Part shown: in pieces, positions 1 through 64,000 of the stretch | How positions within the stretch are numbered: position 1 is the first letter of the stretch | Layout: each line of letters opens with the position of its first letter | Assembly: GCF_965641715.1 (NCBI RefSeq) | Contig: NZ_OZ282453.1 | Length of the DNA: 64,000 nucleotides | Source of the DNA: Escherichia coli | GTDB lineage: Bacteria; Pseudomonadota; Gammaproteobacteria; Enterobacterales; Enterobacteriaceae | Direction: 5' to 3' (one strand) | Notes under the pieces: generated by a model | The model's input: only the letters and a program-made list of their open reading frames with translations | Databases searched by the model: none | What the model was told of the DNA's origin: nothing | Position numbers and translations under genes: made by a program

Positions 1-2
1 CT

Positions 3-1547
<1,545 letters not shown>

Positions 1548-1554
1548 TAGGCCA

Positions 1555-1705
1555 GCACCGATGCCTGATGCGACGCTTGACGCGTCTTATCAGGCCTACG
1601 TATTTCCTGCAATTTATTGAATTTGCACAAATTTGTAGGCTGGATAAGGCGTTCACGCCGCATCCGGCATCTGGGCTCGATTGCCTGACGCGTCTGTTAT
1701 TTCCC
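1555..1705. repeat. REP/BIME cluster (about three palindromic units) in the convergent dtpD-phr junction
   Basis: Imperfect GC-rich palindromes such as gcctgatgcgacgc...gcgtcttatcaggcctac and ggataaggcgttcacgccgcatccggca, typical of E. coli REP elements. Confidence 0.7.
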
Positions 1706-3115
1706 CTTCCGCGCCGCCTCATACGCTGCCAACGTTTGTACTCTCGCCTCTTTGTGCTCGACTATCGGTTGCGGATAATCCAGCTTCACACCTGCTTTCT
1801 GCGCCCACTTCCACGGCTCATGCACCGATTTCCCCGGTACATTGCGTAGTTCCGGTAGCCACTGGCGGATAAACTCGCCTTCGCGGTCAAATTTCTCGCC
1901 CTGGGTTGTCGGGTTGAAAATACGAAAATACGGCGCTGCATCAGTACCCGTAGAAGCCGCCCACTGCCAGCCACCGTTATTAGCTGCCAAATCACCATCA
2001 ATCAGCTGCGACATGAAATATCGCTCGCCTTCGCGCCAGTCGATCAATAAATCTTTCACCAGAAAACTGGCTGTAATCATCCGTAGCCGGTTATGCATCC
2101 AGCCAGTGCTATTAAGCTGACGCATGGCAGCATCGACAATCGGGTATCCCGTTTTGCCTTCCTGCCAGGCCTGTAAATGTGCGGGATTGCTCTGCCACTG
2201 CACACGATCCGTCCAGGCAATAAACGGACAATGTTTACACAACGAGGGGTGATACGTTATCAGGTGACGGTAAAACTCGCGCCAGATCAGCTCACTAAGC
2301 CAGACACTACCGGCCCCACCGTCCAGCGCCTGCGGCTGTTCCGCCAACAAGCGATGCAAACACTGGCGAGGCGATAACCCGCCCGTTGCCAGGCTGGCGG
2401 ACAAACGACTGGTGCCTTCCACTGCCGGAAAATCTCGTTGTTGCTCATATTCTCCGGCACCGTTCTGGCAAAACTGGCGTAATTGCGCAATCGCCGCTTT
2501 TTCTTCCACCGGGAAATGCGCAGTATCGAAAGACTGACGAGGATAATTCAGCGTAATGGATGGCGCGGGCTTTATCGATCCGCTACTACGAACTTTTGGT
2601 GCAGCGACGCACTCCGGCATCCCTTCCCGCAGCCGTTTCAGCCAGGCATTCTTAAAAGGCGTAAAGACTTTGTACATCTCATGATTGCCGGTCATCACCG
2701 CGCCAGGCGGCAGGATCACGCTGTCATCAAATCCTTCACACACCACGTTACGCAGCGTTCTCTCAACCTGCACATCCCGCGCCCGCTCATTCACCTCATA
2801 CTGATAGTTATAAAAAAGATGAGTAACGCTGTTTTCCGCGCACACCTGTTTAACTATTTCGACGCTGGCGGCAAAGTCATCCACTTCACGGAACAATAAA
2901 GGAATGCCTTTTTCCGCCAGCGCGATTTGTAGCCCGTTCAGTTGAGCATTGATAAGTTCAGCCTGACGCGGCGACATATTATGCGCCGCCCACTGGCGTG
3001 GTGTAGCGATATACAACGCCAGCACGCGTGCAGACGAATTGCGGCAGGCGGCAGCCAGCGCGAGATTATCATGCAGACGTAAATCCTGGCGAAACCAGAC
3101 CAGATGGGTAGTCAT
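1697..3115 (-). CDS. phr: deoxyribodipyrimidine photolyase (472 aa)
   Basis: ORF begins MTTHLVWFRQDLRLHDN and contains the FAD-binding C-terminal photolyase motifs; its start overlaps the ybgA stop by 4 nt. Confidence 0.95.
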   Translation of the reverse strand: MTTHLVWFRQDLRLHDNLALAAACRNSSARVLALYIATPRQWAAHNMSPRQAELINAQLNGLQIALAEKGIPLLFREVDDFAASVEIVKQVCAENSVTHLFYNYQYEVNERARDVQVERTLRNVVCEGFDDSVILPPGAVMTGNHEMYKVFTPFKNAWLKRLREGMPECVAAPKVRSSGSIKPAPSITLNYPRQSFDTAHFPVEEKAAIAQLRQFCQNGAGEYEQQRDFPAVEGTSRLSASLATGGLSPRQCLHRLLAEQPQALDGGAGSVWLSELIWREFYRHLITYHPSLCKHCPFIAWTDRVQWQSNPAHLQAWQEGKTGYPIVDAAMRQLNSTGWMHNRLRMITASFLVKDLLIDWREGERYFMSQLIDGDLAANNGGWQWAASTGTDAAPYFRIFNPTTQGEKFDREGEFIRQWLPELRNVPGKSVHEPWKWAQKAGVKLDYPQPIVEHKEARVQTLAAYEAARKGK

Positions 3116-3621
3116 AAAACTCCTGAATGGCGCAAGTTAATCACACGCGGCCAAAGTTCGAAATAACGCTGCCCTGAAAGCCAGGCGTCAGGATAAAGCG
3201 CCATATAGTGTTTGATACGCATCAGCGGCGCAAGAAGCGGTTGCTCGCCACGGCGATAACTGTCGATAAGCGCCGCCAGCTGCTGGCGTTCTGTGGCATC
3301 AATATGCGGGCGAAAATACCCCTGAACGTGCATCAAAACGTTGGTGTGATCGCGCGGGTTGGCGGGATGAGAAAGCAAAACAATTACGCGTTGGCGGTAC
3401 TGGCTGTAAAAATCATCCAGATTTTGCCACTGGTGAATATCAGCCACGAACGGGCCAAGTTTGCGGTATTCCGGCTGGGAATGAGCCAGAAAGACGAGTT
3501 TATAGCGGCTGTGATAATCGAGAAGCGCCCCGCGCGTTAAGCCATGTTCTTTCAGTCGATGTAACTCATGAAGGGCGAAGATACGGATTAGGGTGCTGTC
3601 ATCAAATCGTTGCTGATTCAT
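3112..3621 (-). CDS. ybgA: DUF1722 protein, cotranscribed with phr (169 aa from internal Met; track ORF extends to 3711)
   Basis: Start chosen at MNQQRFDDSTL to match the recognised YbgA length; 4-nt overlap with the phr start. Confidence 0.8.
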   Translation of the reverse strand: MNQQRFDDSTLIRIFALHELHRLKEHGLTRGALLDYHSRYKLVFLAHSQPEYRKLGPFVADIHQWQNLDDFYSQYRQRVIVLLSHPANPRDHTNVLMHVQGYFRPHIDATERQQLAALIDSYRRGEQPLLAPLMRIKHYMALYPDAWLSGQRYFELWPRVINLRHSGVL

Positions 3622-3721
3622 TACTGCTCCTGAACGGTTTACAGGAGTAAGTGTAGACGGCGAAAAGAAAAAACCGCCAGCGTTTCCACTAGCGGTTTTC
3701 AATGTATTCAAAACTCAGCAA

Positions 3722-3928
3722 TCAGTAAAAATCACCGGTTGCCTTTTCGGCCTGATCCATCCAAACCGGTTTATCGCTGGTTTTCGACCAGACGCGATGC
3801 AGGTAGCTGTAAAAGCGGGCGCGGTCTTTCCAGAAAAGCATGAAAGGCAGCGCCAGAACGCCCGCTGCAACCGCATAAGTACGGCGTAAAAAGATAAGCC
3901 ATGCAGGATATTCTCTGTAGAGTTCCAT
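3722..3928 (-). CDS. ybfA: small DUF2517 membrane-associated protein (68 aa)
   Basis: 68-aa [19 protein letters not shown]... recognised as YbfA, divergent from kdpF. Confidence 0.8.
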
Positions 3929-4134
3929 ACTTTTCTCCCCCTTTTGTATCTACCCGGTGAATGGCACCGGAAAATGAATTTGTTTATCTGATGAAAATAG
4001 TACCGCCTTTTGTGTAATTTCACTACTCATCCGACCACTTATTTTTGCTTATTGATGGTTTATTTACATTCACCCTGTAATTAAGTTACACAAAAGTTAA
4101 ATTAATACTAAACATTAGTTAAATCATGGCTTTT

Positions 4135-4168
4135 GCCATTTTTATACTTTTTTTACACCCCGTCCGCA
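4135..4168 (+). promoter_or_regulatory. kdpFABC promoter-proximal KdpE operator (T-rich site)
   Basis: Sequence ttttatacttttttacaccccgtccg about 70 bp upstream of the kdpF start resembles the known KdpE-binding site; lies in an AT-rich divergent intergenic region. Confidence 0.5.
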
Positions 4169-4239
4169 GATTTTTGCGAAATCTTTGCAGCCAGAATTCT
4201 ACCCTTCCGGTATCACTTTTAGGCCACTGGAGGTGCACT

Positions 4240-4329
4240 GTGAGTGCAGGCGTGATAGCCGGCGTGTTGCTGGTGTTTTTATTACTGGGTTATCTGGTTT
4301 ATGCCCTGATCAATGCGGAGGCATTCTGA
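4240..4329 (+). CDS. kdpF: K+-transporting ATPase small subunit KdpF (29 aa, GTG start)
   Basis: In-frame GTG gives [29 protein letters not shown]; stop overlaps the kdpA ATG by 1 nt. Confidence 0.8.
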
Positions 4330-6002
4330 TGGCTGCGCAAGGGTTCTTACTGATTGCCACGTTTTTACTGGTATTAATGGTGCTGGCGCGTCCTTTAGGC
4401 AGCGGGCTGGCGCGGCTGATTAATGACATTCCTCTTCCAGGTACAGCGGGCGTTGAACGTATACTCTTTCGTTTACTTGGCGTCTCTGACCATGAGATGA
4501 ACTGGAAGCAATATCTTTGTGCCATTCTCGGCCTGAACATGCTGGGGCTGGCGGTGCTGTTTTTTATGTTGCTCGGTCAGCACTATCTGCCGCTTAATCC
4601 ACAGCAGTTGCCGGGGCTGTCGTGGGATCTGGCGCTCAATACCGCCGTCAGCTTTGTCACGAATACCAACTGGCAATCTTATAGCGGTGAAACCACGTTG
4701 AGCTATTTCAGCCAGATGGCGGGCTTAACGGTGCAAAACTTTCTTTCTGCCGCCAGCGGGATTGCGGTGATTTTTGCCCTCATTCGTGCATTTACCCGCC
4801 AGAGCATGAGCACACTCGGGAATGCCTGGGTCGATCTGCTACGCATCACGTTATGGGTGCTCGTCCCTGTGGCGTTGGTGATCGCACTGTTTTTTATTCA
4901 ACAAGGTGCGCTGCAAAACTTTCTGCCCTATCAGGCAGTGAATACCGTTGAAGGAGCGCAACAGCTGTTACCAATGGGTCCGGTGGCTTCTCAGGAAGCG
5001 ATCAAGATGCTCGGTACTAACGGCGGTGGCTTCTTTAATGCCAACTCGTCGCATCCGTTTGAAAACCCAACCGCACTGACCAACTTCGTGCAGATGCTGG
5101 CGATCTTCTTGATCCCAACAGCGCTGTGCTTTGCCTTTGGTGAAGTGACGGGCGATCGCCGCCAGGGGCGCATGTTGCTGTGGGCGATGTCAGTGATTTT
5201 TGTCATCTGCGTAGGCGTGGTGATGTGGGCAGAAGTTCAGGGTAATCCTCATCTGCTGGCGCTCGGCGCAGACAGCAGCATCAATATGGAAGGTAAAGAG
5301 AGCCGTTTCGGCGTGCTGGTCAGTAGCCTGTTTGCGGTCGTGACTACGGCGGCGTCCTGTGGCGCGGTGATTGCGATGCATGATTCGTTTACCGCTCTCG
5401 GTGGCATGGTGCCGATGTGGCTGATGCAAATTGGTGAAGTGGTATTCGGCGGTGTCGGTTCTGGTCTTTACGGCATGATGCTGTTTGTCCTGCTGGCGGT
5501 GTTTATTGCCGGGCTGATGATTGGTCGTACACCGGAATATCTGGGTAAAAAAATCGACGTACGTGAGATGAAACTGACTGCACTGGCGATTCTGGTCACC
5601 CCGACGCTGGTGCTGATGGGCGCGGCGCTGGCAATGATGACCGACGCCGGACGTAGCGCCATGCTCAACCCTGGCCCGCATGGTTTTAGCGAAGTGCTGT
5701 ACGCCGTGTCATCCGCCGCTAACAACAACGGCAGCGCCTTTGCCGGATTAAGCGCCAACTCTCCGTTCTGGAACTGTTTACTGGCGTTCTGCATGTTTGT
5801 CGGTCGCTTCGGAGTGATTATCCCGGTGATGGCAATTGCCGGTTCGCTGGTAAGTAAAAAGAGCCAACCCGCCAGCTCCGGCACGCTGCCAACGCACGGC
5901 CCGCTGTTTGTTGGCCTGTTAATCGGCACCGTGTTGCTGGTTGGCGCACTGACCTTTATCCCTGCCCTGGCGCTTGGTCCGGTGGCGGAATATCTCTCCT
6001 GA
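4329..6002 (+). CDS. kdpA: K+-transporting ATPase subunit A (557 aa)
   Basis: Internal Met [16 protein letters not shown] matches the KdpA N-terminus; the track ORF carries a 48-codon upstream extension. Confidence 0.95.
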
Positions 6003-6024
6003 TGATATTGAGTGAGCACTGAAT

Positions 6025-8073
6025 ATGAGTCGTAAACAACTGGCGCTATTCGAACCAACACTTGTCGTTCAGGCGCTGAAAGAAGCGGTGAAAAAATTAA
6101 ACCCGCAGGCGCAATGGCGCAATCCGGTGATGTTTATCGTCTGGATCGGCAGTCTGCTGACCACCTGTATTAGCATCGCGATGGCAAGCGGCGCGATGCC
6201 TGGCAATGCGCTGTTTAGCGTGGCCATTAGCGGCTGGCTGTGGGTCACCGTACTGTTCGCTAATTTCGCCGAGGCGCTGGCAGAAGGCCGCAGTAAAGCG
6301 CAGGCCAACAGCCTGAAAGGGGTGAAAAAAACTGCTTTTGCTCGCAAGCTGCGCGAACCGAAATATGGCGCTGTGGCAGACAAAGTTCCTGCCGATCAAC
6401 TGCGTAAAGGTGACATCGTGCTGGTAGAAGCTGGCGATATTATCCCCTGCGATGGTGAAGTCATTGAAGGCGGCGCATCGGTCGATGAAAGCGCCATCAC
6501 CGGGGAATCGGCACCGGTGATCCGTGAATCCGGTGGCGATTTTGCCTCCGTCACTGGCGGCACGCGTATTCTTTCTGACTGGCTGGTGATTGAGTGTAGC
6601 GTTAACCCCGGCGAGACATTTCTGGATCGGATGATCGCGATGGTGGAAGGCGCACAGCGACGTAAAACGCCGAACGAGATTGCCCTGACCATCCTGCTGA
6701 TTGCCCTGACTATCGTCTTTTTACTGGCAACCGCCACGCTGTGGCCGTTTTCCGCGTGGGGCGGTAATGCAGTCAGTGTAACGGTACTGGTGGCGCTGCT
6801 GGTCTGTCTGATCCCAACCACTATTGGCGGCCTGTTGTCAGCGATCGGCGTCGCCGGGATGAGTCGGATGCTGGGCGCGAATGTGATTGCCACCAGCGGA
6901 CGTGCAGTTGAAGCGGCGGGTGACGTTGACGTCCTGCTGCTGGATAAAACCGGCACCATCACACTCGGTAACCGTCAGGCGTCGGAGTTTATCCCCGCGC
7001 AGGGCGTGGATGAAAAAACGCTGGCTGACGCCGCACAACTGGCTTCGCTGGCTGATGAAACGCCGGAAGGCCGCAGTATTGTGATCCTCGCCAAGCAGCG
7101 TTTTAACCTGCGCGAGCGCGATGTGCAGTCGCTCCATGCCACCTTTGTACCGTTTACTGCGCAAAGCCGGATGAGCGGGATCAACATCGACAACCGCATG
7201 ATCCGTAAAGGTTCTGTCGATGCCATTCGCCGCCATGTTGAGGCTAACGGTGGTCACTTCCCTGCCGATGTTAATCAAAAAGTCGATCAGGTTGCGCGTC
7301 AGGGGGCCACGCCGCTGGTGGTGGTGGAAGGTTCTCGTGTGCTGGGCGTTATTGCGCTGAAAGATATCGTTAAAGGCGGCATTAAAGAACGCTTCGCGCA
7401 ACTGCGCCAAATGGGCATTAAAACGGTGATGATTACCGGCGATAACCGTCTGACTGCCGCCGCCATTGCCGCGGAAGCGGGTGTCGATGATTTTCTCGCC
7501 GAAGCGACACCAGAGGCCAAGCTGGCATTGATCCGTCAGTATCAGGCGGAAGGCCGTTTGGTGGCGATGACCGGCGATGGCACCAACGATGCTCCGGCGC
7601 TGGCGCAAGCAGATGTCGCGGTGGCGATGAACTCTGGTACTCAGGCGGCGAAAGAAGCGGGCAATATGGTGGATCTCGACTCTAACCCGACCAAGTTGAT
7701 CGAGGTGGTGCATATTGGCAAACAGATGCTGATGACCCGTGGCTCGCTGACCACCTTCAGCATTGCCAACGATGTGGCGAAATACTTCGCCATTATTCCG
7801 GCGGCGTTCGCGGCAACGTATCCGCAGTTAAATGCGCTGAACATCATGCGCCTGCATTCGCCCGACTCCGCCATTCTCAGTGCGGTGATTTTCAACGCCT
7901 TGATTATCGTCTTTTTGATTCCCCTGGCGTTAAAAGGCGTGAGTTATAAACCGCTTACCGCTTCTGCCATGTTGCGCCGTAACTTATGGATTTACGGTCT
8001 GGGTGGGCTGCTGGTGCCGTTTATTGGTATCAAAGTCATTGATTTACTGCTGACCGTTTGCGGTCTGGTGTGA
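6025..8073 (+). CDS. kdpB: K+-transporting P-type ATPase catalytic subunit B (682 aa)
   Basis: P-type ATPase motifs DKTGTIT and TGDGTNDAP present in the ORF. Confidence 0.96.
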
Positions 8074-8081
8074 GGTTTACC

Positions 8082-8654
8082 ATGAGTGGATTACGTCCGG
8101 CATTATCGACATTTATCTTTCTGTTATTGATTACTGGCGGCGTTTACCCGCTGCTGACCACCGCGCTGGGGCAATGGTGGTTTCCCTGGCAGGCCAACGG
8201 TTCGTTGATCCGTGAAGGTGATACGGTGCGCGGTTCGGCATTAATCGGGCAGAATTTTACCGACAACGGCTATTTTCAGGGTCGCCCGTCGGCAACGGCA
8301 GAAATGCCCTATAATCCACAGGCTTCTGGCGGGAGCAATCTGGCAGTCAGTAACCCCGAGCTGGATAAACAGATAGCCGCACGCGTTGCCGCATTACGGG
8401 CCGCTAACCCGGATGCCAGCACGAGCGTTCCGGTTGAACTGGTGACGGCATCGGCAAGCGGGCTGGACAATAACATCACCCTACAAGCGGCGGCCTGGCA
8501 GATCCCACGCGTAGCGAAAGCGCGTAATCTCAGCGTTGAACAGCTCACGCAACTGATCGCAAAATACAGCCAACAACCACTGGTGAAATATATCGGCCAG
8601 CCGGTCGTCAACATTGTCGAACTCAATCTGGCGCTGGATAAACTTGATGAATAA
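8082..8654 (+). CDS. kdpC: K+-transporting ATPase subunit C (190 aa)
   Basis: Internal Met [16 protein letters not shown] matches the KdpC N-terminus. Confidence 0.9.
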
Positions 8655-11331
8655 CGAACCCTTACGTCCCGACCCCGATCGTCTGCTGGAACAAACTGCC
8701 GCGCCGCATCGGGGGAAGCTGAAAGTTTTCTTCGGTGCCTGCGCAGGCGTCGGGAAGACCTGGGCGATGCTGGCAGAAGCCCAGCGACTGCGGGCGCAAG
8801 GGCTGGATATTGTGGTTGGCGTGGTAGAAACCCACGGGCGGAAAGATACCGCCGCCATGCTGGAAGGGCTGGCTGTTCTGCCGCCAAAACGCCTGGCGTA
8901 CCGTGGGCGGCACATCAGCGAGTTTGATCTCGATGCCGCCCTCGCCCGCCGTCCGGCGCTGATCTTAATGGACGAACTGGCGCACAGTAATGCGCCAGGT
9001 TCTCGTCATCCTAAACGCTGGCAGGATATCGAAGAACTGCTGGAAGCTGGCATTGATGTTTTCACAACCGTCAACGTTCAGCATCTGGAAAGTCTGAATG
9101 ATGTGGTCAGCGGCGTCACCGGAATTCAGGTACGGGAAACCGTGCCCGATCCTTTTTTCGATGCCGCCGACGACGTGGTGCTGGTGGACTTGCCCCCGGA
9201 CGATCTGCGCCAGCGGCTGAAAGAAGGCAAAGTCTATATTGCCGGGCAGGCGGAGCGCGCCATTGAACATTTTTTCCGCAAAGGCAATCTGATCGCCCTG
9301 CGCGAACTGGCACTGCGCCGTACTGCCGATCGCGTTGATGAGCAAATGCGCGCCTGGCGGGGGCATCCTGGCGAAGAGAAAGTGTGGCACACGCGCGACG
9401 CGATCCTTTTATGCATCGGCCATAACACCGGCAGCGAAAAACTGGTCCGCGCGGCGGCGCGGCTGGCGTCACGGCTGGGGAGCGTCTGGCACGCGGTGTA
9501 TGTTGAAACCCCTGCCCTGCATCGCTTACCGGAGAAAAAACGTCGGGCAATTCTCAGCGCCTTACGTCTGGCGCAGGAGCTGGGCGCGGAGACGGCAACA
9601 CTTTCTGATCCAGCGGAAGAGAAAGCGGTAGTGCGTTATGCCCGTGAACATAATCTCGGCAAGATTATTCTCGGTCGCCCAGCCTCGCGCCGCTGGTGGC
9701 GTCGGGAAACGTTTGCTGACCGACTGGCGCGCATCGCCCCCGATCTCGATCAGGTGCTGGTCGCGCTTGATGAACCACCCGCCCGCACGATTAACAACGC
9801 GCCGGATAGCCGCTCTTTTAAAGACAAGTGGCGGGTACAGATTCAGGGATGCGTGGTTGCCGCCGCGTTATGCGCCGTTATCACCTTAATTGCCATGCAG
9901 TGGCTGATGGCGTTTGATGCCGCCAACCTGGTGATGCTGTATCTACTTGGCGTGGTGGTGGTGGCGCTATTTTATGGACGCTGGCCTTCGGTGGTTGCTA
10001 CCGTCATTAATGTGGTGAGTTTCGATCTCTTTTTTATCGCCCCACGCGGCACGCTCGCCGTCTCTGATGTGCAATATCTGCTGACCTTCGCGGTGATGTT
10101 AACCGTCGGGCTGGTGATCGGGAACCTTACTGCTGGCGTGCGTTATCAGGCGCGGGTAGCCCGTTACCGCGAACAACGCACACGGCACTTATATGAAATG
10201 TCGAAAGCTCTGGCTGTGGGCCGCAGTCCGCAGGACATCGCCGCCACCAGCGAACAATTTATTGCCTCCACGTTTCATGCCCGCAGTCAGGTGTTGTTGC
10301 CCGATGACAACGGTAAATTGCAGCCGTTAACACATCCGCAAGGAATGACGCCGTGGGACGATGCCATCGCGCAGTGGAGTTTTGATAAAGGCCTGCCTGC
10401 GGGTGCGGGCACCGACACGTTACCCGGCGTGCCGTACCAGATTTTGCCGTTAAAAAGCGGTGAGAAAACCTACGGGCTGGTGGTGGTGGAACCGGGGAAT
10501 CTGCGTCAGTTGATGATCCCGGAACAGCAGCGCCTGCTGGAGACGTTTACGCTGTTAGTCGCCAATGCGCTTGAGCGGCTGACGCTGACCGCCAGCGAAG
10601 AACAGGCGCGGATGGCAAGCGAACGTGAACAGATCCGCAACGCCCTGCTGGCGGCGCTTTCGCATGATTTACGCACTCCGCTTACGGTGCTGTTTGGTCA
10701 GGCAGAAATCTTAACGCTCGATCTGGCAAGCGAAGGATCACCCCACGCCCGCCAGGCCAGCGAGATTCGTCAGCATGTGCTGAACACTACCCGACTGGTG
10801 AATAATCTACTGGATATGGCGCGAATTCAGTCCGGCGGCTTTAATTTGAAGAAAGAGTGGTTAACGCTGGAAGAAGTAGTCGGCAGCGCGCTGCAAATGC
10901 TGGAACCGGGTTTATCGTCGCCCATCAATCTTTCTCTGCCAGAACCGCTGACCTTAATCCACGTTGACGGGCCACTCTTTGAACGGGTGCTGATTAATCT
11001 GCTGGAGAACGCGGTGAAATATGCGGGTGCGCAGGCCGAAATTGGTATCGATGCCCACGTTGAGGGCGAAAATCTACAACTGGATGTCTGGGATAACGGC
11101 CCCGGTCTTCCGCCAGGCCAGGAGCAGACGATATTTGATAAGTTTGCTCGCGGGAATAAAGAGTCGGCAGTACCGGGGGTAGGGCTTGGACTGGCAATTT
11201 GTCGGGCGATAGTGGATGTACACGGGGGCACTATTACCGCGTTCAACCGACCGGAAGGTGGTGCCTGTTTTCGTGTTACACTTCCCCAGCAAACTGCCCC
11301 TGAACTTGAAGAATTTCATGAGGATATGTGA
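8647..11331 (+). CDS. kdpD: sensor histidine kinase KdpD (894 aa)
   Basis: Starts [14 protein letters not shown]; N-terminal KdpD domain with P-loop GACAGVGKT, four TM helices and a C-terminal HisKA/HATPase region; 8-nt overlap with kdpC. Confidence 0.93.
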
Positions 11332-12005
11332 CAAACGTTCTGATTGTTGAAGATGAACAGGCTATTCGTCGCTTTCTGCGCACGGCGCTGGAGGGCGACG
11401 GGATGCGCGTCTATGAGGCCGAAACGCTGCAACGCGGCTTGCTGGAAGCGGCTACCCGTAAGCCAGATTTGATTATTCTCGATCTCGGCCTGCCCGATGG
11501 TGATGGGATTGAGTTTATCCGCGACCTGCGCCAGTGGAGCGCGGTGCCGGTGATTGTGCTTTCCGCACGCAGCGAAGAGAGCGACAAAATCGCCGCGCTG
11601 GATGCCGGAGCGGATGATTATCTAAGTAAGCCGTTTGGCATTGGCGAATTGCAGGCCCGTCTGCGCGTCGCTTTACGCCGCCACTCCGCCACCGCCGCGC
11701 CCGATCCGCTGGTGAAATTTTCCGATGTTACCGTCGATTTAGCCGCCCGCGTGATTCACCGGGGTGAGGAAGAGGTGCATCTCACCCCGATTGAGTTTCG
11801 CCTGCTGGCAGTGCTGCTCAACAACGCCGGAAAAGTGCTCACCCAGCGCCAACTCCTTAACCAGGTGTGGGGGCCAAACGCGGTCGAACACAGTCATTAT
11901 TTGCGTATTTATATGGGGCATCTGCGACAAAAACTGGAGCAGGATCCCGCCCGCCCCCGCCATTTCATTACCGAAACCGGTATTGGGTATCGGTTTATGC
12001 TTTAG
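11328..12005 (+). CDS. kdpE: OmpR-family response regulator KdpE (225 aa)
   Basis: Receiver domain plus winged-helix output domain; 4-nt overlap with the kdpD stop. Confidence 0.95.
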   Translation: MTNVLIVEDEQAIRRFLRTALEGDGMRVYEAETLQRGLLEAATRKPDLIILDLGLPDGDGIEFIRDLRQWSAVPVIVLSARSEESDKIAALDAGADDYLSKPFGIGELQARLRVALRRHSATAAPDPLVKFSDVTVDLAARVIHRGEEEVHLTPIEFRLLAVLLNNAGKVLTQRQLLNQVWGPNAVEHSHYLRIYMGHLRQKLEQDPARPRHFITETGIGYRFML

Positions 12006-12296
12006 GGGTTGAAATGCCGGATGCGGCGTAAACGCCTTATCCAGCCTACTCATCGTCCCGTAGGCATGATAAGACGCGTCAGCGTCGCATCAGGCATGGC
12101 TCTGTGAATAACGTCGGCAAAAACTGGAAAAAGACCCCGCCCTCGCCATTTCATTACCGAAACCGGTATTGGGTATCGGTTTATGCTTTAGGGGCTGACT
12201 TGCCGGATGCGGCGTGAACGCCTTATCCAGCCTACTCATCGTCCCGTAGGCATGATAAGACGCGTCAGCGTCGCATCAGGCATTGGCACTCATGGC
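11928..12296. repeat. tandem imperfect direct repeat of about 170 bp (kdpE 3' end plus REP), two copies about 18 bp apart
   Basis: Copy A (about 11928-12099) spans the last about 78 bp of kdpE plus a REP; copy B (about 12118-12296) repeats it at roughly 90% identity with a 1-nt indel that shifts the frame of the kdpE-like part. Confidence 0.7.
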
Positions 12297-12304
12297 TAAA
12301 TATT

Positions 12305-12799
12305 TTAATGTGTATTTATCGCTTTCAACTCTTGCTGGCATTTTTCTGACTGGCAGCGTCGCAACTCAATAATCCCGACATGCATCATCGAGCCAATAAA
12401 GCCGCTTTCGCTGACATAATCCTCATTAACTATCGGTCGAGTGCCGGGCTTGCCCTGGCAAACCAGCATAAAAAATGAGGTGTAGCACTGCCAGCCGGGA
12501 TTTAAACCGGCTTTTTCTTGTGCTGACATATCGTGAAGATAAATAAGTTCTTTTTCGTTCCCGCCTGACAACTGCCAGCGGCGGGTATTATCAGGTAAGT
12601 TATCGCTACAACAATTTGTCTTACACCGGGAAGGCGCAATATTTACCGCAATGCTACCCTTTAACCCTCTGGTTTTATCTTTAGGGGTCAGTAACCAGTC
12701 GCCAGCTAATGATGATTGTTCAGGTTGGGCACATGCAGTCAGCAGTAGTGTGGCGGCAATGAATGTTACTCTTACGACCAGACTCCTTTTGGTCTTCAT
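12305..12799 (-). CDS. ybfP: lipoprotein YbfP (164 aa)
   Basis: Signal peptide with lipobox LLTAC; sequence recognised as YbfP. Confidence 0.85.
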   Translation of the reverse strand: MKTKRSLVVRVTFIAATLLLTACAQPEQSSLAGDWLLTPKDKTRGLKGSIAVNIAPSRCKTNCCSDNLPDNTRRWQLSGGNEKELIYLHDMSAQEKAGLNPGWQCYTSFFMLVCQGKPGTRPIVNEDYVSESGFIGSMMHVGIIELRRCQSEKCQQELKAINTH

Positions 12800-12850
12800 T
12801 TTGAATTCCCTTGAGCTATTCAGTTTGTTGGCAAAGTGCGCGTTGTTTTT

Positions 12851-12885
<35 letters not shown>

Positions 12886-12931
12886 AAATGATGCAAATTC
12901 AATATATTGCACCATCAGGCAGTCATACGTA

Positions 12932-12966
12932 AAAAAGGGCGATCTTGCGACCGCCCTTTTTTTATT
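12932..12966 (-). terminator. putative bidirectional intrinsic terminator downstream of pgm
   Basis: aaaaaagggcgatcttgcgaccgcccttttttt: GC stem flanked by an A-run and a T-run. Confidence 0.5.
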
Positions 12967-12974
12967 AAATGTGT

Positions 12975-14615
12975 TTACGCGTTTTTCAGAACTTCGCTAA
13001 CAATCTCAACCGCTTCTTTCTCAATCTGCTTGCGATGTTCTTCACCGAGGAAGCTTTCGCAGTAGATCTTATATGCGTCTTCCGTGCCTGACGGACGCGC
13101 GGCGAACCAGCCGTTGTCAGTCATCACTTTCAGACCGCCAATAGAAGCACCGTTGCCCGGAGCAGCTGTCAGGCGCGCGGTGATCGGGTCACCTGCCAGG
13201 GTGCTGGCGCTCACCATTTCCGGAGACAGCTTAGACAGCGCCGCTTTTTGTGCGGAAGTCGCAGCTGCCTGCAAACGGTTGTAGCTCGGCGCACCAAAGC
13301 GTTTTGCCAGTTCGTTGTAGTGTTCCTGCGGGTTCTTACCGGTGACAGCGGTGATTTCCGCCGCGAGCAGACACATGATGATGCCGTCTTTGTCGGTGGA
13401 CCACGGCGTGCCGTCGAAACGCAGGAAGGAAGCCCCTGCGCTCTCTTCGCCGCCAAAGCCGAAGCTGCCGTCGAACAGACCATCAACAAACCATTTGAAA
13501 CCTACCGGGACTTCTACCAGTTTACGGCCCAAGTCGTTGACCACACGGTCGATCATCGCAGATGAAACCAGCGTTTTACCGACGGCAACATCTTTGCCCC
13601 ACTGCGGACGATGCTGGAACAGGTAATTGATCGCCACCGCCAGGTAGTGGTTCGGATTCATCAAACCTGCCGGAGTGACGATACCGTGACGGTCATAATC
13701 CGGGTCGTTAGCAAACGCCAGATCGAACTTATCACGCAGTGCCAGCAGGCCTGCCATTGCACACTCAGAGGAGCAGTCCATACGGATCGCGCCGTCTTTA
13801 TCAAGGTGCATAAAGCGGAAGGTTTGATCGACCTGATCGTTAACGATAGTCAGGTTGAGGTTGTAATACTCGCCAATACGCTTCCAGTATTCGATACCGG
13901 AACCGCCCAGCGGATCAACGCCAAGCGTCAGGCCCGCTTTCTGAATCGCCGCCATATCAACGATATCGGCCAGCCCTTCCACGAACGGCTGCACCAGATC
14001 CTGCTCTTTCACATGACCGGATGCCATCGCTTCGTCGAGGGAGATACGCTTCACGCCTTTCAGGCCATCGGCCAGCAGTGCGTTGGCACGATCTTCCACC
14101 ACTTTAGTGACGTTGGTATCAGCCGGGCCACCATTTGGCGGATTGTACTTGATACCACCATCTTCCGGCGGGTTATGGGACGGTGTAATAACGATACCGT
14201 CTGCCAGCGGGCCACCTTTTTTATTGTGAACCAGGATGGCATTGGAAACGGCAGGCGTCGGGGTGAAGCCATTGTTTTCCTGCACAATAACATCTACGCC
14301 GTTCGCTGCCAGCACTTCCAGAACGGAAATAAATGCAGGTTCGGACAGGGCGTGAGTATCTTTACCCACATAGCAAGGGCCAGTGATGCCGTTTTTCGCA
14401 CGTTCTTCAGCAATTGCCTGAGCGATCGCCAGAATGTGCGGCTCGTTAAAGCTGTGGCGCGCTGCACTGCCACGGTGACCGGAAGTACCGAATTTCACCG
14501 CGTGCTCCGCATTCCCTGCTTCTGGTTTCAGTACATAATATTGCGCCGTCAGTTGGGCGACGTTAATCAAATCACTCTGTTGTGCAGGTTGGCCTGCACG
14601 ATTGTGGATTGCCAT
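12975..14615 (-). CDS. pgm: phosphoglucomutase (546 aa)
   Basis: Starts [12 protein letters not shown]; active-site region TPSHNP present; the track ORF has a 17-codon upstream extension. Confidence 0.95.
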
Positions 14616-14640
14616 TGCTTTGTCCTTTGTCTGCAACGTT

Positions 14641-15186
14641 TTAGATAGTTCCGCAAACCTTCTCAATCAATTCCGCCGGGAATTGCATCGACTGCATGAT
14701 GTGTTCGATCATGCTGCATTTACGGCCGGTGTTGGTGTTGGTGATCACCCAATACGGCGTGCCTGGCACATGTTTCGGCTTGGTCTGATTACCATTTTTC
14801 AGCAGCGTTTGTTCATCTGCCGCAAAGTAAACGCGTGTACGACCGTGCAACGATTCCGTTGCTTCGGCAAACGCCTGGGCGTCAAGAGAATATAGTGTAG
14901 ACAACAGCAGCATAAAGCGATTGACCGCTCGCTTTTGCTCTGCGTATTCATCCGAAAGCAGAAGTTCACGCATTGCGCGAACCTTGTCTTTAATCGTTTT
15001 GACCGGCTTCGCTTCGACGATAGCAGGTGACGCAACGCGAACCTCTTTCGTCACCGGAGCAGCAGGCTGTGATGCGGCGGAAAATTTCAACATACGCCGT
15101 AAAATGTCGGATGCGCTCTCGCCGATATGCTTAGTGTGGCTGGCAATATAGCTGTAGAGTTCATCATCAACTTCAATCGTTTTCAT
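14641..15186 (-). CDS. seqA: negative modulator of replication initiation SeqA (181 aa)
   Basis: Internal Met [18 protein letters not shown] matches the SeqA N-terminus; 25 bp upstream of pgm (seqA-pgm operon). Confidence 0.9.
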
Positions 15187-15370
15187 CTTAATCCAGTGCA
15201 GTGTCTTAGCTGAATACAAGTCGCCAGGAGTATATGAATAAATCCCGGCAGCGGATAGCGTCAAGCCTGGCTTGCAGAAAAACTCGGAATAAACCTTATT
15301 TGTTGCAGCCCTGTGGCACAATGGTCAACATAATACCCTAACCCGACAACGCGAAAAAAAGAACTTTGCC

Positions 15371-16135
15371 ATGAAATTGAATATCCGCGCGCAAACTGCA
15401 CAAAACCAGCACAATAATTCTCCCATCGTTCTTGTCCATGGTCTGTTTGGCAGCCTCGACAACCTTGGCGTACTGGCTCGCGATCTGGTAAACGATCACA
15501 ATATCATCCAGGTTGATATGCGTAACCACGGTCTTTCACCGAGAGATCCGGTAATGAATTACCCGACGATGGCGCAGGATCTTGTTGATACCCTGGATGC
15601 ACTGCAGATCGACAAAGCAACATTTATCGGTCACTCCATGGGCGGTAAAGCGGTAATGGCACTTACTGCACTGGCCCCCGATCGCATCGATAAACTGGTG
15701 GCGATCGATATCGCACCGGTCGACTATCACGTACGCCGTCATGATGAGATTTTCTCGGCTATCAACGCGGTCAGTGAATCGGACGCACAAACTCGCCAGC
15801 AAGCAGCAGCAATAATGCGCCAGCATCTTAATGAAGAAGGGGTGATTCAGTTTCTGTTGAAATCTTTTGTTGACGGGGAGTGGCGCTTTAACGTGCCGGT
15901 ATTGTGGGATCAGTATCCGCATATTGTGGGTTGGGAGAAAATCCCGGCATGGGATCACCCTGCCCTGTTTATCCCTGGTGGTAATTCTCCGTATGTTAGC
16001 GAGCAGTACCGTGATGATTTACTGGCACAATTTCCACAGGCACGGGCGCATGTGATTGCAGGCGCGGGTCACTGGGTCCATGCTGAAAAACCGGATGCGG
16101 TATTACGCGCTATCCGTCGCTATCTCAATGATTAA
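15371..16135 (+). CDS. ybfF: alpha/beta-hydrolase esterase YbfF (254 aa)
   Basis: GHSMGG nucleophile elbow; full-length ORF. Confidence 0.9.
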   Translation: MKLNIRAQTAQNQHNNSPIVLVHGLFGSLDNLGVLARDLVNDHNIIQVDMRNHGLSPRDPVMNYPTMAQDLVDTLDALQIDKATFIGHSMGGKAVMALTALAPDRIDKLVAIDIAPVDYHVRRHDEIFSAINAVSESDAQTRQQAAAIMRQHLNEEGVIQFLLKSFVDGEWRFNVPVLWDQYPHIVGWEKIPAWDHPALFIPGGNSPYVSEQYRDDLLAQFPQARAHVIAGAGHWVHAEKPDAVLRAIRRYLND

Positions 16136-16274
16136 CGCAACTGATTAAAAACCCAGCGTCCGCGTCGCTTTCCGCGCGTGGGCGTTGGCGTGACTCATCG
16201 CGCTGATGTATTATGGCGCGCTATCCATCCGGGCAGAGGCCTGGCTGATTGTTTCCCCCGAAGTCACCAAGATC

Positions 16275-16568
16275 ATGGCCAAAGAACAAACGGACCGTAC
16301 GACATTAGATCTGTTCGCGCACGAGCGTCGACCGGGACGACCGAAAACTAATCCGCTTTCGCGCGATGAACAGCTGCGTATTAATAAACGCAACCAACTA
16401 AAACGCGACAAAGTACGTGGCCTTAAGCGTGTCGAACTGAAGCTGAACGCGGAAGCTGTCGAGGCGCTGAACGAGCTGGCGGAATCGCGCAATATGAGCC
16501 GTAGCGAACTGATCGAAGAGATGTTAATGCAGCAACTGGCGGCGCTGCGTAGTCAGGGCATCGTTTAA
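16275..16568 (+). CDS. ybfE: small DNA-damage-inducible protein YbfE (97 aa from internal Met)
   Basis: Start at MAKEQTDRTT by recognised length; basic helical protein. Confidence 0.75.
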   Translation: MAKEQTDRTTLDLFAHERRPGRPKTNPLSRDEQLRINKRNQLKRDKVRGLKRVELKLNAEAVEALNELAESRNMSRSELIEEMLMQQLAALRSQGIV

Positions 16569-16706
16569 ATTTCCACTTTCATGTAGCACAGTGTGCAGTC
16601 CTGCTCGTTTGCTGATTCCGCAAGACTGCCTGTTCTGCTATGATTGCCTTTATCCGTGGGCAATTTCCCCCCCCATTTCAATAAGTTTCAAGAGGTTATT
16701 TCACTC

Positions 16707-17237
16707 ATGGCTATCACTGGCATCTTTTTCGGCAGCGACACCGGTAATACCGAAAATATCGCAAAAATGATTCAAAAACAGCTTGGTAAAGACGTTGCCG
16801 ATGTCCATGACATTGCAAAAAGCAGCAAAGAAGATCTGGAAGCTTATGACATTCTGCTGCTGGGCATCCCAACCTGGTATTACGGCGAAGCGCAGTGTGA
16901 CTGGGATGACTTCTTCCCGACTCTCGAAGAGATTGATTTCAATGGCAAACTGGTTGCGCTGTTTGGTTGTGGTGACCAGGAAGATTACGCCGAATATTTC
17001 TGCGACGCATTGGGCACCATCCGCGACATCATTGAACCGCGCGGTGCAACCATCGTTGGTCACTGGCCAACTGCGGGCTATCATTTCGAAGCATCAAAAG
17101 GTCTGGCAGATGACGACCACTTTGTCGGTCTGGCTATCGACGAAGACCGTCAGCCGGAACTGACCGCTGAACGTGTAGAAAAATGGGTTAAACAGATTTC
17201 TGAAGAGTTGCATCTCGACGAAATTCTCAATGCCTGA
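16707..17237 (+). CDS. fldA: flavodoxin 1 (176 aa)
   Basis: Starts [20 protein letters not shown], the flavodoxin FMN-binding loop. Confidence 0.95.
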
Positions 17238-17243
17238 TGTGAT

Positions 17244-17272
17244 GCGGCGTAGACTCATGTCTACGCCGTATT
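17244..17272 (+). terminator. hairpin downstream of fldA (partial terminator or attenuator)
   Basis: gcggcgtagactcatgtctacgccgta inverted repeat. Confidence 0.4.
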
Positions 17273-17442
17273 AATAGATAATGCCAATCAAAATAATTGC
17301 TACAAATTTGTAACTTTTGCTGTTGTACCTGTACAATGTCCCGGTGTTCAAGTGGCCTTGCCGTTGTAAATGTAAGCTGTGCCACGTTTTTATTAACAAT
17401 ATTTGCCAGGGACTTGTGGTTTTCATTTAGGCGTGGCAATTC

Positions 17443-17461
17443 TATAATGATACGCATTATC
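17443..17461. promoter_or_regulatory. Fur-box-like sequence at the uof start
   Basis: tataatgatacgcattatc matches 16 of 19 positions of the Fur consensus gataatgataatcattatc. Confidence 0.45.
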
Positions 17462-17533
17462 TCAAGAGCAAATTCTGTCACTTCTTCTAATGAAGTGAAC
17501 CGCTTAGTAACAGGACAGATTCCGCATGACTGA
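17447..17533 (+). CDS. uof: upstream-of-fur leader peptide (28 aa)
   Basis: ATG at 17447 gives MIRIISRANSVTSSNEVNRLVTGQIPHD; ends 8 nt inside the fur ORF (translational coupling). Confidence 0.7.
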   Translation: MIRIISRANSVTSSNEVNRLVTGQIPHD

Positions 17534-17972
17534 TAACAATACCGCCCTAAAGAAAGCTGGCCTGAAAGTAACGCTTCCACGTTTAAAAATCCTGGAAGTT
17601 CTTCAGGAGCCGGACAACCATCACGTCAGTGCGGAAGATTTATACAAACGTCTGATCGATATGGGTGAAGAAATTGGTCTGGCTACGGTATATCGCGTAC
17701 TGAACCAGTTTGACGACGCTGGTATCGTCACCCGCCACAATTTTGAAGGCGGTAAATCCGTATTTGAACTGACACAGCAACATCACCACGATCACCTGAT
17801 CTGCCTCGACTGCGGCAAGGTTATCGAATTTAGTGATGATTCCATCGAAGCGCGTCAGCGTGAAATTGCCGCAAAACATGGCATTCGCCTGACTAACCAC
17901 AGTCTCTATCTTTACGGTCACTGTGCCGAAGGCGATTGCCGCGAAGATGAGCACGCGCACGAAGGCAAATAA
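17526..17972 (+). CDS. fur: ferric uptake regulator Fur (148 aa)
   Basis: MTDNNTALKKAGLKVTLPRLKILEVL..., with HHHDH and CxxC metal-binding motifs. Confidence 0.97.
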   Translation: MTDNNTALKKAGLKVTLPRLKILEVLQEPDNHHVSAEDLYKRLIDMGEEIGLATVYRVLNQFDDAGIVTRHNFEGGKSVFELTQQHHHDHLICLDCGKVIEFSDDSIEARQREIAAKHGIRLTNHSLYLYGHCAEGDCREDEHAHEGK

Positions 17973-17985
17973 GCCAGTCTGAACG

Positions 17986-18016
17986 AGAAAAGCCAACCTG
18001 CGGGTTGGCTTTTTTA
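17986..18016. terminator. bidirectional intrinsic terminator between convergent fur and chiQ
   Basis: aaagccaacctgcgggttggctttttt: perfect 9-bp stem plus T-run. Confidence 0.7.
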
Positions 18017-18055
18017 TGCAAGGGAAATAAGAAAAGCGAGAGTTACAGCTCTCAC

Positions 18056-18382
18056 TTATTTGTTATTACTGCGAATTTCCTGCCAGACCTTATCACAATC
18101 GGCTTTCACCGCCTGATCATTTCCGGTTTGCGTTGCACGCAGACACTGCTGATAATCCAGTACGCGGACACTTTCCTGGTCGGCAAACTGCTGATGTTGT
18201 TTCTCTTTCTTCAGCACGTTTAACACGCTCTGGCAGGCTTCAATTTTTTCCGGCGAACCTTGCGCGGTGTTGATACAGGCGCTGTATGCCTCTTTCAGAC
18301 GACTGTCTTCCTGTGGCGCGGTTGATTGCGCACAAGCTACCAGCCCCGATGCCATCATGGCGATGAGAATCAGTTTTTTCAT
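18056..18382 (-). CDS. chiQ: lipoprotein ChiQ (108 aa)
   Basis: Signal peptide with lipobox LVAC; immediately downstream of chiP. Confidence 0.85.
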   Translation of the reverse strand: MKKLILIAMMASGLVACAQSTAPQEDSRLKEAYSACINTAQGSPEKIEACQSVLNVLKKEKQHQQFADQESVRVLDYQQCLRATQTGNDQAVKADCDKVWQEIRSNNK

Positions 18383-18431
18383 AGCAAATTCCTCAAACGT
18401 GCGGCAGGCACAAAACCTGCCGCGTCGGGCA

Positions 18432-19838
18432 TCAGAAGATGGTGAATGGTGCGATTACCATAAATTTCACGTCGCGCTCATCCTGGAAGATGTTACCGTA
18501 ACCGCCACCCCAGCTTGGGATGTCGGAGTGGTTGTCGTATTCGGTGAAGTGCAGTTTGAACATCGTGCCTTTGGCGCGACCGTCCTGAATGGTGTAGACC
18601 GCATCCAGGCTGTATGCAGACTCTTCAATAGTCCGGTTTTTGTCGTAGTACGCATCCGGATTGCTCTGCCAAGTCGCAGGTTTAGCATCCCATGCGTAAA
18701 CGTAGGAAGCGCCGATGGCGAAGCCTGGAAGATTCCAGTTTTTCAGGTCATACATCGCACCGAAGAAGACCGCTTTTTCGCCGTTGGCGTTGAAGTCAGA
18801 ACGGTTATCCCACCAGATATCCAGGCGGCCGTTGGAAGAAGCGTAGGTTGGAGTCATACGTTGCAGGAAGTATCCCTGCTGACCTTCAGCCTTAACCCAG
18901 GTGCCTTCGAGGCGCAAATCCACTACGTCAGCCGCCCGGTAACCAAAGGTCAACGCTTGCAGCCAGGCGGTGCCGTCATAAAGATCGTTGACGCTGCGAT
19001 CGTCAACTTTATCGCGCGTACCGTAGAACTGGTAGCTGGTGGTTAACGGGCTACCGGCGATATCAAATTTGTAGCTGGCTTTGGCAAAGTATTGATCGAT
19101 ATACCCTTCCGCCTGACCAAATGCCGCTTCCAGTACGAAGTTATTTTTGAAGTCGTATTTCGCACCAAGGGAGTGCAGATAATCAACTTTGGTGGTTTTA
19201 TCGTTCTGATAAAACTCATCCATTTCCAGATGCCACGGTGCTTTGTATTCGTTGGTCCACATGTAGGAGAAACTCAACGCACCAGCATCGCCGTAATCAA
19301 AATTCGCTCCGGCTTCCGCACCCTGATAAGTACCCGGCATAAAGCTCCAGTGAGGCGCTAACAGCGTCTGACCGGTTGGCTGAATATAACCTGCCCTCGC
19401 CCAAACCGGACCGTATTTAAATTTGGCCGCAGCTTTATACAGGCTTATACCGCTTTTGTCGCCGGACCAGTCTTCGTCATAGGCTTTATTACTTTTTGAA
19501 AACGCGATTTCGTTCGGGTGAGAGCTGTCGCCGTTTTCCGCCATTTCAATCGCCGTAAACGCAGCAATATCAAGGCCGAACATATCAGCAGCATAACCGG
19601 ACTGAAAATCGAGGTTGGCATTCCAGGTGGAGTGAGAAAGGTTGGTTTTGTATTTGTCGCCGTCGGTAACATCTTTACGGTCGCGTTCACGCTGCCAGTA
19701 ATATATACCGCCGGTTAAGGTTGAATCGTCGATGAATCCTTCGGCGCGAGCCTCCGGCATTGCCATAAAGCCCGACATTGCTGTAACACCGGCGATAGCC
19801 AGCGCCAGCGTACTACGTTTGCCACTAAACGTACGCAT
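18432..19838 (-). CDS. chiP: chitooligosaccharide outer-membrane porin ChiP (468 aa)
   Basis: Signal peptide, OprD-like beta-barrel, C-terminal aromatic residue (ends ...APFTIF). Confidence 0.93.
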
Positions 19839-20219
19839 GGGTTAATCCTCTTTGACGTATAAATTGCTGCACCAAAGGTGAACAGCGAAAAAAAATAAAA
19901 ATTAAAAAAGTAGCGTTGAGAAAAGTCTCGCTGACTACAGGAACAGACTATTTTTCGCGACGCGAATTATCAATCTCTTTCTGTAACCAGAATGTAAGAA
20001 CATGAGCAACCGCACATATTTTGATGATTTTTGTTACAAGGCTTAAGTTTGCGGTTGAAAGGCTTGCAGAAGAATAAAAGCGTGAATTTCCAGCAAGATG
20101 AAAGCGGTTACATTTTATTTAATTATGTTTTGTTATTTTAAATTTATTTTATGGATAAATTGCGAAGCGGAATTAATTCGCGAAGAAAAGCAGAAAAAAC
20201 GCCGCTGAACGCGGCGTTT

Positions 20220-20410
20220 TGGATTGTTTGCATATTTCTTGCCGGATGCGGCGTGAACGCCTTATCCGGCCTACAAAAGCACGCAAACTCAATATATTGC
20301 AGAGATCATGTAGGCCTGATAAGCGTAGCGCATCAGGCAATTTAGCGTTTGAAACTGTTTGTCTGTTCCTTGCCGGATGCGACGTAAACGCCCCATCCGG
20401 CATAGCGAAA
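20220..20410. repeat. BIME/REP cluster (at least three REP units) between glnS and the chiP promoter
   Basis: gccggatgcggcgtgaacgccttatccggcctac, gtaggcctgataagcgtagcgcatcaggca and gccggatgcgacgtaaacgccccatccggca. Confidence 0.75.
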
Positions 20411-20417
20411 CTTAAAA

Positions 20418-22082
20418 TTACTCGCCAACTTTCGCCCAGGTATCACGCAGCCCAACGGTGCGGTTAAATACCGGTTTTTCGGCAGTGGAATGGCGGCTAT
20501 CGAGGCAGAAGTAACCTTCACGCTCAAACTGGAATGCTTTACCCGCAACCGCATCTTTCAGCGACGGTTCAGCAAAGCCCTGTTTGATCACCAGCGATTC
20601 CGGGTTAATCACCGACAGGAAATCATCCGCAGCACCAGGGTTCGGCACACTGAACAGACGGTCATACAAACGGATTTCAACCGGCAGCGCATGTGCCGCG
20701 CTCACCCAGTGAATAACACCTTTGACTTTACGACCATCTGCCGGATCTTTACTTAAGGTATCGGCGTCATAAGTACAGAAGATGGTGGTGATATTACCTT
20801 CGGCATCTTTCTCGACGCGTTCTGCCTTAATCACATAAGCATTACGCAGACGCACTTCTTTACCGAGCACCAGACGTTTGTACTGCTTGTTAGCTTCTTC
20901 GCGGAAATCGGCGCGATCGATCCAAATCTCACCGCTAAACGGCACCTGACGGCTCCCCATTTCCGGTTTGTTCGGATGGTTCGGCATGGTGACCATTTCG
21001 CCTTCGCCCTGATAGTTTTCGATAACCAGTTTCACCGGATCGATAACCGCCATTGCGCGCGGCGCATTTTCGTTGAGATCTTCACGGATGCAGGATTCCA
21101 GCGACGCCATCTCAATGGTGTTGTCCTGCTTGGTCACGCCGATGCGTTTGCAGAACTCACGAATAGAAGCCGCAGTGTAACCACGACGACGCAGACCGGA
21201 AATGGTCGGCATTCGCGGGTCATCCCAGCCTTCAACGTGCTTGTCGGTCACCAGCAGGTTCAGCTTACGCTTGGACATCACAGTGTATTCCAGATTCAGG
21301 CGCGAGAATTCGTACTGGCGCGGGTGAACAGGAATGGTGATGTTGTCCAGCACCCAGTCGTACAGGCGACGGTTGTCCTGGAACTCAAGCGTACACAGAG
21401 AGTGCGTAATACCTTCCAGCGCATCGCTGATGCAATGGGTGAAGTCGTACATCGGGTAGATGCACCACTTGTTGCCAGTCTGGTGGTGTTCAGCAAATTT
21501 AATGCGGTACAGCACCGGATCGCGCATTACGATAAATGGCGACGCCATGTCGATTTTCGCACGCAGGCAGGCTTTACCTTCTTCAAAACCGCCGGTACGC
21601 ATTTTCTCGAACAGCGCCAGGTTCTCTTCAACGCTACGGTCGCGGTACGGGCTGTTTTTACCAGGCTGCGTCAGGGTGCCGCGGTATTCGCGGATCTGTT
21701 CCGGCGTCAGTTCATCAACGTACGCCAGGCCTTTATTGATCAGTTCGATCGCATAGGCGTGGAGCTGATCAAAATAATCGGAGGAGTAACGGACGTTACC
21801 AGACCAGTGAAAACCTAACCACTCAACGTCGTTTTTGATCGAATCGACATACTCGATATCTTCTTTTACCGGGTTAGTGTCGTCGAAACGCAGGTTGCAC
21901 TGGCCTTTATAGTCCTGGGCGATCCCGAAGTTCAGGCAGATAGATTTCGCATGGCCAATATGCAGATAGCCATTCGGCTCCGGCGGGAAACGGGTGTGTA
22001 CTGTGGTGTGCTTACCACTGGCCAGATCTTCATCGATGATCTGACGAATAAAGTTAGTCGGGCGGGCTTCTGCCTCACTCAT
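20418..22082 (-). CDS. glnS: glutaminyl-tRNA synthetase (554 aa)
   Basis: [17 protein letters not shown]...; class I HIGH (HIGH) and KMSKS-like (VMSKR) motifs. Confidence 0.97.
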
Positions 22083-22301
22083 CGTGGATTCCTCAAAGCG
22101 TAAACAACGTATAACGGCGTATGATCTTATAAGCGGGACAGGCTGACAACTGTTAGTTAGCGAAAAAGTGGTTTTGCGTAAGATATTGGGGCGTTTTCTG
22201 CGCTACAGCCAGCAGATCCTCGCGCTGGAGACGTAAGGCCAAACGTCGCCAGCCTGACGCGTTTATTAAATTTCCGGATGAGCTGGCCGCAGAGTCGTAG
22301 A

Positions 22302-23063
22302 TTAATCCGCTATGATTAAACGCGTCGACAAGGACGCCAGCGTTTTGCGCGTCTGCCCATCAAGCTGATTATCCGTAATAATCTCTGTCAGTTCATTAAG
22401 ATGCGCGATATTAAACAGCGACCATGAACCGTATTTTGAGCTGTCAGCCAGGAGAATTTTGCGCGAAGCATGCGCGATAAGATCGCGTTTTAGTGCGGCT
22501 TTCTCTTCCGTGGGTGCTGTAATACCCTTTTCAAGATCCCAGCTGTTACAGCTTAAAAATGCCACGTCCGGCCAGGTATTTTGCAGCATTTTACGACCAT
22601 GTTCGCCAATGCAGGACTGGCTGGAGTCGTCGATACGTCCGCCGATAATCGTCACTTCAATCTGCTTGAATTCAGCCAAAAAAAGCGCGATATGCAGGTC
22701 GCTGGTGATCACGCGAAGCGGTAAATGGGTAATCTGCCGCGCAAGTTCAATCATTGTCGTACCGGCATCAAGGACGACGGAATCCCCCGCTTTGACCATT
22801 GACGCCGCTGCGCTGGCGATGGCATGTTTTTCCGCCAGGCTGCGCTGCATTTTCTCATGGGTAGTCGGTTGGGTAGGAATAAACCGGTTGAGGGTCACAC
22901 CGCCGTGTGTACGGCTGATAACACCCTGCTCATCGAGTTTTATCAGGTCTCGACGAATCGTGGCCGGCGACGCATTGGTTACCGCCACCAGCTCATCAAC
23001 GGTGACCAGATTATGGCTTTTCAGGTAATCCATGATCTGCTCTAACCGGTTATATCCCTTCAT
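22302..23063 (-). CDS. DeoR/GlpR-family transcriptional regulator (253 aa)
   Basis: N-terminal HTH ([30 protein letters not shown]) and C-terminal DeoR-type sugar-phosphate-binding domain; last gene of a three-gene leftward operon. Confidence 0.8.
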
Positions 23064-23064
23064 T

Positions 23065-24051
23065 TTATTCTCGCGAAATCTGCATTGCTAACTGGATGGA
23101 AACTGCCATGCTCTCAGACTTGGCTTTTCCTGTCCAGGCAATATCAAATGCGGTGCCGTGGTCGGCAGAAGTACGAATAAATGGCAACCCGGCGGTGATA
23201 TTCACCCCATCATAAAATCCAAGCAGTTTTAAAGGGATATGCCCCTGATCGTGGTACATAGCCACCACCATATCGAATAGCCCTTCATGGCACTGCATGA
23301 ACACGGTATCTGGCGGGCACGGGCCAGTAACATCAATATCTTCGGCCTGCATTGCTTCAATCGCAGGTGCGATAATCTCGATTTCCTCAGTGCCGAATAA
23401 ACCGTGTTCCCCTGCATGTGGATTTACACCCGCCACGGCAATACGCGGACGCTCAATACCGACACGTTTCAGGAAGTGGTTCGCAACTCGAATAACCGTT
23501 TTGACCCTTTCACCGTTCAATGTATCCAGGAATTTACGCAGTGAGATGTGAGTCGAAATATGGATAACCTTGAGCTTATCGGTATAGAGCACCATCGCGT
23601 ACTCTTTGCTGCCGGTAAGATGGGCCAGCAATTCCGTATGGCCAGGATAGTTATGCCCGCCAAGATGCAGCGCTTCTTTATTCAACGGCGCAGTGGCTAT
23701 GGCTTTCACCTCGCCTGATAAGGCCAGGGCCGTTGCACGTTTGATACAGCGATACGCTAAATCGCCTGCCGCAGCCTGTACCACTCCGGGTGTCAGCGCA
23801 TCGGGGTTAGCCAGCGGCTCATCCATCACGTTAATCACGCCGGGAGCAAAGTGGGCGTCGCACACCTTTTGAATGACGCGTAACTCTGTCTGCGGCGTGA
23901 TATTCATCGCCATAATACGTCGTAACGTGCGCACACAGCCCACCACCACCACCGGGGCACCAGCAAGCCCGGCTTCGCTCAGGGATTTAATAATGATCTC
24001 CGGGCCAATACCCGCCGGATCGCCCATCGTTACCGCAATAATATTATTCAC
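23065..24051 (-). CDS. PdxA-family NAD-dependent dehydrogenase, PdxA2-like (328 aa)
   Basis: Whole-length resemblance to 4-hydroxythreonine-4-phosphate dehydrogenase ([23 protein letters not shown]); starts 8 nt inside the upstream kinase gene. Confidence 0.75.
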
Positions 24052-25282
24052 TACGCTTCTCCTCGATAAAATTCAGAACCTGATGCAACGTGGTCTCATC
24101 GCCAAACCCACCGGCTTTCGTCATCACCGAACGGGACCAGACGCCGCCCAGAAAGTGACCGTATGGAACGCACTGCGCCACCTTCCCCGTAATACGAAAC
24201 CCGGTCGCACCTAACGCACTGGCTGTTGCCATTGCGACATCGCCACCAGAGAGATAAAGGGCATCAGGGGTGACACGAAGCAGAACTTGCCGGGTAAGTT
24301 CGCCAAGAAACCGGCAAATTTTTTCCCCAAGCGCAGCGCGACTCATCTGCCAACGCTGGCAAAGGGTGTCGATATGGTGCCTTGCTTCAGAATCGGTACA
24401 GGTGTGGACAATGCAGTGGTCCCCTTTCTGTAAGGCCTGCACAATACGCGCGTCATAGCCCCTGGCGTTGCCTGCCAGAATGTGTTCAACATCGACGTAT
24501 ATCTGTGTGATACGTGAGTGTGAATGCAGTGTGGCGATCTGCCGTTGAGCGATTTCGCTCATTGAACCAATAATGGCCAGCACGGTGGGTGGCGGCATAA
24601 TCGCCGAGCGCCGGGCAACGGCATCACAAATACCAGCGGAGCCGACCAGCAGCAGCGGTTGTTTAGCCTGCATCACAGCGGCAGCGATGCAATCCAGGTC
24701 GCTGTCCGTCTGCGCATCCATCACCCCAATCCACGGTTGCTCACGAGACAAATGGCTGAGCTCAGAAACTGTAACGGGCTGGCATGGAATGGCCGTCTGC
24801 AACCGAATGATGTCCGCAATTCGTGCGCTCATTACCGGGGTTTTTGGATCGCTGGCAAACTCGGTTTCCGTTAGCCGCACGCCGTTTACCCGACACTCAC
24901 CGTCCACCGTGGTCCTTCCCACCTGGGGAAATGCGGGGGCAACCACTGCGCCCGTTATGCCGCATGCCTGCATCAGGGCTTCAATTTCTGCGCCGATATT
25001 CCCTCGCAGCGTGGAATCTATCTTTTTAATCATGAGCGGCGGGTTATTCGCCAGAGGGAGATGACTCATCAGCGAGGTCATTTTCATCGCGGCCTGCTTA
25101 GGATCCATCGCCCGACTGTCGCTATTAATCACCCATACGCTTGCATCACCGTGATAAGGCGTTGCAAAGGCCACATCAACCGTATGTCCCACCTGCGCCA
25201 GGCTTACTCCTGCGTCGTTGGCCCCTGTGAAATCATCGGCAACGACGAGAATGCTCGGCTTAGTGATTCCCTTTTCCATCAT
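24044..25282 (-). CDS. four-carbon acid-sugar kinase family protein, DUF1537/OtnK-DtnK-like (about 412 aa)
   Basis: N-terminal hallmark ILVVADDFTGANDAGV; start set at the ATGATG doublet preceded by GGAG (track ORF runs to a TTG at 25321). Confidence 0.7.
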   Translation of the reverse strand: MMEKGITKPSILVVADDFTGANDAGVSLAQVGHTVDVAFATPYHGDASVWVINSDSRAMDPKQAAMKMTSLMSHLPLANNPPLMIKKIDSTLRGNIGAEIEALMQACGITGAVVAPAFPQVGRTTVDGECRVNGVRLTETEFASDPKTPVMSARIADIIRLQTAIPCQPVTVSELSHLSREQPWIGVMDAQTDSDLDCIAAAVMQAKQPLLLVGSAGICDAVARRSAIMPPPTVLAIIGSMSEIAQRQIATLHSHSRITQIYVDVEHILAGNARGYDARIVQALQKGDHCIVHTCTDSEARHHIDTLCQRWQMSRAALGEKICRFLGELTRQVLLRVTPDALYLSGGDVAMATASALGATGFRITGKVAQCVPYGHFLGGVWSRSVMTKAGGFGDETTLHQVLNFIEEKRSE

Positions 25283-25448
25283 CACTCCAGGTTGTTTTAT
25301 GATGACAATGATTATATTCAATCACGATTGATTAAATGTGAGCAAGTTCAAGTTATTAATCACTCGAATAAATTATAAAATTAGGCCATGTTACGTAGAC
25401 AACGGTATTTTGAATGATTGATTTCAATCACGAGAAGAGAGGTTATTT
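25283..25448. promoter_or_regulatory. divergent promoter/operator region of the island
   Basis: AT-rich 166-bp spacer between divergent operons containing TCAATCAC-GATTGATT (25318-25333) and its permuted inverted-repeat form GATTGATT-TCAATCAC (25416-25432). Confidence 0.5.
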
Positions 25449-26606
25449 GTGGTAATTATCAATAGCACGATACTGAGCGGCGCAGGCGCTATCCCTTCCC
25501 TGACGTCGCTCTTACCCGGCGTCAGAAAATTGCTGCTGGTCACAGACAGCAATATTGCGCAGCTTAACGGAGTGCAGCAGATTCGCGCCTTACTGGAAAA
25601 GCACTGCCCGCAGGTGAGCGTTATCGATAATGTGCCTGCAGAGCCTACGCATCATGATGTGCGCCAGCAAATGGCGACCCTCGGCAACGCGTCGTTTGAT
25701 GTAGTAGTGGGCGTCGGCGGCGGCAGCGTGCTGGATGTCGCAAAACTGTTGTCGGTGCTTTGTCACCCCGATTCACCGGGGCTGGATGCGCTGCTTGCCG
25801 GTGAAAAACCGACGCAGCGGGTGCAATCATGGTTGATTCCTACAACCGCCGGTACCGGCTCAGAAGCCACGCCAAATGCGATTCTGGCGATCCCTGAACA
25901 AAGCACGAAGGTGGGTATTATTTCTCCGGTGCTGCTACCGGATTATGTGGCACTTTTCCCCGAGCTGACCACCAGCATGCCCGCACATATTGCAGCGTCT
26001 ACGGGCATTGATGCGCTTTGTCACTTACTGGAGTGTTTTACCGCGACCGTGGCAAATCCGGTCAGCGATAACGCGGCGCTAACCGGGTTAAGTAAGCTTT
26101 TCCGGCATATTCAACCCGCCGTGAACGATCCTCAGGATCTGCGCGCAAAACTGGAAATGCTGTGGGCGTCTTACTATGGCGGCGTAGCGATAACCCATGC
26201 GGGCACGCACCTGGTCCATGCGCTCTCCTACCCGTTAGGCGGCAAATATCACCTGCCGCACGGTGTGGCGAATGCCATCTTGCTGGCACCGTGCATGGCG
26301 GTTGTTCGCCCCTGGGCGGTCGAGAAATTTGCCCAGGTCTGGGATTGCATTCCCGATGCGGATACATCCTTGAGCGCGGAAGAGAAATCTCACGCTCTGG
26401 TGGCCTGGCTACAGGCATTAGTCAATCAACTCAAGCTGCCCAACAATCTCGCGGATCTTGGCGTACCGCCAGATGATATTACGTCTCTTAGCGCGGCGGC
26501 ACTGAACGTGAAGCGCCTGATGAACAATTCCCCCTGCCAACTGAATCAGCGGGACGTGCAGGCCATTTACCAAACGCTGTTTCCGCAACATCAATTTAAG
26601 GAGTAA
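25449..26606 (+). CDS. iron-containing (group III) alcohol dehydrogenase (385 aa, GTG start)
   Basis: GGGS NAD(P)-binding motif (VVGVGGGSVLDVAKL) and His-rich metal site (HALSYPLGGKYHLPHG); RBS agagagg upstream. Confidence 0.75.
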   Translation: MVIINSTILSGAGAIPSLTSLLPGVRKLLLVTDSNIAQLNGVQQIRALLEKHCPQVSVIDNVPAEPTHHDVRQQMATLGNASFDVVVGVGGGSVLDVAKLLSVLCHPDSPGLDALLAGEKPTQRVQSWLIPTTAGTGSEATPNAILAIPEQSTKVGIISPVLLPDYVALFPELTTSMPAHIAASTGIDALCHLLECFTATVANPVSDNAALTGLSKLFRHIQPAVNDPQDLRAKLEMLWASYYGGVAITHAGTHLVHALSYPLGGKYHLPHGVANAILLAPCMAVVRPWAVEKFAQVWDCIPDADTSLSAEEKSHALVAWLQALVNQLKLPNNLADLGVPPDDITSLSAAALNVKRLMNNSPCQLNQRDVQAIYQTLFPQHQFKE

Positions 26607-26609
26607 ATC

Positions 26610-27497
26610 ATGCCAAAAACCATTGAAGGTGTATTAACCGCCATCGTCACCCCGTTTACCGCGACCGGCGTCCTGAATCTCCCGGCGTTAAAAGTGCAGG
26701 TTAATCGCCAACTGGAAGCCGGTAACGCGATTTTTTGCGGCGGCACCAACGGCGAGTTTTTTGTGTTGAACGAACAGGAGAAGCTCAGCGTTACGCAAAC
26801 CTGCGTGGATGAAGTGGCTGGCCGCGCACCGGTCGTGGCGCACATTGGTGAGATCTCGACGCGCGAAACCATTCGTCTGGGTCAGCAGATTGAAAAACTG
26901 GGCGTTGATGCGGTATCGGTCATTACCCCGTACTTTGTACCGCTAAAACAGGAAGAGCTGATTGCCCATTACACCGCAATTGCCGACGCACTAAGCATTC
27001 CCATGTTTCTCTATAACATCCCGGCCCGCACCGGCAATACGATTCAGCCGGAAACCGCGCGCGCTCTGGCGTCGCATCCCAATATCATTGGGATTAAAGA
27101 CAGCGCCGGAAGCTACGAAAGCCTGAAGGGTTTTCTCGATGCTGTGCGCAACATTGACGGCTTTAATGTGCTCAACGGCCCGGATTCGCTGATCCATAAA
27201 GGGTTTGTCGAGGGGTGTTCAGCCTGTATTTCCGGGCTCGCCAACGTCGCGCCGCGAGAAATCAATGCCATCTGGTCTCGCTTCCATGCCGGTGATATTG
27301 AAGGATCGTATCAGGCACAGGAGAGTGTGACTGGCCTGCGTACCGATCTTTATAAAGTAGCATTCTCCCCAGCTGCGGTGAAAAAAGCGTTGCAGCTTAT
27401 GGGGCATGATGTTGGTGATAGCCGCTACGCGGTTAATTTCACGCCTGAACAGATCAGCGAGATTCAACAAATTATTCGTCATTATCACATTAATTAA
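26610..27497 (+). CDS. DapA/NanA-family Schiff-base aldolase/lyase (295 aa)
   Basis: GVLTAIVTPF N-terminal motif, GGTNGEF, and Schiff-base lysine context IIGIKDSAG; starts 3 nt after the ADH stop. Confidence 0.75.
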   Translation: MPKTIEGVLTAIVTPFTATGVLNLPALKVQVNRQLEAGNAIFCGGTNGEFFVLNEQEKLSVTQTCVDEVAGRAPVVAHIGEISTRETIRLGQQIEKLGVDAVSVITPYFVPLKQEELIAHYTAIADALSIPMFLYNIPARTGNTIQPETARALASHPNIIGIKDSAGSYESLKGFLDAVRNIDGFNVLNGPDSLIHKGFVEGCSACISGLANVAPREINAIWSRFHAGDIEGSYQAQESVTGLRTDLYKVAFSPAAVKKALQLMGHDVGDSRYAVNFTPEQISEIQQIIRHYHIN

Positions 27498-27556
27498 ATT
27501 AACTCTATTATCCAGCCCGCTATAACGTATAGATAAAGAGAATAAAGGATTACCCC

Positions 27557-28315
27557 ATGTTTTTGTGGTTTATGCAGCCAGATATCTGGCTCACTTTAAT
27601 TACCCTCACCTTTCTGGAAATTATTCTCGGGGTGGATAATATTATTTTTCTTTCACTGGTGGTGGCAAAACTTCCGTTATCACAACAAAATATGGCGCGT
27701 AAACTGGGTTTAAGCTGCGCGATGATTATGCGGATATTATTGCTGATATCCATTGCGTGGCTTTCACATATTACCCAGCCGCTTTTTACCGTGCTGGCGC
27801 TGGAGATTTCGTTCCGCACGTTGATTCTACTCGGGGGCGGGCTGTTCCTGATTTATAAAGCGATACAGGAGATACGCGAAGAGTTGTCGCCCGCGCAGGA
27901 AGACGCGCATGGCAGCGGGTCGCGGCAGCTGTCGCTGTGCGGTGCTATCGTACAGATAATGCTGCTGGATATTGTGTTCAGCCTGGACTCGGTGATCACC
28001 GCCGTCGGCCTTTCTCAGCATATATTTATTATGATTGCTGCCGTCATGATTGCCGTTGGCATCATGATGTTTGCGGCGAAAACCATTGGTGACTTCGTGA
28101 ACGCGACGCCATCGATAAAAATACTGGCGTTAACCTTTTTATTATTTGTCGGCGTATTGTTGGTTGCCGATAGCCTCAATATTCATATTGCCAAAGAGTA
28201 TCTCTACTTCGCGATATTTTTCTCATTAAGCGTGGAGACACTCAATATTTTCCGTGAAAGAAGACATAAAAAAGTTTCGACATCGATCGAAACGCATGAA
28301 TCGAACTCGCATTAA
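27557..28315 (+). CDS. TerC-family integral membrane protein (252 aa)
   Basis: About seven hydrophobic helices with two DN/DS-type motifs (LGVDNIIFLSL, FSLDSVITAVG) typical of TerC/YgdQ-like proteins. Confidence 0.55.
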   Translation: MFLWFMQPDIWLTLITLTFLEIILGVDNIIFLSLVVAKLPLSQQNMARKLGLSCAMIMRILLLISIAWLSHITQPLFTVLALEISFRTLILLGGGLFLIYKAIQEIREELSPAQEDAHGSGSRQLSLCGAIVQIMLLDIVFSLDSVITAVGLSQHIFIMIAAVMIAVGIMMFAAKTIGDFVNATPSIKILALTFLLFVGVLLVADSLNIHIAKEYLYFAIFFSLSVETLNIFRERRHKKVSTSIETHESNSH

Positions 28316-28350
28316 TAAATCTATTACCGACTTTAAGATGGAGTCTAACT

Positions 28351-29520
28351 ATGTCTGTAGCTCTTATTCGTGACGGCGTCATCCGTCCGTCCGAAAATGA
28401 TTCGCATGTGCTTACCGCCATGCTGCCCTCGTCCTGCCCGCAAAACCACGCGGCGAATATTCTGCCTTTGCCGGATGGCGCGTTAATGTGCGTCTGGTTT
28501 GCGGGAACGCAGGAAGGTATTGCCGATATTTCCGTCTGGGGATCGCGGCTGCCCGCTGGCGGAACGCAGTGGAGCGATGCGGTCAAACTGTCCCACGATG
28601 ACACGCGTTCAGAGCAGAACCCGGTACTGTTTCTCGCACCGGATAACGTGCTGTGGCTGCTATGGACCGCACAAATATCCGGTAATCAGGACACCGCCAT
28701 CGTCCGCTACCGTAAGTCAGACGACCTCGGACAAACCTGGGGCGAGATTGCCACGCTGCTCGATAAACCCGGCACGTTCATTCGCCAGCCGATCACGGTG
28801 CTTGATAACGGCAACTGGCTGCTGCCCGTCTTTTATTGCCGTACCCAACCCGGTGAAAAATGGGTCGGCAATGATGATATCAGCGCAGTGAAAATTTCCG
28901 CTGACGGTGGTCACTCATGGCGCGATGTCGAGGTGCCGCAAAGTCTCGGCTGCGTTCATATGAATATCACAATGCTGCACGACGGTACGTTGGCTGCTCT
29001 CTTTCGCAGCCGTTGGGCAGACAACATCTATATCAGCCATTCTGCGGACCACGGCGAGAGCTGGTCGGTGCCGCAAGCAACCGAACTGCCCAACAACAAT
29101 TCGTCTATTCAGGTGACGACGCTTGCCAGCGGTGAGCTGGCGCTGGTGTACAACGCAATGAGTGCGGCAGGCGCAGTAGAACGTCGCGCGTCGCTGTATG
29201 ACGAAATCGACGATGGCGACGACAGTCGCAAAGAACCCACAGCCGTTGGACGCTCCGCTTTCTGGGGTGCCCCGCGCGCGCCGATGACGGTAGCGATTTC
29301 TGCCGATGGCGGGAAAAGCTGGCCGTGGCGGCGCAATCTCGATGAAGGCGATGGCTACTGCATGACCAACAATTCGCTGGAAAAGCTAAATCGCGAGTTC
29401 TCCTACCTCAGTATCAAACAAAGCCCGGACGGTACGCTGCATATCGCTTACACCTGGTGGCGTCAGGCCATCAAGTACGTGCGCATCTCCCCCGAGTGGG
29501 TTAAGGGGCAGGCATTATGA
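28351..29520 (+). CDS. BNR/Asp-box repeat sialidase-like protein, predicted cytoplasmic (389 aa)
   Basis: Four S-x-D-x-G-x-[TS]-W Asp-boxes (SDDLGQTW, SADGGHSW, SADHGESW, SADGGKSW); N-terminal IRP (FRIP-like); no signal peptide. Confidence 0.75.
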   Translation: MSVALIRDGVIRPSENDSHVLTAMLPSSCPQNHAANILPLPDGALMCVWFAGTQEGIADISVWGSRLPAGGTQWSDAVKLSHDDTRSEQNPVLFLAPDNVLWLLWTAQISGNQDTAIVRYRKSDDLGQTWGEIATLLDKPGTFIRQPITVLDNGNWLLPVFYCRTQPGEKWVGNDDISAVKISADGGHSWRDVEVPQSLGCVHMNITMLHDGTLAALFRSRWADNIYISHSADHGESWSVPQATELPNNNSSIQVTTLASGELALVYNAMSAAGAVERRASLYDEIDDGDDSRKEPTAVGRSAFWGAPRAPMTVAISADGGKSWPWRRNLDEGDGYCMTNNSLEKLNREFSYLSIKQSPDGTLHIAYTWWRQAIKYVRISPEWVKGQAL

Positions 29521-29987
29521 TTATCGGGAATCTCAACCATTTGTCACAGGCGGGGCTTCCCGCTGGCGTGAAAAATATTCTGCTGCGCCCGGAATGTTCG
29601 TTACGGGCGTTATCCGCCAGAGAGGACGGTCGCTGGCAACTGGAAGGATGCCGGTGGTTCTGCACGCTGGGCCTTTCAGACACGCAGCCCGCCGATCTCC
29701 GGCATACGGAGTATCACCATCTGTGGGCCGATATTCAGGTGGTGATTGCCGGTTGTGAGGGCATTAATGCGGGGACGCGGCCCGTAGCGCAGGAAAGCGA
29801 TGAAGAACGTAAGCCCGATCTGTTTATCGCCCCATCCCCTGAAAACAGTGTCGCAATCACCTTACACCCCGGTGATTTCGCCGTCTTTATGCCAGAAGAA
29901 CCCCATCAGGCGCTGTGCGCGGTTGGCGCGGCCACGTCAGTACGTAAAGCGGTCTTTAAGGTACCGCGCGACATGCTGGAAGCCTAA
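29517..29987 (+). CDS. YhcH/YjgK/YiaL (DUF386) family protein (156 aa)
   Basis: Size and N-terminal pattern (MIIGNLNHLSQAGLP...) typical of the DUF386 family found in sialic-acid and beta-galactoside operons; ATGA overlap with the BNR gene. Confidence 0.65.
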   Translation: MIIGNLNHLSQAGLPAGVKNILLRPECSLRALSAREDGRWQLEGCRWFCTLGLSDTQPADLRHTEYHHLWADIQVVIAGCEGINAGTRPVAQESDEERKPDLFIAPSPENSVAITLHPGDFAVFMPEEPHQALCAVGAATSVRKAVFKVPRDMLEA

Positions 29988-30000
29988 AAGGAGAGAAAAA

Positions 30001-31281
30001 ATGACAATGGAAATGATCCTGGCATTAGGAATACTGGTCCTGATGATCGTGCTGATCATGTCGGACAAAATGCCCTTTGGCGCACCGCCACTGCTTGCGT
30101 GTTTATTGCTGGTTGTCTCGGGGCTGTCGACGGTTCAACAGGCTTTTGCCGGATTCGTCAATCCAAGCGTGGTGATGATTGCAGGGTTTATGGTGGTGAT
30201 GGCTGCGCTACAAAAAACCCGGCTTATCAGCAACGTTAAATCTGCGATGATAAGCCTGGTCAATAAAGGCAGTTACCGCAGTTATGGGCTGTTGTTAGTC
30301 ATCGTTATGCTGGGCGCCAGTCTTGCCGGCACCGGCGCGACGGGTTATTACGTGCTGATTCTGTCTCTGGTATCCACCATTCCGTACAGTAAAAAGCTAC
30401 CAACATCGAAATTGATGATGCCACTGGGATTTGCCACCAACCATCCGCTTCTTCCTATCAATCTCGCGCTTCTCTTTGGCGTCACGGCGACCGTACTCGA
30501 AACAGCCGGTTTTCATCAGGAGATTTCGATGGGGCGCTTTGCGCTGGTGAATCTCGTCATGTCAGCGGCTTTTCTGGCGTGGAGTCTGATTGCCTACCGT
30601 TTTCTTCCGGATCATCCCATTGCGGATGCTTCCGAGGATGCGCTGGCCGCACGCGAAGAAACGTTTAACGCCCTTCCTGCCTGGAAAGAGTATTGCACCA
30701 TCGCCGCATTCGCCGTCAGCGTTATCGGCATGATGCTGATGAATATGCTGGGTAATATCGCCTTCGTTATTCCAGGCCTTGCGGGTGCGTTTGTTCTGAT
30801 GATCGATGTACTGGACTTTAAAGAAGTTCGCGATCATATGGGGGCACCGGTCATTTTAATGATGGCGGGGGTGATCGGTGTGGCTGATGCGCTGGCTGGC
30901 ACCGGCTTTACGGCAATGGTAGGCGATGCCGTTGCAGGTGTGCTCGGGTCTGGCGTCTCACCGTTTGTATTTATTGTCGCCTTTGCTTTACTTACCAGTA
31001 CCTGCGCCACCTTCACGGGTTCGAATATGGGGTCAGTCTATATTTTTGCCCCCATCGCCATTGCCGCCTGTACTAGCCTTGGGCTTAACCCGACCGCTGC
31101 CGCGATTGCGGTGGTGATTTCTGGCTGGAATGGCGGCTATATGCCTATTGACGGAATGCCAGCCATGATCCTCGGAATGGGGAAATACAAACTTCCCGAA
31201 TTCTGGGTGTTCTCTGTACCAATGTATCTCATCCGCATTCTGGCGCTTTGTGCAGGCGCTGTTTTTATCTTCCCAATGTAA
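30001..31281 (+). CDS. anion permease of the ion-transporter superfamily, GntP/CitMHS-like (426 aa)
   Basis: ATG at 30001 preceded by aaaggagag; 10-12 hydrophobic segments with two-repeat architecture; the track ORF (29800) carries a spurious upstream extension. Confidence 0.6.
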   Translation: MTMEMILALGILVLMIVLIMSDKMPFGAPPLLACLLLVVSGLSTVQQAFAGFVNPSVVMIAGFMVVMAALQKTRLISNVKSAMISLVNKGSYRSYGLLLVIVMLGASLAGTGATGYYVLILSLVSTIPYSKKLPTSKLMMPLGFATNHPLLPINLALLFGVTATVLETAGFHQEISMGRFALVNLVMSAAFLAWSLIAYRFLPDHPIADASEDALAAREETFNALPAWKEYCTIAAFAVSVIGMMLMNMLGNIAFVIPGLAGAFVLMIDVLDFKEVRDHMGAPVILMMAGVIGVADALAGTGFTAMVGDAVAGVLGSGVSPFVFIVAFALLTSTCATFTGSNMGSVYIFAPIAIAACTSLGLNPTAAAIAVVISGWNGGYMPIDGMPAMILGMGKYKLPEFWVFSVPMYLIRILALCAGAVFIFPM

Positions 31282-31290
31282 TCTCAGACA

Positions 31291-31326
31291 AAAAAAGCGG
31301 CAGAGAAGATCCCTGCCGCTTTTTAT
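31291..31326. terminator. bidirectional intrinsic terminator at the island/nagE junction
   Basis: aaaaaagcggcagagaagatccctgccgcttttt: 7-bp GC stem flanked by an A-run and a T-run. Confidence 0.7.
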
Positions 31327-31329
31327 TGT

Positions 31330-31362
31330 TGAATGCGACGCTGCCGTGTCGCATCAGGCATG
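31330..31362. repeat. REP-like palindromic fragment
   Basis: gaatgcgacgctgccgtgtcgcatcaggcatg. Confidence 0.45.
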
Positions 31363-31369
31363 AAGCAGA

Positions 31370-33316
31370 TTACTTTTTGATTTCATACAGCGGTGTTTGA
31401 CCCGCCACAACATGGCCCTGAGCTTTAATGATCAAGCCACTGAAATCGTCGATATTACTGCAAACCACTGGGCTAATCATCGAGCGGGCGTTAGCGTTCA
31501 GGTAATCCAGATCCATTTCCAGAATCGGTTGTCCTGCGCTTACCTGCGCGCCCTCTTCCACCAGACGTTTAAAGCCTTTACCTTCCAGCGCTACGGTATC
31601 GATACCCATATGGACGACGATCTCCGCGCCTTTTTCGGTTTCCAGGCAGAACGCGTGGTTGGTGTTGAAGATTTTCACGATTGTCCCTGCGGCTGGTGAT
31701 ACGACGATTTTATCTGTCGGTTTCACCGCCACACCGTCACCCACTGCTTTGCTGGCGAATGCTTCGTCAGGAACCTGATCCAGTGCCACGACATCACCGG
31801 TAATCGGCGATACCAGCTCCGCGATAGATACCGCGTTTGGTACAGCCTGCGGTTTTGCTACAGGAGCGGCAGTTGCCGGAGTTGCTTCAGCAGAGGCAGC
31901 TGCTACCGGGCCACGGGCAACGACTTTCTTCATCGCATCGCCGATGGATTCTGCTTTCGCGCCAACAATCACCTGAATAGTCTGTTTGTTCAGTTTTACT
32001 ACACCAGAAGCACCCAGACGTTTACACATCGTATCGTTAACGCGGGCAGAGTCAGCCACTGTAAGGCGCAGACGGGTGATACAGGCGTCAATTGCTTTCA
32101 GGTTGTCAGTGCCGCCAACCGCAGCAATATAGTTGGTCGCCAGTTGATTGAGGCCTTCTTCAGTGTTGCTGTTGGCTTCTTCAGTAACGATCTCGTCTTC
32201 TTTATCTTCACGACCCGGCGTTTTCAGGTTGAACATGCGGATAACCAAACTGAACACCACGAAGTAGATAGCGAAGAAGACAACACCCATCACCAGCAGC
32301 ATCCAGACGTTCTGGCTGGCGGCCGGCAGGTTATACATCAACGCGTAGTCGATAGCCCCCGCAGAGAAAGAGAAGCCGGCATGGATACCCAGCAGCGTTG
32401 CCACAAACAGGCTGATACCGGTCAGCAGTGCGTGCAGGAGGTACAGCAGCGGTGCAAGGAACATGAACAGGAATTCCAGCGGCTCAGTCACACCGGTCAG
32501 GAACGCAGTAACAGCAACAGAAAGCAGCATCCCGCCAACCATCGGACGACGCTCTTTCGGTGCTGCGAAGTACATCGCCAGCGCCGCCCCCGGCAGACCG
32601 AACATCATGATCGGGAAGAAGCCGGACATGAACATCCCCGCGGTGCCGTCACCGGCATAGAAGCGGTTGATATCACCGTGGAAAACCGTACCCGCCGCGT
32701 TGGTGAATTCACCAATCTGGAACCAGGCGATGGTGTTCAGCACCTGATGCAGACCGGTTGGGATCAGCAGACGGTTGATGAAACCAAAGATACCGGAACC
32801 CAGCGCGCCCGCAGAAACGATCCACTCGCCGCCTGCATGGATAGCGTGCTGTACCGGCGGCCAGACGTAACCAAAAATGGCCGCCAGCACCAGACAGAAG
32901 AAGCCGGTGGCGATCGGCACAAAGCGTTTGCCGCCGAAGAAGCTCAGGAAGTCCGGCAGTTTAATATCGGACCAACGGTTATAGGCTGCGCCACCAACCA
33001 GACCGGTAATGATACCCGCCAGTACACCCATGTTAATTTCTGGGTTGATGGTCACCATCGCTTTGGTTAACACAAAGTAACCTACCGCACCCGCCAGCGC
33101 CGCCGCACCTGCGCTGTCTTTCGACCAGCTGGATGCCACACCGATGGCGAAGATTAATGCGAGGTTATCAAAAATCGCACCGCCCGCCTGGGCAATAAAC
33201 GCAACGTTAAGTAAATCTGGCTGACCGAATCGCAGCAACAGTGCCGCCACCGGCAGCACCGCGATAGGGAGCTGTAACGCCCTACCGAGTCGCTGGAAAA
33301 AACCTAAAATATTCAT
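31370..33316 (-). CDS. nagE: PTS N-acetylglucosamine-specific EIICBA component (648 aa)
   Basis: MNILGFFQRLGRALQLPIAVLP...; EIIC membrane domain, EIIB cysteine region, EIIA C-terminus. Confidence 0.96.
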   Translation of the reverse strand: MNILGFFQRLGRALQLPIAVLPVAALLLRFGQPDLLNVAFIAQAGGAIFDNLALIFAIGVASSWSKDSAGAAALAGAVGYFVLTKAMVTINPEINMGVLAGIITGLVGGAAYNRWSDIKLPDFLSFFGGKRFVPIATGFFCLVLAAIFGYVWPPVQHAIHAGGEWIVSAGALGSGIFGFINRLLIPTGLHQVLNTIAWFQIGEFTNAAGTVFHGDINRFYAGDGTAGMFMSGFFPIMMFGLPGAALAMYFAAPKERRPMVGGMLLSVAVTAFLTGVTEPLEFLFMFLAPLLYLLHALLTGISLFVATLLGIHAGFSFSAGAIDYALMYNLPAASQNVWMLLVMGVVFFAIYFVVFSLVIRMFNLKTPGREDKEDEIVTEEANSNTEEGLNQLATNYIAAVGGTDNLKAIDACITRLRLTVADSARVNDTMCKRLGASGVVKLNKQTIQVIVGAKAESIGDAMKKVVARGPVAAASAEATPATAAPVAKPQAVPNAVSIAELVSPITGDVVALDQVPDEAFASKAVGDGVAVKPTDKIVVSPAAGTIVKIFNTNHAFCLETEKGAEIVVHMGIDTVALEGKGFKRLVEEGAQVSAGQPILEMDLDYLNANARSMISPVVCSNIDDFSGLIIKAQGHVVAGQTPLYEIKK

Positions 33317-33473
33317 CTTATTCCCCCTACGAGAACCCTATTTGGCTCGTTTAAAGCCGTATTTTTATTTTGCTGCAAATTGTACTGCCGATGTTCTGTA
33401 ATCAGATTGTTAGATCATCTGCTACAGAGTGTGTGAAAATTTAATTCGTATCGCAAATTAAACGCGTGTCTTT

Positions 33474-33489
33474 TGTGAGTTTTGTCACC
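33474..33489. promoter_or_regulatory. CRP-binding-site-like palindrome in the nagE-nagB divergent control region
   Basis: tgtgagttttgtcacc matches the TGTGA-N6-TCACA consensus; the nag regulon is known to be CRP- and NagC-controlled. Confidence 0.6.
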
Positions 33490-33648
33490 AAATATCGTTA
33501 TCATCACTCCCTTTTACTGGCTAAACCAGAAAACTTATTTTATCATTCAAAAAATCAGGTCGGATTGACGCCTGTCTGCGCAAATCCAGGTTACGCTTAA
33601 AGATGCCTAATCCGCCAACGGCTTACATTTTACTTATTGAGGTGAATA

Positions 33649-35657
<2,009 letters not shown>

Positions 35658-35665
35658 GAGAAAGT

Positions 35666-36886
35666 ATGACACCAGGCGGACAAGCTCAGATAGGTAATGT
35701 TGATCTCGTAAAACAGCTTAACAGCGCGGCGGTTTATCGCCTGATTGACCAGTACGGGCCAATCTCGCGGATTCAGATTGCCGAGCAAAGCCAGCTTGCC
35801 CCCGCCAGCGTAACCAAAATTACGCGTCAGCTTATCGAACGCGGGCTGATCAAAGAAGTTGATCAGCAGGCCTCCACCGGGGGCCGCCGCGCTATCTCCA
35901 TCGTCACCGAAACCCGCAATTTCCACGCAATCGGTGTACGGCTTGGTCGTCACGACGCCACCATCACCCTGTTTGATCTCAGCAGCAAAGTGCTGGCAGA
36001 AGAACATTACCCGCTGCCGGAACGTACCCAGCAAACGCTGGAACATGCCCTGTTGAATGCCATTGCTCAGTTTATTGATAGCTACCAGCGCAAACTGCGC
36101 GAGCTGATCGCGATTTCGGTGATCCTGCCAGGACTTGTTGACCCGGACAGCGGAAAAATTCATTACATGCCGCATATTCAGGTAGAAAACTGGGGGCTGG
36201 TAGAAGCTCTGGAAGAACGTTTTAAAGTGACCTGTTTCGTTGGTCACGATATCCGTAGTCTGGCGCTGGCGGAGCACTACTTCGGTGCAAGTCAGGATTG
36301 CGAAGACTCCATTCTGGTGCGTGTCCATCGCGGAACCGGGGCCGGGATTATCTCTAACGGGCGCATTTTTATTGGCCGCAACGGCAACGTCGGTGAAATT
36401 GGCCATATTCAGGTCGAACCGCTGGGTGAACGCTGCCACTGCGGCAACTTTGGCTGCCTGGAAACTATCGCTGCCAACGCCGCTATTGAACAACGGGTGT
36501 TGAATCTGTTAAAGCAGGGCTACCAGAGCCGCGTGCCGCTGGACGACTGCACCATCAAAACTATCTGCAAAGCCGCGAACAAAGGCGATAGCCTGGCCTC
36601 GGAAGTGATTGAGTATGTCGGTCGTCATCTGGGCAAAACCATCGCCATTGCTATCAACTTATTTAATCCGCAAAAAATTGTTATTGCCGGTGAAATCACC
36701 GAAGCCGATAAAGTGCTGCTCCCTGCTATTGAAAGCTGCATTAATACCCAGGCGCTGAAGGCGTTTCGTACTAATCTGCCGGTGGTACGTTCTGAGCTGG
36801 ATCACCGCTCGGCAATCGGCGCTTTTGCGCTGGTAAAACGCGCCATGCTCAACGGTATTTTGCTCCAGCATTTGCTGGAAAATTAA
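35666..36886 (+). CDS. nagC: ROK-family transcriptional repressor NagC (406 aa)
   Basis: N-terminal HTH plus ROK domain with CxCGxxGC zinc motif (CHCGNFGC). Confidence 0.96.
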   Translation: MTPGGQAQIGNVDLVKQLNSAAVYRLIDQYGPISRIQIAEQSQLAPASVTKITRQLIERGLIKEVDQQASTGGRRAISIVTETRNFHAIGVRLGRHDATITLFDLSSKVLAEEHYPLPERTQQTLEHALLNAIAQFIDSYQRKLRELIAISVILPGLVDPDSGKIHYMPHIQVENWGLVEALEERFKVTCFVGHDIRSLALAEHYFGASQDCEDSILVRVHRGTGAGIISNGRIFIGRNGNVGEIGHIQVEPLGERCHCGNFGCLETIAANAAIEQRVLNLLKQGYQSRVPLDDCTIKTICKAANKGDSLASEVIEYVGRHLGKTIAIAINLFNPQKIVIAGEITEADKVLLPAIESCINTQALKAFRTNLPVVRSELDHRSAIGAFALVKRAMLNGILLQHLLEN

Positions 36887-36933
36887 TGTGCTTTTATAGT
36901 GGCGCTTATTGTTGTCAATATTCTGGGTAGTCC

Positions 36934-37686
36934 ATGACCATTAAAAATGTAATTTGCGATATCGACGGCGTGCTGATGCACGATAACGTCGCCGTACCGG
37001 GTGCAGCGGAATTTTTGCACGGGATTATGGATAAAGGCCTGCCGCTGGTGTTGCTGACCAACTATCCTTCGCAGACCGGGCAAGATCTGGCGAACCGCTT
37101 TGCCACTGCCGGTGTCGATGTACCTGACAGCGTGTTTTATACCTCTGCGATGGCGACCGCCGATTTCCTGCGTCGCCAGGAAGGCAAGAAAGCGTATGTG
37201 GTGGGCGAAGGCGCACTGATTCATGAACTGTACAAAGCCGGTTTCACTATTACCGATGTGAACCCTGATTTTGTGATTGTTGGCGAAACGCGTTCCTACA
37301 ACTGGGACATGATGCATAAAGCGGCCTATTTCGTCGCTAACGGTGCACGCTTTATCGCCACCAACCCGGATACTCACGGGCGCGGTTTTTATCCGGCCTG
37401 TGGCGCGTTGTGTGCAGGGATTGAGAAAATCTCCGGGCGCAAACCGTTCTATGTTGGTAAGCCGAGTCCGTGGATTATCCGCGCGGCATTAAACAAAATG
37501 CAGGCACATTCGGAAGAAACGGTGATTGTCGGCGATAACCTGCGTACCGATATTCTGGCCGGCTTCCAGGCAGGTCTGGAGACGATTCTGGTGCTTTCTG
37601 GTGTTTCGTCGCTCGACGATATCGACAGTATGCCTTTCCGCCCCAGCTGGATTTACCCGTCAGTCGCTGAAATCGACGTTATCTGA
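36934..37686 (+). CDS. nagD: HAD-family UMP phosphatase (250 aa)
   Basis: HAD motif I (ICDIDGVLM); last gene of nagBACD. Confidence 0.93.
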   Translation: MTIKNVICDIDGVLMHDNVAVPGAAEFLHGIMDKGLPLVLLTNYPSQTGQDLANRFATAGVDVPDSVFYTSAMATADFLRRQEGKKAYVVGEGALIHELYKAGFTITDVNPDFVIVGETRSYNWDMMHKAAYFVANGARFIATNPDTHGRGFYPACGALCAGIEKISGRKPFYVGKPSPWIIRAALNKMQAHSEETVIVGDNLRTDILAGFQAGLETILVLSGVSSLDDIDSMPFRPSWIYPSVAEIDVI

Positions 37687-37687
37687 A

Positions 37688-37722
37688 TAGCAACCACGTC
37701 TCAGGACGTGGTTTCTTATTTT
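37688..37722 (+). terminator. intrinsic terminator of nagBACD
   Basis: aaccacgtctcaggacgtggtttcttattttt: 9-bp perfect stem plus T-run. Confidence 0.75.
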
Positions 37723-37942
37723 TACCCATCATTAAAATCATCCCATTCAATAAAACCCGCCAAAAATTATCGATCCATCAATAAATACATCACCGTACCC
37801 TCCTCTTTTTCACAAATCAGCAATCACCATTACGTTTTTTATTTTTTCACCGCCAAATCGCTTGCGCATAGTGCTGCTTTGCGGCATTTTTTTAAACAAG
37901 CAAACACAACAAGCAACAAATACCAGGTTAACGGAGAAGGTT

Positions 37943-39607
37943 ATGTGTTCAATTTTTGGCGTATTCGATATCAAAACAGACGCAGTTGAGCTGCGTAAGA
38001 AAGCACTCGAGCTGTCACGCCTGATGCGTCATCGTGGCCCGGACTGGTCCGGTATTTATGCCAGTGATAACGCCATTCTCGCCCACGAACGTCTGTCAAT
38101 TGTTGACGTTAACGCGGGGGCGCAACCTCTCTACAACCAACAAAAAACCCACGTACTGGCGGTAAACGGTGAAATCTACAACCACCAGGCATTGCGCGCT
38201 GAATATGGCGATCGTTATCAGTTCCAGACAGGGTCTGACTGTGAAGTGATCCTCGCGCTGTATCAGGAAAAAGGGCCGGAATTTCTCGACGACTTGCAGG
38301 GCATGTTTGCCTTTGCCCTGTACGACAGCGAAAAAGATGCCTACCTGATTGGTCGTGACCATCTGGGGATCATCCCACTGTATATGGGCTATGACGAACA
38401 TGGTCAGCTGTATGTGGCCTCAGAAATGAAAGCCCTCGTGCCGGTATGCCGCACGATTAAAGAGTTCCCGGCGGGGAGCTATTTGTGGAGTCAGGACGGC
38501 GAAATCCGTTCTTATTATCATCGCGACTGGTTCGACTACGATGCGGTGAAAGATAATGTGACCGACAAAAACGAACTGCGTCAGGCACTGGAAGATTCCG
38601 TTAAAAGCCATCTGATGTCTGATGTGCCTTACGGTGTGCTGCTTTCTGGTGGTCTGGATTCCTCAATTATTTCCGCTATCACCAAGAAATACGCAGCCCG
38701 TCGCGTGGAAGATCAGGAACGCTCTGAAGCCTGGTGGCCGCAGTTACACTCCTTTGCTGTAGGTCTGCCGGGCTCACCGGATCTTAAAGCAGCCCAGGAA
38801 GTGGCAAACCATCTGGGCACGGTGCATCACGAAATTCACTTCACTGTACAGGAAGGTCTGGATGCCATCCGCGACGTGATTTACCACATCGAAACCTATG
38901 ATGTGACCACTATTCGCGCTTCAACACCGATGTATTTAATGTCGCGTAAGATCAAAGCGATGGGCATTAAAATGGTGCTGTCCGGTGAAGGTTCTGATGA
39001 AGTGTTCGGCGGTTATCTTTACTTCCACAAAGCACCGAATGCCAAAGAACTGCATGAAGAGACGGTGCGTAAACTGCTGGCCCTGCATATGTATGACTGC
39101 GCGCGTGCCAACAAAGCGATGTCAGCCTGGGGCGTGGAAGCACGCGTTCCGTTCCTCGACAAGAAATTCCTCGACGTGGCGATGCGCATTAACCCGCAGG
39201 ATAAAATGTGCGGTAACGGCAAGATGGAAAAACACATCCTGCGTGAATGTTTTGAGTCATACCTGCCCGCAAGCGTGGCCTGGCGGCAGAAAGAGCAGTT
39301 CTCCGATGGCGTCGGTTACAGTTGGATCGACACCCTGAAAGAAGTGGCGGCGCAGCAGGTTTCTGATCAACAGCTGGAAACTGCCCGCTTCCGCTTCCCG
39401 TACAACACACCGAGCTCAAAAGAAGCGTATCTGTACCGGGAGATCTTTGAAGAACTATTCCCGCTTCCGAGCGCCGCTGAGTGCGTGCCGGGCGGTCCTT
39501 CCGTCGCGTGTTCTTCCGCTAAAGCGATCGAATGGGATGAAGCGTTCAAGAAAATGGACGATCCGTCTGGTCGCGCGGTTGGTGTTCACCAGTCGGCGTA
39601 TAAGTAA
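37943..39607 (+). CDS. asnB: asparagine synthetase B, glutamine-hydrolysing (554 aa)
   Basis: Starts MCSIFGVFDIK (N-terminal Cys nucleophile); PP-loop SGGLDSS; the track ORF (TTG at 37862) is an upstream extension. Confidence 0.95.
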   Translation: MCSIFGVFDIKTDAVELRKKALELSRLMRHRGPDWSGIYASDNAILAHERLSIVDVNAGAQPLYNQQKTHVLAVNGEIYNHQALRAEYGDRYQFQTGSDCEVILALYQEKGPEFLDDLQGMFAFALYDSEKDAYLIGRDHLGIIPLYMGYDEHGQLYVASEMKALVPVCRTIKEFPAGSYLWSQDGEIRSYYHRDWFDYDAVKDNVTDKNELRQALEDSVKSHLMSDVPYGVLLSGGLDSSIISAITKKYAARRVEDQERSEAWWPQLHSFAVGLPGSPDLKAAQEVANHLGTVHHEIHFTVQEGLDAIRDVIYHIETYDVTTIRASTPMYLMSRKIKAMGIKMVLSGEGSDEVFGGYLYFHKAPNAKELHEETVRKLLALHMYDCARANKAMSAWGVEARVPFLDKKFLDVAMRINPQDKMCGNGKMEKHILRECFESYLPASVAWRQKEQFSDGVGYSWIDTLKEVAAQQVSDQQLETARFRFPYNTPSSKEAYLYREIFEELFPLPSAAECVPGGPSVACSSAKAIEWDEAFKKMDDPSGRAVGVHQSAYK

Positions 39608-39611
39608 GAAA

Positions 39612-39650
39612 TGCGAAACAGCCCCGGTGAAATCCGGGGCTGTTTCAGTT
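39612..39650 (+). terminator. intrinsic terminator of asnB
   Basis: aaacagccccggtgaaatccggggctgtttcagtt. Confidence 0.7.
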
Positions 39651-39917
39651 ATTGAGGTGCTTGTTGATTCTGATATGCAGTAAGGAAATGTTCCGGGTTT
39701 GCCACATCACTGTTTGACAACTCATCACTGTAGGCCAGTATTTCATAGATTAATTTCCCACCACTATTGTTAAATTCCGAATTTCATCCTGTATGACAAA
39801 AGAATGGCTATAGGGTGGGAAAAAACACAAAGTAAACAATAATTGACGAATATAGCGCCACGCTGTTCGCAACCTAACCAAACAGTCACTTTCGAGCAAT
39901 TTTCCTTGAAAAAGAGG

Positions 39918-39953
39918 TTGACGCTGCAAGGCTCTATACGCATAATGCGCCCC
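39918..39953 (+). promoter_or_regulatory. metT tRNA-operon promoter (-35 TTGACG, 17-bp spacer, -10 CATAAT, GC-rich discriminator)
   Basis: ttgacgctgcaaggctctatacgcataatgcgcccc about 35 nt upstream of the first tRNA; a GC-rich discriminator is typical of stringently controlled stable-RNA promoters. Confidence 0.65.
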
Positions 39954-39986
39954 GCAACGCCGATAAGGTATCGCGAAAAAAAAGAT

Positions 39987-40063
39987 GGCTACGTAGCTCA
40001 GTTGGTTAGAGCACATCACTCATAATGATGGGGTCACAGGTTCGAATCCCGTCGTAGCCACCA
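39987..40063 (+). tRNA. metT: tRNA-Met (elongator, anticodon CAT)
   Basis: ggctacgtagctcagttggttagagc...gtcgtagccacca; cloverleaf with CAT anticodon and encoded CCA. Confidence 0.95.
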
Positions 40064-40071
40064 TCTTTTTT

Positions 40072-40156
40072 GCGGGAGTGGCGAAATTGGTAGACGCACC
40101 AGATTTAGGTTCTGGCGCCGCAAGGTGTGCGAGTTCAAGTCTCGCCTCCCGCACCA
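40072..40156 (+). tRNA. leuW: tRNA-Leu (anticodon TAG), class II with long variable arm
   Basis: gcgggagtggcgaaattggtagacgc...ctcgcctcccgcacca, 85 nt. Confidence 0.93.
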
Positions 40157-40179
40157 TTCACCAGAAAGCGTTGTACGGA

Positions 40180-40254
40180 TGGGGTATCGCCAAGCGGTAA
40201 GGCACCGGTTTTTGATACCGGCATTCCCTGGTTCGAATCCAGGTACCCCAGCCA
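40180..40254 (+). tRNA. glnU: tRNA-Gln (anticodon TTG)
   Basis: tggggtatcgccaagcggtaaggcaccggtttttgataccgg...cccagcca. Confidence 0.93.
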
Positions 40255-40288
40255 TCTTCTTCGAGTAAGTGGTTCACCGCCCGGTTAT

Positions 40289-40363
40289 TGGGGTATCGCC
40301 AAGCGGTAAGGCACCGGTTTTTGATACCGGCATTCCCTGGTTCGAATCCAGGTACCCCAGCCA
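40289..40363 (+). tRNA. glnW: tRNA-Gln (anticodon TTG), identical copy of glnU
   Basis: Identical 75-nt sequence to the glnU copy. Confidence 0.93.
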
Positions 40364-40378
40364 TCGAAGAAACAATCT

Positions 40379-40455
40379 GGCTACGTAGCTCAGTTGGTTA
40401 GAGCACATCACTCATAATGATGGGGTCACAGGTTCGAATCCCGTCGTAGCCACCA
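40379..40455 (+). tRNA. metU: tRNA-Met (elongator, anticodon CAT), identical copy of metT
   Basis: Identical 77-nt sequence to metT. Confidence 0.93.
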
Positions 40456-40501
40456 AATTCTGAGTGTGTCGAATATGTTCGGCAAATTCAAAACCAATTT
40501 G

Positions 40502-40576
40502 TTGGGGTATCGCCAAGCGGTAAGGCACCGGATTCTGATTCCGGCATTCCGAGGTTCGAATCCTCGTACCCCAGCC
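40502..40576 (+). tRNA. glnV: tRNA-Gln (anticodon CTG)
   Basis: tggggtatcgccaagcggtaaggcaccggattctgattccgg...cccagcca. Confidence 0.93.
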
Positions 40577-40614
40577 AATTTATTCAAGACGCTTACCTTG
40601 TAAGTGCACCCAGT

Positions 40615-40689
40615 TGGGGTATCGCCAAGCGGTAAGGCACCGGATTCTGATTCCGGCATTCCGAGGTTCGAATCCTCGTACCCCAGCCA
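40615..40689 (+). tRNA. glnX: tRNA-Gln (anticodon CTG), identical copy of glnV
   Basis: Identical 75-nt sequence to glnV. Confidence 0.93.
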
Positions 40690-40691
40690 CA

Positions 40692-40722
40692 TTAAAAAAG
40701 CTCGCTTCGGCGAGCTTTTTGC
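40692..40722 (+). terminator. intrinsic terminator of the tRNA operon
   Basis: aaaaaagctcgcttcggcgagctttttgc: 6-bp stem, tetraloop, T-run. Confidence 0.8.
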
Positions 40723-40740
40723 TTTTCTGCGTTCATTCAA

Positions 40741-40835
40741 TGTCGAATGCGATGTTGACACGTCTTATCCTTCAATGTCGGATGCGACGCTGCCGCGTCT
40801 TATCCGACCTACGGTTGGCACGCATCCGGCAATGT
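40741..40835. repeat. REP/BIME cluster between the tRNA operon and ubiF
   Basis: tgtcgaatgcgatgttgacacgtcttatcc..., gtcggatgcgacgctgccgcgtcttatccgacctac and cgcatccggca. Confidence 0.7.
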
Positions 40836-40842
40836 TGTAAGG

Positions 40843-42018
40843 CTACAACCCTAACGCATATTTCAGCGCCTGACGTTTCAACACGCCAGCACGCTCCGCC
40901 GCCATCAAACCAAGATTACGCACAAAACGCAGCGGCGGCAGATTATTACTGAATCCGGCATAAAACAGATCCATACCGCTCTGCATAATGAAGTTATCCG
41001 CCATGCGCCGCATCTGGTAACGCTTGAGGACAGGATAACTGGCCCACGCTTCGCTGTAGCTGCGGGCATTCACCAGAACATCAATCAGGGCATCGACATC
41101 ACGATAACCAAGATTCACCCCCTGCCCCGCCAGCGGATGGATGGTATGCGCGGCATCGCCCACCAGCGCAAGCCCTGGCTGCACATACTGCAACGCATGG
41201 CGACGCGTCAGCGGAAACGCACCAGCGGCAAGCGGTGTAACGTAACCCAGACGCGACGGGAAATGCTTCGCGATTTCCGCCTGGAGCTGTGCCATATTCA
41301 TATTCTGCAACTGGCGAATACGCGCCGGAGAGTCATACCACACCAGCGATGCCCAGTTATCAAACAACGGCAGAAACGCACGCGGTCCGTCCGGAGTAAA
41401 TTGCTGCCAGGTGCTATCGCCGGGATCGTTCTCGCACTGGACGCTAATCAACATGCACGACTGCGCATACTGCCATGCATGAACGCCAATTCCCGCCATC
41501 TGCCGCACCTGCGAATTTGCGCCGTCGGCACCAATCACCAGCTTCGCGCGAATCACTTCACCGCCTTTCAGCTCCAGCTCCTGAAGATCATTATCTCGAT
41601 GTAATGCAATCAGCGAGCCTGGCACACGTAACGTTACTTTCGGATGCGCTTCCAGCGCCTGCCACAATGCCTGTTGCAGGACAGTGTTTTCTACCATATA
41701 GCCAAGCAACGGCAACTTTAATTCGGCTGCGTCAAATACCACATGCGCCGTTTCCCACTCCCACGTTTCCAGTCTGCGGTAAGGATGGCAACGCATAGCC
41801 TGTACTGCATCCCAGACCCCTAACCCTTTAAGCAATGATACCGAAGCCGCGCTGATCGCCGAGATCCGCACGTCCGGTTGGCTATCAGCGACAAACGGTG
41901 CAGGTTCTGCGTGCTCGATCACCGTTACCGTAAATCCGTGCTGTGCCAGCCCCAGCGCCAGTGCGCCGCCGACCATTCCTCCGCCGACAATGGCAATTTC
42001 CGTTGGTTGATTTGTCAT
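40843..42018 (-). CDS. ubiF: FAD-dependent ubiquinone-biosynthesis monooxygenase UbiF (391 aa; track ORF starts 2 codons upstream)
   Basis: MTNQPTEIAIVGGGMVGGALA Rossmann FAD-binding fold; class A flavin monooxygenase. Confidence 0.93.
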   Translation of the reverse strand: MTNQPTEIAIVGGGMVGGALALGLAQHGFTVTVIEHAEPAPFVADSQPDVRISAISAASVSLLKGLGVWDAVQAMRCHPYRRLETWEWETAHVVFDAAELKLPLLGYMVENTVLQQALWQALEAHPKVTLRVPGSLIALHRDNDLQELELKGGEVIRAKLVIGADGANSQVRQMAGIGVHAWQYAQSCMLISVQCENDPGDSTWQQFTPDGPRAFLPLFDNWASLVWYDSPARIRQLQNMNMAQLQAEIAKHFPSRLGYVTPLAAGAFPLTRRHALQYVQPGLALVGDAAHTIHPLAGQGVNLGYRDVDALIDVLVNARSYSEAWASYPVLKRYQMRRMADNFIMQSGMDLFYAGFSNNLPPLRFVRNLGLMAAERAGVLKRQALKYALGL

Positions 42019-42163
42019 GGTCAATCATCCTGTTAGCAATATGCTTTAAGTTTACAGGATTTTTACCCCCAAGGGCTGATAACGCTCATACTGGTCACAA
42101 CGGCAGCAAAGCATTACACTATGCGCCCTGCATTCCTGGCTACTATTTCGCAAGAGCAAGTCG

Positions 42164-43588
42164 ATGACCAAAAAACTCCATATTAAAACCTGGGGCTGTC
42201 AGATGAACGAGTACGATTCATCGAAGATGGCCGATCTGCTGGATGCCACCCACGGCTATCAACTGACCGACGTGGCGGAAGAAGCGGATGTGCTGCTGCT
42301 GAACACCTGCTCAATCCGCGAGAAGGCTCAGGAAAAAGTCTTCCATCAGTTGGGTCGCTGGAAACTGTTAAAAGAGAAGAATCCAGACCTGATTATCGGC
42401 GTCGGTGGCTGCGTGGCATCGCAAGAAGGCGAGCACATTCGCCAGCGCGCCCACTATGTCGATATTATTTTTGGGCCGCAAACGCTGCACCGTCTGCCGG
42501 AGATGATCAACTCCGTGCGCGGCGACCGCAGCCCGGTTGTAGATATCAGCTTCCCGGAAATCGAGAAGTTTGACCGTCTGCCGGAACCGCGCGCCGAAGG
42601 GCCGACCGCGTTTGTCTCCATCATGGAAGGCTGCAATAAATATTGCACCTACTGCGTGGTGCCTTACACCCGTGGTGAAGAAGTAAGCCGTCCGTCCGAC
42701 GATATTCTGTTTGAGATTGCCCAGCTTGCGGCTCAGGGCGTGCGTGAAGTCAACCTGCTCGGTCAGAACGTGAACGCCTGGCGTGGTGAAAACTACGACG
42801 GCACCACCGGATCGTTTGCCGATCTGTTGCGTCTGGTTGCTGCGATCGACGGGATCGATCGTATTCGCTTTACCACCAGCCATCCGATCGAATTCACCGA
42901 CGATATCATCGAAGTGTATCGCGACACGCCGGAGCTGGTGAGCTTCCTGCACCTGCCGGTACAGAGTGGTTCCGATCGCATTCTGAACCTGATGGGACGT
43001 ACCCATACGGCGCTGGAGTACAAAGCGATCATCCGTAAACTGCGTGCGGCGCGTCCAGATATTCAGATCAGTTCTGATTTCATCGTTGGCTTCCCTGGCG
43101 AAACCACCGAAGACTTCGAGAAAACGATGAAGCTGATTGCCGACGTCAATTTCGACATGAGCTACAGCTTTATCTTCTCTGCACGTCCGGGTACACCAGC
43201 CGCCGATATGGTTGATGATGTTCCGGAAGAAGAGAAGAAGCAGCGTCTGTATATTCTGCAAGAACGTATCAATCAGCAAGCGATGGCGTGGAGCCGCCGG
43301 ATGCTCGGCACCACCCAGCGTATTCTGGTAGAAGGTACATCGCGTAAGAGCATCATGGAACTTTCCGGGCGTACGGAAAATAACCGCGTGGTCAACTTCG
43401 AAGGCACGCCGGATATGATCGGTAAATTCGTCGATGTAGAAATTACCGACGTCTACCCGAACTCTCTGCGCGGTAAAGTGGTGCGAACTGAAGATGAAAT
43501 GGGTCTGCGCGTGGCAGAAACACCAGAATCGGTGATTGCCCGTACTCGCAAAGAAAACGACCTTGGCGTGGGTTATTATCAGCCGTAA
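42164..43588 (+). CDS. miaB: tRNA-i6A37 methylthiotransferase MiaB (474 aa)
   Basis: UPF0004 N-domain, radical-SAM CxxxCxxC (CNKYCTYC), TRAM C-terminus. Confidence 0.96.
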
Positions 43589-43740
43589 TTCTCAGGTCCG
43601 CCGTTCCGGTGGGCCTTGTTTTTTCTCTCTTTATCCCCATCTTTATCGCAATGCTTGCGCCTTTTTCCTGTGGCGTGAATAATTTCCTTATAGGCCGGTG
43701 AATGTTCAGCTTCCGGCGGCATACAGATAAGAGGAACGGT

Positions 43741-44781
43741 TTGAACATAGACACTCGCGAAATCACCCTGGAGCCAGCAGACAACGCGCGTCTGTTGAGC
43801 CTGTGCGGCCCGTTTGATGACAACATCAAGCAGCTCGAACGCCGTCTCGGCATCGAGATCAATCGCCGCGATAACCACTTTAAACTGACCGGCCGTCCGA
43901 TTTGCGTCACCGCTGCGGCAGACATTCTGCGTAGCCTGTATGTCGATACTGCCCCGATGCGCGGTCAGATTCAGGATATCGAACCGGAACAGATCCACCT
44001 TGCGATTAAAGAAGCGCGGGTATTGGAGCAAAGTGCGGAGAGCGTGCCGGAGTACGGCAAAGCGGTCAATATCAAAACCAAACGCGGCGTAATTAAGCCG
44101 CGCACGCCAAACCAGGCGCAGTACATCGCCAATATTCTCGACCATGACATTACCTTCGGCGTTGGCCCGGCGGGTACGGGTAAAACCTACCTGGCAGTGG
44201 CTGCGGCAGTTGATGCCCTGGAGCGTCAGGAAATTCGCCGTATTCTGCTGACTCGTCCGGCGGTCGAAGCCGGTGAGAAACTGGGCTTCCTGCCTGGCGA
44301 TTTAAGCCAGAAAGTAGACCCGTATCTGCGCCCACTGTACGACGCGCTGTTTGAAATGCTGGGCTTTGAGAAAGTCGAGAAACTGATTGAGCGCAACGTT
44401 ATTGAAGTCGCGCCGCTGGCCTATATGCGTGGTCGTACGCTGAATGACGCCTTTATCATTCTCGATGAGAGCCAGAACACCACCATCGAACAGATGAAGA
44501 TGTTCCTGACCCGTATCGGTTTTAACTCAAAAGCGGTTATCACCGGCGACGTCACACAGATCGACCTGCCGCGTAATACTAAATCAGGCTTACGTCATGC
44601 CATCGAAGTGCTGGCCGATGTCGAAGAGATCAGCTTTAACTTCTTCCACAGCGAAGACGTGGTTCGTCACCCGGTGGTGGCGCGTATCGTTAACGCCTAT
44701 GAAGCCTGGGAAGAAGCCGAACAAAAACGTAAAGCGGCGCTGGCGGCAGAACGCAAGCGCGAAGAACAGGAACAAAAATGA
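43741..44781 (+). CDS. ybeZ: PhoH-like ATPase YbeZ (346 aa, TTG start)
   Basis: Walker A GPAGTGKT; start set at the TTG giving (M)[11 protein letters not shown] by recognised length (track ORF begins 13 codons upstream). Confidence 0.8.
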
Positions 44782-45245
44782 GTCAGGTGATCCTCGATTT
44801 ACAACTGGCATGTGAAGACAACTCCGGATTGCCGGAAGAGAGCCAGTTTCAAACATGGCTGAATGCGGTGATCCCGCAGTTTCAGGAAGAGTCGGAAGTG
44901 ACGATTCGCGTGGTCGATACCGCCGAAAGCCACAGTCTCAATCTGACCTATCGCGGTAAGGATAAGCCGACCAACGTGCTCTCCTTCCCGTTTGAAGTGC
45001 CGCCTGGCATGGAGATGTCGCTACTGGGCGATCTGGTTATCTGCCGTCAGGTGGTTGAGAAGGAAGCTCAGGAGCAAGGCAAACCACTGGAGGCGCACTG
45101 GGCGCATATGGTGGTGCACGGCAGTCTGCATTTGTTAGGTTACGATCACATCGAAGATGACGAAGCAGAAGAAATGGAAGCCCTCGAAACAGAGATTATG
45201 CTTGCTCTGGGCTATGAGGATCCGTACATTGCCGAGAAAGAATAA
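44778..45245 (+). CDS. ybeY: endoribonuclease YbeY (155 aa)
   Basis: HxxxHxxxH zinc motif ([11 protein letters not shown]); 4-nt overlap with ybeZ. Confidence 0.95.
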
Positions 45246-45334
45246 TTTGCCAGGCATTTGACTGGCAGACGTCCCCGCCGTTGGTGATTAACGACGGCGT
45301 TTTGATTAACTAACATGAGAACCCATACGACGCC

Positions 45335-46213
45335 ATGAGCGACGACAATTCACACAGTAGTGACACGATAAGCAACAAGAAGGGATTTTTCTCCCTGTTA
45401 CTCAGCCAACTTTTCCACGGTGAACCGAAAAACCGTGACGAACTGCTGGCGCTGATCCGTGATTCCGGGCAGAACGACCTTATCGACGAAGATACGCGCG
45501 ATATGCTCGAAGGGGTGATGGACATCGCAGACCAACGCGTCCGCGACATCATGATCCCCCGCTCCCAGATGATTACCCTGAAACGCAACCAGACGCTGGA
45601 CGAATGCCTTGATGTCATCATCGAGTCCGCCCACTCACGTTTCCCGGTGATTAGCGAAGACAAAGATCACATTGAAGGGATTCTGATGGCGAAAGACTTG
45701 CTGCCGTTTATGCGCAGCGATGCTGAAGCCTTCAGCATGGACAAAGTGTTACGTCAGGCGGTTGTCGTTCCTGAAAGTAAGCGCGTAGACCGGATGCTGA
45801 AAGAGTTTCGCTCTCAGCGTTACCACATGGCGATCGTTATTGACGAATTCGGTGGGGTTTCCGGTCTGGTAACCATTGAAGACATCCTGGAACTGATTGT
45901 TGGTGAGATTGAAGACGAATATGACGAAGAAGATGATATCGACTTCCGTCAGCTGAGTCGTCATACCTGGACCGTGCGCGCACTGGCTTCCATTGAAGAC
46001 TTCAACGAAGCGTTCGGCACCCACTTTAGCGATGAAGAAGTCGACACTATCGGTGGTCTGGTGATGCAGGCATTTGGGCATCTTCCGGCACGTGGCGAAA
46101 CCATCGACATCGACGGTTACCAGTTCAAAGTGGCGATGGCCGACAGTCGGCGTATTATTCAGGTTCATGTCAAAATCCCGGATGACTCACCCCAGCCGAA
46201 GCTGGATGAATAA
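45335..46213 (+). CDS. corC: CBS-pair/CorC-domain Mg2+/Co2+ efflux-associated protein (292 aa)
   Basis: Tandem CBS domains plus C-terminal CorC_HlyC domain. Confidence 0.93.
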
Positions 46214-46237
46214 AACCGAAACTGGATAGATAACTAC

Positions 46238-47776
46238 ATGGCTTTTGCCTCATTAATTGAACGCCAGCGCATTCGCCTGCTGCTGGCGTTATTATTCGGT
46301 GCCTGCGGAACGCTGGCCTTCTCTCCTTACGATGTCTGGCCTGCGGCGATTATTTCGCTGATGGGGCTTCAGGCGCTGACCTTTAATCGCCGTCCACTCC
46401 AGTCTGCCGCTATTGGCTTTTGCTGGGGATTTGGCCTCTTTGGCAGCGGTATTAACTGGGTCTATGTCAGCATCGCGACCTTTGGCGGAATGCCTGGCCC
46501 GGTTAACATCTTCCTGGTGGTACTGCTGGCGGCGTATTTGTCGCTGTATACCGGACTGTTTGCTGGCGTGCTGTCGCGTCTGTGGCCGAAAACCACCTGG
46601 CTGCGCGTGGCGATTGCCGCTCCTGCTCTCTGGCAAGTGACCGAGTTTCTGCGCGGTTGGGTGCTGACTGGCTTCCCGTGGTTACAGTTCGGCTATAGCC
46701 AGATTGATGGCCCGTTAAAAGGGCTGGCACCGCTAATGGGCGTGGAAGCCATTAACTTCCTGCTGATGATGGTTAGCGGCCTGCTGGCACTGGCGTTAGT
46801 CAAACGCAACTGGCGTCCGCTGGTGGTGGCCGTCGTGCTGTTTGCCCTTCCCTTCCCGCTGCGTTACATCCAGTGGTTTACCCCGCAACCGGAGAAAACC
46901 ATTCAGGTTTCGATGGTTCAGGGCGATATTCCGCAATCGCTGAAATGGGACGAAGGCCAGCTTCTTAATACGCTGAAGATTTACTACAACGCAACGGCAC
47001 CGCTGATGGGCAAATCATCGTTGATTATCTGGCCGGAGTCGGCGATAACCGATCTGGAAATTAATCAGCAACCGTTCCTCAAAGCACTGGACGGTGAGTT
47101 GCGTGATAAAGGTAGCTCGCTGGTCACCGGGATTGTCGACGCGCGTCTCAATAAGCAGAACCGCTACGATACCTACAACACCATCATCACGCTGGGTAAA
47201 GGTGCACCGTACAGCTACGAATCAGCCGATCGTTATAACAAAAACCATCTGGTGCCGTTTGGCGAATTTGTCCCGCTGGAGTCGATTCTGCGTCCGTTAG
47301 CACCGTTCTTTGATCTGCCGATGTCGTCGTTCAGCCGTGGGCCATATATCCAGCCGCCGCTGTCGGCAAATGGTATTGAGCTTACTGCGGCTATTTGCTA
47401 CGAGATCATTCTCGGCGAGCAAGTGCGCGATAACTTCCGCCCGGATACCGACTATCTGCTGACTATCTCCAACGATGCGTGGTTTGGTAAGTCTATTGGT
47501 CCATGGCAGCACTTCCAGATGGCGCGAATGCGTGCGCTGGAGCTGGCGCGCCCACTGTTGCGCAGCACCAACAACGGCATTACGGCGGTGATTGGTCCGC
47601 AGGGTGAGATTCAGGCGATGATCCCTCAGTTCACCCGCGAAGTGTTGACCACTAACGTGACGCCGACCACCGGACTCACACCATACGCACGTACCGGCAA
47701 CTGGCCGCTGTGGGTGCTGACGGCACTGTTTGGTTTTGCCGCTGTGCTGATGAGTCTGCGTCAACGACGTAAATAA
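46238..47776 (+). CDS. lnt: apolipoprotein N-acyltransferase (512 aa)
   Basis: N-terminal polytopic membrane domain plus C-terminal nitrilase-like domain with catalytic Cys (AICYE). Confidence 0.95.
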
Positions 47777-47787
47777 TCCCTTCTTAT

Positions 47788-47824
47788 CGTGCCGGAATAC
47801 ATCCCGTATTTCGGCACGCTCACC
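47788..47824 (+). terminator. hairpin terminator downstream of lnt
   Basis: cgtgccggaatacatcccgtatttcggcacg: 13-bp stem with one mismatch. Confidence 0.5.
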
Positions 47825-48172
47825 GGATTTGGCATCAGTGCGTTATCCGGTTAACAAAATTCCCCTATCCAACTTTGGCACATCTATTGCTTTGTTATAC
47901 AAGGCAAAGCTTGAACCAGCATCAGTACAACCCGGTTGCACCACAGCAATTCACCGGTAGCACCAAAAGAGTGCATTTTAAGAATTTTGCTTCGGAATGG
48001 TGCGGCGCACCTCCCAAATATAAACAATAAAACAGCAATATCTTTACATTTAGCCAAACTAAATGTTACCTAACAGGCACAACACTGCACAATAAAGTTG
48101 CAGATGATAACAACACAAACACTCACAACGGGTATCCATGCGTTCTTAACGCAGAAGATAAAGGAGTTGGAT

Positions 48173-49081
48173 ATGCAATTACGTAAACCTGCCACAGCAA
48201 TCCTCGCCCTGGCGCTTTCCGCAGGACTGGCACAGGCAGATGACGCCGCCCCGGCAGCAGGCAGTACGCTGGACAAAATCGCCAAAAACGGTGTGATTGT
48301 CGTCGGTCACCGTGAATCTTCAGTACCTTTCTCTTATTACGACAATCAGCAAAAAGTGGTGGGTTATTCGCAGGATTACTCCAACGCCATTGTTGAAGCA
48401 GTGAAAAAGAAACTCAACAAACCGGACTTGCAGGTGAAACTGATTCCGATCACCTCACAAAACCGTATTCCTCTTCTGCAAAACGGCACTTTCGATTTTG
48501 AATGTGGTTCTACCACCAACAACGTCGAACGCCAAAAACAGGCGGCTTTCTCTGACACTATTTTCGTGGTCGGTACGCGCCTGTTGACCAAAAAGGGCGG
48601 CGATATCAAAGATTTTGCCGACCTGAAAGACAAAGCCGTAGTCGTCACTTCCGGCACTACCTCTGAAGTTTTGCTCAACAAACTGAATGAAGAGCAAAAA
48701 ATGAATATGCGCATCATCAGCGCCAAAGATCACGGTGACTCTTTCCGCACCCTGGAAAGCGGTCGTGCCGTTGCCTTTATGATGGATGATGCCCTGCTGG
48801 CCGGTGAACGTGCGAAAGCGAAGAAACCAGACAACTGGGATATCGTCGGCAAGCCGCAGTCTCAGGAAGCCTACGGTTGCATGTTGCGTAAAGACGATCC
48901 GCAGTTCAAAAAGCTGATGGATGACACTATCGCTCAGGTGCAGACCTCCGGCGAAGCGGAAAAATGGTTTGATAAGTGGTTCAAAAATCCAATTCCGCCG
49001 AAAAACCTGAACATGAATTTCGAACTGTCAGACGAAATGAAAGCACTGTTCAAAGAACCGAATGACAAAGCACTGAACTAA
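48173..49081 (+). CDS. gltI: glutamate/aspartate ABC transporter periplasmic binding protein (302 aa)
   Basis: Starts MQLRKPATAILALALSAGLAQA (signal peptide); the track ORF carries a 25-codon upstream extension. Confidence 0.95.
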   Translation: MQLRKPATAILALALSAGLAQADDAAPAAGSTLDKIAKNGVIVVGHRESSVPFSYYDNQQKVVGYSQDYSNAIVEAVKKKLNKPDLQVKLIPITSQNRIPLLQNGTFDFECGSTTNNVERQKQAAFSDTIFVVGTRLLTKKGGDIKDFADLKDKAVVVTSGTTSEVLLNKLNEEQKMNMRIISAKDHGDSFRTLESGRAVAFMMDDALLAGERAKAKKPDNWDIVGKPQSQEAYGCMLRKDDPQFKKLMDDTIAQVQTSGEAEKWFDKWFKNPIPPKNLNMNFELSDEMKALFKEPNDKALN

Positions 49082-49084
49082 TTA

Positions 49085-49240
49085 CAAGAACCAGGGGCGG
49101 AAATTCTAGCCCTCTCGATTGTTACGTAGCACGGACAGACTATACGCCTGATGGTCGTTCCCCATCGGGCCTGAAAACCGCAATACGCTGGGTAACAATC
49201 TTCGAGGGTAGCAGTTAACGCTGCTACCCTCTTTTTTCTG
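49085..49240 (+). ncRNA. sroC: SroC-type sRNA region in the gltI-gltJ spacer (processed from the gltIJKL mRNA)
   Basis: Position equivalent to the known SroC locus; spacer ends in a strong hairpin gagggtagcagttaacgctgctaccctctttttt (about 49204-49236); exact ends not determinable from sequence. Confidence 0.45.
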
Positions 49241-49250
49241 GAGTAGATTT

Positions 49251-49991
49251 ATGTCTATAGACTGGAACTGGGGTATTTTTTTACAACAAGCCCCGTTCGG
49301 CAACACCACCTATCTTGGTTGGATCTGGAGTGGTTTTCAGGTGACGATCGCTTTGTCGATCTGCGCCTGGATTATCGCTTTCCTCGTCGGTTCATTTTTC
49401 GGCATTTTACGTACCGTTCCAAACCGTTTTCTCTCCGGTCTGGGTACGTTGTATGTCGAACTGTTCCGCAACGTGCCGTTGATTGTGCAATTCTTTACCT
49501 GGTATCTGGTGATCCCGGAGCTGTTGCCGGAGAAAATCGGCATGTGGTTTAAGGCCGAGCTGGATCCCAATATTCAGTTTTTCCTTTCATCCATGCTCTG
49601 CCTGGGGCTGTTTACCGCCGCCCGTGTTTGCGAACAGGTACGCGCCGCCATTCAGTCGCTGCCGCGCGGGCAAAAAAATGCCGCGCTGGCGATGGGGCTG
49701 ACGCTGCCGCAGGCTTACCGCTATGTACTGTTGCCTAATGCTTATCGCGTTATCGTCCCGCCGATGACTTCCGAGATGATGAACCTGGTGAAAAACTCCG
49801 CCATCGCCTCGACTATCGGTCTGGTGGATATGGCGGCGCAGGCGGGTAAATTGCTCGATTACTCGGCCCACGCCTGGGAGTCGTTTACCGCCATCACGCT
49901 GGCGTATGTGTTGATTAACGCGGTTATCATGCTGGTGATGACGCTGGTTGAACGTAAAGTTCGCCTGCCCGGCAACATGGGGGGCAAATAA
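49251..49991 (+). CDS. gltJ: glutamate/aspartate ABC transporter permease (246 aa)
   Basis: [24 protein letters not shown]...; ABC permease signature region. Confidence 0.95.
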
Positions 49992-50665
49992 TGTACGAGT
50001 TTGACTGGAGTTCTATTGTCCCTTCCCTGCCGTATCTGCTGGATGGGCTGGTGATCACCCTGAAAATCACCGTCACGGCAGTCGTGATTGGTATTTTGTG
50101 GGGCACCATGCTGGCGGTGATGCGCTTGTCCAGCTTTGCGCCCGTAGCGTGGTTTGCCAAAGCCTACGTTAACGTATTCCGCTCGATTCCTTTAGTTATG
50201 GTTTTGCTGTGGTTTTACCTGATTGTGCCGGGTTTTCTGCAAAACGTGCTGGGATTATCGCCAAAAAATGATATCCGTTTAATTTCGGCGATGGTGGCGT
50301 TTTCGATGTTTGAAGCGGCCTACTATTCAGAGATTATCCGTGCCGGTATTCAAAGTATTTCTCGTGGTCAGTCGAGCGCCGCGCTGGCGTTGGGAATGAC
50401 TCACTTGCAGTCGATGAAACTGATTATTCTGCCGCAGGCGTTCCGCGCGATGGTGCCGCTGCTGCTCACTCAGGGCATCGTACTGTTCCAGGATACCTCG
50501 CTGGTGTATGTGTTATCTCTGGCCGATTTCTTCCGTACCGCCTCAACCATTGGTGAGCGTGATGGTACGCAGGTTGAGATGATCCTGTTTGCCGGATTTG
50601 TTTATTTCGTTATTAGCCTTAGCGCGTCGTTGTTGGTCAGCTACTTGAAAAGAAGGACAGCATAA
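49991..50665 (+). CDS. gltK: glutamate/aspartate ABC transporter permease (224 aa)
   Basis: Overlaps the gltJ stop by 1 nt; ABC permease. Confidence 0.95.
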
Positions 50666-51390
50666 TGATTACCCTGAAAAATGTTTCAAAATGGTATGGT
50701 CACTTTCAGGTGCTGACCGACTGCTCAACCGAAGTGAAAAAAGGCGAAGTAGTGGTGGTTTGCGGCCCGTCTGGTTCCGGCAAATCAACGCTGATTAAAA
50801 CCGTCAACGGCCTCGAACCTGTGCAGCAAGGTGAAATCACCGTCGATGGTATCGTGGTTAACGACAAGAAAACCGATCTGGCAAAGCTGCGTTCTCGCGT
50901 CGGGATGGTATTCCAGCATTTCGAGCTGTTCCCTCATCTGTCGATTATCGAAAACCTGACCCTGGCGCAGGTGAAAGTGCTTAAACGCGATAAAGCGCCG
51001 GCTCGTGAAAAAGCATTGAAATTGCTGGAGCGCGTGGGACTTTCCGCACATGCCAATAAATTTCCGGCGCAGCTTTCCGGCGGCCAGCAGCAGCGTGTGG
51101 CAATTGCTCGCGCATTGTGTATGGATCCTATTGCGATGCTGTTCGACGAACCCACATCGGCACTAGACCCGGAGATGATCAACGAAGTACTGGACGTGAT
51201 GGTGGAACTGGCGAACGAGGGGATGACCATGATGGTGGTGACCCACGAAATGGGCTTTGCCCGTAAAGTGGCGAATCGGGTGATCTTTATGGATGAGGGT
51301 AAAATTGTCGAAGACTCGCCGAAAGACGCTTTCTTCGATGATCCGAAATCGGACCGCGCAAAAGACTTCCTCGCGAAAATCCTGCATTAA
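50665..51390 (+). CDS. gltL: glutamate/aspartate ABC transporter ATP-binding protein (241 aa)
   Basis: Walker [13 protein letters not shown] signature LSGGQQQR, Walker [12 protein letters not shown]. Confidence 0.96.
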
Positions 51391-51394
51391 TCAC

Positions 51395-51425
51395 TCTGGC
51401 GCGCATACCCAATTGCGCGCCATCT
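51395..51425 (+). terminator. hairpin terminator downstream of gltL
   Basis: ctggcgcgcatacccaattgcgcgccatc. Confidence 0.5.
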
Positions 51426-51507
51426 CACGCTTTATCGTTTCGCCCCTCGTATCTGTTACATCCTGGCGTTACCCTTGTCGCAAAGAAGCACACAACAAGG
51501 AGCAACA

Positions 51508-52443
51508 ATGGCACTGCCAATTCTGTTAGATTGCGACCCAGGTCATGATGACGCTATCGCAATAGTTCTCGCCCTCGCCTCACCAGAGCTTGATGTCAAA
51601 GCAATTACGTCTTCCGCCGGAAACCAGACACCAGAAAAAACCTTACGCAATGTTCTGCGTATGCTGACCTTGCTTAATCGCACCGATATTCCGGTGGCAG
51701 GCGGCGCGGTAAAACCGTTAATGCGTGAGTTGATTATCGCGGACAATGTGCACGGCGAAAGCGGTCTCGACGGCCCGGCATTACCGGAACCGACGTTTGC
51801 ACCGCAAAAGTGTACGGCGGTGGAGCTGATGGCGAAAACGCTACGTGAAAGTGCGGAACCTGTCACCATTGTTTCTACCGGACCGCAAACTAACGTTGCT
51901 TTGCTGCTCAATAGCCATCCGGAACTGCATAGCAAAATTGCCCGTATCGTGATTATGGGCGGCGCAATGGGGCTGGGTAACTGGACGCCTGCGGCTGAAT
52001 TTAATATTTACGTTGACCCGGAAGCGGCAGAAATTGTATTCCAGTCAGGGATCCCGGTGGTGATGGCCGGTCTGGATGTTACTCACAAAGCACAAATTCA
52101 CGGTGAGGACACCGAGCGTTTCCGCGCGATTGGCAACCCTGTTTCAACCATTGTTGCCGAACTGCTGGATTTCTTCCTCGAATATCATAAAGACGAAAAA
52201 TGGGGCTTTGTCGGCGCACCGCTGCATGACCCATGCACCATCGCCTGGCTGTTGAAACCCGAGTTGTTTACCACTGTTGAGCGCTGGGTTGGCGTGGAAA
52301 CACAGGGGAAATATACCCAGGGGATGACGGTTGTTGATTATTATTATCTGACTGGCAATAAACCGAATGCCACTGTAATGGTCGATGTTGATCGTCAGGG
52401 CTTTGTTGATTTACTGGCTGATCGTCTGAAATTTTACGCTTAA
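51508..52443 (+). CDS. rihA: pyrimidine-specific ribonucleoside hydrolase RihA (311 aa)
   Basis: Starts [18 protein letters not shown] (DxDxxxDD nucleoside hydrolase motif); the track ORF has an 11-codon extension. Confidence 0.95.
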
Positions 52444-52454
52444 CACACGTCATT

Positions 52455-52500
52455 GATTAAGATCACCACGCGTTACCTGGGTGGTCTTAATCTGTTTATC
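52455..52500 (+). terminator. intrinsic terminator downstream of rihA
   Basis: gattaagatcaccacgcgttacctgggtggtcttaatc followed by a T-rich tract. Confidence 0.55.
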
Positions 52501-52526
52501 TCTTTTTCTTTCAAGATATAAATGCA

Positions 52527-54197
52527 ATGGATAATGCAGAACTCGCCATTGGTATCGATCTCGGTACTACCAATAGTTTAATTGCCGTCTGGAAAGACGG
52601 TGCCGCGCAATTAATTCCAAATAAGTTCGGTGAATATTTAACACCATCCATAATTAGCATGGATGAAAATAATCATATTTTAGTCGGAAAACCGGCTGTA
52701 TCACGGCGCACTTCGCATCCGGATAAAACGGCAGCGTTATTTAAACGTGCAATGGGCAGTAATACCAACTGGCGGTTAGGCAGCGACACATTTAACGCGC
52801 CAGAACTGTCCTCTTTGGTATTACGCTCATTAAAAGAAGATGCCGAAGAATTTCTGCAACGTCCGATTAAAGATGTGGTGATCTCTGTTCCGGCTTATTT
52901 CAGCGATGAACAACGCAAGCATACCCGTTTAGCAGCGGAGTTAGCCGGTTTAAATGCGGTACGCTTAATTAATGAACCCACAGCAGCTGCGATGGCGTAT
53001 GGCCTGCATACCCAACAAAATACCCGTTCGCTGGTGTTTGATCTCGGTGGCGGCACGTTTGACGTTACGGTGCTTGAGTACGCCACGCCGGTGATTGAAG
53101 TTCACGCCTCCGCTGGCGACAACTTCCTCGGTGGCGAAGATTTTACCCATATGCTGGTCGATGAGGTTTTAAAACGCGCGGATGTCGCCAGGACCACGCT
53201 TAACGAGAGTGAACTGGCAGCCTTGTATGCCTGTGTGGAAGCGGCAAAATGTAGCAATCAATCGCCAATGCACATTCGCTGGCAGTACCAGGATGAAACG
53301 CGGGAATGCGAATTTTACGAGAACGAACTGGAAGATTTGTGGTTGCCGCTGCTCAATCGCTTGCGAGTGCCGATTGAACAGGCGTTGCGCGATGCGCGTC
53401 TGAAGCCGAGTCAAATCGACAGTCTGGTGCTGGTTGGCGGCGCGTCACAAATGCCGCTGGTGCAGCGAATCGCCGTGCGTCTGTTTGGCAAATTACCGTA
53501 TCAAAGTTACGATCCGAGCACCATTGTCGCGCTGGGCGCAGCAATCCAGGCTGCCTGCCGCTTACGCAGTGAAGATATTGAAGAAGTGATCCTCACTGAT
53601 ATTTGCCCTTACTCGTTGGGCGTTGAGGTTAACCGTCAGGGCGTTTCCGGCATTTTCTCGCCGATTATTGAACGAAACACCACTGTGCCCGTGTCGCGTG
53701 TAGAAACTTATTCAACCATGCACCCGGAACAGGATTCAATTACGGTTAACGTCTATCAGGGAGAAAACCACAAAGTTAAAAACAACATTCTGGTGGAATC
53801 CTTCGATGTGCCGTTGAAGAAAACCGGGGCTTATCAGTCGATTGATATTCGCTTTAGTTATGATATCAACGGTTTGCTTGAAGTTGACGTGCTTCTGGAA
53901 GACGGCAGCGTTAAGTCCAGAGTGATTAACCACAGCCCGGTAACATTGAGCGCGCAGCAGATTGAAGAGAGTCGGACGCGGTTATCCGCATTGAAAATTT
54001 ATCCGCGCGATATGCTCATCAATCGTACCTTTAAAGCCAAACTGGAAGAGTTGTGGGCGCGGGCGCTGGGTGACGAGCGAGAAGAGATTGGCCGGGTGAT
54101 CACCGATTTTGATGCGGCGCTGCAGTCAAACGATATGGCCCGCGTCGATGAGGTCAGGCGGCGGGCGAGCGTTTATTTAGCCATTGAGATCCCATAA
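52527..54197 (+). CDS. hscC: Hsp70-family chaperone HscC (556 aa)
   Basis: Hsp70 ATPase signatures (IGIDLGTTNS, DLGGGTFD); no long C-terminal lid. Confidence 0.95.
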   Translation: MDNAELAIGIDLGTTNSLIAVWKDGAAQLIPNKFGEYLTPSIISMDENNHILVGKPAVSRRTSHPDKTAALFKRAMGSNTNWRLGSDTFNAPELSSLVLRSLKEDAEEFLQRPIKDVVISVPAYFSDEQRKHTRLAAELAGLNAVRLINEPTAAAMAYGLHTQQNTRSLVFDLGGGTFDVTVLEYATPVIEVHASAGDNFLGGEDFTHMLVDEVLKRADVARTTLNESELAALYACVEAAKCSNQSPMHIRWQYQDETRECEFYENELEDLWLPLLNRLRVPIEQALRDARLKPSQIDSLVLVGGASQMPLVQRIAVRLFGKLPYQSYDPSTIVALGAAIQAACRLRSEDIEEVILTDICPYSLGVEVNRQGVSGIFSPIIERNTTVPVSRVETYSTMHPEQDSITVNVYQGENHKVKNNILVESFDVPLKKTGAYQSIDIRFSYDINGLLEVDVLLEDGSVKSRVINHSPVTLSAQQIEESRTRLSALKIYPRDMLINRTFKAKLEELWARALGDEREEIGRVITDFDAALQSNDMARVDEVRRRASVYLAIEIP

Positions 54198-54199
54198 TC

Positions 54200-54245
54200 A
54201 CGGCTGCCGGATGCGGCGTAAATGCTGCATCCGGCATCGGCGCAA
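54200..54245. repeat. REP-like palindrome between convergent hscC and djlC
   Basis: cggctgccggatgcggcgtaaatgctgcatccggcatcggcgc. Confidence 0.6.
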
Positions 54246-54256
54246 AAAACACATCG

Positions 54257-55708
54257 TCAACTAAACACCATCGCGATTTTGCCGAGAGCATAACCTATCA
54301 CCAGCACCGTTAAGCTGATTTTGATAATGCTGGTAATGCTCTGTGGTTTTTCATCCTCATCATTTTTTTCTTCATGGTTTTCAGGTATTGGCTCATCGAC
54401 ATCTTCATCCCCCGGCTCGAGTTTCACTTTCGTCAACAGCATCCGGGTGATAATGGCCTCTAATGGATGAGCATCTCCACCTTCCAGCCTTGTATTAAGA
54501 CGGGCCAGCATCTCTTGTTTCGGAAACGCTTCAAGTACTACCTGTTCCGCTACCCGATACAAATCCAGTAACGGTGAATCTTCTTCTGTCTCGCTACCGA
54601 CTCTCGATTTCCACCACGCCCATGCTTTGCGTTTGAAGAATAGCGACTCAATAAACGATTGACCTAACGGCGATAATTTTCCGCTATGTAAAATTTCCGC
54701 CCATAACAGCCGCGTCCGGGCGCTCTCACCAGGAACATATTTCAGCGGTTGACCTTGCGCATCTACCATGCTCCGCGCTTCGATAACCATCACTAATAAC
54801 GCGAAATAATCCGGGCAATGACGCTTGCTCCACTGCAACAACAAATTATCAGCTTGTGTAGATGGGTAACTTCCCCAGTACGCGCAGAGATCGGCAAGCA
54901 GGCTTTCCCCCTCGCCGCAGTACAAACGTTGTGCACACTGGTAATACCGGGCATCTTCGCTTTCTGGTTCTTCCGTTTGCCACTGTTGGGCAACAGGAAT
55001 GAGTTCCGCCATACCTGTTTGCACCGAGCTGTACCAGCGCAACAGTTTGCGATGTAACTTTGCATCATCAGGAATGAACCACGGACCTTCCATCGCCAAA
55101 AACGCAGTGACATAGTCAGGATGGTAATGGCAGCAACGTTCCAGCGCGAAGTAATATTCAACAGTCTGGTTCTGCAACGCAACGGGATATTCCAGAAGGC
55201 CAAGGAAATCGAAACAATCACCAGCCTGAATGGCCTCAAGAAAAGCCTCCCTTTCTTCCTCATCTATTCCTTCGCTGTCATTAAACGAATGCCAGTTCAA
55301 ACGCTCTGCCAGCAAAGAAGCACAATTTAATGAAAGATATCGCGCTTCTATAGCGATTGCACACAGCGGCCAGCGTAATTGATCGACATCCTCCATGTTC
55401 CAGGTATTTAATTGCTGAATAAATTTCTGCCAGGCGGAAGGCTGAAAACGATCACTTTCTGAATCCAGTAATGTCCTGAATGCACGTAGTATTTCATGTT
55501 CAGCGGCGGCATCTTTTTCTTCATCATCTGCTTCCTCGACAGGATTTACCGCCAGTCGCAGCGCCTCTTCATAGGCCTGGCGTAATGCTTTAAACCCCTG
55601 CGGATCGGTTTCGGGATGACATAACGGTAAGCGAGCAAGATAAGCCTGGCGGATAATGTCTATTTGCGTCGTGCTTTCAATTTCGAGGATTTGCCAACAT
55701 GTTTTCAT
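54257..55708 (-). CDS. djlC: J-domain-like co-chaperone of HscC, tail-anchored (483 aa)
   Basis: N-terminal J-like segment ([33 protein letters not shown]); C-terminal hydrophobic helix ([25 protein letters not shown]). Confidence 0.9.
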
Positions 55709-56412
55709 AGGTCGCTCACATCCTTAAGCGTTACCGGGCATTCAGGCTGGACAGTTAATGGCTGCCAGGGAAGCGTGGCATAGAAACGATCGCTTCCCGC
55801 TGCCAGTTCTTCGAACATACGACTCCCGGCGCTATCGTATTTGTACAGGGTTAGCGCCTCGCGTAGCGAAGTGTTGTCTTCGCACTGAGAAGATTGCCAG
55901 TAGAGACGCCCTAGTGAATAGGCAGAAAAATAGTGCATCCAGCTGTGATAGTAATGGTGAGCTCGTACATAGACGCGCGATTGCAGCCATAAACTCTCGT
56001 CTTCCGTCAGCCACTTGTTGAGCACACCGACCCGTGACAGAAACCCCATTCGAACATAATCCCAAGCTTTGATTCCCCCTTCTCCACAGCACATAGCGGT
56101 TTGGGCAACGAATTGGGTATAAATCAACCCTCTCTCCGAGCCACCAGCAATTAATGCTTTCCACTCTTCAGGGGAAGAGCGATGCCATGTCAGATATAAG
56201 CCAGCTAAATCATTAGCATGACCATCATCAGTCATCTGATAAATAGTCTGAATTAAATCATCACGATTATTTATTCCCCAGGATGATGAGAGATCGAATT
56301 CTTTTATCCCGGTATACATTTTTGGCGAGTCATGCGCGGGTTTGCAACCCTGATTAAGTATTTCCATGGGCGCAGAAAGCGCAAAAAGAAGATATTGTTC
56401 TTCCTTATTCAT
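55705..56412 (-). CDS. ybeU: DUF1266 protein (235 aa), paralog of YbeR
   Basis: 4-nt overlap with djlC; high similarity to the 58501-59208 ORF. Confidence 0.88.
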
Positions 56413-56512
56413 TTGTTAATAATCCCTTAAATGCATTAACTGACTACTTTTTATTATTGATGAGTATAAACTTGACGCTTTCAAAATAAAAAGAAAATCG
56501 AAGCATTCACAC

Positions 56513-57067
56513 ATGAATAAAAAATTAATGTATATATTCGCAATTTTTATAGTTGCAGCAATTACCTGTATTAGCCAACCCAAGAAAACGACGTTGCGTG
56601 ATAAAGCCATGGTGAATTATGCCTTTGATTATTTAAGCTCACCGGGCAGTCTTCCATTCACCACGGCAGCCACGGAGCTTTCCGCGATTCATGGTCACTC
56701 AACGTCGCAATATCGCCTTGGAGAATTTTATCTTCATGGTAGCGACGGTAAACCACTGGATTATACACAGGCGAGATACTGGTATGAGCAATCAGCGGAA
56801 CAGGAAAATCCACGCGCGCAAAGTAAACTGGGGTGGATCTACCTCAAAGGTCTGGGGGTCAAACCCGACACCCGTAAAGCAATTCTCTGGTATAAGGAAG
56901 CAGCTGAACAAGGGTATGCTCATGCTCAATATACTTTAGGTTTGATCTACAGAAATGGCTCAGGTATTAATGTTAACCATTATGAATCTCAAAAATGGTT
57001 AAAACTGGCCGCCAAACAACATTACAAAAATGCGGAAAGATTACTTGCCGGGCTTCCCGCACATTAA
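56513..57067 (+). CDS. ybeT: Sel1-repeat protein with N-terminal signal/anchor (184 aa)
   Basis: Repeated Sel1/TPR-like units ([18 protein letters not shown] etc.). Confidence 0.88.
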
Positions 57068-57076
57068 CGTCGACTG

Positions 57077-58504
57077 TCACCCGAACAGATGGAGTATTTT
57101 CCCTATCAAACCAGCAAAGATAAAAATATAGAAAATAATTTTAATGATGCCCAGACAGCCTGGCCCACCATCGTCAACGGGCATTGGCTGCGGTTGCGGC
57201 TCCGGTTCAACAGTTTGCTTCTCGGTAAAATTCGCCGCCTGAATTAATAATCGACGAATAATTAATGCTTCCAGTGGACAACGATCTTCTGCATCAAGAC
57301 GGCTTACAATCGGCATTAATGATTCTTCTGTAGGTTGGCTGGCCTGCACTAATTGTTTGGCAACTAGATATAATGGCCATAAGGTATGTTCTGTATCACG
57401 CTTGAGTGAGATCCGCGGCTTACGTCCTTTGTGCAAAACCATCTCGACCAGTGAACGCCCCAGAGCAGAGAGTTTTTCATCGCTGAGTATTTCGTATAAA
57501 TGAAAACGCGTACGGGCGCTGTCGCCGGGGATATAAAGTAGCGGTTTTCCCTGATCGTTAACCAGTTCGCGAGCTTCAATCATCATCACCACTAATGGGT
57601 AATAATCGACTCGATGCTGACGGCACCATTGCAACATTAAAGCATCCGCCTGAGTGGAGGGATACTCGTGCCAGTAGTCACAAAGTTCTGCCAGCAGGCT
57701 TTCGCCTTCTCCACAATAGACGCGTTGCGCGTATTCATAATAACGCGCATCTTCATTATCAGGTTCAGCTTCCCGCCACGACCGGGCGTAATCCAGGAGT
57801 TCGGGAATTCCCAGGCGACCTGCGCTATACCAGCGGAGTAAATTTCTGTGCAGTTTTGCATCATCGGGGATAATCACTGCGCGATGTTGCGCTAAATACA
57901 ATGTCAGCCATTCTGGATGCGATGACCAAATCCGAGCGAACATTTGGTAAAAATCGATGGTGTCATTTTGCACGGCAACGGGCAGATGCAGAATGGTCTG
58001 GAAGTTAAAAACATTCCCCTTCGCAATGGCATATAAAAAGGATTCCAGTTCTTCTTCGTCTATTTCCCCGACGTTTTCCTCCTGCAACCACCGCAATCTT
58101 TCTGCTAATAACACCACGCACTCGAAGGATAAATGGGCAGTGTTCATGGCGATTGTGCACAGCGACCAGCGTAATTCATCAATCTCTTCCATCGAGCAAT
58201 AATTTAATTGCTGAATGAATCGCTGCCAGGCGGAGGGCAGAAAACGTTCGCTATCAGAGGCAAGTAACGCACGAAAGGCGAGCAGAATTTCATGTTCTGC
58301 TACCTCATATTCTTCTGGTTGCCAAACAGATTTAGCAGGCGACTGCGCAATCCGTAGCGCCTCCTCATACGCCTGACGAAGTTGTTTAAAACCCTGCGGA
58401 TCGGTTTCTGGATGAAAGGACGGTAACAGCGCCAGATAAGCGCGGCGGATAATATCGACGTCAGTCGTTTCCTCTATGTTGAGGATCTTCCAGCAATTTT
58501 TCAT
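57077..58504 (-). CDS. djlB: J-domain-like co-chaperone of HscC, tail-anchored (475 aa), paralog of DjlC
   Basis: N-terminus [50 protein letters not shown]; C-terminal hydrophobic tail. Confidence 0.9.
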
Positions 58505-59208
58505 AGGTCGCTCATATCCTTAAGCGTTTCCGGGCATGTGGGGTAGTCAGCCAGTGGTTGCCAGGGTAAGGTCGCGTAATATGCATCGTCACTGGCAAAT
58601 AATTGATAAAACATATCATTGCCGGAATCGTCGTATTCTTTACGCGCTAAGAATTCACGTAATAAAGGCAGATTATCATCTTCGGGAGACTGCCAATATT
58701 GCCGACCAAAGGTATAACCGGCAAAGTATTGCCGCCAGTTACTATAATAACGTAGAGCCCGTAGATGAATACGCGACTGGATCCATAGACTTTCTTCTTC
58801 ACTCAACCAGTTATTAAGTACGCCCATTCGACTTAAAAAACCCATCCGGACATAATCCCATGCTTTAATTCCTCCCTCACCACAGCATTCGGCTGTGCTG
58901 GCGACAAATTGCGCATAAGCCTGACCTTGCTCATTTAATTCAGCAAGATAGTCACGCCATTCACATGGAGAATAACGAAACCAGCGGTGATAAAACCCTG
59001 CCAACCGCGCGGCATGACCGTTATCGATCATTCGGTGAATTGTGCGCAGCAGGTCATCACGGTCATCAATTCCCCAGGAGGAAGAAAGGTCAAAAAAGCG
59101 TGTACCTAAATACATTTTGGGTGATGAATGCGAAGGTAAACAGCATTCATTGCGTATTTCCATCGGAGTGGAAAGTGCAAACAATATTTTTTTCGACTCC
59201 ATGTCCAT
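58501..59208 (-). CDS. ybeR: DUF1266 protein (235 aa), paralog of YbeU
   Basis: 4-nt overlap with djlB. Confidence 0.88.
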
Positions 59209-59365
59209 ATAATTTATCCTTAAACATTCATTTAATGAATGTAAACTACATTACGAGGCTCATTTATTTATACTTTTCTGACACAACATAATACGCATAA
59301 AATAAGACTTACGCAAAAACGGAACACATAAAAATATAATATGTTTTATCTGCAACCATAAGGAA

Positions 59366-60349
59366 ATGATAATGATTTTTACGTCAAGTTGCTGCGATAA
59401 TTTGTCAATAGATGAGATTATCGAACGTGCTGAACAAGGCGATAGTGAGGCTCAATATATTGTTGGGTTTTATTATAATCGCGATAGCGCAATTGACTCT
59501 CCGGACGACGAAAAGGCCTTTTACTGGCTGAAGCTGGCCGCTGAGCAAGGTCATTGTGAAGCACAGTATTCCTTAGGGCAAAAGTATACCGAGGATAAAA
59601 GCCGTCATAAAGATAATGAGCAAGCCATCTTCTGGCTGAAAAAAGCTGCCCTACAAGGCCATACTTTCGCTTCCAACGCCCTTGGCTGGATACTGGATCG
59701 TGGAGAAGACCCCAACTATAAAGAAGCGGTTGCCTGGTATCAGATAGCCGCGGAGAGCGGAATGTCTTATGCGCAAAATAATCTTGGGTGGATGTACAGA
59801 AATGGCAACGGAGTCGCACAAGACTATACGCTGGCATTTTTCTGGTACAAACAAGCTGCATTACAAGGCCATAGTGACGCGCAAAACAATCTGGCCGATC
59901 TTTATGAAGACGGAAAAGGCGTTGCTCAAAACAAGACACTCGCCGCATTCTGGTATTTGAAAAGCGCACAGCAGGGTAATCGGCATGCTCAGTTTCAAAT
60001 TGCATGGGATTATAACGCTGGCGAAGGGGTGGACCAGGACTATAAGCAAGCGATGTACTGGTATCTGAAGGCTGCCGCTCAGGGGAGCGTCGGCGCTTAC
60101 GTCAACATCGGTTATATGTATAAACACGGACAAGGCGTTGAGAAAGATTATCAGGTTGCCTTTGAATGGTTTACGAAAGCCGCTGAATGCAATGACGCCA
60201 CTGCCTGGTATAACCTGGCCATTATGTATCACTACGGAGAAGGAAGACCTGTCGATCTCCGACAGGCTCTCGACCTGTATCGTAAAGTTCAGTCATCCGG
60301 AACCAGAGATGTCAGTCAGGAAATTCGTGAGACTGAAGATTTACTGTAG
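59366..60349 (+). CDS. ybeQ: Sel1-repeat protein (about 325-327 aa; start may be 2 codons downstream)
   Basis: Seven or more Sel1-like repeats (AQYxLGxxYxxGxGVxxD). Confidence 0.85.
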   Translation: MIMIFTSSCCDNLSIDEIIERAEQGDSEAQYIVGFYYNRDSAIDSPDDEKAFYWLKLAAEQGHCEAQYSLGQKYTEDKSRHKDNEQAIFWLKKAALQGHTFASNALGWILDRGEDPNYKEAVAWYQIAAESGMSYAQNNLGWMYRNGNGVAQDYTLAFFWYKQAALQGHSDAQNNLADLYEDGKGVAQNKTLAAFWYLKSAQQGNRHAQFQIAWDYNAGEGVDQDYKQAMYWYLKAAAQGSVGAYVNIGYMYKHGQGVEKDYQVAFEWFTKAAECNDATAWYNLAIMYHYGEGRPVDLRQALDLYRKVQSSGTRDVSQEIRETEDLL

Positions 60350-60359
60350 AGATAAAAAC

Positions 60360-60390
60360 AAGGGCCGGGGAATTTCATTCGGCCCATATT
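60360..60390. terminator. bidirectional hairpin between convergent ybeQ and ybeL
   Basis: gggccggggaatttcattcggccc. Confidence 0.5.
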
Positions 60391-60418
60391 CTCTTTATCG
60401 CCGTGCAAAATCAGACTA

Positions 60419-60901
60419 TTACGGCTCGAACGGGCGTCTCTGGAACTGATCATGACCACATTTCGGGCATAGCGTCAGCACTTCCGGTGTGTAGATCGGG
60501 AGATGGAAGTGACATTTCTCGCAGACCAGATTTCCCAGCCCGACCACTTCTCCGCTGTGATAAACCCCATGATGATTGAGGTCCTGGAAAACTTCGCGCC
60601 ATTCAAGCTGCGTTTTATCGGTGATGTCTGCCAGCTCCTGCCACAAGCTTTCTTTAATCACCCGCATAAAGACGCTGTCAGATTCTTCTTTCAGGCTCTC
60701 TTCATAGCTCATGGCGAACTCTTCCAGGTCACGTCTGACAGCTCGCGTCAGCTCATCGACCTCGGTTCGCGTTAACTCCCCTGTTTTTATTACGCGCTCG
60801 CGCGCCTGTTCCACCAGTGCGTCGATATCACGTTCGCCATTGCGCAGGCGTTCGCTCAGTGACGCAACCAGTTCACGGTAATATTGAGCAACCTTGTTCA
60901 T
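60419..60901 (-). CDS. ybeL: DUF1451 zinc-ribbon protein YbeL (160 aa)
   Basis: C-terminal CxxC...CxxC (CEKCHF...CPKCGH). Confidence 0.88.
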   Translation of the reverse strand: MNKVAQYYRELVASLSERLRNGERDIDALVEQARERVIKTGELTRTEVDELTRAVRRDLEEFAMSYEESLKEESDSVFMRVIKESLWQELADITDKTQLEWREVFQDLNHHGVYHSGEVVGLGNLVCEKCHFHLPIYTPEVLTLCPKCGHDQFQRRPFEP

Positions 60902-61136
60902 CGTTTCATCTCCCGGGTCGTTAACTGACTATAATAATAGACGTTCTTTGTTCCTTGCTTTGCTAATACGCCCACAAACTCTGTAAATTAATGTATGAAT
61001 AATCCGGGCATCATTTCAACGTCGAGTGCGCGAAAGGCTGTTTTGACGCGGACGTTTGGGCTATGCTATGCGGATCTGAAAAACCACCTCTAACGCTACT
61101 TTTGTAGCCGTAATGAAAACAGGACCACTGGCTGCC

Positions 61137-63719
61137 ATGCAAGAGCAATACCGCCCGGAAGAGATAGAATCCAAAGTACAGCTTCATTGGGATGAGAAGC
61201 GCACATTTGAAGTAACCGAAGACGAGAGCAAAGAGAAGTATTACTGCCTGTCTATGCTTCCCTATCCTTCTGGTCGACTACACATGGGCCACGTACGTAA
61301 CTACACCATCGGTGACGTGATCGCCCGTTACCAGCGCATGCTGGGCAAAAACGTTCTGCAGCCGATCGGCTGGGACGCGTTTGGTCTGCCTGCGGAAGGC
61401 GCGGCGGTGAAAAACAACACCGCTCCGGCACCGTGGACGTACGACAACATCGCGTATATGAAAAACCAGCTCAAAATGCTGGGCTTTGGTTATGACTGGA
61501 GCCGCGAGCTGGCAACCTGTACGCCGGAATACTACCGTTGGGAACAGAAATTCTTCACCGAGCTGTATAAAAAAGGCCTGGTATATAAGAAGACTTCTGC
61601 GGTCAACTGGTGCCCGAACGACCAGACCGTACTGGCGAACGAACAAGTTATCGACGGCTGCTGCTGGCGCTGCGATACCAAAGTTGAACGTAAAGAGATC
61701 CCGCAGTGGTTTATCAAAATCACTGCTTACGCTGACGAGCTGCTCAACGATCTGGATAAACTGGATCACTGGCCAGACACCGTTAAAACCATGCAGCGTA
61801 ACTGGATCGGTCGTTCCGAAGGCGTGGAAATCACCTTCAACGTTAACGACTATGACAACACGCTGACCGTTTACACTACCCGCCCGGACACCTTTATGGG
61901 TTGTACCTACCTGGCGGTAGCTGCGGGTCATCCGCTGGCGCAGAAAGCGGCGGAAAATAATCCTGAACTGGCGGCCTTTATTGACGAATGCCGTAACACC
62001 AAAGTTGCCGAAGCTGAAATGGCGACGATGGAGAAAAAAGGCGTCGATACTGGCTTTAAAGCGGTTCACCCATTAACGGGCGAAGAAATTCCCGTTTGGG
62101 CAGCAAACTTCGTATTGATGGAGTACGGCACGGGCGCAGTTATGGCGGTACCGGGGCACGACCAGCGCGACTACGAGTTTGCCTCTAAATACGGCCTGAA
62201 CATCAAACCGGTTATCCTGGCAGCTGACGGCTCTGAGCCAGATCTTTCTCAGCAAGCCCTGACTGAAAAAGGCGTGCTGTTCAACTCTGGCGAGTTCAAC
62301 GGTCTTGACCATGAAGCGGCCTTCAACGCCATCGCCGATAAACTGACTGCGATGGGCGTTGGCGAGCGTAAAGTGAACTACCGCCTGCGCGACTGGGGTG
62401 TTTCCCGTCAGCGTTACTGGGGCGCGCCGATTCCGATGGTGACGCTGGAAGACGGTACCGTAATGCCGACCCCGGACGACCAGCTGCCGGTGATCCTGCC
62501 GGAAGATGTGGTGATGGACGGTATTACCAGCCCGATTAAAGCAGATCCGGAGTGGGCAAAAACTACCGTTAACGGTATGCCAGCGCTGCGTGAAACCGAC
62601 ACTTTCGACACCTTTATGGAGTCCTCCTGGTACTATGCGCGCTACACTTGCCCAGAGTACAAAGAAGGTATGCTGGATTCCGAAGCGGCTAACTACTGGC
62701 TGCCGGTGGATATCTACATTGGTGGTATTGAACACGCCATTATGCACCTGCTCTACTTCCGCTTCTTCCACAAACTGATGCGTGATGCAGGCATGGTGAA
62801 CTCTGACGAACCAGCGAAACAGTTGCTGTGTCAGGGTATGGTGCTGGCAGATGCCTTCTACTATGTTGGCGAAAACGGCGAACGTAACTGGGTTTCCCCG
62901 GTTGATGCTATCGTTGAACGTGACGAGAAAGGCCGTATCGTGAAAGCGAAAGATGCGGCAGGCCATGAACTGGTTTATACCGGCATGAGCAAAATGTCCA
63001 AGTCGAAGAACAACGGTATCGACCCGCAGGTGATGGTTGAACGTTACGGCGCGGACACCGTTCGTCTGTTTATGATGTTTGCTTCTCCGGCTGATATGAC
63101 TCTCGAATGGCAGGAATCCGGTGTGGAAGGGGCTAACCGCTTCCTGAAACGTGTCTGGAAACTGGTTTACGAGCACACAGCGAAAGGTGATGTTGCGGCA
63201 CTGAACGTTGATGCGCTGACTGAAGATCAGAAAGCGCTGCGTCGCGATGTGCATAAAACGATCGCTAAAGTGACCGATGATATCGGCCGTCGTCAGACCT
63301 TCAACACCGCAATTGCGGCGATTATGGAGCTGATGAACAAACTGGCGAAAGCACCGACCGATGGCGAGCAGGATCGCGCTCTGATGCAGGAAGCGCTGCT
63401 GGCCGTTGTCCGTATGCTTAACCCGTTCACCCCGCACATCTGCTTCACGCTGTGGCAGGAACTGAAAGGCGAAGGCGATATCGACAACGCGCCGTGGCCG
63501 GTTGCTGACGAAAAAGCGATGGTGGAAGACTCCACGCTGGTCGTGGTGCAGGTTAACGGTAAAGTCCGTGCCAAAATCACCGTTCCGGTGGACGCAACGG
63601 AAGAACAGGTTCGCGAACGTGCTGGCCAGGAACATCTGGTAGCAAAATATCTTGATGGCGTTACTGTACGTAAAGTGATTTACGTACCAGGTAAACTCCT
63701 CAATCTGGTCGTTGGCTAA
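61137..63719 (+). CDS. leuS: leucyl-tRNA synthetase (860 aa)
   Basis: Starts [15 protein letters not shown]; class I HIGH (HMGH) and KMSKS motifs; the track ORF (61113) has an 8-codon extension. Confidence 0.96.
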
Positions 63720-63733
63720 GCGCGGGAGGAAGC

Positions 63734-64000
63734 GTGCGATATCTGGCAACATTGTTGTTATCTCTGGCGGTGTTAATCACCGCCGGGTGTGGCTGGCATC
63801 TGCGTGATACCACGCAGGTTCCTTCCACTATGAAGGTCATGATCCTGGACTCAGGTGATCCGAACGGGCCATTAAGCCGTGCGGTGCGTAACCAGTTACG
63901 TCTGAATGGTGTCGAGTTGCTTGATAAAGAAACCACGCGTAAGGACGTTCCATCCCTGCGTTTGGGTAAAGTGAGCATCGCGAAAGATACCGCATCGGTA
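63734..64000 (+). CDS. lptE: LPS-assembly lipoprotein LptE, 5' partial (GTG start, runs off the window)
   Basis: GTG 15 nt after the leuS stop gives (M)[22 protein letters not shown] with lipobox ITAGC. Confidence 0.8.

Follow-up and report, generated by a model that had tools for sequence, protein, structure and literature searches.

The closest described counterpart of the locus considered here is the RhsC locus of Escherichia coli K-12 (b0699-b0706; rhs 'position 5', kdpA-phr). A preliminary description of the present locus had placed the rhsC element, with its linked ybf genes, in the ybfA-ybgA interval of K-12, and the MG1655 annotation agrees: adjacency of the two genes, looked for in that genome, is not found there, ybfA ending at 729,340 and ybgA starting at 739,001, 9,660 bp apart, with seven annotated genes in between, namely rhsC, ybfB, ybfO', ybfC, ybfQ, ybfL' and ybfD, of which ybfO and ybfL are pseudogenes. 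The K-12 island is composite, with 62% GC in the rhsC core and 42% GC in the remainder, and it is made up of a GC-rich rhs core gene with a toxin tip, ybfB, an orphan tip together with ybfC, and H-repeat (transposase-like) genes. The distribution of Rhs elements in the ECOR collection was reportedly covered by Hill et al. in 1995.

The site was treated as rhs position 5 by Jackson et al. (2009), who reported the element from E. albertii and as varying between E. coli strains, described one pathogenic group as being without the clade I rhs expansion, and took its presence in E. albertii as a sign that the ancestor of E. coli had already carried an element at this position. The group so described is that of B2 strains such as UTI89. 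The Rhs region b0699-b0706 was also listed as a variable locus by Archer et al. (2011). An empty RhsC site represents one state of a commonplace polymorphism, catalogued before, in the presence or absence of a well-known element, and the additions made here are modest, consisting of the base-exact pre-insertion sequence, the evidence for an ancestral empty allele, and the placing of the insertion relative to a putative terminator and a likely promoter. The current understanding of Rhs elements is unchanged and the practical value is small, the junction being a clean marker that a strain is not K-12-like at the RhsC locus.

Gene order and the ybfA-ybgA spacer

The window, that is, the whole 64-kb stretch of E. 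coli DNA that was analysed, carries in its first 12 kb, in this order, dtpD, phr, ybgA, ybfA, kdpF, kdpA, kdpB, kdpC, kdpD and kdpE; this is the kdp-phr region of E. coli, which by synteny comparison lies in the window in reverse orientation relative to K-12. The dtpD gene (66-1547, plus strand) is followed on the minus strand by phr (1697..3115), which encodes deoxyribodipyrimidine photolyase and is the downstream member of the ybgA-phr pair, and by ybgA (3112..3621), which encodes a 169-aa protein (MNQQRFDD...) of the DUF1722/YbgA family and overlaps the phr start with its 3' end. Both genes are supported by the list of open reading frames and by annotation. The ybfA gene (3722..3928, minus strand; 68 aa, YbfA family) is an open reading frame annotated under this name in matching RefSeq genomes and in K-12, and the kdp genes from kdpF to kdpE that come after it are on the plus strand.

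The start codon of ybgA is the complement of CAT at 3619-3621, on the minus strand, and the stop codon of ybfA occupies 3722-3724, so that the spacer between them covers positions 3622-3721. The two genes had been described as adjacent and about 100 bp apart; the open reading frames and the annotation give exactly 100 bp, and an identical gap is found in the RefSeq annotation of the closest complete genomes. Read along the minus strand, the spacer would consist of a rho-independent terminator of ybfA, a filler of about 8 nt, the TCTACACTTA motif, and a short ybgA leader with a Shine-Dalgarno sequence. Its flanks are the ybfA and ybgA orthologues in the context kdp-ybfA-ybgA-phr-dtpD, as at an unoccupied RhsC site, and the segment 3622-3721 is very probably the intact, ancestral ybfA-ybgA intergenic spacer, in other words an RhsC site without its element.

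Comparison with the K-12 element and its junctions

Comparison with K-12 by blastn gave two blocks on the minus strand, a left one in which window positions 4200-3668 align to K-12 up to 729,394 (98.3% identity) and a right one in which positions 3659-3100 align to K-12 from 738,963 (97.0%), so that collinearity with K-12 extends on either side to the ends of the element (window 3668 and 3659). The proposal of an empty Rhs site is borne out by this alignment and by the junction sequences, in which 9,568 bp of K-12 take the place of the 8 bp CTTTTCGC at the insertion point (window 3667-3660, minus strand). The window junction reads GCTGGCGGTTTTTT, then CTTTTCGC, then CGTCTACACTTACTCCTG and onward to the ATG of ybgA; at the K-12 left junction GCTGGCGGTTTTTT is followed directly by GTATCAGGAAG, and at the K-12 right junction CATTTCTCAA is followed directly by CGTCTACACTTACTCCTG and, further on, the ATG. 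The K-12 insertion starts directly after the terminator T-run and ends 38 bp 5' of the ybgA ATG. The 9.6-kb element sits exactly between the T-run and TCTACACTTA in K-12, as in some two thirds of E. coli, replacing the 8-nt filler.

The junction sequences at the ends of the K-12 island contain no target-site duplication, and the terminal repeats are at chance level (longest direct repeat 8, longest inverted repeat 9, shuffle mean 8.3); an insertion of the transposon or IS type was rejected on these two grounds. The pre-insertion sequence shows that the element replaced 8 bp between the putative terminator and the candidate -10, without hallmarks of transposition.

By blastn and tblastn, no match to the DNA of the K-12 island or to any of its seven gene products was obtained anywhere in the 64-kb window, and the interval between ybfA and ybgA is free of Rhs core, tip, immunity and H-repeat sequences. 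An Rhs element of the RhsA-B-C-F subfamily (clade I), recognised by a GC-rich core ORF of some 3.7 kb with a variable tip and a further small ORF behind it, is present in K-12 and absent from the window. The two loci are therefore alike in chromosomal position and in the flanking ybfA and ybgA genes, and differ in that the window is without the rhs core, the tips, ybfB and ybfC, and the H-repeat genes. The flanks are 97-98.8% identical to K-12 and there are several other indels, which makes the backbone a non-K-12 one, as the preliminary description had held.

The putative ybfA terminator

A terminator scan and folding place a putative intrinsic terminator of ybfA, made up of a stem and a T-run, at 3663..3700 on the minus strand. 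Its hairpin, which had been noted earlier as a small hairpin with a T-run, lies at 3700-3669 on the coding strand of ybfA, begins 21 nt past the ybfA stop codon, has the sequence GAAAACCGCTAGTGG-AAAC-GCTGGCGGTTTTT with a GC-rich stem of 14 pairs and a 4-nt GAAA loop, and is followed by TCTTTT. These are the features of rho-independent terminators, namely a GC-rich stem-loop and a T-run just past the stop codon on the coding strand, although the T-run of the window is an interrupted one (TTTTTT C TTTT). The 100-nt spacer folds at -32.7 kcal/mol, compared with -21.1 +/- 3.2 kcal/mol for shuffled sequences (z = -3.6), and only one of 200 shuffles folded as well.

The stem is shared by K-12 and UTI89 with G-C to G-U changes only, the hairpin is retained at the K-12 left junction, and a hairpin with a T-run is found at the equivalent place in four genera, Escherichia, Citrobacter, Enterobacter and Trabulsiella, the last three having GC-rich stems that differ in sequence from that of Escherichia. 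We infer that the hairpin and T-run of the spacer would act as the intrinsic terminator of ybfA.

The candidate ybgA-phr promoter and the ybgA leader

The TCTACACTTA motif (3648..3657, minus strand) lies 27-36 nt upstream of the ybgA ATG and starts 3 bp from the K-12 insertion boundary. It is nearly invariant in the empty Escherichia, Citrobacter and Enterobacter alleles, with one A-for-C change in an Escherichia representative (L007), and is also present in occupied Escherichia alleles. The motif fits a -10 element of the sigma-S type, in which C at -13 is followed by TAYACT, and stands at a suitable distance from ybgA. In a bioRxiv study, ybgAp1 is among 169 sigma-38 promoters analysed, and in O157:H7 Sakai the induction of ybgA together with phrB has been described for early stationary phase.

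A strict sigma-70 consensus scan of positions 3400-4300 returned no promoter, and a sigma-70 promoter in the spacer was set aside as a candidate on this basis. The proposed -10 rests instead on conservation and on the literature, from which it seems rather likely that TCTACACTTA is the -10 of a sigma-S-dependent ybgA-phr promoter. If it is, the K-12 insertion stops 3 bp short of this -10 on the upstream side, and the DNA upstream of the promoter would be wholly different in occupied and empty strains, with the ybfA terminator preceding it in empty strains and the end of the element in occupied ones.

Between the candidate -10 and the start codon, the sequence and its fold contain an inverted repeat, CTCCTG-N9-CAGGAG (3627..3647, minus strand), within which lies AGGAG, the Shine-Dalgarno sequence of ybgA, at 5 nt from the ATG. 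The CTCCTG/CAGGAG stem is kept in the Escherichia alleles, with a variable loop, and RNAalifold on ten sequences from three genera returned no consensus pairs in the ybgA leader. A conserved regulatory structure in the leader was dropped as a candidate, the stem being confined to Escherichia.

Outgroups and the ancestral state

A scan with YbgA over one genome per GTDB species yielded 21 loci. The gene order kdpA-ybfA-ybgA-phr is found in five to six Citrobacter species, one Enterobacter and one Trabulsiella, with a ybfA-ybgA gap of 94-97 bp where measured (L010, L015 and L024), and in Dickeya, Erwinia, Pragia and Budvicia a YbgA homologue comes directly after ybfA, 109-328 bp away. Across the insertion point, each base of the empty Escherichia spacers has its counterpart in Citrobacter, Enterobacter and Trabulsiella, the alignment running through the terminator, the T-run, about 9 nt with a CG-rich end, TCTACACTTA and a Shine-Dalgarno-like stretch to the start codon. 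The window and these outgroups are alike in having adjacent genes, a hairpin with a T-run, a filler of about 9 nt, TCTACACTTA (in Trabulsiella TTTACACTTA) and, ahead of the start codon, a purine-rich stretch of the Shine-Dalgarno type, which is AAGGAG in Citrobacter and Enterobacter. They differ in the YbgA protein, which is only 58-68% identical, and in the start of Citrobacter YbgA, which lies about 20 codons earlier than that of E. coli YbgA.

The 8-bp filler of the window aligns with its counterparts in other empty alleles and in Citrobacter, and two more species-level representatives of Escherichia are empty (L007 and L008), with fillers TATGTACGC and GTTTTCGC that are homologous to it. 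The empty ybfA-ybgA allele is the ancestral enterobacterial state and not a deletion scar, because the outgroups have adjacent ybfA, ybgA and phr with the same spacer architecture, and because deletion of the element could not regenerate filler bases shared with them.

The YbgA homologues of Dickeya, Erwinia, Pragia and Budvicia (L018 and L020-L023, around 9,400-10,500) are long proteins of about 265-365 aa with an extra N-terminal domain (IPVGISACLLG..VRFDGGHKR) that we take to be DUF523-like, and the E. coli YbgA (169 aa, DUF1722) matches only their C-terminal half. Citrobacter YbgA (L010, 9,920-10,489) retains a vestigial MSKRIPVGIRTC N-terminus.

Homology to the backbone resumes at one and the same base, with CGTCTACAC, in every occupied allele examined, these being from K-12, E. 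albertii, E. whittamii and two further Escherichia sp. Given this identical right junction, one old RhsC insertion within Escherichia would be the simplest reading, and it is in agreement with the distribution given by Jackson et al. (2009). Three draft assemblies, of E. albertii NBRC 107761 and two Escherichia sp., break off in element-derived sequence at 123-2,152 bp from ybgA on its upstream side (L004 1-2152, with an Rhs core fragment; L005 1-397; L006 1-123), as would be expected if repeated Rhs or H-repeat DNA had broken the assemblies.

Frequency and relationships of the empty allele

The frequency of the empty junction was determined in 5,426 complete E. coli genomes, a junction being counted as uninterrupted when one place covered at least 80% of a 701-bp query. 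By this measure 1,310 genomes (24%) have an uninterrupted ybfA-ybgA junction, a count that takes in at least one genome with IS1 at the site. The IS1 copy is inside the query-matched ybgA-ybfA region in the complete genome of DETEC-S586 (NZ_CP116074.1 3344319-3345778, hit H8). The K-12-type left junction, in which the ybfA terminator is joined to the rhsC upstream region, is present in 3,695 of the 5,426 genomes and the K-12-type right junction in 3,212, and an RhsC-type core occurs anywhere in the genome in 3,903, leaving 1,523 genomes with no such core. With the empty junction in 1,310 genomes, the empty site does not mark one particular or rare lineage.

The closest allele to that of the window is carried by PapRG-04-4, from a Gambian baboon (99.6% over 701 bp), and at least 60 further genomes match the window allele at 97.9-98.6%, O145:H28 strains among them; the idea that the allele might be near-unique is ruled out by these matches at 97.9% or better. 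The empty junction of B2 strains, represented by UTI89, agrees with that of the window in gene order, in the 100-bp spacer and in architecture, but its identity is only about 91% over the 701-bp query, 92.4% in ybgA and 93.3% in phr, and by its sequence the window allele belongs to a haplotype group other than that of UTI89.

The left flank of the window is 98.8% identical to that of K-12, which is occupied, and 97.0% identical to that of UTI89, which is empty, and the corresponding ybgA values are 96.9% and 92.4%. The window flanks being nearer to the occupied K-12 allele than to the empty UTI89 allele, the empty alleles do not form one clean lineage. K-12 and UTI89 are 93.1% identical in ybgA and 91.5% in phr. 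The ybgA and phr alleles are unusually divergent within E. coli, to a degree similar to the distance to E. albertii. A sliding comparison gave patchy identity along 7 kb, from 88 to 100% per 250 bp, and the possibility that divergence is a block confined to ybgA-phr was ruled out, the patchiness running across the whole 7 kb and not forming one block tied to the junction. The pattern suggests mosaic recombination beside the Rhs site, and recombination has evidently shuffled the alleles of the region.

Alternative explanations for the empty site

The alternative that deserves most attention, although it is unlikely, is a secondary loss of RhsC from an occupied ancestor of this strain, whether by deletion or through homologous replacement with the empty allele of another strain. 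Occupied alleles with an identical right junction in E. albertii, E. whittamii and other Escherichia speak for such a loss, as do the ancestral occupancy inferred by Jackson et al. (2009), the greater resemblance of the window flanks to occupied K-12-type alleles than to the B2 empty allele, and the patchwork of identities in the region, which fits frequent recombination. The two routes fare differently, in that a simple deletion cannot recreate the 8-nt filler that aligns with other empty alleles and with Citrobacter, and neither a scar nor a remnant of the element is present, while allelic replacement would leave exactly the observed sequence; even then the allele itself would be ancestral. 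The reading that we infer for the window lineage is that it never carried RhsC, rather than that it regained an empty allele by recombination. If the E. coli ancestor was occupied, as published, the empty E. coli alleles call for a polymorphism of long standing or for allelic replacement; the empty allele has to have survived beside the occupied one or to have come back through recombination, and the published inference is qualified for this reason. An old, Escherichia-wide polymorphism of Rhs-occupied and empty alleles at ybfA-ybgA, under which expression of the photolyase operon would differ systematically between Rhs-plus and Rhs-minus strains, can be put forward only tentatively and is rather improbable as a whole.

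The remaining alternatives concern the assembly and the spacer itself. That some other functional element in the spacer, such as a small RNA, a riboswitch or a recombinase attachment site, explains why Rhs landed there would be in line with the identical right junction in all the occupied alleles examined, with the left junction common to 3,695 genomes, and with a spacer that folds better than its shuffles. Yet the fold is accounted for by the terminator and by the hairpin at the Shine-Dalgarno sequence, the sole match in an Rfam scan over positions 3400-4300 (E <= 1) was to a miRNA and due to chance, which rules out another RNA in the spacer as a candidate, the island ends are without a target-site duplication or terminal repeats above chance, and identical junctions are most simply the product of one ancient insertion that was inherited and spread by recombination in the flanks; such an element is very improbable. 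Even less credence is due to an assembly artefact, in which a collapsed or skipped Rhs repeat would have joined ybfA to ybgA: Rhs cores are indeed multi-copy (a median of 6 places per genome having any) and the drafts of other Escherichia do break just upstream of ybgA (L004-L006), but repeats usually break assemblies and do not make junctions with 8 bases that match the ancestral spacer, and the junction is present in 1,310 complete genomes, one of them at 99.6% over 701 bp.

Other differences from K-12

Several further differences from K-12 were observed elsewhere in the window. The interval from kdpE to ybfP consists in the window of 297 bp of REP/BIME-like repeats (12004-12300), in place of the 5,147 bp of K-12, which hold speFL-speF-potE and the pseudogenes ybfI and ybfG; with speFL-speF-potE missing there, the strain is without the inducible ornithine decarboxylase/putrescine antiporter operon at this site. 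The adjoining ybfP is only 92.5% identical to that of K-12, and A30, the genome with the best match, is contiguous with the window across 12004-12300. At 37714-37743, an indel between umpH and asnB measures 30 bp in the window and 170 bp in K-12, and at 48069-48073 the window is without the IS5D copy that K-12 carries between gltI and lnt (687,851-689,045).

The largest of these differences lies between glnS and nagE, where the window has a 9.1-kb island (22159-31289) and K-12 has 46 bp. The island codes for a PdxA-like dehydrogenase, an Fe-alcohol dehydrogenase, a four-carbon acid sugar kinase (SBD_N/NBD_C) and a DHDPS/NanA-like lyase, for a DeoR regulator and a CitMHS transporter, and for one protein each of the TerC, YhcH/DUF386 and BNR sialidase-like kinds, and by this gene content it looks like a catabolic island of the sugar-acid or sialic-acid type.

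Follow-up and report, generated by a model that had tools for sequence, protein, structure and literature searches.

The segment from 4135 to 4331 almost certainly comprises the start of the Escherichia coli kdpFABCDE operon: its sigma-70 promoter, which KdpE activates, followed by the 5′ leader and the first cistron. We analyzed it within its window, that is, the whole 64,000-nucleotide stretch of DNA, whose numbering is used throughout. Annotation, literature and cross-species conservation agree that the kdp operon starts here, as a preliminary description made from the sequence had proposed, and no evidence contradicting the kdp identification was found. The six genes follow one another in the order F-A-B-C-D-E on one strand; all open reading frames are intact, and their lengths equal those of K-12. 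Gene translations and junction distances were computed by script for the six candidate genes, and the junctions were also read by eye from the sequence. The genes are as follows.

4240–4329, + strand: kdpF, 29 codons (29 aa), GTG start, TGA stop at 4327–4329
4329–6002, + strand: kdpA, 557 aa, ATG start at 4329–4331
6025–8073, + strand: kdpB, 682 aa, ATG start
8082–8654, + strand: kdpC, 190 aa, ATG start
8647–11331, + strand: kdpD, 894 aa, ATG start within the last kdpC codons
11328–12005, + strand: kdpE, 225 aa, GTG start overlapping the kdpD TGA

A 471-bp region of the locus had a match in 5,423 of 5,426 complete E. coli genomes, all annotated as kdpF/kdpA, with a top identity of 99.4%. In the two closest complete E. 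coli genomes, the genes are annotated kdpF to kdpE, and the gene boundaries assigned by PGAP are the boundaries found here.

We then compared the locus with the kdpFABCDE operon of K-12 (b4513 and b0698–b0694). In RefSeq, the genes of K-12 MG1655 lie at 728732–728821 (kdpF), 727059–728732 (kdpA), 724988–727036 (kdpB), 724407–724979 (kdpC), 721730–724414 (kdpD) and 721056–721733 (kdpE). Gene order, the six CDS lengths and the start codons, including GTG for both kdpF and kdpE, are shared, and the five junctions are identical (−1, +22, +8, −8 and −4). The comparison with annotated K-12 starts, which the preliminary description had suggested as a check, thus gave identical starts and boundaries for all six genes. 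The KdpE half-sites, −10 hexamer, Shine-Dalgarno (SD) site and leader of the K-12 kdpFp promoter are likewise identical base for base; the promoters differ at a single base, C to T at position 4163, in the interval that separates the KdpE box from the core promoter. The two operons differ more widely elsewhere. Nucleotide identity per gene is 96.3–98.5% (a divergence of 1.5–3.7%), each Kdp protein carries 1–8 amino-acid changes, T7A in KdpF among them, and the kdpE stop codon is TAG here and TGA in K-12. The flanks also differ, as rhsC is absent upstream and speF-potE is absent between kdpE and pgm in the window.

KdpE site, core promoter and leader

By the established mechanism, KdpD phosphorylates KdpE under K+ limitation, and a dimer of phosphorylated KdpE (KdpE~P) binds the direct repeat TTTATA-N5-TTTACA (here at 4141–4157). 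The promoter that it switches on contains a TAnnnT −10 element and no consensus −35. The following elements were assigned upstream of kdpF.

4138–4158, + strand: KdpE recognition site given as the minimal 21-bp binding fragment, T-rich, reading cATTTTTATACTTTTTTTACAc
4141–4146 and 4152–4157, + strand: KdpE half-sites S1 (TTTATA) and S2 (TTTACA), separated by a 5-bp spacer; 4141–4157 as a whole reads TTTATACTTTTTTTACA
4200–4205, + strand: probable −10 hexamer TACCCT (TAnnnT), with T4200, A4201 and T4205 invariant in the Enterobacterales alignment
4208–4213, + strand: putative transcription start region, with A4212 conserved
4229–4233, + strand: kdpF Shine-Dalgarno site GGAGG, nearly invariant in the Enterobacterales alignment

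KdpE half-sites S1 and S2, lying 5 bp apart, were established in EMSA and ultracentrifugation experiments (Narayanan et al. 2012, PMC3264566), and the minimal KdpE-binding fragment is 21 bp long, extending from 3 bp 5′ of S1 to 1 bp 3′ of S2 (PMC3264566). The half-sites at 4141–4157 match the published ones exactly. The exact pattern TTTATA-N5-TTTACA occurs once in the 64-kb window and in none of 100 shuffles; when one mismatch was allowed, a match was found in 24 of the 100 shuffles. Binding of KdpE to the identical K-12 sequence has been demonstrated by EMSA, ultracentrifugation and genomic SELEX (PMC3264566, PMC5934670), and the kdpF/ybfA spacer was the single genomic SELEX target of phosphorylated KdpE (PMC5934670).

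Conservation was examined in 80 loci encoding KdpA relatives, taken from one genome per species, in which kdp genes were located by tblastn, and the region upstream of kdpF was aligned for 20 Enterobacterales. This alignment revealed four conserved blocks, namely the KdpE box, TAnnnT at 4200–4205, A4212, and GGAGG together with the start codon. The KdpE box is nearly invariant among the 20 Enterobacterales and deeply conserved across the 80 species.

The box lies about 82–99 nt upstream of the kdpF GTG. The preliminary description had noted a T-rich KdpE site about 70 bp upstream of kdpF. The site itself stands, with its exact half-site match, but the distance does not, as the box is 83–99 nt from the GTG; the figure was off by 15–30 nt because the literature value of about −70 counts from the transcription start and not from the start codon. 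A transcription start at about 4212, which we infer from the alignment, would place the half-sites between −71 and −55, which fits the published DNase footprint of KdpE (−72 to −50, cited in PMC3264566). In a 2018 construct study, which used a derivative of the promoter, the two half-sites are numbered −67 to −62 and −56 to −51. The published numberings are thus about 4 nt apart, and the exact +1 is uncertain by a few bases.

Downstream of the KdpE site, the promoter continues with a GC-rich spacer, then TTTTTGCGAAATCTTTGCA at 4171–4189, and then TACCCT. A consensus sigma-70 scan of 3900–4400 found no canonical −35/−10 pair, as would be expected for an activator-dependent promoter. Two hairpins that had been scored as terminator-like were rejected as chance: one at 4126–4139 has a 5-bp stem adjoining the KdpE box, and the other, at 4258–4274, falls within the kdpF reading frame. 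Folding of the RNA from the leader through kdpF to the F/A junction revealed nothing remarkable (z = −0.8). In Bacillus, the kdp leader carries a riboswitch, a c-di-AMP element. An Rfam scan of 3900–4400 at E ≤ 1 returned no RNA family, which argues against a leader riboswitch of that kind here. On this layout, a transcript starting near 4212 would begin with roughly 28 nt of leader that includes a strong GGAGG, and ribosomes would start at GTG 4240 to produce KdpF, a 29-aa membrane peptide.

A KdpE-box-like repeat next to the core promoter

Exactly 32 bp, or three helical turns, downstream of the known box lies a further direct repeat with the same 6+5+6 geometry.

4173–4189, + strand: KdpE-box-like direct repeat TTTGCG-aaatc-TTTGCA, in the would-be −35 position (about −39 to −23)

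This proximal repeat ends 10 bp upstream of the −10 hexamer. Two hexamers within or overlapping it were considered as −35 elements and rejected on their spacers to TACCCT, which are 20–21 bp for TTGCGA (4174–4179) and 9–10 bp for TTGCAG (4185–4190).

We analyzed the conservation of the repeat in two ways. A half-site matrix was built from the distal boxes and scanned between the box and kdpF; the proximal repeat was the best secondary match, at offset +32, in 17 of 20 Enterobacterales. Mismatches to TTTAYA-N5-TTTAYA were then profiled over offsets in 19 Enterobacterales and 43 other loci. At +32, the mean number of mismatches was 2.68 in the Enterobacterales, compared to 7.92 ± 1.07 over all offsets, and 4.12 in the other loci, compared to 8.49 ± 0.74. 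Exactly 10 bp separate the repeat from a downstream TAnnnT motif in 17 of the 19 Enterobacterales and in 22 of the other 43 loci. In a gapless alignment of the 62 loci, 59 of the proximal 17-mers are distinct. Conservation of the repeat extends from Enterobacterales, at a weaker level, to other Proteobacteria, including many Betaproteobacteria; these loci are phylogenetically related, and the counts are not independent.

The repeat fits the layout of a class II box of the OmpR/PhoB type, in that an 11-bp-periodic direct repeat resembling the half-sites is present and a −35 consensus is not. Pho boxes show the same −35-replacing arrangement, and the torCAD promoter combines distal high-affinity TorR boxes with proximal boxes overlapping the −35. 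The pmrA box, which belongs to this class, replaces the −35 element and is arranged in the same way relative to the −10 (PMC10570014); 4173–4189 resembles it as an 11-bp-periodic repeat placed 10 bp from the −10 without a −35. In contrast to the class II promoters of the OmpR/PhoB family, however, the only documented KdpE site is distal, centered near −61. In the literature we searched, which did not extend to Sugiura et al. 1992 or Narayanan et al. 2014, no second KdpE site is mentioned. In 2018, cryo-EM of KdpE together with RNA polymerase was attempted with a derivative of the promoter “containing −35 and −10 elements”; KdpE was lost, and no crosslink between KdpE and RNA polymerase was obtained. 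This is the only published attempt to image KdpE together with RNA polymerase, and there is no structure of the complex.

One reading is that 4173–4189 is a proximal low-affinity KdpE site in the pho-box position, from which KdpE touches sigma region 4. We regard this as possible, though somewhat short of probable. The shared geometry, the +32-bp offset and the 10-bp distance to TAnnnT all point in this direction, as do the sharp minimum of mismatches to the KdpE consensus at +32 and the presence of TTTACA in the upstream half of the repeat in several genera. Single substitutions in a half-site are known to keep partial KdpE binding (PMC3264566), but both proximal halves in E. coli have G at position 4, and a dinucleotide mutation of the TTTA core abolishes binding (PMC3264566). 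Similarly, the loss of KdpE in the cryo-EM attempt, made on a derivative with −35 and −10 elements, is consistent with a proximal site, but the published DNase footprint is confined to −72 to −50. The conservation, counted as it is over related loci, may also have other causes, such as a non-canonical −35/sigma contact, an alpha-CTD contact or phased T-tracts.

Tentatively, we propose a two-box kdp promoter, though we consider it rather doubtful. In such a promoter, 4173–4189 would be a second, low-affinity KdpE box on the proximal side, or at the least an element that is conserved and functional, and KdpE~P would engage sigma-70 region 4 as PhoB and PmrA do. If true, it would explain why distal KdpE makes no visible contact with RNA polymerase on the promoter derivative. 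As a second KdpE site, the repeat may serve as a lead and not as a result; as a side observation, it may be new.

Gene junctions and translation starts

The preliminary description had also seen a chain of overlapping junctions and a whole six-gene unit that looked translationally coupled. The five junctions are as follows.

F/A: −1 nt, TGATG, the A of the kdpF TGA being the A of the kdpA ATG (4329–4331)
A/B: gap of 22 nt (+22)
B/C: gap of 8 nt (+8)
C/D: −8 nt, kdpC ending at 8654 and the kdpD ATG lying at 8647
D/E: −4 nt, GTGA, kdpD ending at 11331 and the kdpE GTG lying at 11328

The three overlaps that had been described were borne out, namely the single base shared by the kdpF stop and the kdpA ATG (TGATG at 4327–4331), the 8 nt shared by kdpC and kdpD (8647–8654) and the 4 nt shared by kdpD and kdpE (GTGA at 11328–11331). 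The chain as such holds at three of the five junctions: stop and start codons overlap at F/A, C/D and D/E, but not at A/B (+22), and B/C (+8) comes near to this only loosely. Coupling of the whole unit was overstated, given the A/B and B/C gaps, the SD sites that several genes have of their own and a C/D overlap confined to Escherichia. Translational coupling within the operon is plausible, especially at F/A, C/D and D/E.

The next element, inside kdpF, bears on how kdpA is initiated.

4317–4321, + strand: kdpA Shine-Dalgarno site GGAGG, within the KdpF codons Ala-Glu-Ala, anti-SD energy −9.5 kcal/mol

An SD-like GGAG or GAGG is found at this place in all 21 Enterobacterales. The anti-SD energies are −6.3 kcal/mol for kdpC, −6.1 for kdpE and −4.7 for kdpB; kdpF, kdpA, kdpC and kdpE have SD sites of their own. 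In kdpD, no SD is recognisable, and its −3.1 kcal/mol is at background level.

The junctions also differ in their conservation. For F/A, 18 of 21 Enterobacterales have −1. A kdpF was recognisable in 51 further loci, most of them betaproteobacterial, and 47 of these have −4, −1, 0 or +1; the junction is clearly under constraint. Of 15 D/E junctions scored in Enterobacterales, 13 are −4 and read (A/G)TGA; elsewhere, D/E is variable. The 8-nt C/D overlap occurs in Escherichia only, and most other genera have gaps of +2 to +16; the outliers are Erwinia psidii (+158) and Erwinia endophytica (−4, its kdpD start being uncertain). At A/B and B/C, the genes are separated in nearly every locus.

These data can also be read as compact operon packing, in which each cistron is initiated independently, kdpDE has a promoter besides, and the unit is not meaningfully coupled. 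We consider this credible without expecting it to be correct. The SD sites of kdpF, kdpA, kdpC and kdpE, that of kdpA conserved in all Enterobacterales scored, would allow independent starts, as would the gaps at A/B and B/C and the small gaps that replace the C/D overlap in most non-Escherichia genera scored. The kdpDE genes reportedly also have a low-level constitutive promoter of their own inside kdpC. A consensus sigma-70 scan of 7900–12400 found nothing above the shuffle expectation and no + strand site within kdpC, so this internal promoter was not located. Against independent initiation, the F/A junction is kept within −4 to +1 across very distant Proteobacteria, D/E reads (A/G)TGA in most Enterobacterales, and the SD-less kdpD is hard to square with an efficient independent start on read-through transcripts.

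Coupling at the overlapping junctions would resemble that of the trp operon, where reinitiation takes place at UGAUG or AUGA (trpE/trpD, trpB/trpA). The kdp F/A junction is UGAUG and the D/E junction is GUGA; at C/D, as known here from sequence, the AUG comes 8 nt before the stop. Unlike in trp-type coupling, kdpA has a strong SD of its own. Ribosomes translating kdpF would terminate at the UGA whose final A also begins the kdpA AUG. They could then re-initiate on kdpA, or new ribosomes could load at the strong SD located within the final kdpF codons. The sequence thus lends support to termination-reinitiation as a possible mechanism at three junctions, F/A, C/D and D/E. C/D and D/E are most likely the junctions at which coupling to upstream translation would matter, and kdpD is possibly the gene that would depend most on coupling among the three.

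The kdpF start at GTG, as first described, agrees with K-12 RefSeq, with the SD site, with the codon alignment across genera and with the 29-aa structures; kdpE, in addition to kdpF, is GTG-initiated. The anti-SD duplex of kdpF has an energy of −10.6 kcal/mol, the strongest of the six genes (random 20-mers, −2.35 ± 2.34), and the SD-to-GTG spacing of 4–6 nt is optimal. Reading the sequence between the putative transcription start (about 4212) and 4240 gave no in-frame start codon. Among 21 Enterobacterales, 17 have GTG and 4 have ATG at the aligned start position; outside this order, kdpF is mostly ATG-initiated. Reviews give the length of KdpF as 29 aa (PMC12648545), and 28 of the 29 residues here are those of the KdpF chain in KdpFABC structures (25 PDB entries), T7A being the sole difference. 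A literature search returned no N-terminal sequencing and no start-site ribosome profiling for kdp under inducing conditions.

A kdpF start elsewhere, either at ATG 4126, from which the list of open reading frames gives a same-frame ORF of 67 aa (4126–4329), or at GTG/TTG codons at 4252, 4264 or 4267, several such codons being in frame among the first 12 of kdpF, can be set aside as extremely improbable: ATG 4126 is upstream of the KdpE box and the −10 element and hence off the kdp transcript; 4126–4239 is promoter DNA, and in the Enterobacterales alignment the sequence upstream of the kdpF start diverges among genera with non-triplet indels; GGAGG is 6 nt from GTG 4240 and at least 18 nt from the downstream candidates; and KdpF as annotated and as observed in structures has 29 aa, with residue 5 (the possible alternative GTG) being V, L or I across genera and codon 1 always GTG or ATG. 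The 67-aa ORF was accordingly rejected, because its ATG precedes the KdpE box and sits in promoter DNA; both this ORF and a TTG-extended kdpA ORF (4185) begin upstream of the putative transcription start and are not conserved in other genera. TTG-extended ORFs of kdpC (8058) and kdpD (8614) were also rejected, as they show no conservation in other genera.

Implications

The findings of the preliminary description are all already known from the K-12 annotation and the KdpE literature. The locus is thus a correct positive control, in which the regulatory site identified is real, as are the junction overlaps and the start of a 29-codon gene at a codon other than ATG. If functional, the proximal KdpE-like repeat would be of modest interest for the understanding of OmpR/PhoB-type activation.

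Repeats and hairpin upstream of kdpF

The region upstream of the potassium-pump operon kdpFABCDE holds three features near the known KdpE box (half-sites TTTATA, 4141-4146, and TTTACA, 4152-4157):

4096-4124: block ATACTAAaCATTAGTTAAAT, immediately upstream of the KdpE box
4126-4139: small hairpin ATGGCTTTTGCCAT, followed by a T-run; flagged as terminator-like
4173-4189: second KdpE-box-like direct repeat, TTTGCG-aaatc-TTTGCA

The second repeat follows the known box at an offset of 32 bp and precedes the probable -10 hexamer (TACCCT, 4200-4205) by 10 bp. Its exact offset from the box is kept in Enterobacterales and many Betaproteobacteria. We found no earlier description of this repeat in the accessible literature.

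Within the upstream block are an inverted repeat, ACTAA-aca-TTAGT, and a sequence, AGTTAAAT, that occurs twice at a distance of 21 bp. An alignment of the region from 20 Enterobacterales shows conservation of the block in Escherichia, Citrobacter, Kluyvera, Pseudescherichia and Mangrovibacter. For the divergent gene ybfA, the block may act as an operator or a promoter element. The terminator-like hairpin, which immediately adjoins the KdpE box, is probably a chance match. A 67-aa in-frame ORF opened by the ATG of this hairpin was rejected as spurious.

Gene neighbourhood and strain relationship

The gene order over positions 1-16000 of the window is dtpD, phrB, ybgA, ybfA, kdpFABCDE, a hypothetical gene, pgm, seqA and ybfF.

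12305-12799, minus strand: hypothetical gene of 164 aa, between kdpE and pgm

Unlike E. coli K-12 MG1655, the window lacks rhsC between ybfA and ybgA, and speF-potE downstream of kdpE. The highest identity to complete RefSeq E. coli genomes over 16 kb was only 98.7%, and the source strain therefore has no close representative among them.

Coding signals within the operon

4317-4321: kdpA Shine-Dalgarno sequence GGAGG, lying in the codons for the conserved Ala-Glu-Ala near the KdpF C terminus
11328-12005: kdpE, start GTG, stop TAG

The kdpE stop codon is TAG in the window, whereas it is TGA in K-12. Like kdpF, kdpE begins with a GTG codon, an observation absent from the preliminary description.

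An SD-like GGAG or GAGG stands at the kdpA Shine-Dalgarno position in all 21 Enterobacterales (21/21). Because this motif, encoded by the KdpF Ala-Glu-Ala, is retained throughout, bases 4317-4321 are probably under dual constraint, as protein-coding sequence and as a ribosome-binding site.

Follow-up and report, generated by a model that had tools for sequence, protein, structure and literature searches.

The stretch of DNA analyzed here, 64 kb from Escherichia coli (hereafter the window), carries an intact kdpE gene whose 3' end, together with the REP sequences that follow it, is present twice in tandem. The earlier note had described such a duplication from the letters alone and had placed ybfP and pgm directly after it; a repeat search and a gapped alignment bear out the first point, and the ORF list and tblastn the second. 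The features of the locus, and the evidence by which each was placed, are as follows.

8647 to 11331, forward strand: kdpD (tblastn, nucleotide identity, SNP map)
11328 to 12005, forward strand: kdpE, intact, 225 aa, stop codon TAG at 12003-12005 (ORF list, tblastn)
11853 to 11917, no strand: recombination breakpoint interval within kdpE (SNP maps, segment identities)
11925 to 12100, forward strand: tandem copy 1, the last 81 nt of kdpE (11925-12005) plus a REP doublet (repeat search, alignment)
12014 to 12097, no strand: REP doublet of copy 1, with inverted REP arms at about 12014-12049 and 12060-12097 (fold)
12100 to 12114, forward strand: join segment between the copies, 15 nt, ctctgtgaataacgt (pattern search, alignment)
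12115 to 12191, forward strand: kdpE-tail relic of copy 2, 77 nt, with a relic TAG at 12189-12191 (repeat search, alignment)
12201 to 12282, no strand: REP doublet of copy 2 (fold, in-window matches, allele comparison)
12305 to 12799, reverse strand: ybfP, a lipoprotein gene (ORF list, sequence comparisons)
12850 to 12965, no strand: a REP, the spacer 'aaattcaatatattgcaccatc', and the pgm terminator (junction comparison, REP match)
12975 to 14615, reverse strand: pgm (ORF list, tblastn)

The tandem unit at 11925-12100 recurs at 12115-12286 with a period of 186-190 nt; the earlier note had put the unit at about 170 bp, which is too short, and its kdpE part at about 78 bp, which measures 81 nt. 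The repeat search of the window resolves the unit into two direct repeats, one of 148 nt (11950-12097 versus 12136-12283; spacing 186; 97% identity) and one of 33 nt (11925-11957 versus 12115-12147; spacing 190; 79% identity). When copy 1 is aligned with copy 2, allowing gaps, the whole unit gives 163 matches, 9 mismatches, and 5 gap positions, or about 92%. The kdpE tail accounts for 72 matches, 5 mismatches, and 4 gap positions, and the REP part for 91 matches, 4 mismatches, and 1 gap position. Divergence is uneven along the unit, the first ~33 nt of copy 2 being far more diverged than the remainder. Tandem Repeats Finder, run with default scoring, did not report the unit.

The arrangement is that of a tandem segmental duplication: the two copies have the same orientation and are adjacent, separated by a 15-nt join and by no unrelated gene. 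The join at 12100-12114 had no second occurrence in the 64-kb window by pattern search. The tandem's join sequence is GGCATGGCTCTGTGAATAACGTCGGCAAAAACTGG, and the 15-nt segment may represent a decayed kdpE 'ggcatctg' plus a 10-nt insertion. The kdpE tail of copy 2 lacks a start codon and carries a 4-nt frameshifting deletion, in keeping with its earlier description as a frameshifted pseudo-C-terminus of KdpE. Because the same junction is found at 99% identity in two independent complete genomes, it is neither a chance occurrence nor an assembly artefact.

The non-coding part of the unit has the properties of REP/BIME sequences, namely imperfect palindromes of ~35-40 nt, arranged as an inverted pair, intergenic, and repeated around the genome; judged by the consensus sequences, the doublet may be a Y unit plus an inverted Z2 unit. 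In copy 1 the doublet folds as one long hairpin (DNA dG -26.9 kcal/mol, z -5.0), and the hairpin of copy 2 is of similar strength (dG -26.3 kcal/mol, z -4.5). Matches to the REP-derived Rfam family naRNA4 score 33-42 bits, under the gathering score of 59.5 bits. Within the 64 kb, the sole match of the kdpE tail, and likewise of the full REP doublet, is the other copy, and the other REPs of the window (at 1561-1670, 12850, 20240, 40781, and 54205) match the doublet only as single units of 35-40 nt. The two doublets are 98.8% identical over 83 nt, and both read ccagcctactcatcg where the single-copy alleles of EC1 and L095 read ccgacctacacatcg. Thus, they are best read as sister copies that arose by duplication in situ. 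A promoter and terminator scan gave matches at chance level. We found no sign of a function: the duplication is most likely functionless and neutral, and would at most give the kdp operon one more REP hairpin at its downstream end.

The neighboring ybfP allele is also rare. Only A30 and 2018-05-2CC have one that is 100% identical to it, and no other allele exceeds 95.6% identity; ybfP is present in 2,112 of the 5,426 complete E. coli genomes surveyed, and the window allele (at least 99% identity) in only 2. YbfP matches no Pfam family, and a protein search found its homologues confined to Escherichia. Within E. coli, ybfP alleles are deeply diverged (87-96% nucleotide identity, versus 97-99% for the flanking genes), and the YbfP proteins of the window and L095 are 69% identical in amino acid sequence.

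Two other parts of the window also vary among strains. Between glnS and nagE, at 22167-31347, lies an accessory island of ~9.2 kb that ~1,046 complete E. coli genomes have and that K-12 and 2018-05-2CC lack; its genes encode a DeoR regulator, a PdxA-like dehydrogenase, a four-carbon-acid sugar kinase (SBD_N/NBD_C), an Fe-alcohol dehydrogenase, a DHDPS-family lyase, a TerC protein, a BNR-repeat (sialidase-like) protein, and a CitMHS/SLC13 transporter. Over 13000-33000, the best genomes spanning the whole query are ~96.4-96.8% identical overall. This low value is due to the island and does not mean that the window comes from outside E. coli, whose genomes match the core genes at 98-99.7%. At 1-4023, a dtpD-like POT transporter gene, a photolyase gene, ybgA (DUF1722), and ybfA form an uninterrupted block, which lacks any Rhs element between ybgA and ybfA. 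ST131 is similar; in K-12-like strains, O157:H7, and 2018-05-2CC, ybfA has an Rhs element as its neighbor.

Structural forms of the kdpE-pgm interval

In MG1655 the gene order is pgm, ybfP, ybfG (a pseudogene), ybfI (a 150-nt pseudogene), potE, speF, speFL, and kdpE. The statement in the earlier note that K-12 has speF-potE between kdpE and ybfP was thus correct, as was its view that these genes are missing here: the distance from the kdpE stop to the ybfP stop is 299 bp in the window versus 5,149 bp in MG1655, and tblastn gave no match to speF or potE in the first 20 kb of the window. The pseudogene ybfI is a truncated kdpE 3' end, labeled by PGAP as a winged-helix fragment. We found no integrative island, as nothing lies between the copies in the window and speFL, speF, and potE, none of them an integrase gene, are all that K-12 has from kdpE to ybfI. 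An imperfect direct repeat of ~43 nt (L001, 8960-9002 and 10474-10516; ~80% identical) brackets the ybfI-ybfG-ybfP cassette of K-12. The repeat has the form 'c(t/a)gtttgttg(g/a)caaa...tgccg' and runs into a REP or REP remnant, and no other match of this kind occurs in the 19.7-kb locus; it may be a trace of how the cassette was inserted.

In a survey of 5,426 complete E. coli genomes, the interval takes at least six structural forms, given here with their content, example genomes, and frequency.

Form S: speFL-speF-potE only; O157:H7, ST131, NCTC9064, and E. albertii; ~3,200 genomes, an estimate obtained as speF-positive genomes minus form K
Form K: speFL-speF-potE, ybfI, ybfG, and ybfP; K-12; 1,826 genomes
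Form Y1: REP doublet and ybfP; EC1 and 042; ~243 genomes
Form Y2: the tandem of the window, then ybfP; A30 (baboon) and 2018-05-2CC (human, Viet Nam); 2 genomes
Form D: REPs only; JNE151685; ~108 genomes
kdpE-ybfG form: ybfG and ybfP; CUWW10 and GF4-3; 2 genomes

The tandem junction was found in only A30 and 2018-05-2CC, at 99% identity, and the single-copy form Y1 is more than 100 times commoner. A third match to the kdpE-ybfG form, in KL53, is interrupted by IS1, and IS-mediated deletions of the interval occur in a few more genomes. Across the survey, speF is found in 5,042 genomes if a coverage of at least 80% is required and in 5,127 if any coverage counts, so that ~300-380 (6-7%) lack it. 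We found no literature on this kdpE-pgm locus.

Several strains show further variation in the interval. In 2017-01-4CC (L008, 2895-5049), an IS1-mediated deletion has removed the 3' part of kdpD together with the whole of kdpE, speF-potE, and ybfI, so that an intact DUF2625 (ybfG) gene now borders IS1. GPEC464 (L090, 2264-2722) is a K-type variant with an IS200C transposase between ybfP and pgm, in which ybfI and ybfG are both frameshifted and lie nearer each other than in K-12. The speF gene itself (L001, 5405-7603; also L005, L006, and L007) is unusually divergent, with 91-95% nucleotide identity among K-12, O157:H7, and ST131. Identity is 98-99% for the adjacent potE and 96-99% for kdpD and pgm; in 3,095 of the 5,426 genomes, speF is only 90-95% identical to that of K-12.

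Outside E. coli, the locus was mapped by tblastn in species-representative genomes, and the statements that follow hold for the best 80 of 521 loci, a set without Salmonella, E. fergusonii, E. marmotae, and E. ruysiae. Within this set, kdpE directly adjoins pgm in Pantoea, Serratia, Dickeya, Buttiauxella, and several Citrobacter, as well as in E. whittamii and in L011, a divergent 'E. coli' representative. At this site speF-potE is found in E. albertii and has a patchy occurrence in Citrobacter, Enterobacter, Kluyvera, and Lelliottia, and ybfP occurs in E. coli only. Since kdpE-pgm adjacency is widespread among these outgroups, the empty state is old in the order. The REP, spacer, and terminator block that lies at 12850-12965 in the window is found directly 3' of kdpE in genomes lacking both speF and ybfP.

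Empty allele or deletion scar

The absence of speF-potE had been given two readings in the earlier note, as an empty ancestral site or as a deletion for which the duplicated unit is the recombination scar. In the latter case, a K-12-like ancestor would have lost ~5 kb, and the repeat copies would be its leftover edges. Two observations are in line with such a history: K-12-type genomes do carry two kdpE tails, in kdpE and in ybfI, around speFL-speF-potE, and copy 2 of A30 and 2018-05-2CC has two base states in common with ybfI. However, recombination between direct repeats leaves one copy, not two, and CUWW10 (L098, 1233-2684) shows what a real scar looks like. In this genome, a single K-12-type kdpE runs into the ybfI flank and then into ybfG, without speF-potE, the crossover having fallen within the last ~19 identical nt of kdpE and ybfI. 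The direct repeats formed by K-12-type kdpE and ybfI therefore do mediate loss of the speF-potE operon, and the product is a single kdpE-ybfG fusion. In the window, by contrast, two copies remain and ybfG, the right flank of the K type, is absent; a tblastn search of the part examined, the first 20 kb, recovered no remnant of speF or potE.

The sequences at the ends of the copies also argue against a scar. Both kdpE and copy 2 in the window end in TAG followed by a REP, like E. whittamii, L011, and E. coli in which kdpE adjoins pgm, whereas kdpE of speF-bearing alleles ends in TGA followed by AT-rich DNA upstream of speFL, and ybfI of the K type likewise has TGA and non-REP DNA. The two base states that copy 2 has in common with ybfI occur in E. 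whittamii and L095 as well, so they are ancestral rather than jointly derived. On these grounds, and because the boundaries and indels of the two kdpE fragments differ, we rejected orthology of copy 2 and ybfI. Finally, the 243 speF-less single-copy genomes, and the ~108 that have only kdpE, REPs, and pgm, mean that emptiness of the site needs no duplication. The scar is already largely refuted by these observations, and we consider it very improbable. Of the two readings first offered, the empty site is the better supported, by the kdpE that ends in TAG and then REP: the window allele would be an alternative or empty one that never held speF-potE or lost it long ago, and the duplication appears to be an independent, old, local event.

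As to the origin of the kdpE-ybfG form, CUWW10 and H130 were each considered as a possible ancestor and rejected, CUWW10 being a recent kdpE/ybfI recombinant and H130 the product of an IS1-mediated deletion. In GF4-3 (L099), kdpE abuts ybfG with no speF-potE between.

Mosaic history and origin of the duplication

Comparison of the three tandem carriers, the window, A30, and 2018-05-2CC, reveals a recombination mosaic. To the left of the breakpoint interval, the window is O157-like: its kdpD is 99.7% identical in nucleotide sequence to that of O157:H7, and up to ~11917 there are 7 differences from O157:H7 in 3.27 kb. To the right, there are 8 differences from O157:H7 in 88 nt, and here the window is identical to 2018-05-2CC. 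Against 2018-05-2CC, the window has 45 differing sites up to 11852 and then only 12152 until 12947; against A30, differences extend up to 12011, with 6 of them in copy 1, and are then again limited to 12152 until 12947. The three carriers accordingly have one differing site across ~12012-12946 and three different kdpDE alleles upstream. As they have the REP doublet of copy 1, copy 2 as a whole, and ybfP in common but differ in kdpDE, the tandem predates the exchanges and the duplication is old. The three kdpDE alleles further imply that the coding part of copy 1 was overwritten by homologous recombination. Both the duplication itself and this later overwriting are directly visible in the comparison. 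At 12152, the window has C, like its own copy 1, and A30 and 2018-05-2CC have T, the older state; a point mutation would account for the difference, and so would a short gene conversion with copy 1 as donor and copy 2 as recipient.

About 8 of the ~11 substitutions that distinguish copy 2 from copy 1 are states present in functional kdpE tails (E. whittamii, L011, L095, EC1), among them GAC, CCT, TTT (in A30 and 2018-05-2CC), ggggCtga, and gtGaacg, and only 3, along with the 4-nt deletion, are peculiar to copy 2. Because most of its states are those of older alleles, copy 2 preserves an older allele and is not a decayed replica of the present copy 1.

Based upon these data, we think it reasonably probable that the tandem is an old local head-to-tail duplication, not a scar and probably functionless, of which copy 1 was later overwritten. 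It would have arisen in an allele of the hypervariable kdpE-pgm interval that had ybfP but no speF-potE, from a unit of 186-190 bp comprising the last 81 nt (possibly ~95 nt) of kdpE and the following REP doublet. The 3' flank of the second REP would have been joined to a point inside kdpE, probably where 4 nt of microhomology (GGCA or ATGG) allowed illegitimate recombination or template switching, with the strong REP hairpin as a plausible trigger of slippage or template switching. The alignment allows a start of copy 2 at the kdpE sequence 'atggggcatctg', which would give this microhomology with the REP flank 'caggcatggca' and then small indels. The microhomology also calls for the loss of 1-2 nt and the insertion of 10 nt at the join, and with these extra indels the original junction is not readable with confidence. 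Copy 1 would have stayed the working end of kdpE, to be overwritten later through homologous recombination with other kdpE alleles, and copy 2 would have become a non-coding relic that kept older allele states and gained its 4-nt deletion. Simple duplication followed by uniform decay does not sit well with identities of 79% over the first 33 nt versus 97% over the next 148 nt; the uneven divergence needs a gene-conversion tract or an error-prone join, and both would fit. No intermediate, for instance a tandem whose copies are undiverged, was found among the 5,426 genomes.

The older states of copy 2, set against the common E. coli states of copy 1, could also reflect one-ended illegitimate recombination, in which incoming DNA with kdpD-kdpE and a REP doublet paired through homology on the kdp side and joined illegitimately within the resident kdpE, leaving the resident kdpE tail and REP doublet behind as copy 2. 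By analogy, ybfI would be what remained after the entry of kdpE-speF-potE DNA into a genome in which kdpE, ybfG, and ybfP were neighbors. Both relics do directly adjoin the ybfP cassette, on its kdp side, in an interval that is demonstrably a recombination mosaic, and the unusual divergence of speF in E. coli (91-95%, versus 98-99% for potE) would be in keeping with such an entry. Yet we rate this origin lower, as possible but rather unlikely, because of the sister-copy signature in the REP doublets, whose 98.8% identity and bases missing from other single-copy alleles are better explained by local duplication. Moreover, ordinary homologous overwriting of copy 1 is directly seen and accounts for the allele states without a special event, and of the two kdpE-ybfG genomes that might stand for the ancestor, at least one (CUWW10) is a recent deletion derivative. 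A general form of the idea, that copy 2 and ybfI are both footprints of one-ended illegitimate joins by which foreign DNA came in from the kdp side, the K-12 type having formed through entry of kdpE-speFL-speF-potE, strikes us as doubtful. If it were true, kdpE-speFL-speF-potE would have entered a speF-less ancestor with kdpE, ybfG, and ybfP adjacent, truncating the resident kdpE, and the interval would record homology-facilitated illegitimate recombination and repeated gain and loss of the acid-inducible ornithine decarboxylase system in E. coli. Hairpin-forming inverted REP pairs are the kind of structure on which REP-associated transposases act, and the unit holds such a pair, so that the doublet might have moved as a REPIN and dragged its kdpE flank along. 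But a mobilized doublet would be expected alone and in dispersed copies, whereas here almost half of the unit (81 nt) consists of kdpE coding sequence that is unique, the second copy lies right beside the first with its orientation unchanged, and the other REPs of the window carry no kdpE sequence; we regard this origin as scarcely credible.

An old local duplication of this kind is of little importance in itself, being probably a neutral relic beside an intact kdpE, and its value is that of a marker. The tandem tags a rare, deeply diverged haplotype (2 of 5,426 complete genomes) of an interval whose form decides the presence of SpeF-PotE, an inducible ornithine decarboxylase/antiporter pair. 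The locus also offers a worked example of how an empty or alternative allele can be told from a deletion scar, by means of stop codon and flank, single-copy relatives, and a genuine scar, and it shows homologous recombination overwriting one duplicate while the other keeps older states. The process is ordinary genome plasticity in a REP-rich, recombination-prone interval.

Comparison with known systems

REP clusters vary in copy number and sit at the join points of rearrangements. Like the palindromes of REP/BIME clusters, the two GC-rich sequences of ~35 nt that make up the unit's non-coding half are inverted relative to each other, intergenic, and able to form a hairpin. Unlike plain clusters, the unit includes 81 nt of coding sequence, and its join runs from a REP flank to the interior of a gene rather than from REP to REP.

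The closest counterpart of copy 2 is ybfI (b4636 in MG1655), which is also a truncated kdpE 3' end within the kdpE-pgm interval, on the kdp side of ybfP. ybfI is found in 1,826 of the 5,426 complete genomes and comprises 135-150 nt of kdpE, versus 81 nt in copy 2. It is parted from kdpE by speFL-speF-potE, whereas only a 15-nt join, after a REP doublet, precedes copy 2, and it ends in TGA and is followed by ybfG, whereas copy 2 ends in TAG and is followed by its REP doublet. ybfI has substitutions of its own (agcaactat, gtaattat) and in some strains a 1-nt deletion, none of which recurs in copy 2, where the deletion is of 4 nt. With boundaries, flank, stop codon, and indels all different, ybfI and copy 2 are independent events.

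The single-copy speF-less alleles, such as those of 042, EC1, and E. whittamii, resemble the window in that kdpE ends in TAG followed by a REP and speF-potE is absent; ybfP may be present or absent. They have one kdpE tail and one REP doublet where the window has two, and in ybfP and the spacer their identity to the window does not exceed 92.7%.

Follow-up and report, generated by a model that had tools for sequence, protein, structure and literature searches.

The window analysed here is a stretch of 64,000 nucleotides of Escherichia coli DNA in which the plus strand carries, in this order, ybfF, ybfE, fldA, uof and fur, and the minus strand carries chiQ and chiP. We focused on the fldA-fur region and in particular on positions 17238-17533, a 296-nt stretch in which the RefSeq annotation places exactly two genes, 'uof: fur leader peptide' and then 'fur', and which 5424 of 5426 complete E. 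coli genomes contain with at least 95% identity. The gene product, Fur, is the master regulator of iron, and the circuit that controls it, a textbook case, combines autorepression, inputs by OxyR and SoxS, RyhB and uof. Positions 17272-17578 are, base for base, the sequence of K-12 MG1655; colinearity with this genome extends to 18872, and the first of the 21 substitutions found between 17272 and 18872 lies at or after 17579. Because no substitution occurs before 17579, published K-12 coordinates carry over exactly to the region of interest. For a window position w, the corresponding coordinate is 728172 - w in NC_000913.3 and 727395 - w in NC_000913.2, the 777-nt offset between both versions having been checked on the fepA-fes footprint. 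The region is none other than the one that controls fur in E. coli K-12, and the initial annotation was right in treating its biology as already established. The gene for the methylthiotransferase MiaB lies in the same window (42164-43588, 738.7 bits to TIGR01574) about 25 kb from uof, a closeness that is probably a coincidence.

A 19-mer, TATAATGATACGCATTATC, is located at 17443-17461 (no strand assigned) and agrees with the Fur consensus GATAATGATAATCATTATC in 16 of its 19 bases, as the initial annotation had reported, with mismatches at positions 1, 11 and 12. Read as hexamers, it consists of TATAAT (5/6), GATACG (4/6), a single C and ATTATC (6/6). When both strands of the 64-kb window were scanned, this Fur box was the sole match with three mismatches or fewer, the runner-up sites being one at 15/19 and six at 14/19. 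Dinucleotide shuffles of the window gave a mean of 0.01 matches at this threshold, and only 1 of 100 shuffles had any. Comparison with published footprints, proposed in advance as the way to refute the site, did not refute it: the Fur DNase I footprint listed for fur in Table 3 of PMC2189734 (NC_000913.2 709931-709960), in which Chen et al. 2007 tabulate the footprint of de Lorenzo 1988, maps to 17435-17464 (no strand assigned) and contains the whole 19-mer. According to the same source, this footprint holds two sequence walkers, the best of them with an Ri of 12.3 bits, which is near the bottom among footprinted sites (PMC2189734). The title of de Lorenzo 1988 and later reviews describe repression of fur as dependent on iron and Fur. 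Inside the box lie a TATAAT hexamer (17443-17448) and a mapped transcription start site (17456), so that the operator overlaps the core promoter.

It might be argued that the 19-mer is a good -10 element extended by a chance palindrome and has no function as a Fur operator. Five to six of the 16 matched bases do belong to the -10 hexamer, the information-theory score of 12.3 bits is low (PMC2189734), and the right arm decays to such an extent that the total falls to 12-14/19 in many genera. Against this, the protection by Fur spans precisely the 19-mer stretch (PMC2189734), the GA.ACGCATT that follows the hexamer is kept far more than a -10 element requires, and only 0.01 such matches per window are expected by chance, all of which makes a chance origin extremely improbable. 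We conclude that the Fur box is a real operator, of moderate strength only. A weaker Fur-like 19-mer, GATAATGCCAATCAAAATA, at 17277-17295 on the plus strand (14/19) was rejected as a second Fur operator, as it lies outside the published footprint and within the OxyR-like block described below.

The core promoter overlapped by the box, Pfur, extends over 17420-17456 on the plus strand and comprises the -35 hexamer TTTTCA (17420-17425), a 17-nt spacer, the -10 hexamer TATAAT (17443-17448) and a start site at A 17456; in a promoter scan its hexamers gave 10 of 12 matches. The TATAAT forms the opening six bases of the Fur box, and its last T together with the following G completes the ATG of uof. 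Start sites were taken from Table S1 of Kim et al. 2012, which lists four 5' ends in the fldA-fur interval (coordinates in NC_000913.2): 709939(-), that is, window position 17456 (46 reads, 70-nt leader to fur); 710051(-) or 17344 (8 reads, attributed to uof, 103-nt 5' UTR); 710082(-) or 17313 (5 reads); and 709876(-) or 17519 (28 reads, 7 nt before fur). These counts come from one data set and one growth condition, on which any statement about relative promoter use rests, and a sequenced 5' end may also mark a processing site. The strongest 5' end of the intergenic region in that study is 17456, which is placed 8 nt past the TATAAT and 9 nt downstream of the uof ATG, at the first base of uof codon 4. 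Since Pfur starts downstream of the uof ATG, the Fur-repressed transcript lacks the uof AUG and cannot encode uof. Two independent papers likewise place Pfur inside uof, Puof upstream and the Fur box over the Pfur -10, and the northern blots of PMC6191717 are said to separate a uof-fur from a fur species. The 5' end at 17519 lies downstream of the fur Shine-Dalgarno sequence, and no promoter-like hexamers were found upstream of it in the scan; it is probably a processing or degradation end and not a promoter. A 117-codon frame on the minus strand (17227-17580) was dropped, as no antisense start was present among the Kim et al. 2012 entries retrieved for the interval.

The distal promoter, Puof, occupies 17308-17344 on the plus strand, with the -35 hexamer TTGTAA (17308-17313), an 18-nt spacer, the -10 hexamer TACAAT (17332-17337) and a start at G 17344, and it generates a transcript with a 103-nt leader ahead of the uof ATG. 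Its CTGTACAAT is invariant across 20 genera. The uof AUG is thus carried by transcripts starting at 17344 (8 reads) and 17313 (5 reads) and by read-through from fldA, and is missing from the transcript starting at 17456 (46 reads). Directly upstream of the Puof -35, at 17274-17310 (no strand assigned; -70 to -34 relative to the start at 17344), lies the window's best match to the 37-nt OxyR consensus. With 14 of 20 specified positions matched, it is the only site in the window to reach at least 14, and the block is nearly invariant across 20 genera. OxyR is said, in work attributed to Zheng 1999, to bind the fur promoter, and we take 17274-17310 to be the site reported there. This site would then be part of the distal promoter, and transcription from 17344 would be that of the 'fur promoter' said by Zheng 1999 to be activated by OxyR. 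A CRP-like half-palindrome, TGTAAGCTGTGCCACG, at 17371-17386 (no strand assigned) has three mismatches to TGTGA-N6-TCACA and is retained as a candidate; the window contains 189 matches of that quality, so this one is weak. The title of de Lorenzo 1988 names CAP control of fur.

Further upstream, the fldA terminator hairpin is located at 17244-17275 on the plus strand, with its stem formed by 17245-17253 and 17260-17268. Term-seq maps an RNA 3' end at 17275 (710897(-), NC_000913.3) with an intrinsic terminator score of 19.7; a consensus terminator scan missed this terminator. Its U-tract is weak (AUUAAU), so that read-through into uof-fur would be possible, and this weakness is consistent with the fldA-uof-fur read-through transcript that has been reported. 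We also observed that the uof frame is open upstream to 17297 both in the strain of the window and in K-12. It includes an in-frame ATG at 17336 that is part of TACAAT+G, the Puof -10, the same '-10 plus G' arrangement as that of uof; this ATG would be transcribed solely on fldA read-through RNA.

Taken together, we regard it as highly probable that fur is served by two nested promoters, that the 19-mer is the Fur operator of Pfur and that uof is present only on the longer mRNAs. Iron-loaded Fur bound to the box would cover the Pfur -10 and the start at 17456 and thereby block RNA polymerase, which corresponds to the known autoregulation. When Pfur is active, the mRNA would begin at uof codon 4, leaving out the AUG of this frame; its leader of 70 nt would include the conserved hairpin and the RyhB candidate described below. 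The weaker distal promoter (start 17344, next to the OxyR-like site) and fldA read-through would produce longer mRNAs, the sole carriers of the uof AUG. On these, ribosomes that end uof 8 nt inside fur could pass on to fur, control by RyhB and by MiaB-dependent decoding could act, and Fur bound to the box could at most be a roadblock. Autoregulation and uof coupling would then operate on different types of mRNA. A point against the model is that the more abundant mRNA, that from Pfur, has no uof, while translation of fur is reported to depend on uof.

A different arrangement was also weighed, with every fur transcript beginning ahead of uof, the Fur box within the transcribed leader, and Fur on the box either forming a roadblock or being functionally linked to the start codon of uof. 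The distal promoter it relies on is real and highly conserved, and the Fur box lies about 100 nt downstream of the distal start, so that a roadblock to distal and fldA read-through transcripts is possible; in addition, reviews name 'uof-fur' as the Fur-repressed transcript. Yet the strongest 5' end, 17456, stands at the expected distance past a perfect TATAAT that has a -35 element 17 nt upstream, and such an arrangement also conflicts with the placement of Pfur inside uof by two papers and with the two northern species, uof-fur and fur, of PMC6191717. A single leader common to all fur mRNAs is therefore very unlikely, and we retain the two nested promoters. The initial annotation had seen in this layout both the autoregulation of fur and its dependence on uof, which agrees with the footprint, the gene annotation and the reviews; its description of the stretch as one 'fur leader' does not hold, as the Pfur start lies past the uof ATG. 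The overlap between the Fur box and the uof ATG is a coincidence at the level of DNA, in which the ATG is the tail of TATAAT+G, and it does not tie autoregulation mechanistically to coupling. This explanation of the overlap and the comparative picture of uof given below are what the present analysis adds.

The uof frame itself (17447-17533, plus strand) is annotated as a gene in RefSeq and consists of 28 codons, from the ATG at 17447-17449, inside the Fur-box 19-mer, to the TGA at 17531-17533; its translation is MIRIISRANSVTSSNEVNRLVTGQIPHD. That the Fur-box site covers the start codon of this frame had been noted from the letters alone and is borne out, also by NCBIfam NF011344 'fur leader peptide', which uof passes with 85.2 bits (cut-off 71) over 28/28 residues. 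The further claim that uof ends 8 nt inside fur is equally correct, since fur starts at 17526 and the resulting 8-nt overlap is contained in CATGACTGA. No Shine-Dalgarno sequence was found within 13 nt of the uof ATG. The ribosome binding site and coding sequence of fur occupy 17512-17972 on the plus strand, with AGGA at 17512-17515, a weak Shine-Dalgarno sequence (-4.0 kcal/mol), and a 148-aa coding sequence at 17526-17972 whose product scores 309 bits with NCBIfam NF006999. The AACAGGACAGATTCCGCATGACTGA block of this segment is almost invariant. Reviews describe uof as coupled to fur, controlled by RyhB and decoded by MiaB-modified tRNA; codon 6 of uof, a UCA at 17462-17464, is the one for which MiaB-dependent reading is reported (PMC7466049). 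A fall of fur expression in the absence of uof translation is ascribed by the reviews to Vecerek 2007.

We compared the region in 80 Enterobacterales fur loci. In 72 of the 80 loci (73/81 with the window included), a TATAATG lay no more than 130 nt ahead of fur, and the core TATAATGA.ACGCATT was conserved across Enterobacteriaceae, with a right arm that decays in many genera. The frame opened by this TATAATG varied from 4 to 49 codons or ran in frame into fur. The E. coli layout, that is, 28-30 codons and a stop 8 nt inside fur, was present in about 40 loci, belonging to Escherichia, most Citrobacter, Enterobacter, Kosakonia, Kluyvera, Pluralibacter, Phytobacter, Leclercia, Pseudescherichia and Siccibacter. 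In Salmonella enterica subsp. arizonae (L029, 1419-1512), a 1-nt deletion in the hairpin loop leaves 16 codons and a stop 28 nt before fur (...ATGAAGTGA), and the same deletion with its 16-codon frame was also found in L007, L016 and L019 (Citrobacter sedlakii and two others); the E. coli type of uof-fur overlap is consequently absent from these close relatives. Klebsiella oxytoca and Raoultella have a frame of 14 codons, Atlantibacter one of 13 and Pantoea one of 4; in Mangrovibacter and Cedecea it ends in ATGA, and in Buttiauxella it continues in frame into fur. Among the 37 loci with an ATG at -79 or -82, the stop lies 8 nt inside fur in 36 and the length differences are of 3 nt. In the remaining one, an Enterobacter asburiae locus (L047, 1418-1512), codon 2 of fur is ACA and not ACT, by which the TGA is lost and the frame extends to 49 codons, 70 nt into fur. 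In 22 different sequences whose spacing is exactly that of E. coli, entropy at the first, second and third codon positions was 0.39, 0.30 and 0.42 bits in uof, compared with 0.05, 0.02 and 0.70 bits in fur.

Judged from these alignments, the uof ATG is conserved as a DNA signal, the peptide is not under selection and the frame is restricted to certain lineages. A stronger form of this view would be that uof is no conserved functional gene at all, its ATG being kept as part of TATAAT+G and its frame being lineage-specific and of little effect on Fur synthesis. Several results point in that direction: the main start site at 17456 excludes the AUG, the ATG is without a Shine-Dalgarno sequence, codon differences from E. 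coli uof are 139 nonsynonymous to 54 synonymous with codon periodicity absent, and the UCA codon 6 proposed to sense iron is not conserved even in loci that keep the frame. Moreover, 1-nt indels or stops break the frame in Salmonella arizonae, Citrobacter sedlakii, Klebsiella, Raoultella, Atlantibacter, Pantoea and others, and Yersinia is reported to have no uof. On the other hand, reviews cite experiments showing translation of uof and a dependence of fur expression on uof, NCBI has an equivalog model of this peptide, and the frame is open to the fur overlap in 37/37 loci with the ATG at -79 or -82 despite strong divergence in the middle of the frame, which, with length steps of 3 nt, counts against pure chance. 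On balance, we consider a uof without function rather unlikely, and keep to a lineage-restricted frame that is read on the longer mRNAs.

The leader RNA contains a hairpin, TCACTTC-TTCTAAT-GAAGTGA, at 17478-17498 on the plus strand, which covers uof codons 11-18 and positions +23 to +43 of the Pfur transcript. Of 52 distinct Enterobacteriaceae leaders, 50 gave this hairpin, always equally far from the fur ATG and also in genera without uof, when each sequence was folded separately with the 3' arm as anchor, a procedure biased towards finding pairs. Two-sided compensatory changes, TA to CG and AT to GC, were present in its stem. RNAalifold applied to MAFFT alignments of the leaders did not return the hairpin, since loops of unequal length place the 5' arm in different alignment columns. 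An Rfam scan of 17200-17620 gave no family, and whole-leader folds did not exceed shuffles in stability (z = -0.36 and -0.65). In the predicted folds, the Shine-Dalgarno sequence and AUG of fur were outside any strong helix and the ribosome binding site was not buried.

Pairing with RyhB was evaluated by sliding 24-nt segments against K-12 RyhB, whose seed was taken as nt 37-50. The best local candidate for seed pairing, at 17466-17480 (plus strand, -12.1 kcal/mol), would pair GAGCAA with RyhB U42-C47, including G44 and C45, and belongs to short and long transcripts alike; another, at 17428-17443 (plus strand, -11.0 kcal/mol), lies in the long transcripts only. The lowest-energy duplex of the region, -12.6 kcal/mol at 17362-17383, reached the 9th percentile of background 24-mers, and all RyhB pairing candidates are weak and unremarkable against the background. 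RNAduplex run over long sequences gave large-loop, physically meaningless duplexes that were no better than shuffles. In a published benchmark, PETcofold also failed to recover the literature RyhB-fur model. RyhB is reported to lower the short fur mRNA and not the long uof-fur mRNA (PMC6191717), and the same paper cites data on a RyhB G44/C45 mutant. We further observed a very abundant RNA 3' end on the plus strand at 17527, the U of the fur AUG (Term-seq 710645(-), NC_000913.3), with 137086 and 180817 reads, which is classed as neither Rho-dependent nor intrinsic and is flagged 'uORF'. Combined with the start at 17456, this end would delimit a leader RNA of some 72 nt, which would include the RyhB candidate and the conserved hairpin.

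Beyond the two-promoter arrangement, promoter choice might set the post-transcriptional regime of fur. The Fur-repressed housekeeping promoter would yield an mRNA without uof, and only stress-driven transcripts, from the OxyR-linked distal promoter or from SoxS-driven fldA read-through, would be exposed to control by uof, MiaB and decoding that responds to iron. The conserved hairpin and the very abundant 3' end at 17527 could further be signs of a stable RNA of some 72 nt (17456-17527) that would carry the RyhB site and could serve as a decoy or arise as a by-product of regulation. We put this forward as speculation that is, as a whole, distinctly unlikely to be correct, and parts of it are already contained in EcoCyc-derived descriptions and in PMC6191717, so that at most the synthesis would be new. 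The confirmation of the Fur site itself likewise adds nothing new. What the analysis provides is a precise map on which the Fur operator and the start codon of uof have bases in common but belong to different transcript types. As a practical consequence, any change in the uof ATG also alters the -10 element and the Fur box, which affects the reading of uof mutants and of fur reporter fusions. Coupling of the uof type is also not to be assumed in Salmonella, Klebsiella or Yersinia.

Compared with known systems, the Fur box corresponds to the K-12 fur operator (de Lorenzo 1988; PMC2189734), with the same DNA and the same footprint and no difference other than that it was found in another E. coli strain. 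The same applies to uof, which coincides with b4637 as described by Vecerek, Moll and Blasi 2007 in its 28-codon frame, its 8-nt overlap with fur, the UCA at codon 6 and a sequence without difference; relative to that description, our comparison adds the restriction of the frame to part of the Enterobacteriaceae and the lack of constraint on the peptide. As with thrL and ivbL (GcvB), mgtL and speFL, a short upstream frame sets downstream expression and an sRNA acts on the leader frame. Unlike those leaders, for which the contrast drawn is control through a terminator, uof overlaps the downstream start codon, and folding and the Rfam scan detected no attenuator structure in its leader. Other Enterobacterales also have autoregulated fur promoters of this kind, such as Pfur of Yersinia enterocolitica (PMC7867234), with the same TATAATGAGACGCA... 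motif some 80 nt ahead of fur and a Fur box over the -10. A frame of the uof type that ends in fur is missing from Yersinia and many other genera; the promoter is shared, and E. coli adds the frame onto it.

Follow-up and report, generated by a model that had tools for sequence, protein, structure and literature searches.

Layered chiP control sites, a predicted glnS terminator and an optional REP cluster between glnS and chiP in Escherichia coli

The chitoporin gene chiP (ybfM) of E. coli K-12 and Salmonella lies behind a textbook example of layered control, in which a transcriptional repressor, an sRNA, an sRNA sponge and Rho-dependent termination are combined. Repression of chiP by NagC and its silencing by ChiX (MicM/SroB) have been stated repeatedly (PMC4098024; Salmonella preprint bioRxiv 10.64898/2026.05.02.722398). 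Evidence for the pairing of ChiX with chiP comes from compensatory mutations (Figueroa-Bossi 2009 and Overgaard 2009, cited in PMC7815308). Term-seq placed an RNA 3' end at the base preceding the chiP ATG, and overexpression of ChiZ, the sponge released from the leader, lowered ChiX and raised chiP (PMC7815308). GalR also represses: its site at chiP was inferred by ChIP-chip and confirmed by ChIP-qPCR, and is called a known operator with citation of Plumbridge et al. 2014 (PMC5110547, Table 3). In the literature on CRP control of chiPQ we found only a listing of ybfM among new Genomic-SELEX targets of CRP (PMC3105977).

Two further described systems are relevant. One is the NagC two-operator loop, as at nagE-nagB, chb and glmU. 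The other is BIME-1, a y and a z1 REP around an L linker that is long, well conserved and in many cases equipped with an IHF site; RIB was the name under which such elements were first reported, at transcription-unit 3' ends (PMC3333891).

Here we examine the corresponding locus in the window, meaning the whole 64,000-nt stretch of E. coli DNA that was analysed. The gap between glnS and chiP spans 19839–20417, exactly between two minus-strand ORFs that match the NCBIfam profiles for glutamine--tRNA ligase and chitoporin ChiP (Table 1). An earlier note, made from the sequence alone, had put the distance from the glnS stop to the chiP start at about 580 bp; it measures 579 bp. The note gave no strand (it is minus). 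The interval is 100% identical to that of E. coli O145 RM9872 and 99.1% identical to that of K-12 MG1655, with the same flanking genes, the K-12 order in RefSeq being nagE-glnS-chiP-chiQ-fur. Differences from K-12 comprise two extra T in the leader U-run and a 1-bp indel beside one REP (REP3), neither of which implies anything functional. The proximal NagC operator, the GalR operator, the start, the ChiZ boundaries and the ChiX site are the same as in K-12, and their assignment here is shown through this identity to published or annotated elements. The window thus carries an ordinary E. coli allele, with three REPs, of a locus already known in detail.

Nearly all of the earlier interpretation is supported. 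The proximal ~350 bp had been called AT-rich, and GC is 25–38% over 19850–20200 against 50–55% in the flanking genes, with 25–29% at 20050–20200. The distal 190 bp had been assigned to a REP/BIME cluster, a fair description given 178 bp from the glnS stop to the last REP. The chiP start, the NagC operator and the ChiX site had been expected in this interval, and all three lie inside 19839–20417. Only the proposal that the BIME is the likely glnS terminator needs correction, as argued below. The earlier note had also overlooked a separate terminator hairpin (20220–20196), the GalR operator, a CRP-like site, a distal NagC-like site and the ChiZ sRNA. What is gained is a base-level map of the elements in window coordinates and a clear placement of the REP cluster as a strain-variable insert in the glnS 3' UTR. 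In addition, cross-genus comparison yields two testable hypotheses, the helical phasing of NagC sites and a conserved TGTWACAAA block, either of which may already be published. Beyond annotation the significance is small.

Table 1. Elements between glnS and chiP and the two flanking genes, in window coordinates
Feature	Position	Strand	Basis and remarks
chiP coding sequence	18432–19838	-	ORF; NF047822 chitoporin ChiP, 853 bits; ATG 19838–19836
chiP 5' UTR = ChiZ	19839–19938	-	100 nt here, 98 nt in K-12 (b4808, 708236–708333)
ChiX pairing site CGTCAAAGAGGA	19846–19857	-	perfect 12-nt complement to ChiX nt 46–57 (UCCUCUUUGACG)
Leader hairpin 2	19886–19866	-	fold
Leader U-rich tract	19909–19888	-	sequence
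Leader 5' hairpin	19938–19910	-	fold
chiP promoter	19945–19973	-	-35 TTGATA 19973–19968; 17-bp spacer; -10 TAGTCT 19950–19945
NagC 'ybfM proximal' operator GATAATTCGCGTCGCGAAAAATA	19949–19971	-	-33 to -11; overlaps -35 and -10
CRP-like site TGTGC-GGTTGC-TCATG	20001–20016	-	centre -70.5, class I position
Conserved block TGTAACAAA (TGTWACAAA)	20029–20037	-	~-95; 9/9 conservation in non-Escherichia genera
GalR operator ATGTAACCGCTTTCAT	20098–20113	-	centre ~-167.5; reverse complement ATGAAAGCGGTTACA
Distal NagC-like operator TCTGCTTTTCTTCGCGAATTAAT (putative)	20172–20194	-	centre ~-245; 7.6 bits in E. coli; left half degenerate
glnS intrinsic terminator, predicted	20190–20220	-	10-bp stem AAAACGCCGC/GCGGCGTTTT, 5-nt loop, then U-run
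REP3 (TGCCGGATGCGGCGTGAACGCCTTATCCGGCCTAC), Y-type (presumed)	20240–20274	+	regular expression; fold -20.9 kcal/mol; sole unit of one-REP allele
L-type linker	20275–20309		35 nt between REP2/REP3 tails; contains IHF-like site
IHF-like site ACTCAATATATTG	20287–20299	+	1 mismatch to IHF consensus WATCAANNNNTTR; sequence match only
REP2 (GCCTGATGCG...CTTATCAGGCCTAC), Z-type	20310–20338	-	regular expression; fold -13.2 kcal/mol
REP1, extra Y-like REP hairpin	20372–20401	+	regular expression; fold -25.7 kcal/mol; starts 16 nt past glnS stop
glnS coding sequence	20418–22082	-	ORF; TIGR00440 1068 bits; RefSeq annotation; stop TAA 20420–20418

We consider it very likely that the region comprises two functionally separate halves, the 3' end of glnS and the control region of chiP, operating as follows. 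The glnS transcript would pass through the optional REP cluster and then end at the conserved hairpin and U-run (20220–20190). A weak sigma-70 promoter (TTGATA-17-TAGTCT) would initiate chiP transcription at 19938, and NagC on the operator at -33 to -11 would shut it off. NagC would probably also loop to a second operator ~223 bp upstream, with the GalR operator (-167) and the CRP-like site (-70.5) inside the loop. On the transcript, ChiX would pair over the ribosome-binding site, blocking translation and promoting Rho-dependent termination; transcription ending at the start codon would release the leader as ChiZ, which would in turn sponge ChiX.

The transcription start was taken from K-12. 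The first base of its annotated chiZ/chiP transcript (NC_000913.3, b4808, 708236) aligns to the G at 19938, in agreement with ChiZ/chiP cloning primers beginning (G)TAGTCAGCGAG (PMC7815308, supplement 4). Promoter elements were read from the sequence relative to this annotated start. Both the -35 and the -10 are invariant across the genera aligned. The -10 matches the consensus at 3 of 6 positions, and because of this weakness a consensus promoter scan missed the chiP promoter. The single match that the scan did return (20141–20112) was rejected, 1.4 matches being expected by chance.

The operator overlying this promoter, GATAATTCGCGTCGCGAAAAATA, is entered verbatim, under the name 'ybfM proximal', among the known NagC sites that FITBAR uses (PMC3098098, Table 1), in line with the NagC control that the earlier note had mentioned. 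Scored with a matrix (PSSM) built from the other nine listed sites, the proximal operator itself being left out, it reached 22.8 bits and ranked second in the 64-kb window. The window also contains the nagE operator (33440–33462, 23.0 bits) and the nagB operator (33534–33556, 18.6 bits), which served as positive controls; only the former outscores the chiP operator, and the latter falls below it. Across ~70 Enterobacteriaceae species the proximal operator is essentially invariant.

Downstream of the start, the leader aligns end to end with K-12 708236–708333 apart from a 2-nt difference in a T-run, so that its ends coincide with those of the sRNA chiZ (b4808), which adjoins chiP in the curated K-12 record. 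ChiZ would be 100 nt here because the leader U-run has T8 against T6 in K-12. This run (19880–19887, minus strand) is strain-variable, with T7 in APEC O2-211, for ChiZ lengths of 98–100 nt. When 21 leaders from the aligned lineages were folded separately they showed a shared layout built from differing sequences: two hairpins, the first starting at +1, with a U-rich tract between them, then an A/U spacer and the invariant ChiX site. RNAalifold found no pairs in a MAFFT alignment of the same 21 leaders, since their hairpins share a shape but cannot be aligned. Taken as a whole, the E. coli leader folds with ordinary stability (z = -1.2). The two leader hairpins presumably have functional roles.

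Targeting by ChiX had likewise been mentioned in the earlier note, and its site does fall within the leader. With the K-12 ChiX sequence (b4585), 12 of 12 positions form Watson-Crick pairs, and the paired stretch covers the Shine-Dalgarno GAGG (19850–19847), 8 nt upstream of the ATG. The site CGTCAAAGAGGA is present in a single copy in the 64-kb window, and 20 of 21 lineages keep GTCAAAGAGG unchanged. RNAduplex, given full-length ChiX and the leader, returned a meaningless long-loop duplex, equalled or bettered by 3 of 500 shuffles; it was uninformative, and we therefore relied on the exact 12-nt complement. Three Citrobacter loci (Citrobacter sp. wls619, Citrobacter sp. Cu233 and C. gillenii; L022–L024) carry an insertion of ~125 bp directly upstream of the ChiX site, with TATAC on both sides. 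It roughly doubles the leader and keeps the ChiX site; we take it to resemble an ERIC/IRU repeat.

Upstream of the promoter, the comparison drew on 80 loci encoding ChiP relatives, for 69 of which the upstream glnS end was located. The glnS–chiP spacer in these 69 is mostly 385–486 bp, with a few longer (510–565 bp) and one of 1266 bp. The longest is in Enterobacter sp. JUb54 (L045), which has ~800 bp of extra DNA after the glnS terminator. When 23 lineages were aligned, separate conserved blocks stood out from AT-rich DNA that could not otherwise be aligned. One such block is the GalR operator, a 16-bp dyad of the form GTGNAANC.GNTTNCAC that is conserved across genera; read on the other strand, as ATGAAAGCGGTTACA, it is the chiP site of the ChIP studies (PMC5110547, Table 3). 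Another is TGTWACAAA, almost invariant across genera and ~21 bp upstream of the CRP-like site; we found no factor assigned to it in the literature.

The CRP-like site itself, TGTGC-N6-TCATG, we infer to be a CRP site. It is strongly conserved and agrees with the consensus TGTGA-N6-TCACA at 7 of 10 core positions in E. coli and 8 of 10 in most other genera; its centre at -70.5 compares with class I positions near -61.5, -71.5 and -82.5. Its distance from the proximal NagC operator is 45 bp in all 66 loci in which the operator was correctly picked. The three Citrobacter loci with the leader insertion also have 45 bp to the true operator, the insertion having misled the pick.

Directly after the terminator lies the distal NagC-like site, which takes the form ...TTCGCGATGCGAATTAAT in most genera. 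We regard it as a putative NagC binding site. In E. coli it scores low, and AT-rich neighbours outscore its 7.6 bits. Two of these, 20124–20146 (12.3 bits) and 20154–20176 (10.1 bits), were judged composition-driven and rejected because the orthologous positions are not conserved. The orthologous distal motif, ...CG-NN-GCGAATTAAT, reaches up to ~18 bits against the NagC matrix in other genera. In one Kosakonia locus (L073) the exact motif is missing and a variant, GAGAATTAAT, scores 22.6 bits. The GCGAATTAAT motif is absent from eight loci (L041, L047, L048, L049, L051, L055, L065 and L081). These belong to the Enterobacter/Lelliottia/Leclercia group, plus one unclassified MAG, and have intact proximal NagC, CRP-like and ChiX sites.

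Start-to-start spacing of the distal and proximal sites, measured in 62 sequences from ~60 species, clusters at 200–203, 210–214, 221–226, 232–236 and 245 bp, with E. coli at 223 bp. The best period is ~11–11.7 bp, and 0.04% of random sets of distinct values were as periodic (10–11.5 bp range), in a test that leaves shared species ancestry uncorrected. Steps of ~11 bp are what a protein-mediated DNA loop predicts, and this stepping suggests a repression loop. That the 2010 list speaks of a 'proximal' site suggests that the Plumbridge laboratory knew of a distal one by then. The arrangement is like that of the NagC two-operator loops in having a strong operator over the promoter, one that scores comparably to the nagE and nagB operators of the same window, and a second NagC-like site upstream, helically phased. 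It differs in the degenerate E. coli distal site and in looping that is here predicted from sequence; the spacing is ~200–245 bp, longer than the 94 bp that separate the window's nagE and nagB operators. Taken at its broadest, as a NagC–NagC loop of ~200–245 bp conserved in whole helical turns across Enterobacteriaceae and enclosing the GalR, CRP-like and TGTWACAAA sites, the idea is tentative, and we would sooner bet against it than for it. If it were true, TGTWACAAA at ~-95 would belong to yet another regulator. In Escherichia the left half of the distal site, which abuts the terminator U-run, is degenerate, and the loop could accordingly be stronger or weaker there than in other genera.

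Turning to the glnS half, a terminator scan found AAAACGCCGC-GTTCA-GCGGCGTTTT followed by TTCTGCTTTT, 20 bp beyond REP3. This hairpin folds at -16.5 kcal/mol (z = -4.5), and none of 200 shuffles was as good. The stem, with variable loops, is kept in 22 of the 22 other lineages aligned (20 other genera), and in two lineages it shows an A-T to G-C double change. We found no mapped glnS 3' end in published Term-seq supplementary text, and for this reason we speak of a predicted terminator. This separate conserved hairpin and U-run would end the glnS transcript, and the BIME would not be needed for termination.

The REP cluster lies between this hairpin and glnS. The window has 5 matches to a REP regular expression, against 0.01 expected from shuffles, and 3 of these are inside the interval; the other two are at 1563–1595 and 12851–12880. 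The three units of the cluster alternate in orientation. REP2 and REP3 are inverse and tail to tail (GGCCTAC and GTAGGCC), with tails 93% complementary across the 35-nt linker, and REP3 we take to be of the Y type by its consensus. A 41-nt linker query, consisting of the linker and 3 flanking REP-tail bases on each side, was found dispersed through 5425 E. coli genomes, at a median of 12 places per genome. REP1 is both an arm of an inverted repeat and part of the second copy of a 60-nt direct repeat (20214–20273 and 20345–20404, 78% identical). That repeat comprises a Y-type REP and 27 nt of chiP-side flank, is common to REP1 and REP3, and enters the 5' arm of the terminator. The duplicated 60 nt suggest that the three-REP allele arose through duplication or recombination of the REP3 unit.

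REP2 and REP3 are therefore a BIME-1/RIB-like pair around an IHF-type linker, and REP1 is an additional unit. In common with BIME-1 and RIB (RIP) elements the pair is inverted tail to tail, has a 35-nt linker repeated ~12 times per genome and an IHF-like motif, and sits just past the glnS stop. Unlike them, the cluster is upstream of the terminator rather than downstream, and the IHF motif is 1 mismatch off the consensus. The third REP, with a duplicated 27-nt flank, gives a three-unit arrangement that makes the whole cluster atypical for BIME-1, a single-copy element of one y and one z1 REP. The 'three-unit BIME' of the earlier note was fair in that there are three REP hairpins, although strictly they form a BIME-1-like pair and one further REP.

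The extended stem of REP1 begins 12 nt past the glnS stop codon (20402–20417). REPs located ~15 nt or less from a stop codon reportedly reduce the expression of the gene upstream. The REP1 copy occurs only in the three-REP allele; in the one-REP allele, REP3 is at a similar distance from the stop. A search of all Rfam families (E up to 10, over 19300–20900) gave nothing at gathering score, and Rfam has no ChiZ family. The best matches, naRNA4, ES036 and STnc220, were rejected as REP or terminator look-alikes, the sub-threshold match to naRNA4, itself REP-derived, being at REP1.

Presence of the cluster varies between strains. At least 80% of the interval, and with it the three-REP form, is covered in 2467 of 5425 E. 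coli genomes (45%). In the lower-ranked E. coli records that we sampled, the match begins at query position 146–150, which is REP3. APEC O2-211 has an intergenic region of 447 bp in which REP3 directly follows the glnS stop, giving one REP. E. whittamii (447 bp) and E. albertii (454 bp) likewise have one REP, with REP3 retained, and in one genome that bears the label E. coli two REPs are arranged differently within 510 bp. These REPs were found in none of the other genera aligned, making the BIME Escherichia-only. In Superficieibacter sp. (L010) there are GC-rich palindromes of its own between the glnS stop and the terminator; since these are different, the same spot was independently colonised by another repeat family.

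This distribution bears on whether the REP/BIME cluster itself acts as glnS terminator, or as a supercoiling insulator shielding chiP from glnS transcription. The REP hairpins are stable (-13 to -26 kcal/mol), REPs and BIMEs have been credited with terminator, mRNA-stabilising and insulator roles, and RIBs are found at 3' ends (PMC3333891). None of the three REPs, however, is followed by a U-run, and a canonical terminator conserved in all genera aligned stands 20 bp further on. Moreover ~55% of E. coli, as well as E. albertii and E. whittamii, have one REP only, and the other genera lack these REPs, with only Superficieibacter having different palindromes there. A cluster reduced to one REP in ~55% of E. 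coli and absent from other genera cannot be required, and we consider such a role unlikely. Because the terminator is kept in every genus aligned and the full BIME is missing from ~55% of E. coli, we regard the REP cluster as an insert in the glnS 3' UTR that is optional and varies between strains, and as part of neither the terminator nor chiP control.

It is also conceivable that the AT-rich 200 bp from terminator to promoter are an unconstrained spacer or an H-NS-type silenced tract, leaving only the proximal 130 bp functional. Its GC of 25–29% (20050–20200) would fit, most of the stretch aligns poorly between genera, and the sole promoter-like match in it is at chance level. Against this, GCGAATTAAT, the GalR operator and TGTWACAAA are conserved across genera within the tract, GalR occupancy has been measured in vivo (PMC5110547), and tract length varies in ~11-bp steps. 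We hold this explanation to be very improbable.

A small protein encoded in the interval is the least credible reading: ORFs of 64–82 aa are present and PGAP annotates one in APEC O2-211 and strain E9, but the ORFs pass through REP hairpins and the terminator, the underlying sequence is absent or unalignable outside Escherichia, and most of the E. coli records listed have no annotation at the matching position. The annotated product, WP_000649026.1, is a 52-aa 'hypothetical protein' (617–775 of the APEC O2-211 locus, L004, and in strain E9) on the strand opposite to glnS and chiP; spanning REP, terminator and AT-rich DNA, it is probably an annotation artefact.

Follow-up and report, generated by a model that had tools for sequence, protein, structure and literature searches.

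To characterize the region between glnS and nagE, we analysed a 64-kb stretch of Escherichia coli DNA (hereafter the window). In the window, glnS (20418–22082) and nagE (31370–33316), both on the minus strand, are separated by nine ORFs and lie 9,287 bp apart, versus 202 bp in a K-12-type strain. These distances agree with those given in an earlier note on this DNA (about 9.3 kb here and about 0.2 kb in K-12). Alignment and blastn comparison with the K-12-type empty-site locus, which lacks all nine genes, placed the junctions at 22158/22159 and 31286/31287. The island proper (22159–31286) is thus 9,128 bp long and substitutes for 43 bp of the glnS–nagE spacer found in K-12-type strains, and the site is also empty in the K-12 derivative MC4100. 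The ORFs lie at 22302–23063, 23065–24051, and 24044–25321 on the minus strand and at 25449–26606, 26610–27497, 27557–28315, 28351–29520, 29517–29987, and 29800–31281 on the plus strand, with the starts of DtnK and the permease taken shorter, after the RefSeq gene calls on an orthologous island. They form two divergent operons, the left encoding DeoR, PdxA2, and DtnK, and the right encoding an iron-containing alcohol dehydrogenase (Fe-ADH), a DapA-like aldolase, a TerC-family protein, a GH33-like protein, a YhcH-like protein, and a DASS permease. Comparison with NCBIfam and RefSeq bore out all nine families proposed in the earlier note. A bidirectional terminator hairpin (an inverted repeat at 31292–31324) and a REP-like palindrome extending to about 31365 are present on the nagE side, as the note had stated; both also occur in the aligned empty site and hence belong to the backbone, outside the island.

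The island has none of the marks of a mobile genomic island or integrative element, namely a mobility gene, tRNA-adjacent insertion, flanking repeats, or deviant composition. Profile searches found no integrase or transposase, and each of the nine ORFs has a metabolic, transport, or regulatory assignment. No tRNA gene was detected within 8 kb of the island (the nearest is at 39987), no direct repeats flanking the junctions were found in the repeat analysis, no Rfam matches were obtained in the island, and the GC content shows no shift (52.9% in the island versus 51.5% in the flanks). The island is carried by about a fifth of complete E. coli genomes (1,047/5,426), in every carrier as a single copy at the same chromosomal site and never on a plasmid; CFT073 and E2348/69 are among the carriers. 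Its nine genes are intact and under purifying selection (dN/dS of 0.015–0.18 against the B2-type allele). Presence or absence at one site, the lack of insertion marks, and intact genes under purifying selection make "old indel-type pan-genome locus", the term of the earlier note, a fair description. The locus had already been noticed: it was catalogued as GR6 (nagE..glnS), a region common to B2 ExPEC/AIEC strains and without assigned function, in a study that gives identities to the Salmonella proteins of 75% for PdxA2 and 40% for DtnK (PMC12928451, 2026). Novelty here is confined to the right operon and to its connection with the left one.

Analysis of the left operon indicated that it is the already known D-threonate pathway, in which D-threonate is predicted to be phosphorylated and then converted to DHAP and CO2. 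The kinase DtnK (24044–25279, minus strand; 411 aa from the RefSeq-equivalent start, with the ORF reaching 25321) is a DUF1537 protein named dtnK in RefSeq. It scores 531.7 bits against the D-threonate kinase equivalog NF047819 (cut-off 450), only 108.8 bits against the OtnK model, and 30 bits against the OiaK model (cut-off 700). PdxA2 (23065–24051, minus strand), the decarboxylating D-threonate 4-phosphate dehydrogenase that yields DHAP and CO2, scores 680.9 bits against the equivalog NF002891 (cut-off 583) and carries the corresponding RefSeq name. With both enzymes above curated cut-offs, the label "uncharacterised system" of the earlier note applies to the right operon but not to the left one. 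The dtnK and pdxA2 ORFs overlap by 8 nt and are adjacent in most related loci, and the left operon contains no transporter gene. The third protein, a DeoR/GlpR-family regulator by its RefSeq name (22302–23063, minus strand), matches the NCBIfam models AgaR, YgbI, and GlpR at E values of about 1e-50, all under their equivalog cut-offs; a DeoR gene is present in 39 of the 80 related loci described below, and the protein is the presumed repressor of both operons.

The divergent control region (25280–25448) contains operator-like palindromes identified by repeat analysis. The motif TGATT-N6-AATCA occurs at 25309–25324 and 25415–25430, the only two such sites in the window, and an AATCA-N4-TGATT element lies at 25320–25333. 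The dtnK-proximal TGATT-N6-AATCA is kept in all 28 divergent-type Enterobacterales/Tolumonas loci. The two operons share a conserved putative operator.

The right operon begins with the Fe-ADH (25449–26606, plus strand), which scores about 214–220 bits against the NCBIfam models for ErcA, lactaldehyde reductase, and 4-hydroxybutyrate dehydrogenase, all under cut-off, with the last model scoring as high as any other family. 4-Hydroxybutyrate dehydrogenase reduces 4-oxobutanoate to 4-hydroxybutanoate. The protein carries a D-x3-H motif as well as two His spaced by 14 residues, which we take to be the FucO-type metal ligands. The next gene (26610–27497, plus strand) encodes a class I aldolase of the DHDPS/NAL family that is 33% identical to K-12 DapA and 29% to K-12 NanA. 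It retains the Schiff-base Lys163 (DapA K161 column) and the catalytic Tyr135 (DapA Y133 column), with a GTNGE motif instead of the GTTGE of DapA. Assignment as NanA was rejected on scores of 114.3 bits for TIGR00683 (cut-off 382) and 148.4 bits for NF003164 (cut-off 281) and on the replacement of the NanA Leu by Arg; assignment as a true DapA was rejected on 189.6 bits for TIGR00674 (cut-off 206.15) and on an incomplete Y133/T44/Y107 catalytic triad, with Phe at the Y107 position. The Arg in question, Arg140, falls in the DapA R138 column, in which 55 of 59 orthologues have Arg or Lys. DapA uses R138 to clamp the carboxylate of its 4-oxobutanoate substrate, aspartate semialdehyde; a basic residue at this position fits a C4 aldehyde bearing a carboxylate.

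The remaining genes of the right operon include a TerC-family membrane protein (27557–28315, plus strand; RefSeq name), which scores 84 bits against TIGR03716 (YkoY family; cut-off 138.5) and lies where most relatives have an SSF transporter; no riboswitch was found upstream of it in Rfam. The YhcH/DUF386-family protein (29517–29987, plus strand) scores 97 bits against TIGR00022 (cut-off 45.5) and 94.3 bits against the NanQ equivalog (cut-off 160), and is 33% identical to K-12 NanQ, an N-acetylneuraminate anomerase (PMC8141875). The DASS/SLC13-family anion permease (30001–31281, plus strand; 426 aa, with a longer ORF from 29800), named "SLC13 family permease" in RefSeq, aligns over its full length with TIGR00785 at 57.1 bits (cut-off 198.6) and stands at a position that most relatives give to an SDR gene.

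The fourth gene of the right operon (28351–29520, plus strand; Pfam BNR_2) encodes a cytoplasmic GH33-like protein with the six-bladed β-propeller domain expected of a GH33 sialidase and four Asp-boxes (S-x-D-x-G-x-x-W) at residues 123, 183, 231, and 317. A scan of a 1.84-billion-protein representative library recovered 1,373 family members at E ≤ 1e-10. By profile alignment only, R219 and R309 pair with arginines of 9eob, the top sialidase match, and may correspond to its triad arginines; Y352, the candidate nucleophile, adjoins a P353L substitution in the window allele and aligns with a Tyr of 9eob. The profile alignment also places a conserved Asn-His (H33) at the RIP-motif Arg position and His203 (Gln in some members) where the catalytic Glu is expected, and the invariant E55 lies one residue off the position aligned to an Asp that is presumably the NanI acid/base. 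The catalytic set thus looks non-canonical for GH33. The propeller is nearer to GH33 than to GH143, and comparison with the GH143 domain of Bacteroides thetaiotaomicron BT1020 (PDB 5mqs), a sialidase-type propeller acting on Dha, the C7 sialic acid analogue of RG-II (PMC6811678), revealed neither a sequence nor a closest-fold relationship. The Dha-hydrolase activity of that domain is the one proposed for the island protein, as a ketosidase or hydratase delivering a free ulosonic acid. Counting against this role, a glycosidase would be unnecessary if free Dha were imported.

To examine the link between the two halves, we counted genes within 10 kb of the sialidase-like protein in 80 genomes retrieved with it, one per species. 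PdxA2 was present in 56, the DUF1537 kinase in 52, the Fe-ADH in 60, and the DHDPS-like gene in 57, with all four in 46. Related loci occur in Enterobacterales, Burkholderiales, Rhodocyclales, Rhizobiales-type bacteria, Azospirillum, Bacillus, Paenibacillus, and Megasphaera in varying order. Both halves are found together in Proteobacteria, Firmicutes, and one actinobacterial-type locus, and a partial set lies on a fungal contig. One metagenomic locus reads kinase-FeADH-PdxA-DHDPS-SDR-BNR-TRAP on a single strand throughout; the order is DHDPS-ABC / BNR-PdxA-FeADH / kinase in S. meliloti, and DHDPS-ADH-SSF-BNR-DeoR in Ralstonia, with a 766-aa kinase–PdxA2 fusion inserted between ADH and SSF. 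The B. pumilus cluster adjoins a GH28 galacturonidase-like gene. In a locus of assembly GCA_033441515.1 (ABC-BNR / DeoR-PdxA-kinase / aldo-keto reductase-HpcH/HpaI aldolase), the aldo-keto reductase replaces the Fe-ADH and the HpcH/HpaI aldolase the DHDPS-like gene, the roles being kept by non-homologous enzymes. HpaI splits a C7 2-oxo-4-hydroxy-dicarboxylate into pyruvate and succinic semialdehyde. Most relatives carry an SSF transporter and an extra SDR, both absent in E. coli, and some genomes carry SSF-BNR-SDR alone, with no aldolase, kinase, or PdxA2 nearby, so the upstream chemistry may be different or more complex. Orthologues occur in Pectobacterium, Dickeya, Erwinia, Pantoea, and Ralstonia solanacearum and on Rhizobium/Sinorhizobium/Agrobacterium plasmids, and the distribution is dominated by plant-associated bacteria. 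The divergent layout described in the earlier note stands, but conserved co-clustering and the shared operator favor reading the two operons as one functional unit.

On the observed family assignments, propeller fold, co-clustering, kinase–PdxA2 fusion, non-homologous replacements, and operator, we consider it on balance probable that all nine genes belong to a single regulated catabolic unit, which degrades an imported acidic 2-keto-3-deoxy sugar via D-threonate, with no step for TerC. We infer the following order of steps. The substrate would enter through the DASS permease, or in other bacteria through an SSF, TRAP, ABC, or MFS transporter. The cytoplasmic propeller may release the keto-acid, starting from either a small glycoside or an anhydro/unsaturated form, and the YhcH-like anomerase would open the ring to supply the open-chain keto acid. 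The DapA-like aldolase would cleave this acid into pyruvate and a C4 aldehyde-acid (2,3-dihydroxy-4-oxobutanoate), which the Fe-ADH would reduce to D-threonate. DtnK would phosphorylate D-threonate, and oxidative decarboxylation of the product by PdxA2 would yield DHAP and CO2. The DeoR protein would repress both operons via TGATT-N6-AATCA until a pathway intermediate appears. Our best guess for the substrate is Dha, a plant-derived acidic keto-sugar from pectin. In our own stereochemical derivation, retro-aldol cleavage of Dha (D-lyxo) gives D-threuronate, which on reduction gives D-threonate; the same derivation applied to Kdo (D-manno) gives D-arabinose, matching the known product. We know of no natural heptulosaric acid other than Dha. 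Our literature search found no paper tying the island genes to Dha and no catabolic route for Dha, and counting against Dha is that it is a rare sugar for a pathway so widespread.

The same logic, in which a keto-deoxy acid is split into pyruvate and a C4 acid that a DUF1537 kinase and PdxA2 convert to DHAP, might serve another substrate, such as a different 3-deoxy-heptulosaric stereoisomer, a plant or microbial glycoside or anhydro-sugar acid, or a D-erythronate source in distant clusters. The SSF-BNR-SDR sub-module, conserved even apart from the lower pathway, hints at an upstream substrate requiring redox-assisted processing; the affinity of the propeller to GH33 rather than GH143 also speaks for a substrate other than Dha, and distant-cluster kinases are only 25–35% identical to the window DtnK, which makes D-erythronate possible there. 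The Enterobacterales kinase and dehydrogenase, however, exceed D-threonate-specific cut-offs, and the configuration of Dha, the sole natural heptulosaric acid known to us, yields D-threonate. We regard a substrate other than Dha as a possibility of lesser weight. Less probable again is that two unrelated operons happen to be neighbors, the left for D-threonate use and the right for independent scavenging of sialic-acid-like compounds. They are divergently transcribed, each has a stand-alone analogue (dtnK-pdxA2 of Salmonella and the nan operon of E. coli), and the left operon lacks its own transporter, which could mean that D-threonate is made inside the cell or that it enters via the DASS permease. 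Chance proximity is nonetheless difficult to reconcile with co-clustering across phyla despite shuffled order, single-strand loci, the fusion embedded between ADH and transporter-BNR genes, and the shared putative operator.

We think it improbable that the island scavenges host-glycan sialic acids (Neu5Ac, KDN, or Kdo) and thereby aids colonization by B2/ExPEC strains, in which it occurs. Its sialidase fold, NanA-like lyase, and NanQ-like protein do resemble nan clusters, but the lyase falls under both NanA cut-offs with Arg in place of Leu, NanK, NanE, and NagA-type genes are absent from the island, and the sialidase-like protein is cytoplasmic. Moreover, ManNAc, mannose, and arabinose, the products from these sugars, do not feed the D-threonate pathway, and the distribution is mostly plant-associated. 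PMC12928451 suggested a PLP-related role for this region, in which the DUF1537 kinase and PdxA2 would return 4-hydroxy-L-threonine to vitamin B6 synthesis; this seems to us very improbable. Reviews state that DUF1537 kinases can phosphorylate 4-hydroxy-L-threonine and that PdxA2 can replace PdxA, but the same reviews class PdxA2 as catabolic. Such a role would not account for the aldolase, reductase, anomerase, propeller, and transporter found alongside the pair in dozens of taxa, and E. coli has a canonical pdxA.

Comparison of the proposed Dha route with known systems shows both shared and distinct parts. The DtnK/PdxA2 D-threonate pathway of Salmonella enterica, reportedly described by Zhang et al. 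2016 (PNAS), shares its two enzymes and a DeoR-type regulator with the left operon; in the island, this pair is joined to a six-gene upstream module, a proposed internal source of D-threonate, and has no evident dedicated D-threonate transporter. E. coli nan (NanA, NanQ/YhcH, and NanT) follows the same sequence of transporter, ring-opening anomerase, and class I pyruvate aldolase acting on a cyclic 2-keto-3-deoxy acid, and the secreted GH33 sialidases of other bacteria share the fold of the cytoplasmic island propeller. The island lyase and anomerase differ from those of nan in being only about 29–33% identical and under the equivalog cut-offs, and the aldehyde pocket of the lyase has Arg instead of Leu. 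Downstream, a C4 acid would be reduced, phosphorylated, and decarboxylated, whereas nan leads into ManNAc metabolism. HpaI/HpcH and DapA likewise split or make a C7 2-oxo-4-hydroxy dicarboxylate from pyruvate and a 4-oxobutanoate, whereas the proposed island substrate is polyhydroxylated and cyclic, and the island aldolase is not an HpaI homologue and does not qualify as a true DapA. The D-apiose pathways with the DUF1537 kinase OiaK, said to have been described by Carter et al. 2018, offer a precedent for a dedicated bacterial pathway for an RG-II sugar with a DUF1537 acid-sugar kinase, although the sugar, the kinase subfamily, and the upstream enzymes all differ.

Should the route prove wrong, what remains is an ordinary accessory sugar-acid locus that has already been catalogued. 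If it is right, it would assign a function to genes that distinguish about one-fifth of E. coli, including the B2/ExPEC strains of PMC12928451, from K-12, and would define a large family of cytoplasmic sialidase-fold proteins. With Dha as the substrate, a gap in the mineralization of the most complex plant polysaccharide would be filled. On the boldest reading of the Dha route, which we rate as possible but less likely than not, Dha would supply D-threonate in nature, and the non-canonical active site of the cytoplasmic GH33-like protein would mark it as a ketosidase or hydratase of a new type. The same module would then serve plant pathogens, rhizobia, and fungi, and B2/ExPEC E. coli could cross-feed on pectin fragments released by gut Bacteroides, a link from diet to pathobiont running from pectin through Bacteroides to E. 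coli.

The island lies between glnS (20418-22082, minus strand) on its left and nagE (31370-33316, minus strand) on its right. The gap between the two genes measures 9,287 bp in the window and holds nine ORFs in two divergent groups; the spacing in a K-12-type genome is 202 bp, matching the roughly 0.2 kb given in the earlier note. Alignment with the empty site placed the junctions at 22158/22159 and 31286/31287, with 9,128 bp replacing 43 bp. The terminator at 31292-31324 and the REP-like palindrome, previously taken to mark the island edge, both also occur in the empty site and are therefore backbone sequence. A mobile-element origin was rejected, since integrase, tRNA, direct repeats, and GC shift are all absent at the island: no direct repeats were seen at the junctions, the GC content is 52.9% in the island versus 51.5% in the flanks, and the closest tRNA gene in the window is at 39987. 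The latter belongs to a cluster of seven tRNA genes (Met-Leu-Gln-Gln-Met-Gln-Gln, 39987-40689), located downstream of asnB as in other E. coli, approximately 8.7 kb away from the island, with which it has no connection. Mn riboswitches commonly precede TerC genes; the Rfam search of the island, covering riboswitches and sRNAs, returned no family, just noise at E = 0.18. Consensus promoter and terminator scans over the island were uninformative, as the site count was not above that of shuffled sequence.

All nine genes are intact, and the NCBIfam and Pfam profile matches supported the families proposed for them earlier. According to NCBIfam, the left operon encodes a DeoR/GlpR regulator, PdxA2 (680.9 bits with the D-threonate-4-phosphate dehydrogenase model, cut-off 583), and the DUF1537 kinase DtnK (531.7 bits, cut-off 450). 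The right operon encodes an Fe-ADH, whose best NCBIfam matches (ErcA, lactaldehyde reductase, and 4-hydroxybutyrate dehydrogenase) are all under cut-off, a DHDPS/NAL-family protein (26610-27497, plus strand) under the DapA and NanA cut-offs alike, a TerC-family membrane protein, a sialidase-like protein of 389 aa (28351-29520, plus strand; Pfam BNR_2 at 1.4e-62, no NCBIfam match), a YhcH/DUF386 protein (29517-29987, plus strand) that passes the NCBIfam family model and does not pass the NanQ equivalog, and a DASS/SLC13 permease. The 169-bp divergent region contains the only two TGATT-N6-AATCA palindromes of the window (25309-25324 and 25415-25430), and the dtnK-proximal one is kept from E. coli to Dickeya, Rouxiella, and Tolumonas. 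These palindromes fit a predicted common control of both operons by the DeoR protein.

The island is present in 1,047 of 5,426 complete RefSeq E. coli genomes, E2348/69 among the carriers. Every one of these copies is single and chromosomal at the same site, with none on a plasmid or elsewhere in E. coli, and MC4100 and thousands of further strains match the flanks alone. A 2026 comparative paper lists the island as genomic region "GR6, nagE..glnS", reports it in BEN2908, APEC O1, IMT5155, RS218, IHE3034, 78-Pyelo, CFT073, and LF82, classes it as uncharacterised sugar metabolism, and interprets the PdxA2/DUF1537 pair as PLP synthesis (PMC12928451). RefSeq names left-operon genes dtnK and D-threonate 4-phosphate dehydrogenase. 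The locus is therefore already catalogued. Thus, the earlier note was right to call the island accessory and non-mobile and to assign the families as it did, and its view of an uncharacterised system needs amending: the region had been catalogued, half of it is a characterised pathway, and the whole is best read as one system. In addition, the island of B2-type E. coli recurs, glnS and nagE ends included, on a 10.1 kb contig of a MAG labelled 'Citrobacter sp. HRGM_Genome_0066', at about 94–100% identity (300-nt windows, most at 99–100%); probably, either the MAG is mislabelled as Citrobacter or this contig is misbinned.

Comparison with the 1,047 copies revealed that the island in the window is 95.4% identical to the best of them, with the right (nagE-side) flank 99.3% identical to ordinary empty-site E. 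coli strains. The identity is uneven along the island, being about 98–99% in the regulator and pdxA2 and falling to 88–93% in Fe-ADH, aldolase, and YhcH (about 89–90% for YhcH); the Fe-ADH-aldolase segment (25449-27497) reaches at most 93.3% identity to any of the 1,047 island-positive complete genomes. The dS of the right operon (about 0.17–0.21) exceeds that of glnS and nagE (0.09–0.13), and the dN/dS relative to the B2-type allele is 0.015–0.18 for the six island genes with gap-free alignments. On this uneven identity and higher dS, we read the window island as a distinct, mosaic, and still constrained allele, which points to either an old polymorphism or recombination with an unsampled lineage.

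A search with the sialidase-like family, with one genome per species, yielded a set of the best 80 loci, in which homologues of every island protein were located. Within 10 kb of the propeller gene, Fe-ADH is found in 60 of the 80 loci, the DHDPS-like protein in 57, PdxA2 in 56, the DUF1537 kinase in 52, and all four together in 46; several loci that lack all four are contigs that break off. Taxa represented include Enterobacterales, Burkholderia, Paraburkholderia, Rhodocyclales, Azospirillum, Methylobacterium, Bacillus, Paenibacillus, Megasphaera, and Lucifera. The gene order varies between taxa, from kinase-FeADH-PdxA-DHDPS-SDR-BNR-TRAP, on one strand throughout, in a metagenomic contig to DHDPS-ABC, BNR-PdxA-FeADH, and kinase as separate groups on a large replicon of S. 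meliloti and DHDPS-ADH-(kinase/PdxA2 fusion)-SSF-BNR-DeoR on a Ralstonia solanacearum megaplasmid. The fusion in the Ralstonia locus (L095, 5115-7415) is a single 766-aa ORF annotated as 'hypothetical protein', flanked by the alcohol dehydrogenase gene on one side and SSF-BNR on the other. In the GCA_033441515.1 locus, BNR, DeoR, PdxA, and kinase are kept, Fe-ADH is replaced by an aldo-keto reductase, and the class I aldolase is replaced by an HpcH/HpaI class II aldolase. That roles persist while genes are reordered, fused, or exchanged for non-homologous ones argues more strongly than anything else for a single encoded pathway. A 434-kb ENA metagenome contig with fungal-type Zn2Cys6 transcription factors also groups genes for BNR_2 (49% identical to the one in E. 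coli), DHDPS, PdxA, aldo-keto reductase, and MFS proteins, so part of the module seems to exist in fungi; fungi are not known to rely on PdxA in making B6.

These observations favor, with slightly better than even confidence, a single regulon for the breakdown of an acidic ulosonic sugar via D-threonate, with Dha as the leading candidate substrate; for the pathway logic alone, with Dha left unnamed, our confidence is somewhat higher. The bottom of the pathway is known: DtnK converts D-threonate to D-threonate-4-phosphate, from which PdxA2 forms DHAP and CO2. The top of the pathway resembles sialic acid catabolism: its components are a transporter, an enzyme with a sialidase fold, an anomerase of the YhcH type, and a pyruvate aldolase of class I. 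The E. coli anomerase YhcH/NanQ serves NanA by opening the ring of Neu5Ac (PMC8141875). The two halves would be bridged by conversion of the aldehyde product of the aldolase to D-threonate, and the sole conserved enzyme for this step is an alcohol dehydrogenase or aldo-keto reductase. As the bridge would then be a reduction, and D-threonate can arise by reduction only from a carboxylate-bearing aldehyde, the aldehyde would be 2,3-dihydroxy-4-oxobutanoate, and the substrate would therefore be a seven-carbon 2-keto-3-deoxy dicarboxylic acid. Several features fit such a C7 dicarboxylic substrate. In DapA, whose aldol adduct is a C7 dicarboxylate, R138 holds the carboxylate of aspartate semialdehyde, a 4-oxobutanoate. 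Among 59 aldolase sequences, the residues at the DapA K161 and Y133 columns are kept, and the R138 column is Arg or Lys in 55, where NanA has Leu; in the window aldolase it is Arg, at residue 140. The replacement aldolase in the GCA_033441515.1 locus is of the HpaI type, a family that cleaves 4-hydroxy-2-oxoheptanedioate, and Fe-ADH scores no lower with 4-hydroxybutyrate dehydrogenase than with any other family. The DASS permease of the E. coli version would suit a di- or tricarboxylate, a weak argument because most relatives use SSF, TRAP, or ABC systems.

Dha is a signature sugar of pectin rhamnogalacturonan-II (RG-II), a seven-carbon sialic acid analogue freed by a sialidase-fold enzyme (PMC6811678; bioRxiv 10.64898/2026.03.13.711244). 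In Fischer projection, the D-lyxo isomer reads L, L, R at C4, C5, and C6. The retro-aldol cut releases D-threuronate, OHC-C5(L)-C6(R)-COOH; once this is reduced and numbered from its carboxylate end, C2 is L and C3 is R, the configuration of D-threonate. The same procedure applied to Kdo gives the correct product, D-arabinose, from which there is no route to D-threonate, and Kdo was rejected as the substrate. A sialic acid (Neu5Ac) island was rejected in view of the cut-offs that the lyase fails, the residue in its pocket, the lack of nanK and nanE, and the ecology. 5-Keto-4-deoxy-glucarate and DKI (5-keto-4-deoxyuronate) were rejected because their cleavage gives C3 fragments, and a monocarboxylic heptulosonate yielding threose because it needs an aldehyde oxidation for which E. 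coli has no conserved enzyme here. The ecology of the orthologues agrees with Dha: they are concentrated in pectinolytic and plant-associated bacteria (Pectobacterium, Dickeya, Erwinia, Pantoea, and Kosakonia), in Ralstonia solanacearum, Azospirillum, and Bradyrhizobium, and on plasmids from Rhizobium (128), Sinorhizobium (78), and Agrobacterium (17). In Bacillus pumilus, the cluster adjoins a GH28 galacturonidase-like gene and a UxaA-like dehydratase. A literature search found no published pathway tying Dha, RG-II, or Kdo to the island genes. Dha specifically remains a tentative assignment, somewhat short of an even chance. The kinases of distant clusters appear too divergent for a reading with D-threonate only, and D-erythronate may be used there.

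The sialidase-like protein has no signal-peptide-like N-terminus and contains four Asp-boxes. Its AlphaFold model is a confident six-bladed propeller (pLDDT 93), and the nearest solved structures are GH33 sialidases. Across 21 aligned family members, with identities as low as 35%, E55, R145, R219, R221, R309, Y352, R371, and H33 are invariant or nearly so. In profile alignment, R219, R309, and Y352 pair with two Arg and one Tyr of the top sialidase match, 9eob, which we interpret as two members of the Arg triad and the nucleophile Tyr, and E55 adjoins the position aligned to a NanI Asp, presumably the acid/base. In profile/HMM alignments, the RIP-motif Arg position is Asn-His in this family, and the partner-Glu position is His or Gln. 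Directly after the putative nucleophile Tyr352, codon 353 (29407-29409) encodes Leu in the window allele (P353L; SYLS versus SYPS), and residue 353 is Pro in the B2-type allele and approximately 90% of the family. A glycosidase would be superfluous if Dha enters the cell in free form; as a guess, the substrate of the propeller might be a small ketoside, for example Dha-GalA, or an anhydro or unsaturated derivative.

TerC has no assigned step in the proposed pathway. In most relatives, the gene before the propeller gene encodes an SSF transporter and one just after it an SDR; in most Enterobacterales, the SSF gene is between the aldolase and propeller genes and the SDR gene follows yhcH. A minimal SSF-BNR-SDR set, with no aldolase, kinase, or PdxA2 within 10 kb, occurs in Bradyrhizobium (L054 and others), where it adjoins a talarate/galactarate-dehydratase-like gene and M20/amidohydrolase genes, and in some Pantoea (L026, L028, and L029). 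By tblastn, the cluster of Paenibacillus ginsengihumi has a DASS permease with 76% identity to that of the island, which suggests that this transporter was transferred between phyla. In E. coli, Klebsiella spallanzanii, and Kluyvera, TerC (27557-28315 in the window) occupies the SSF slot and the DASS permease (30001-31281, plus strand) the SDR slot, so the form of the substrate imported by the E. coli version may differ.
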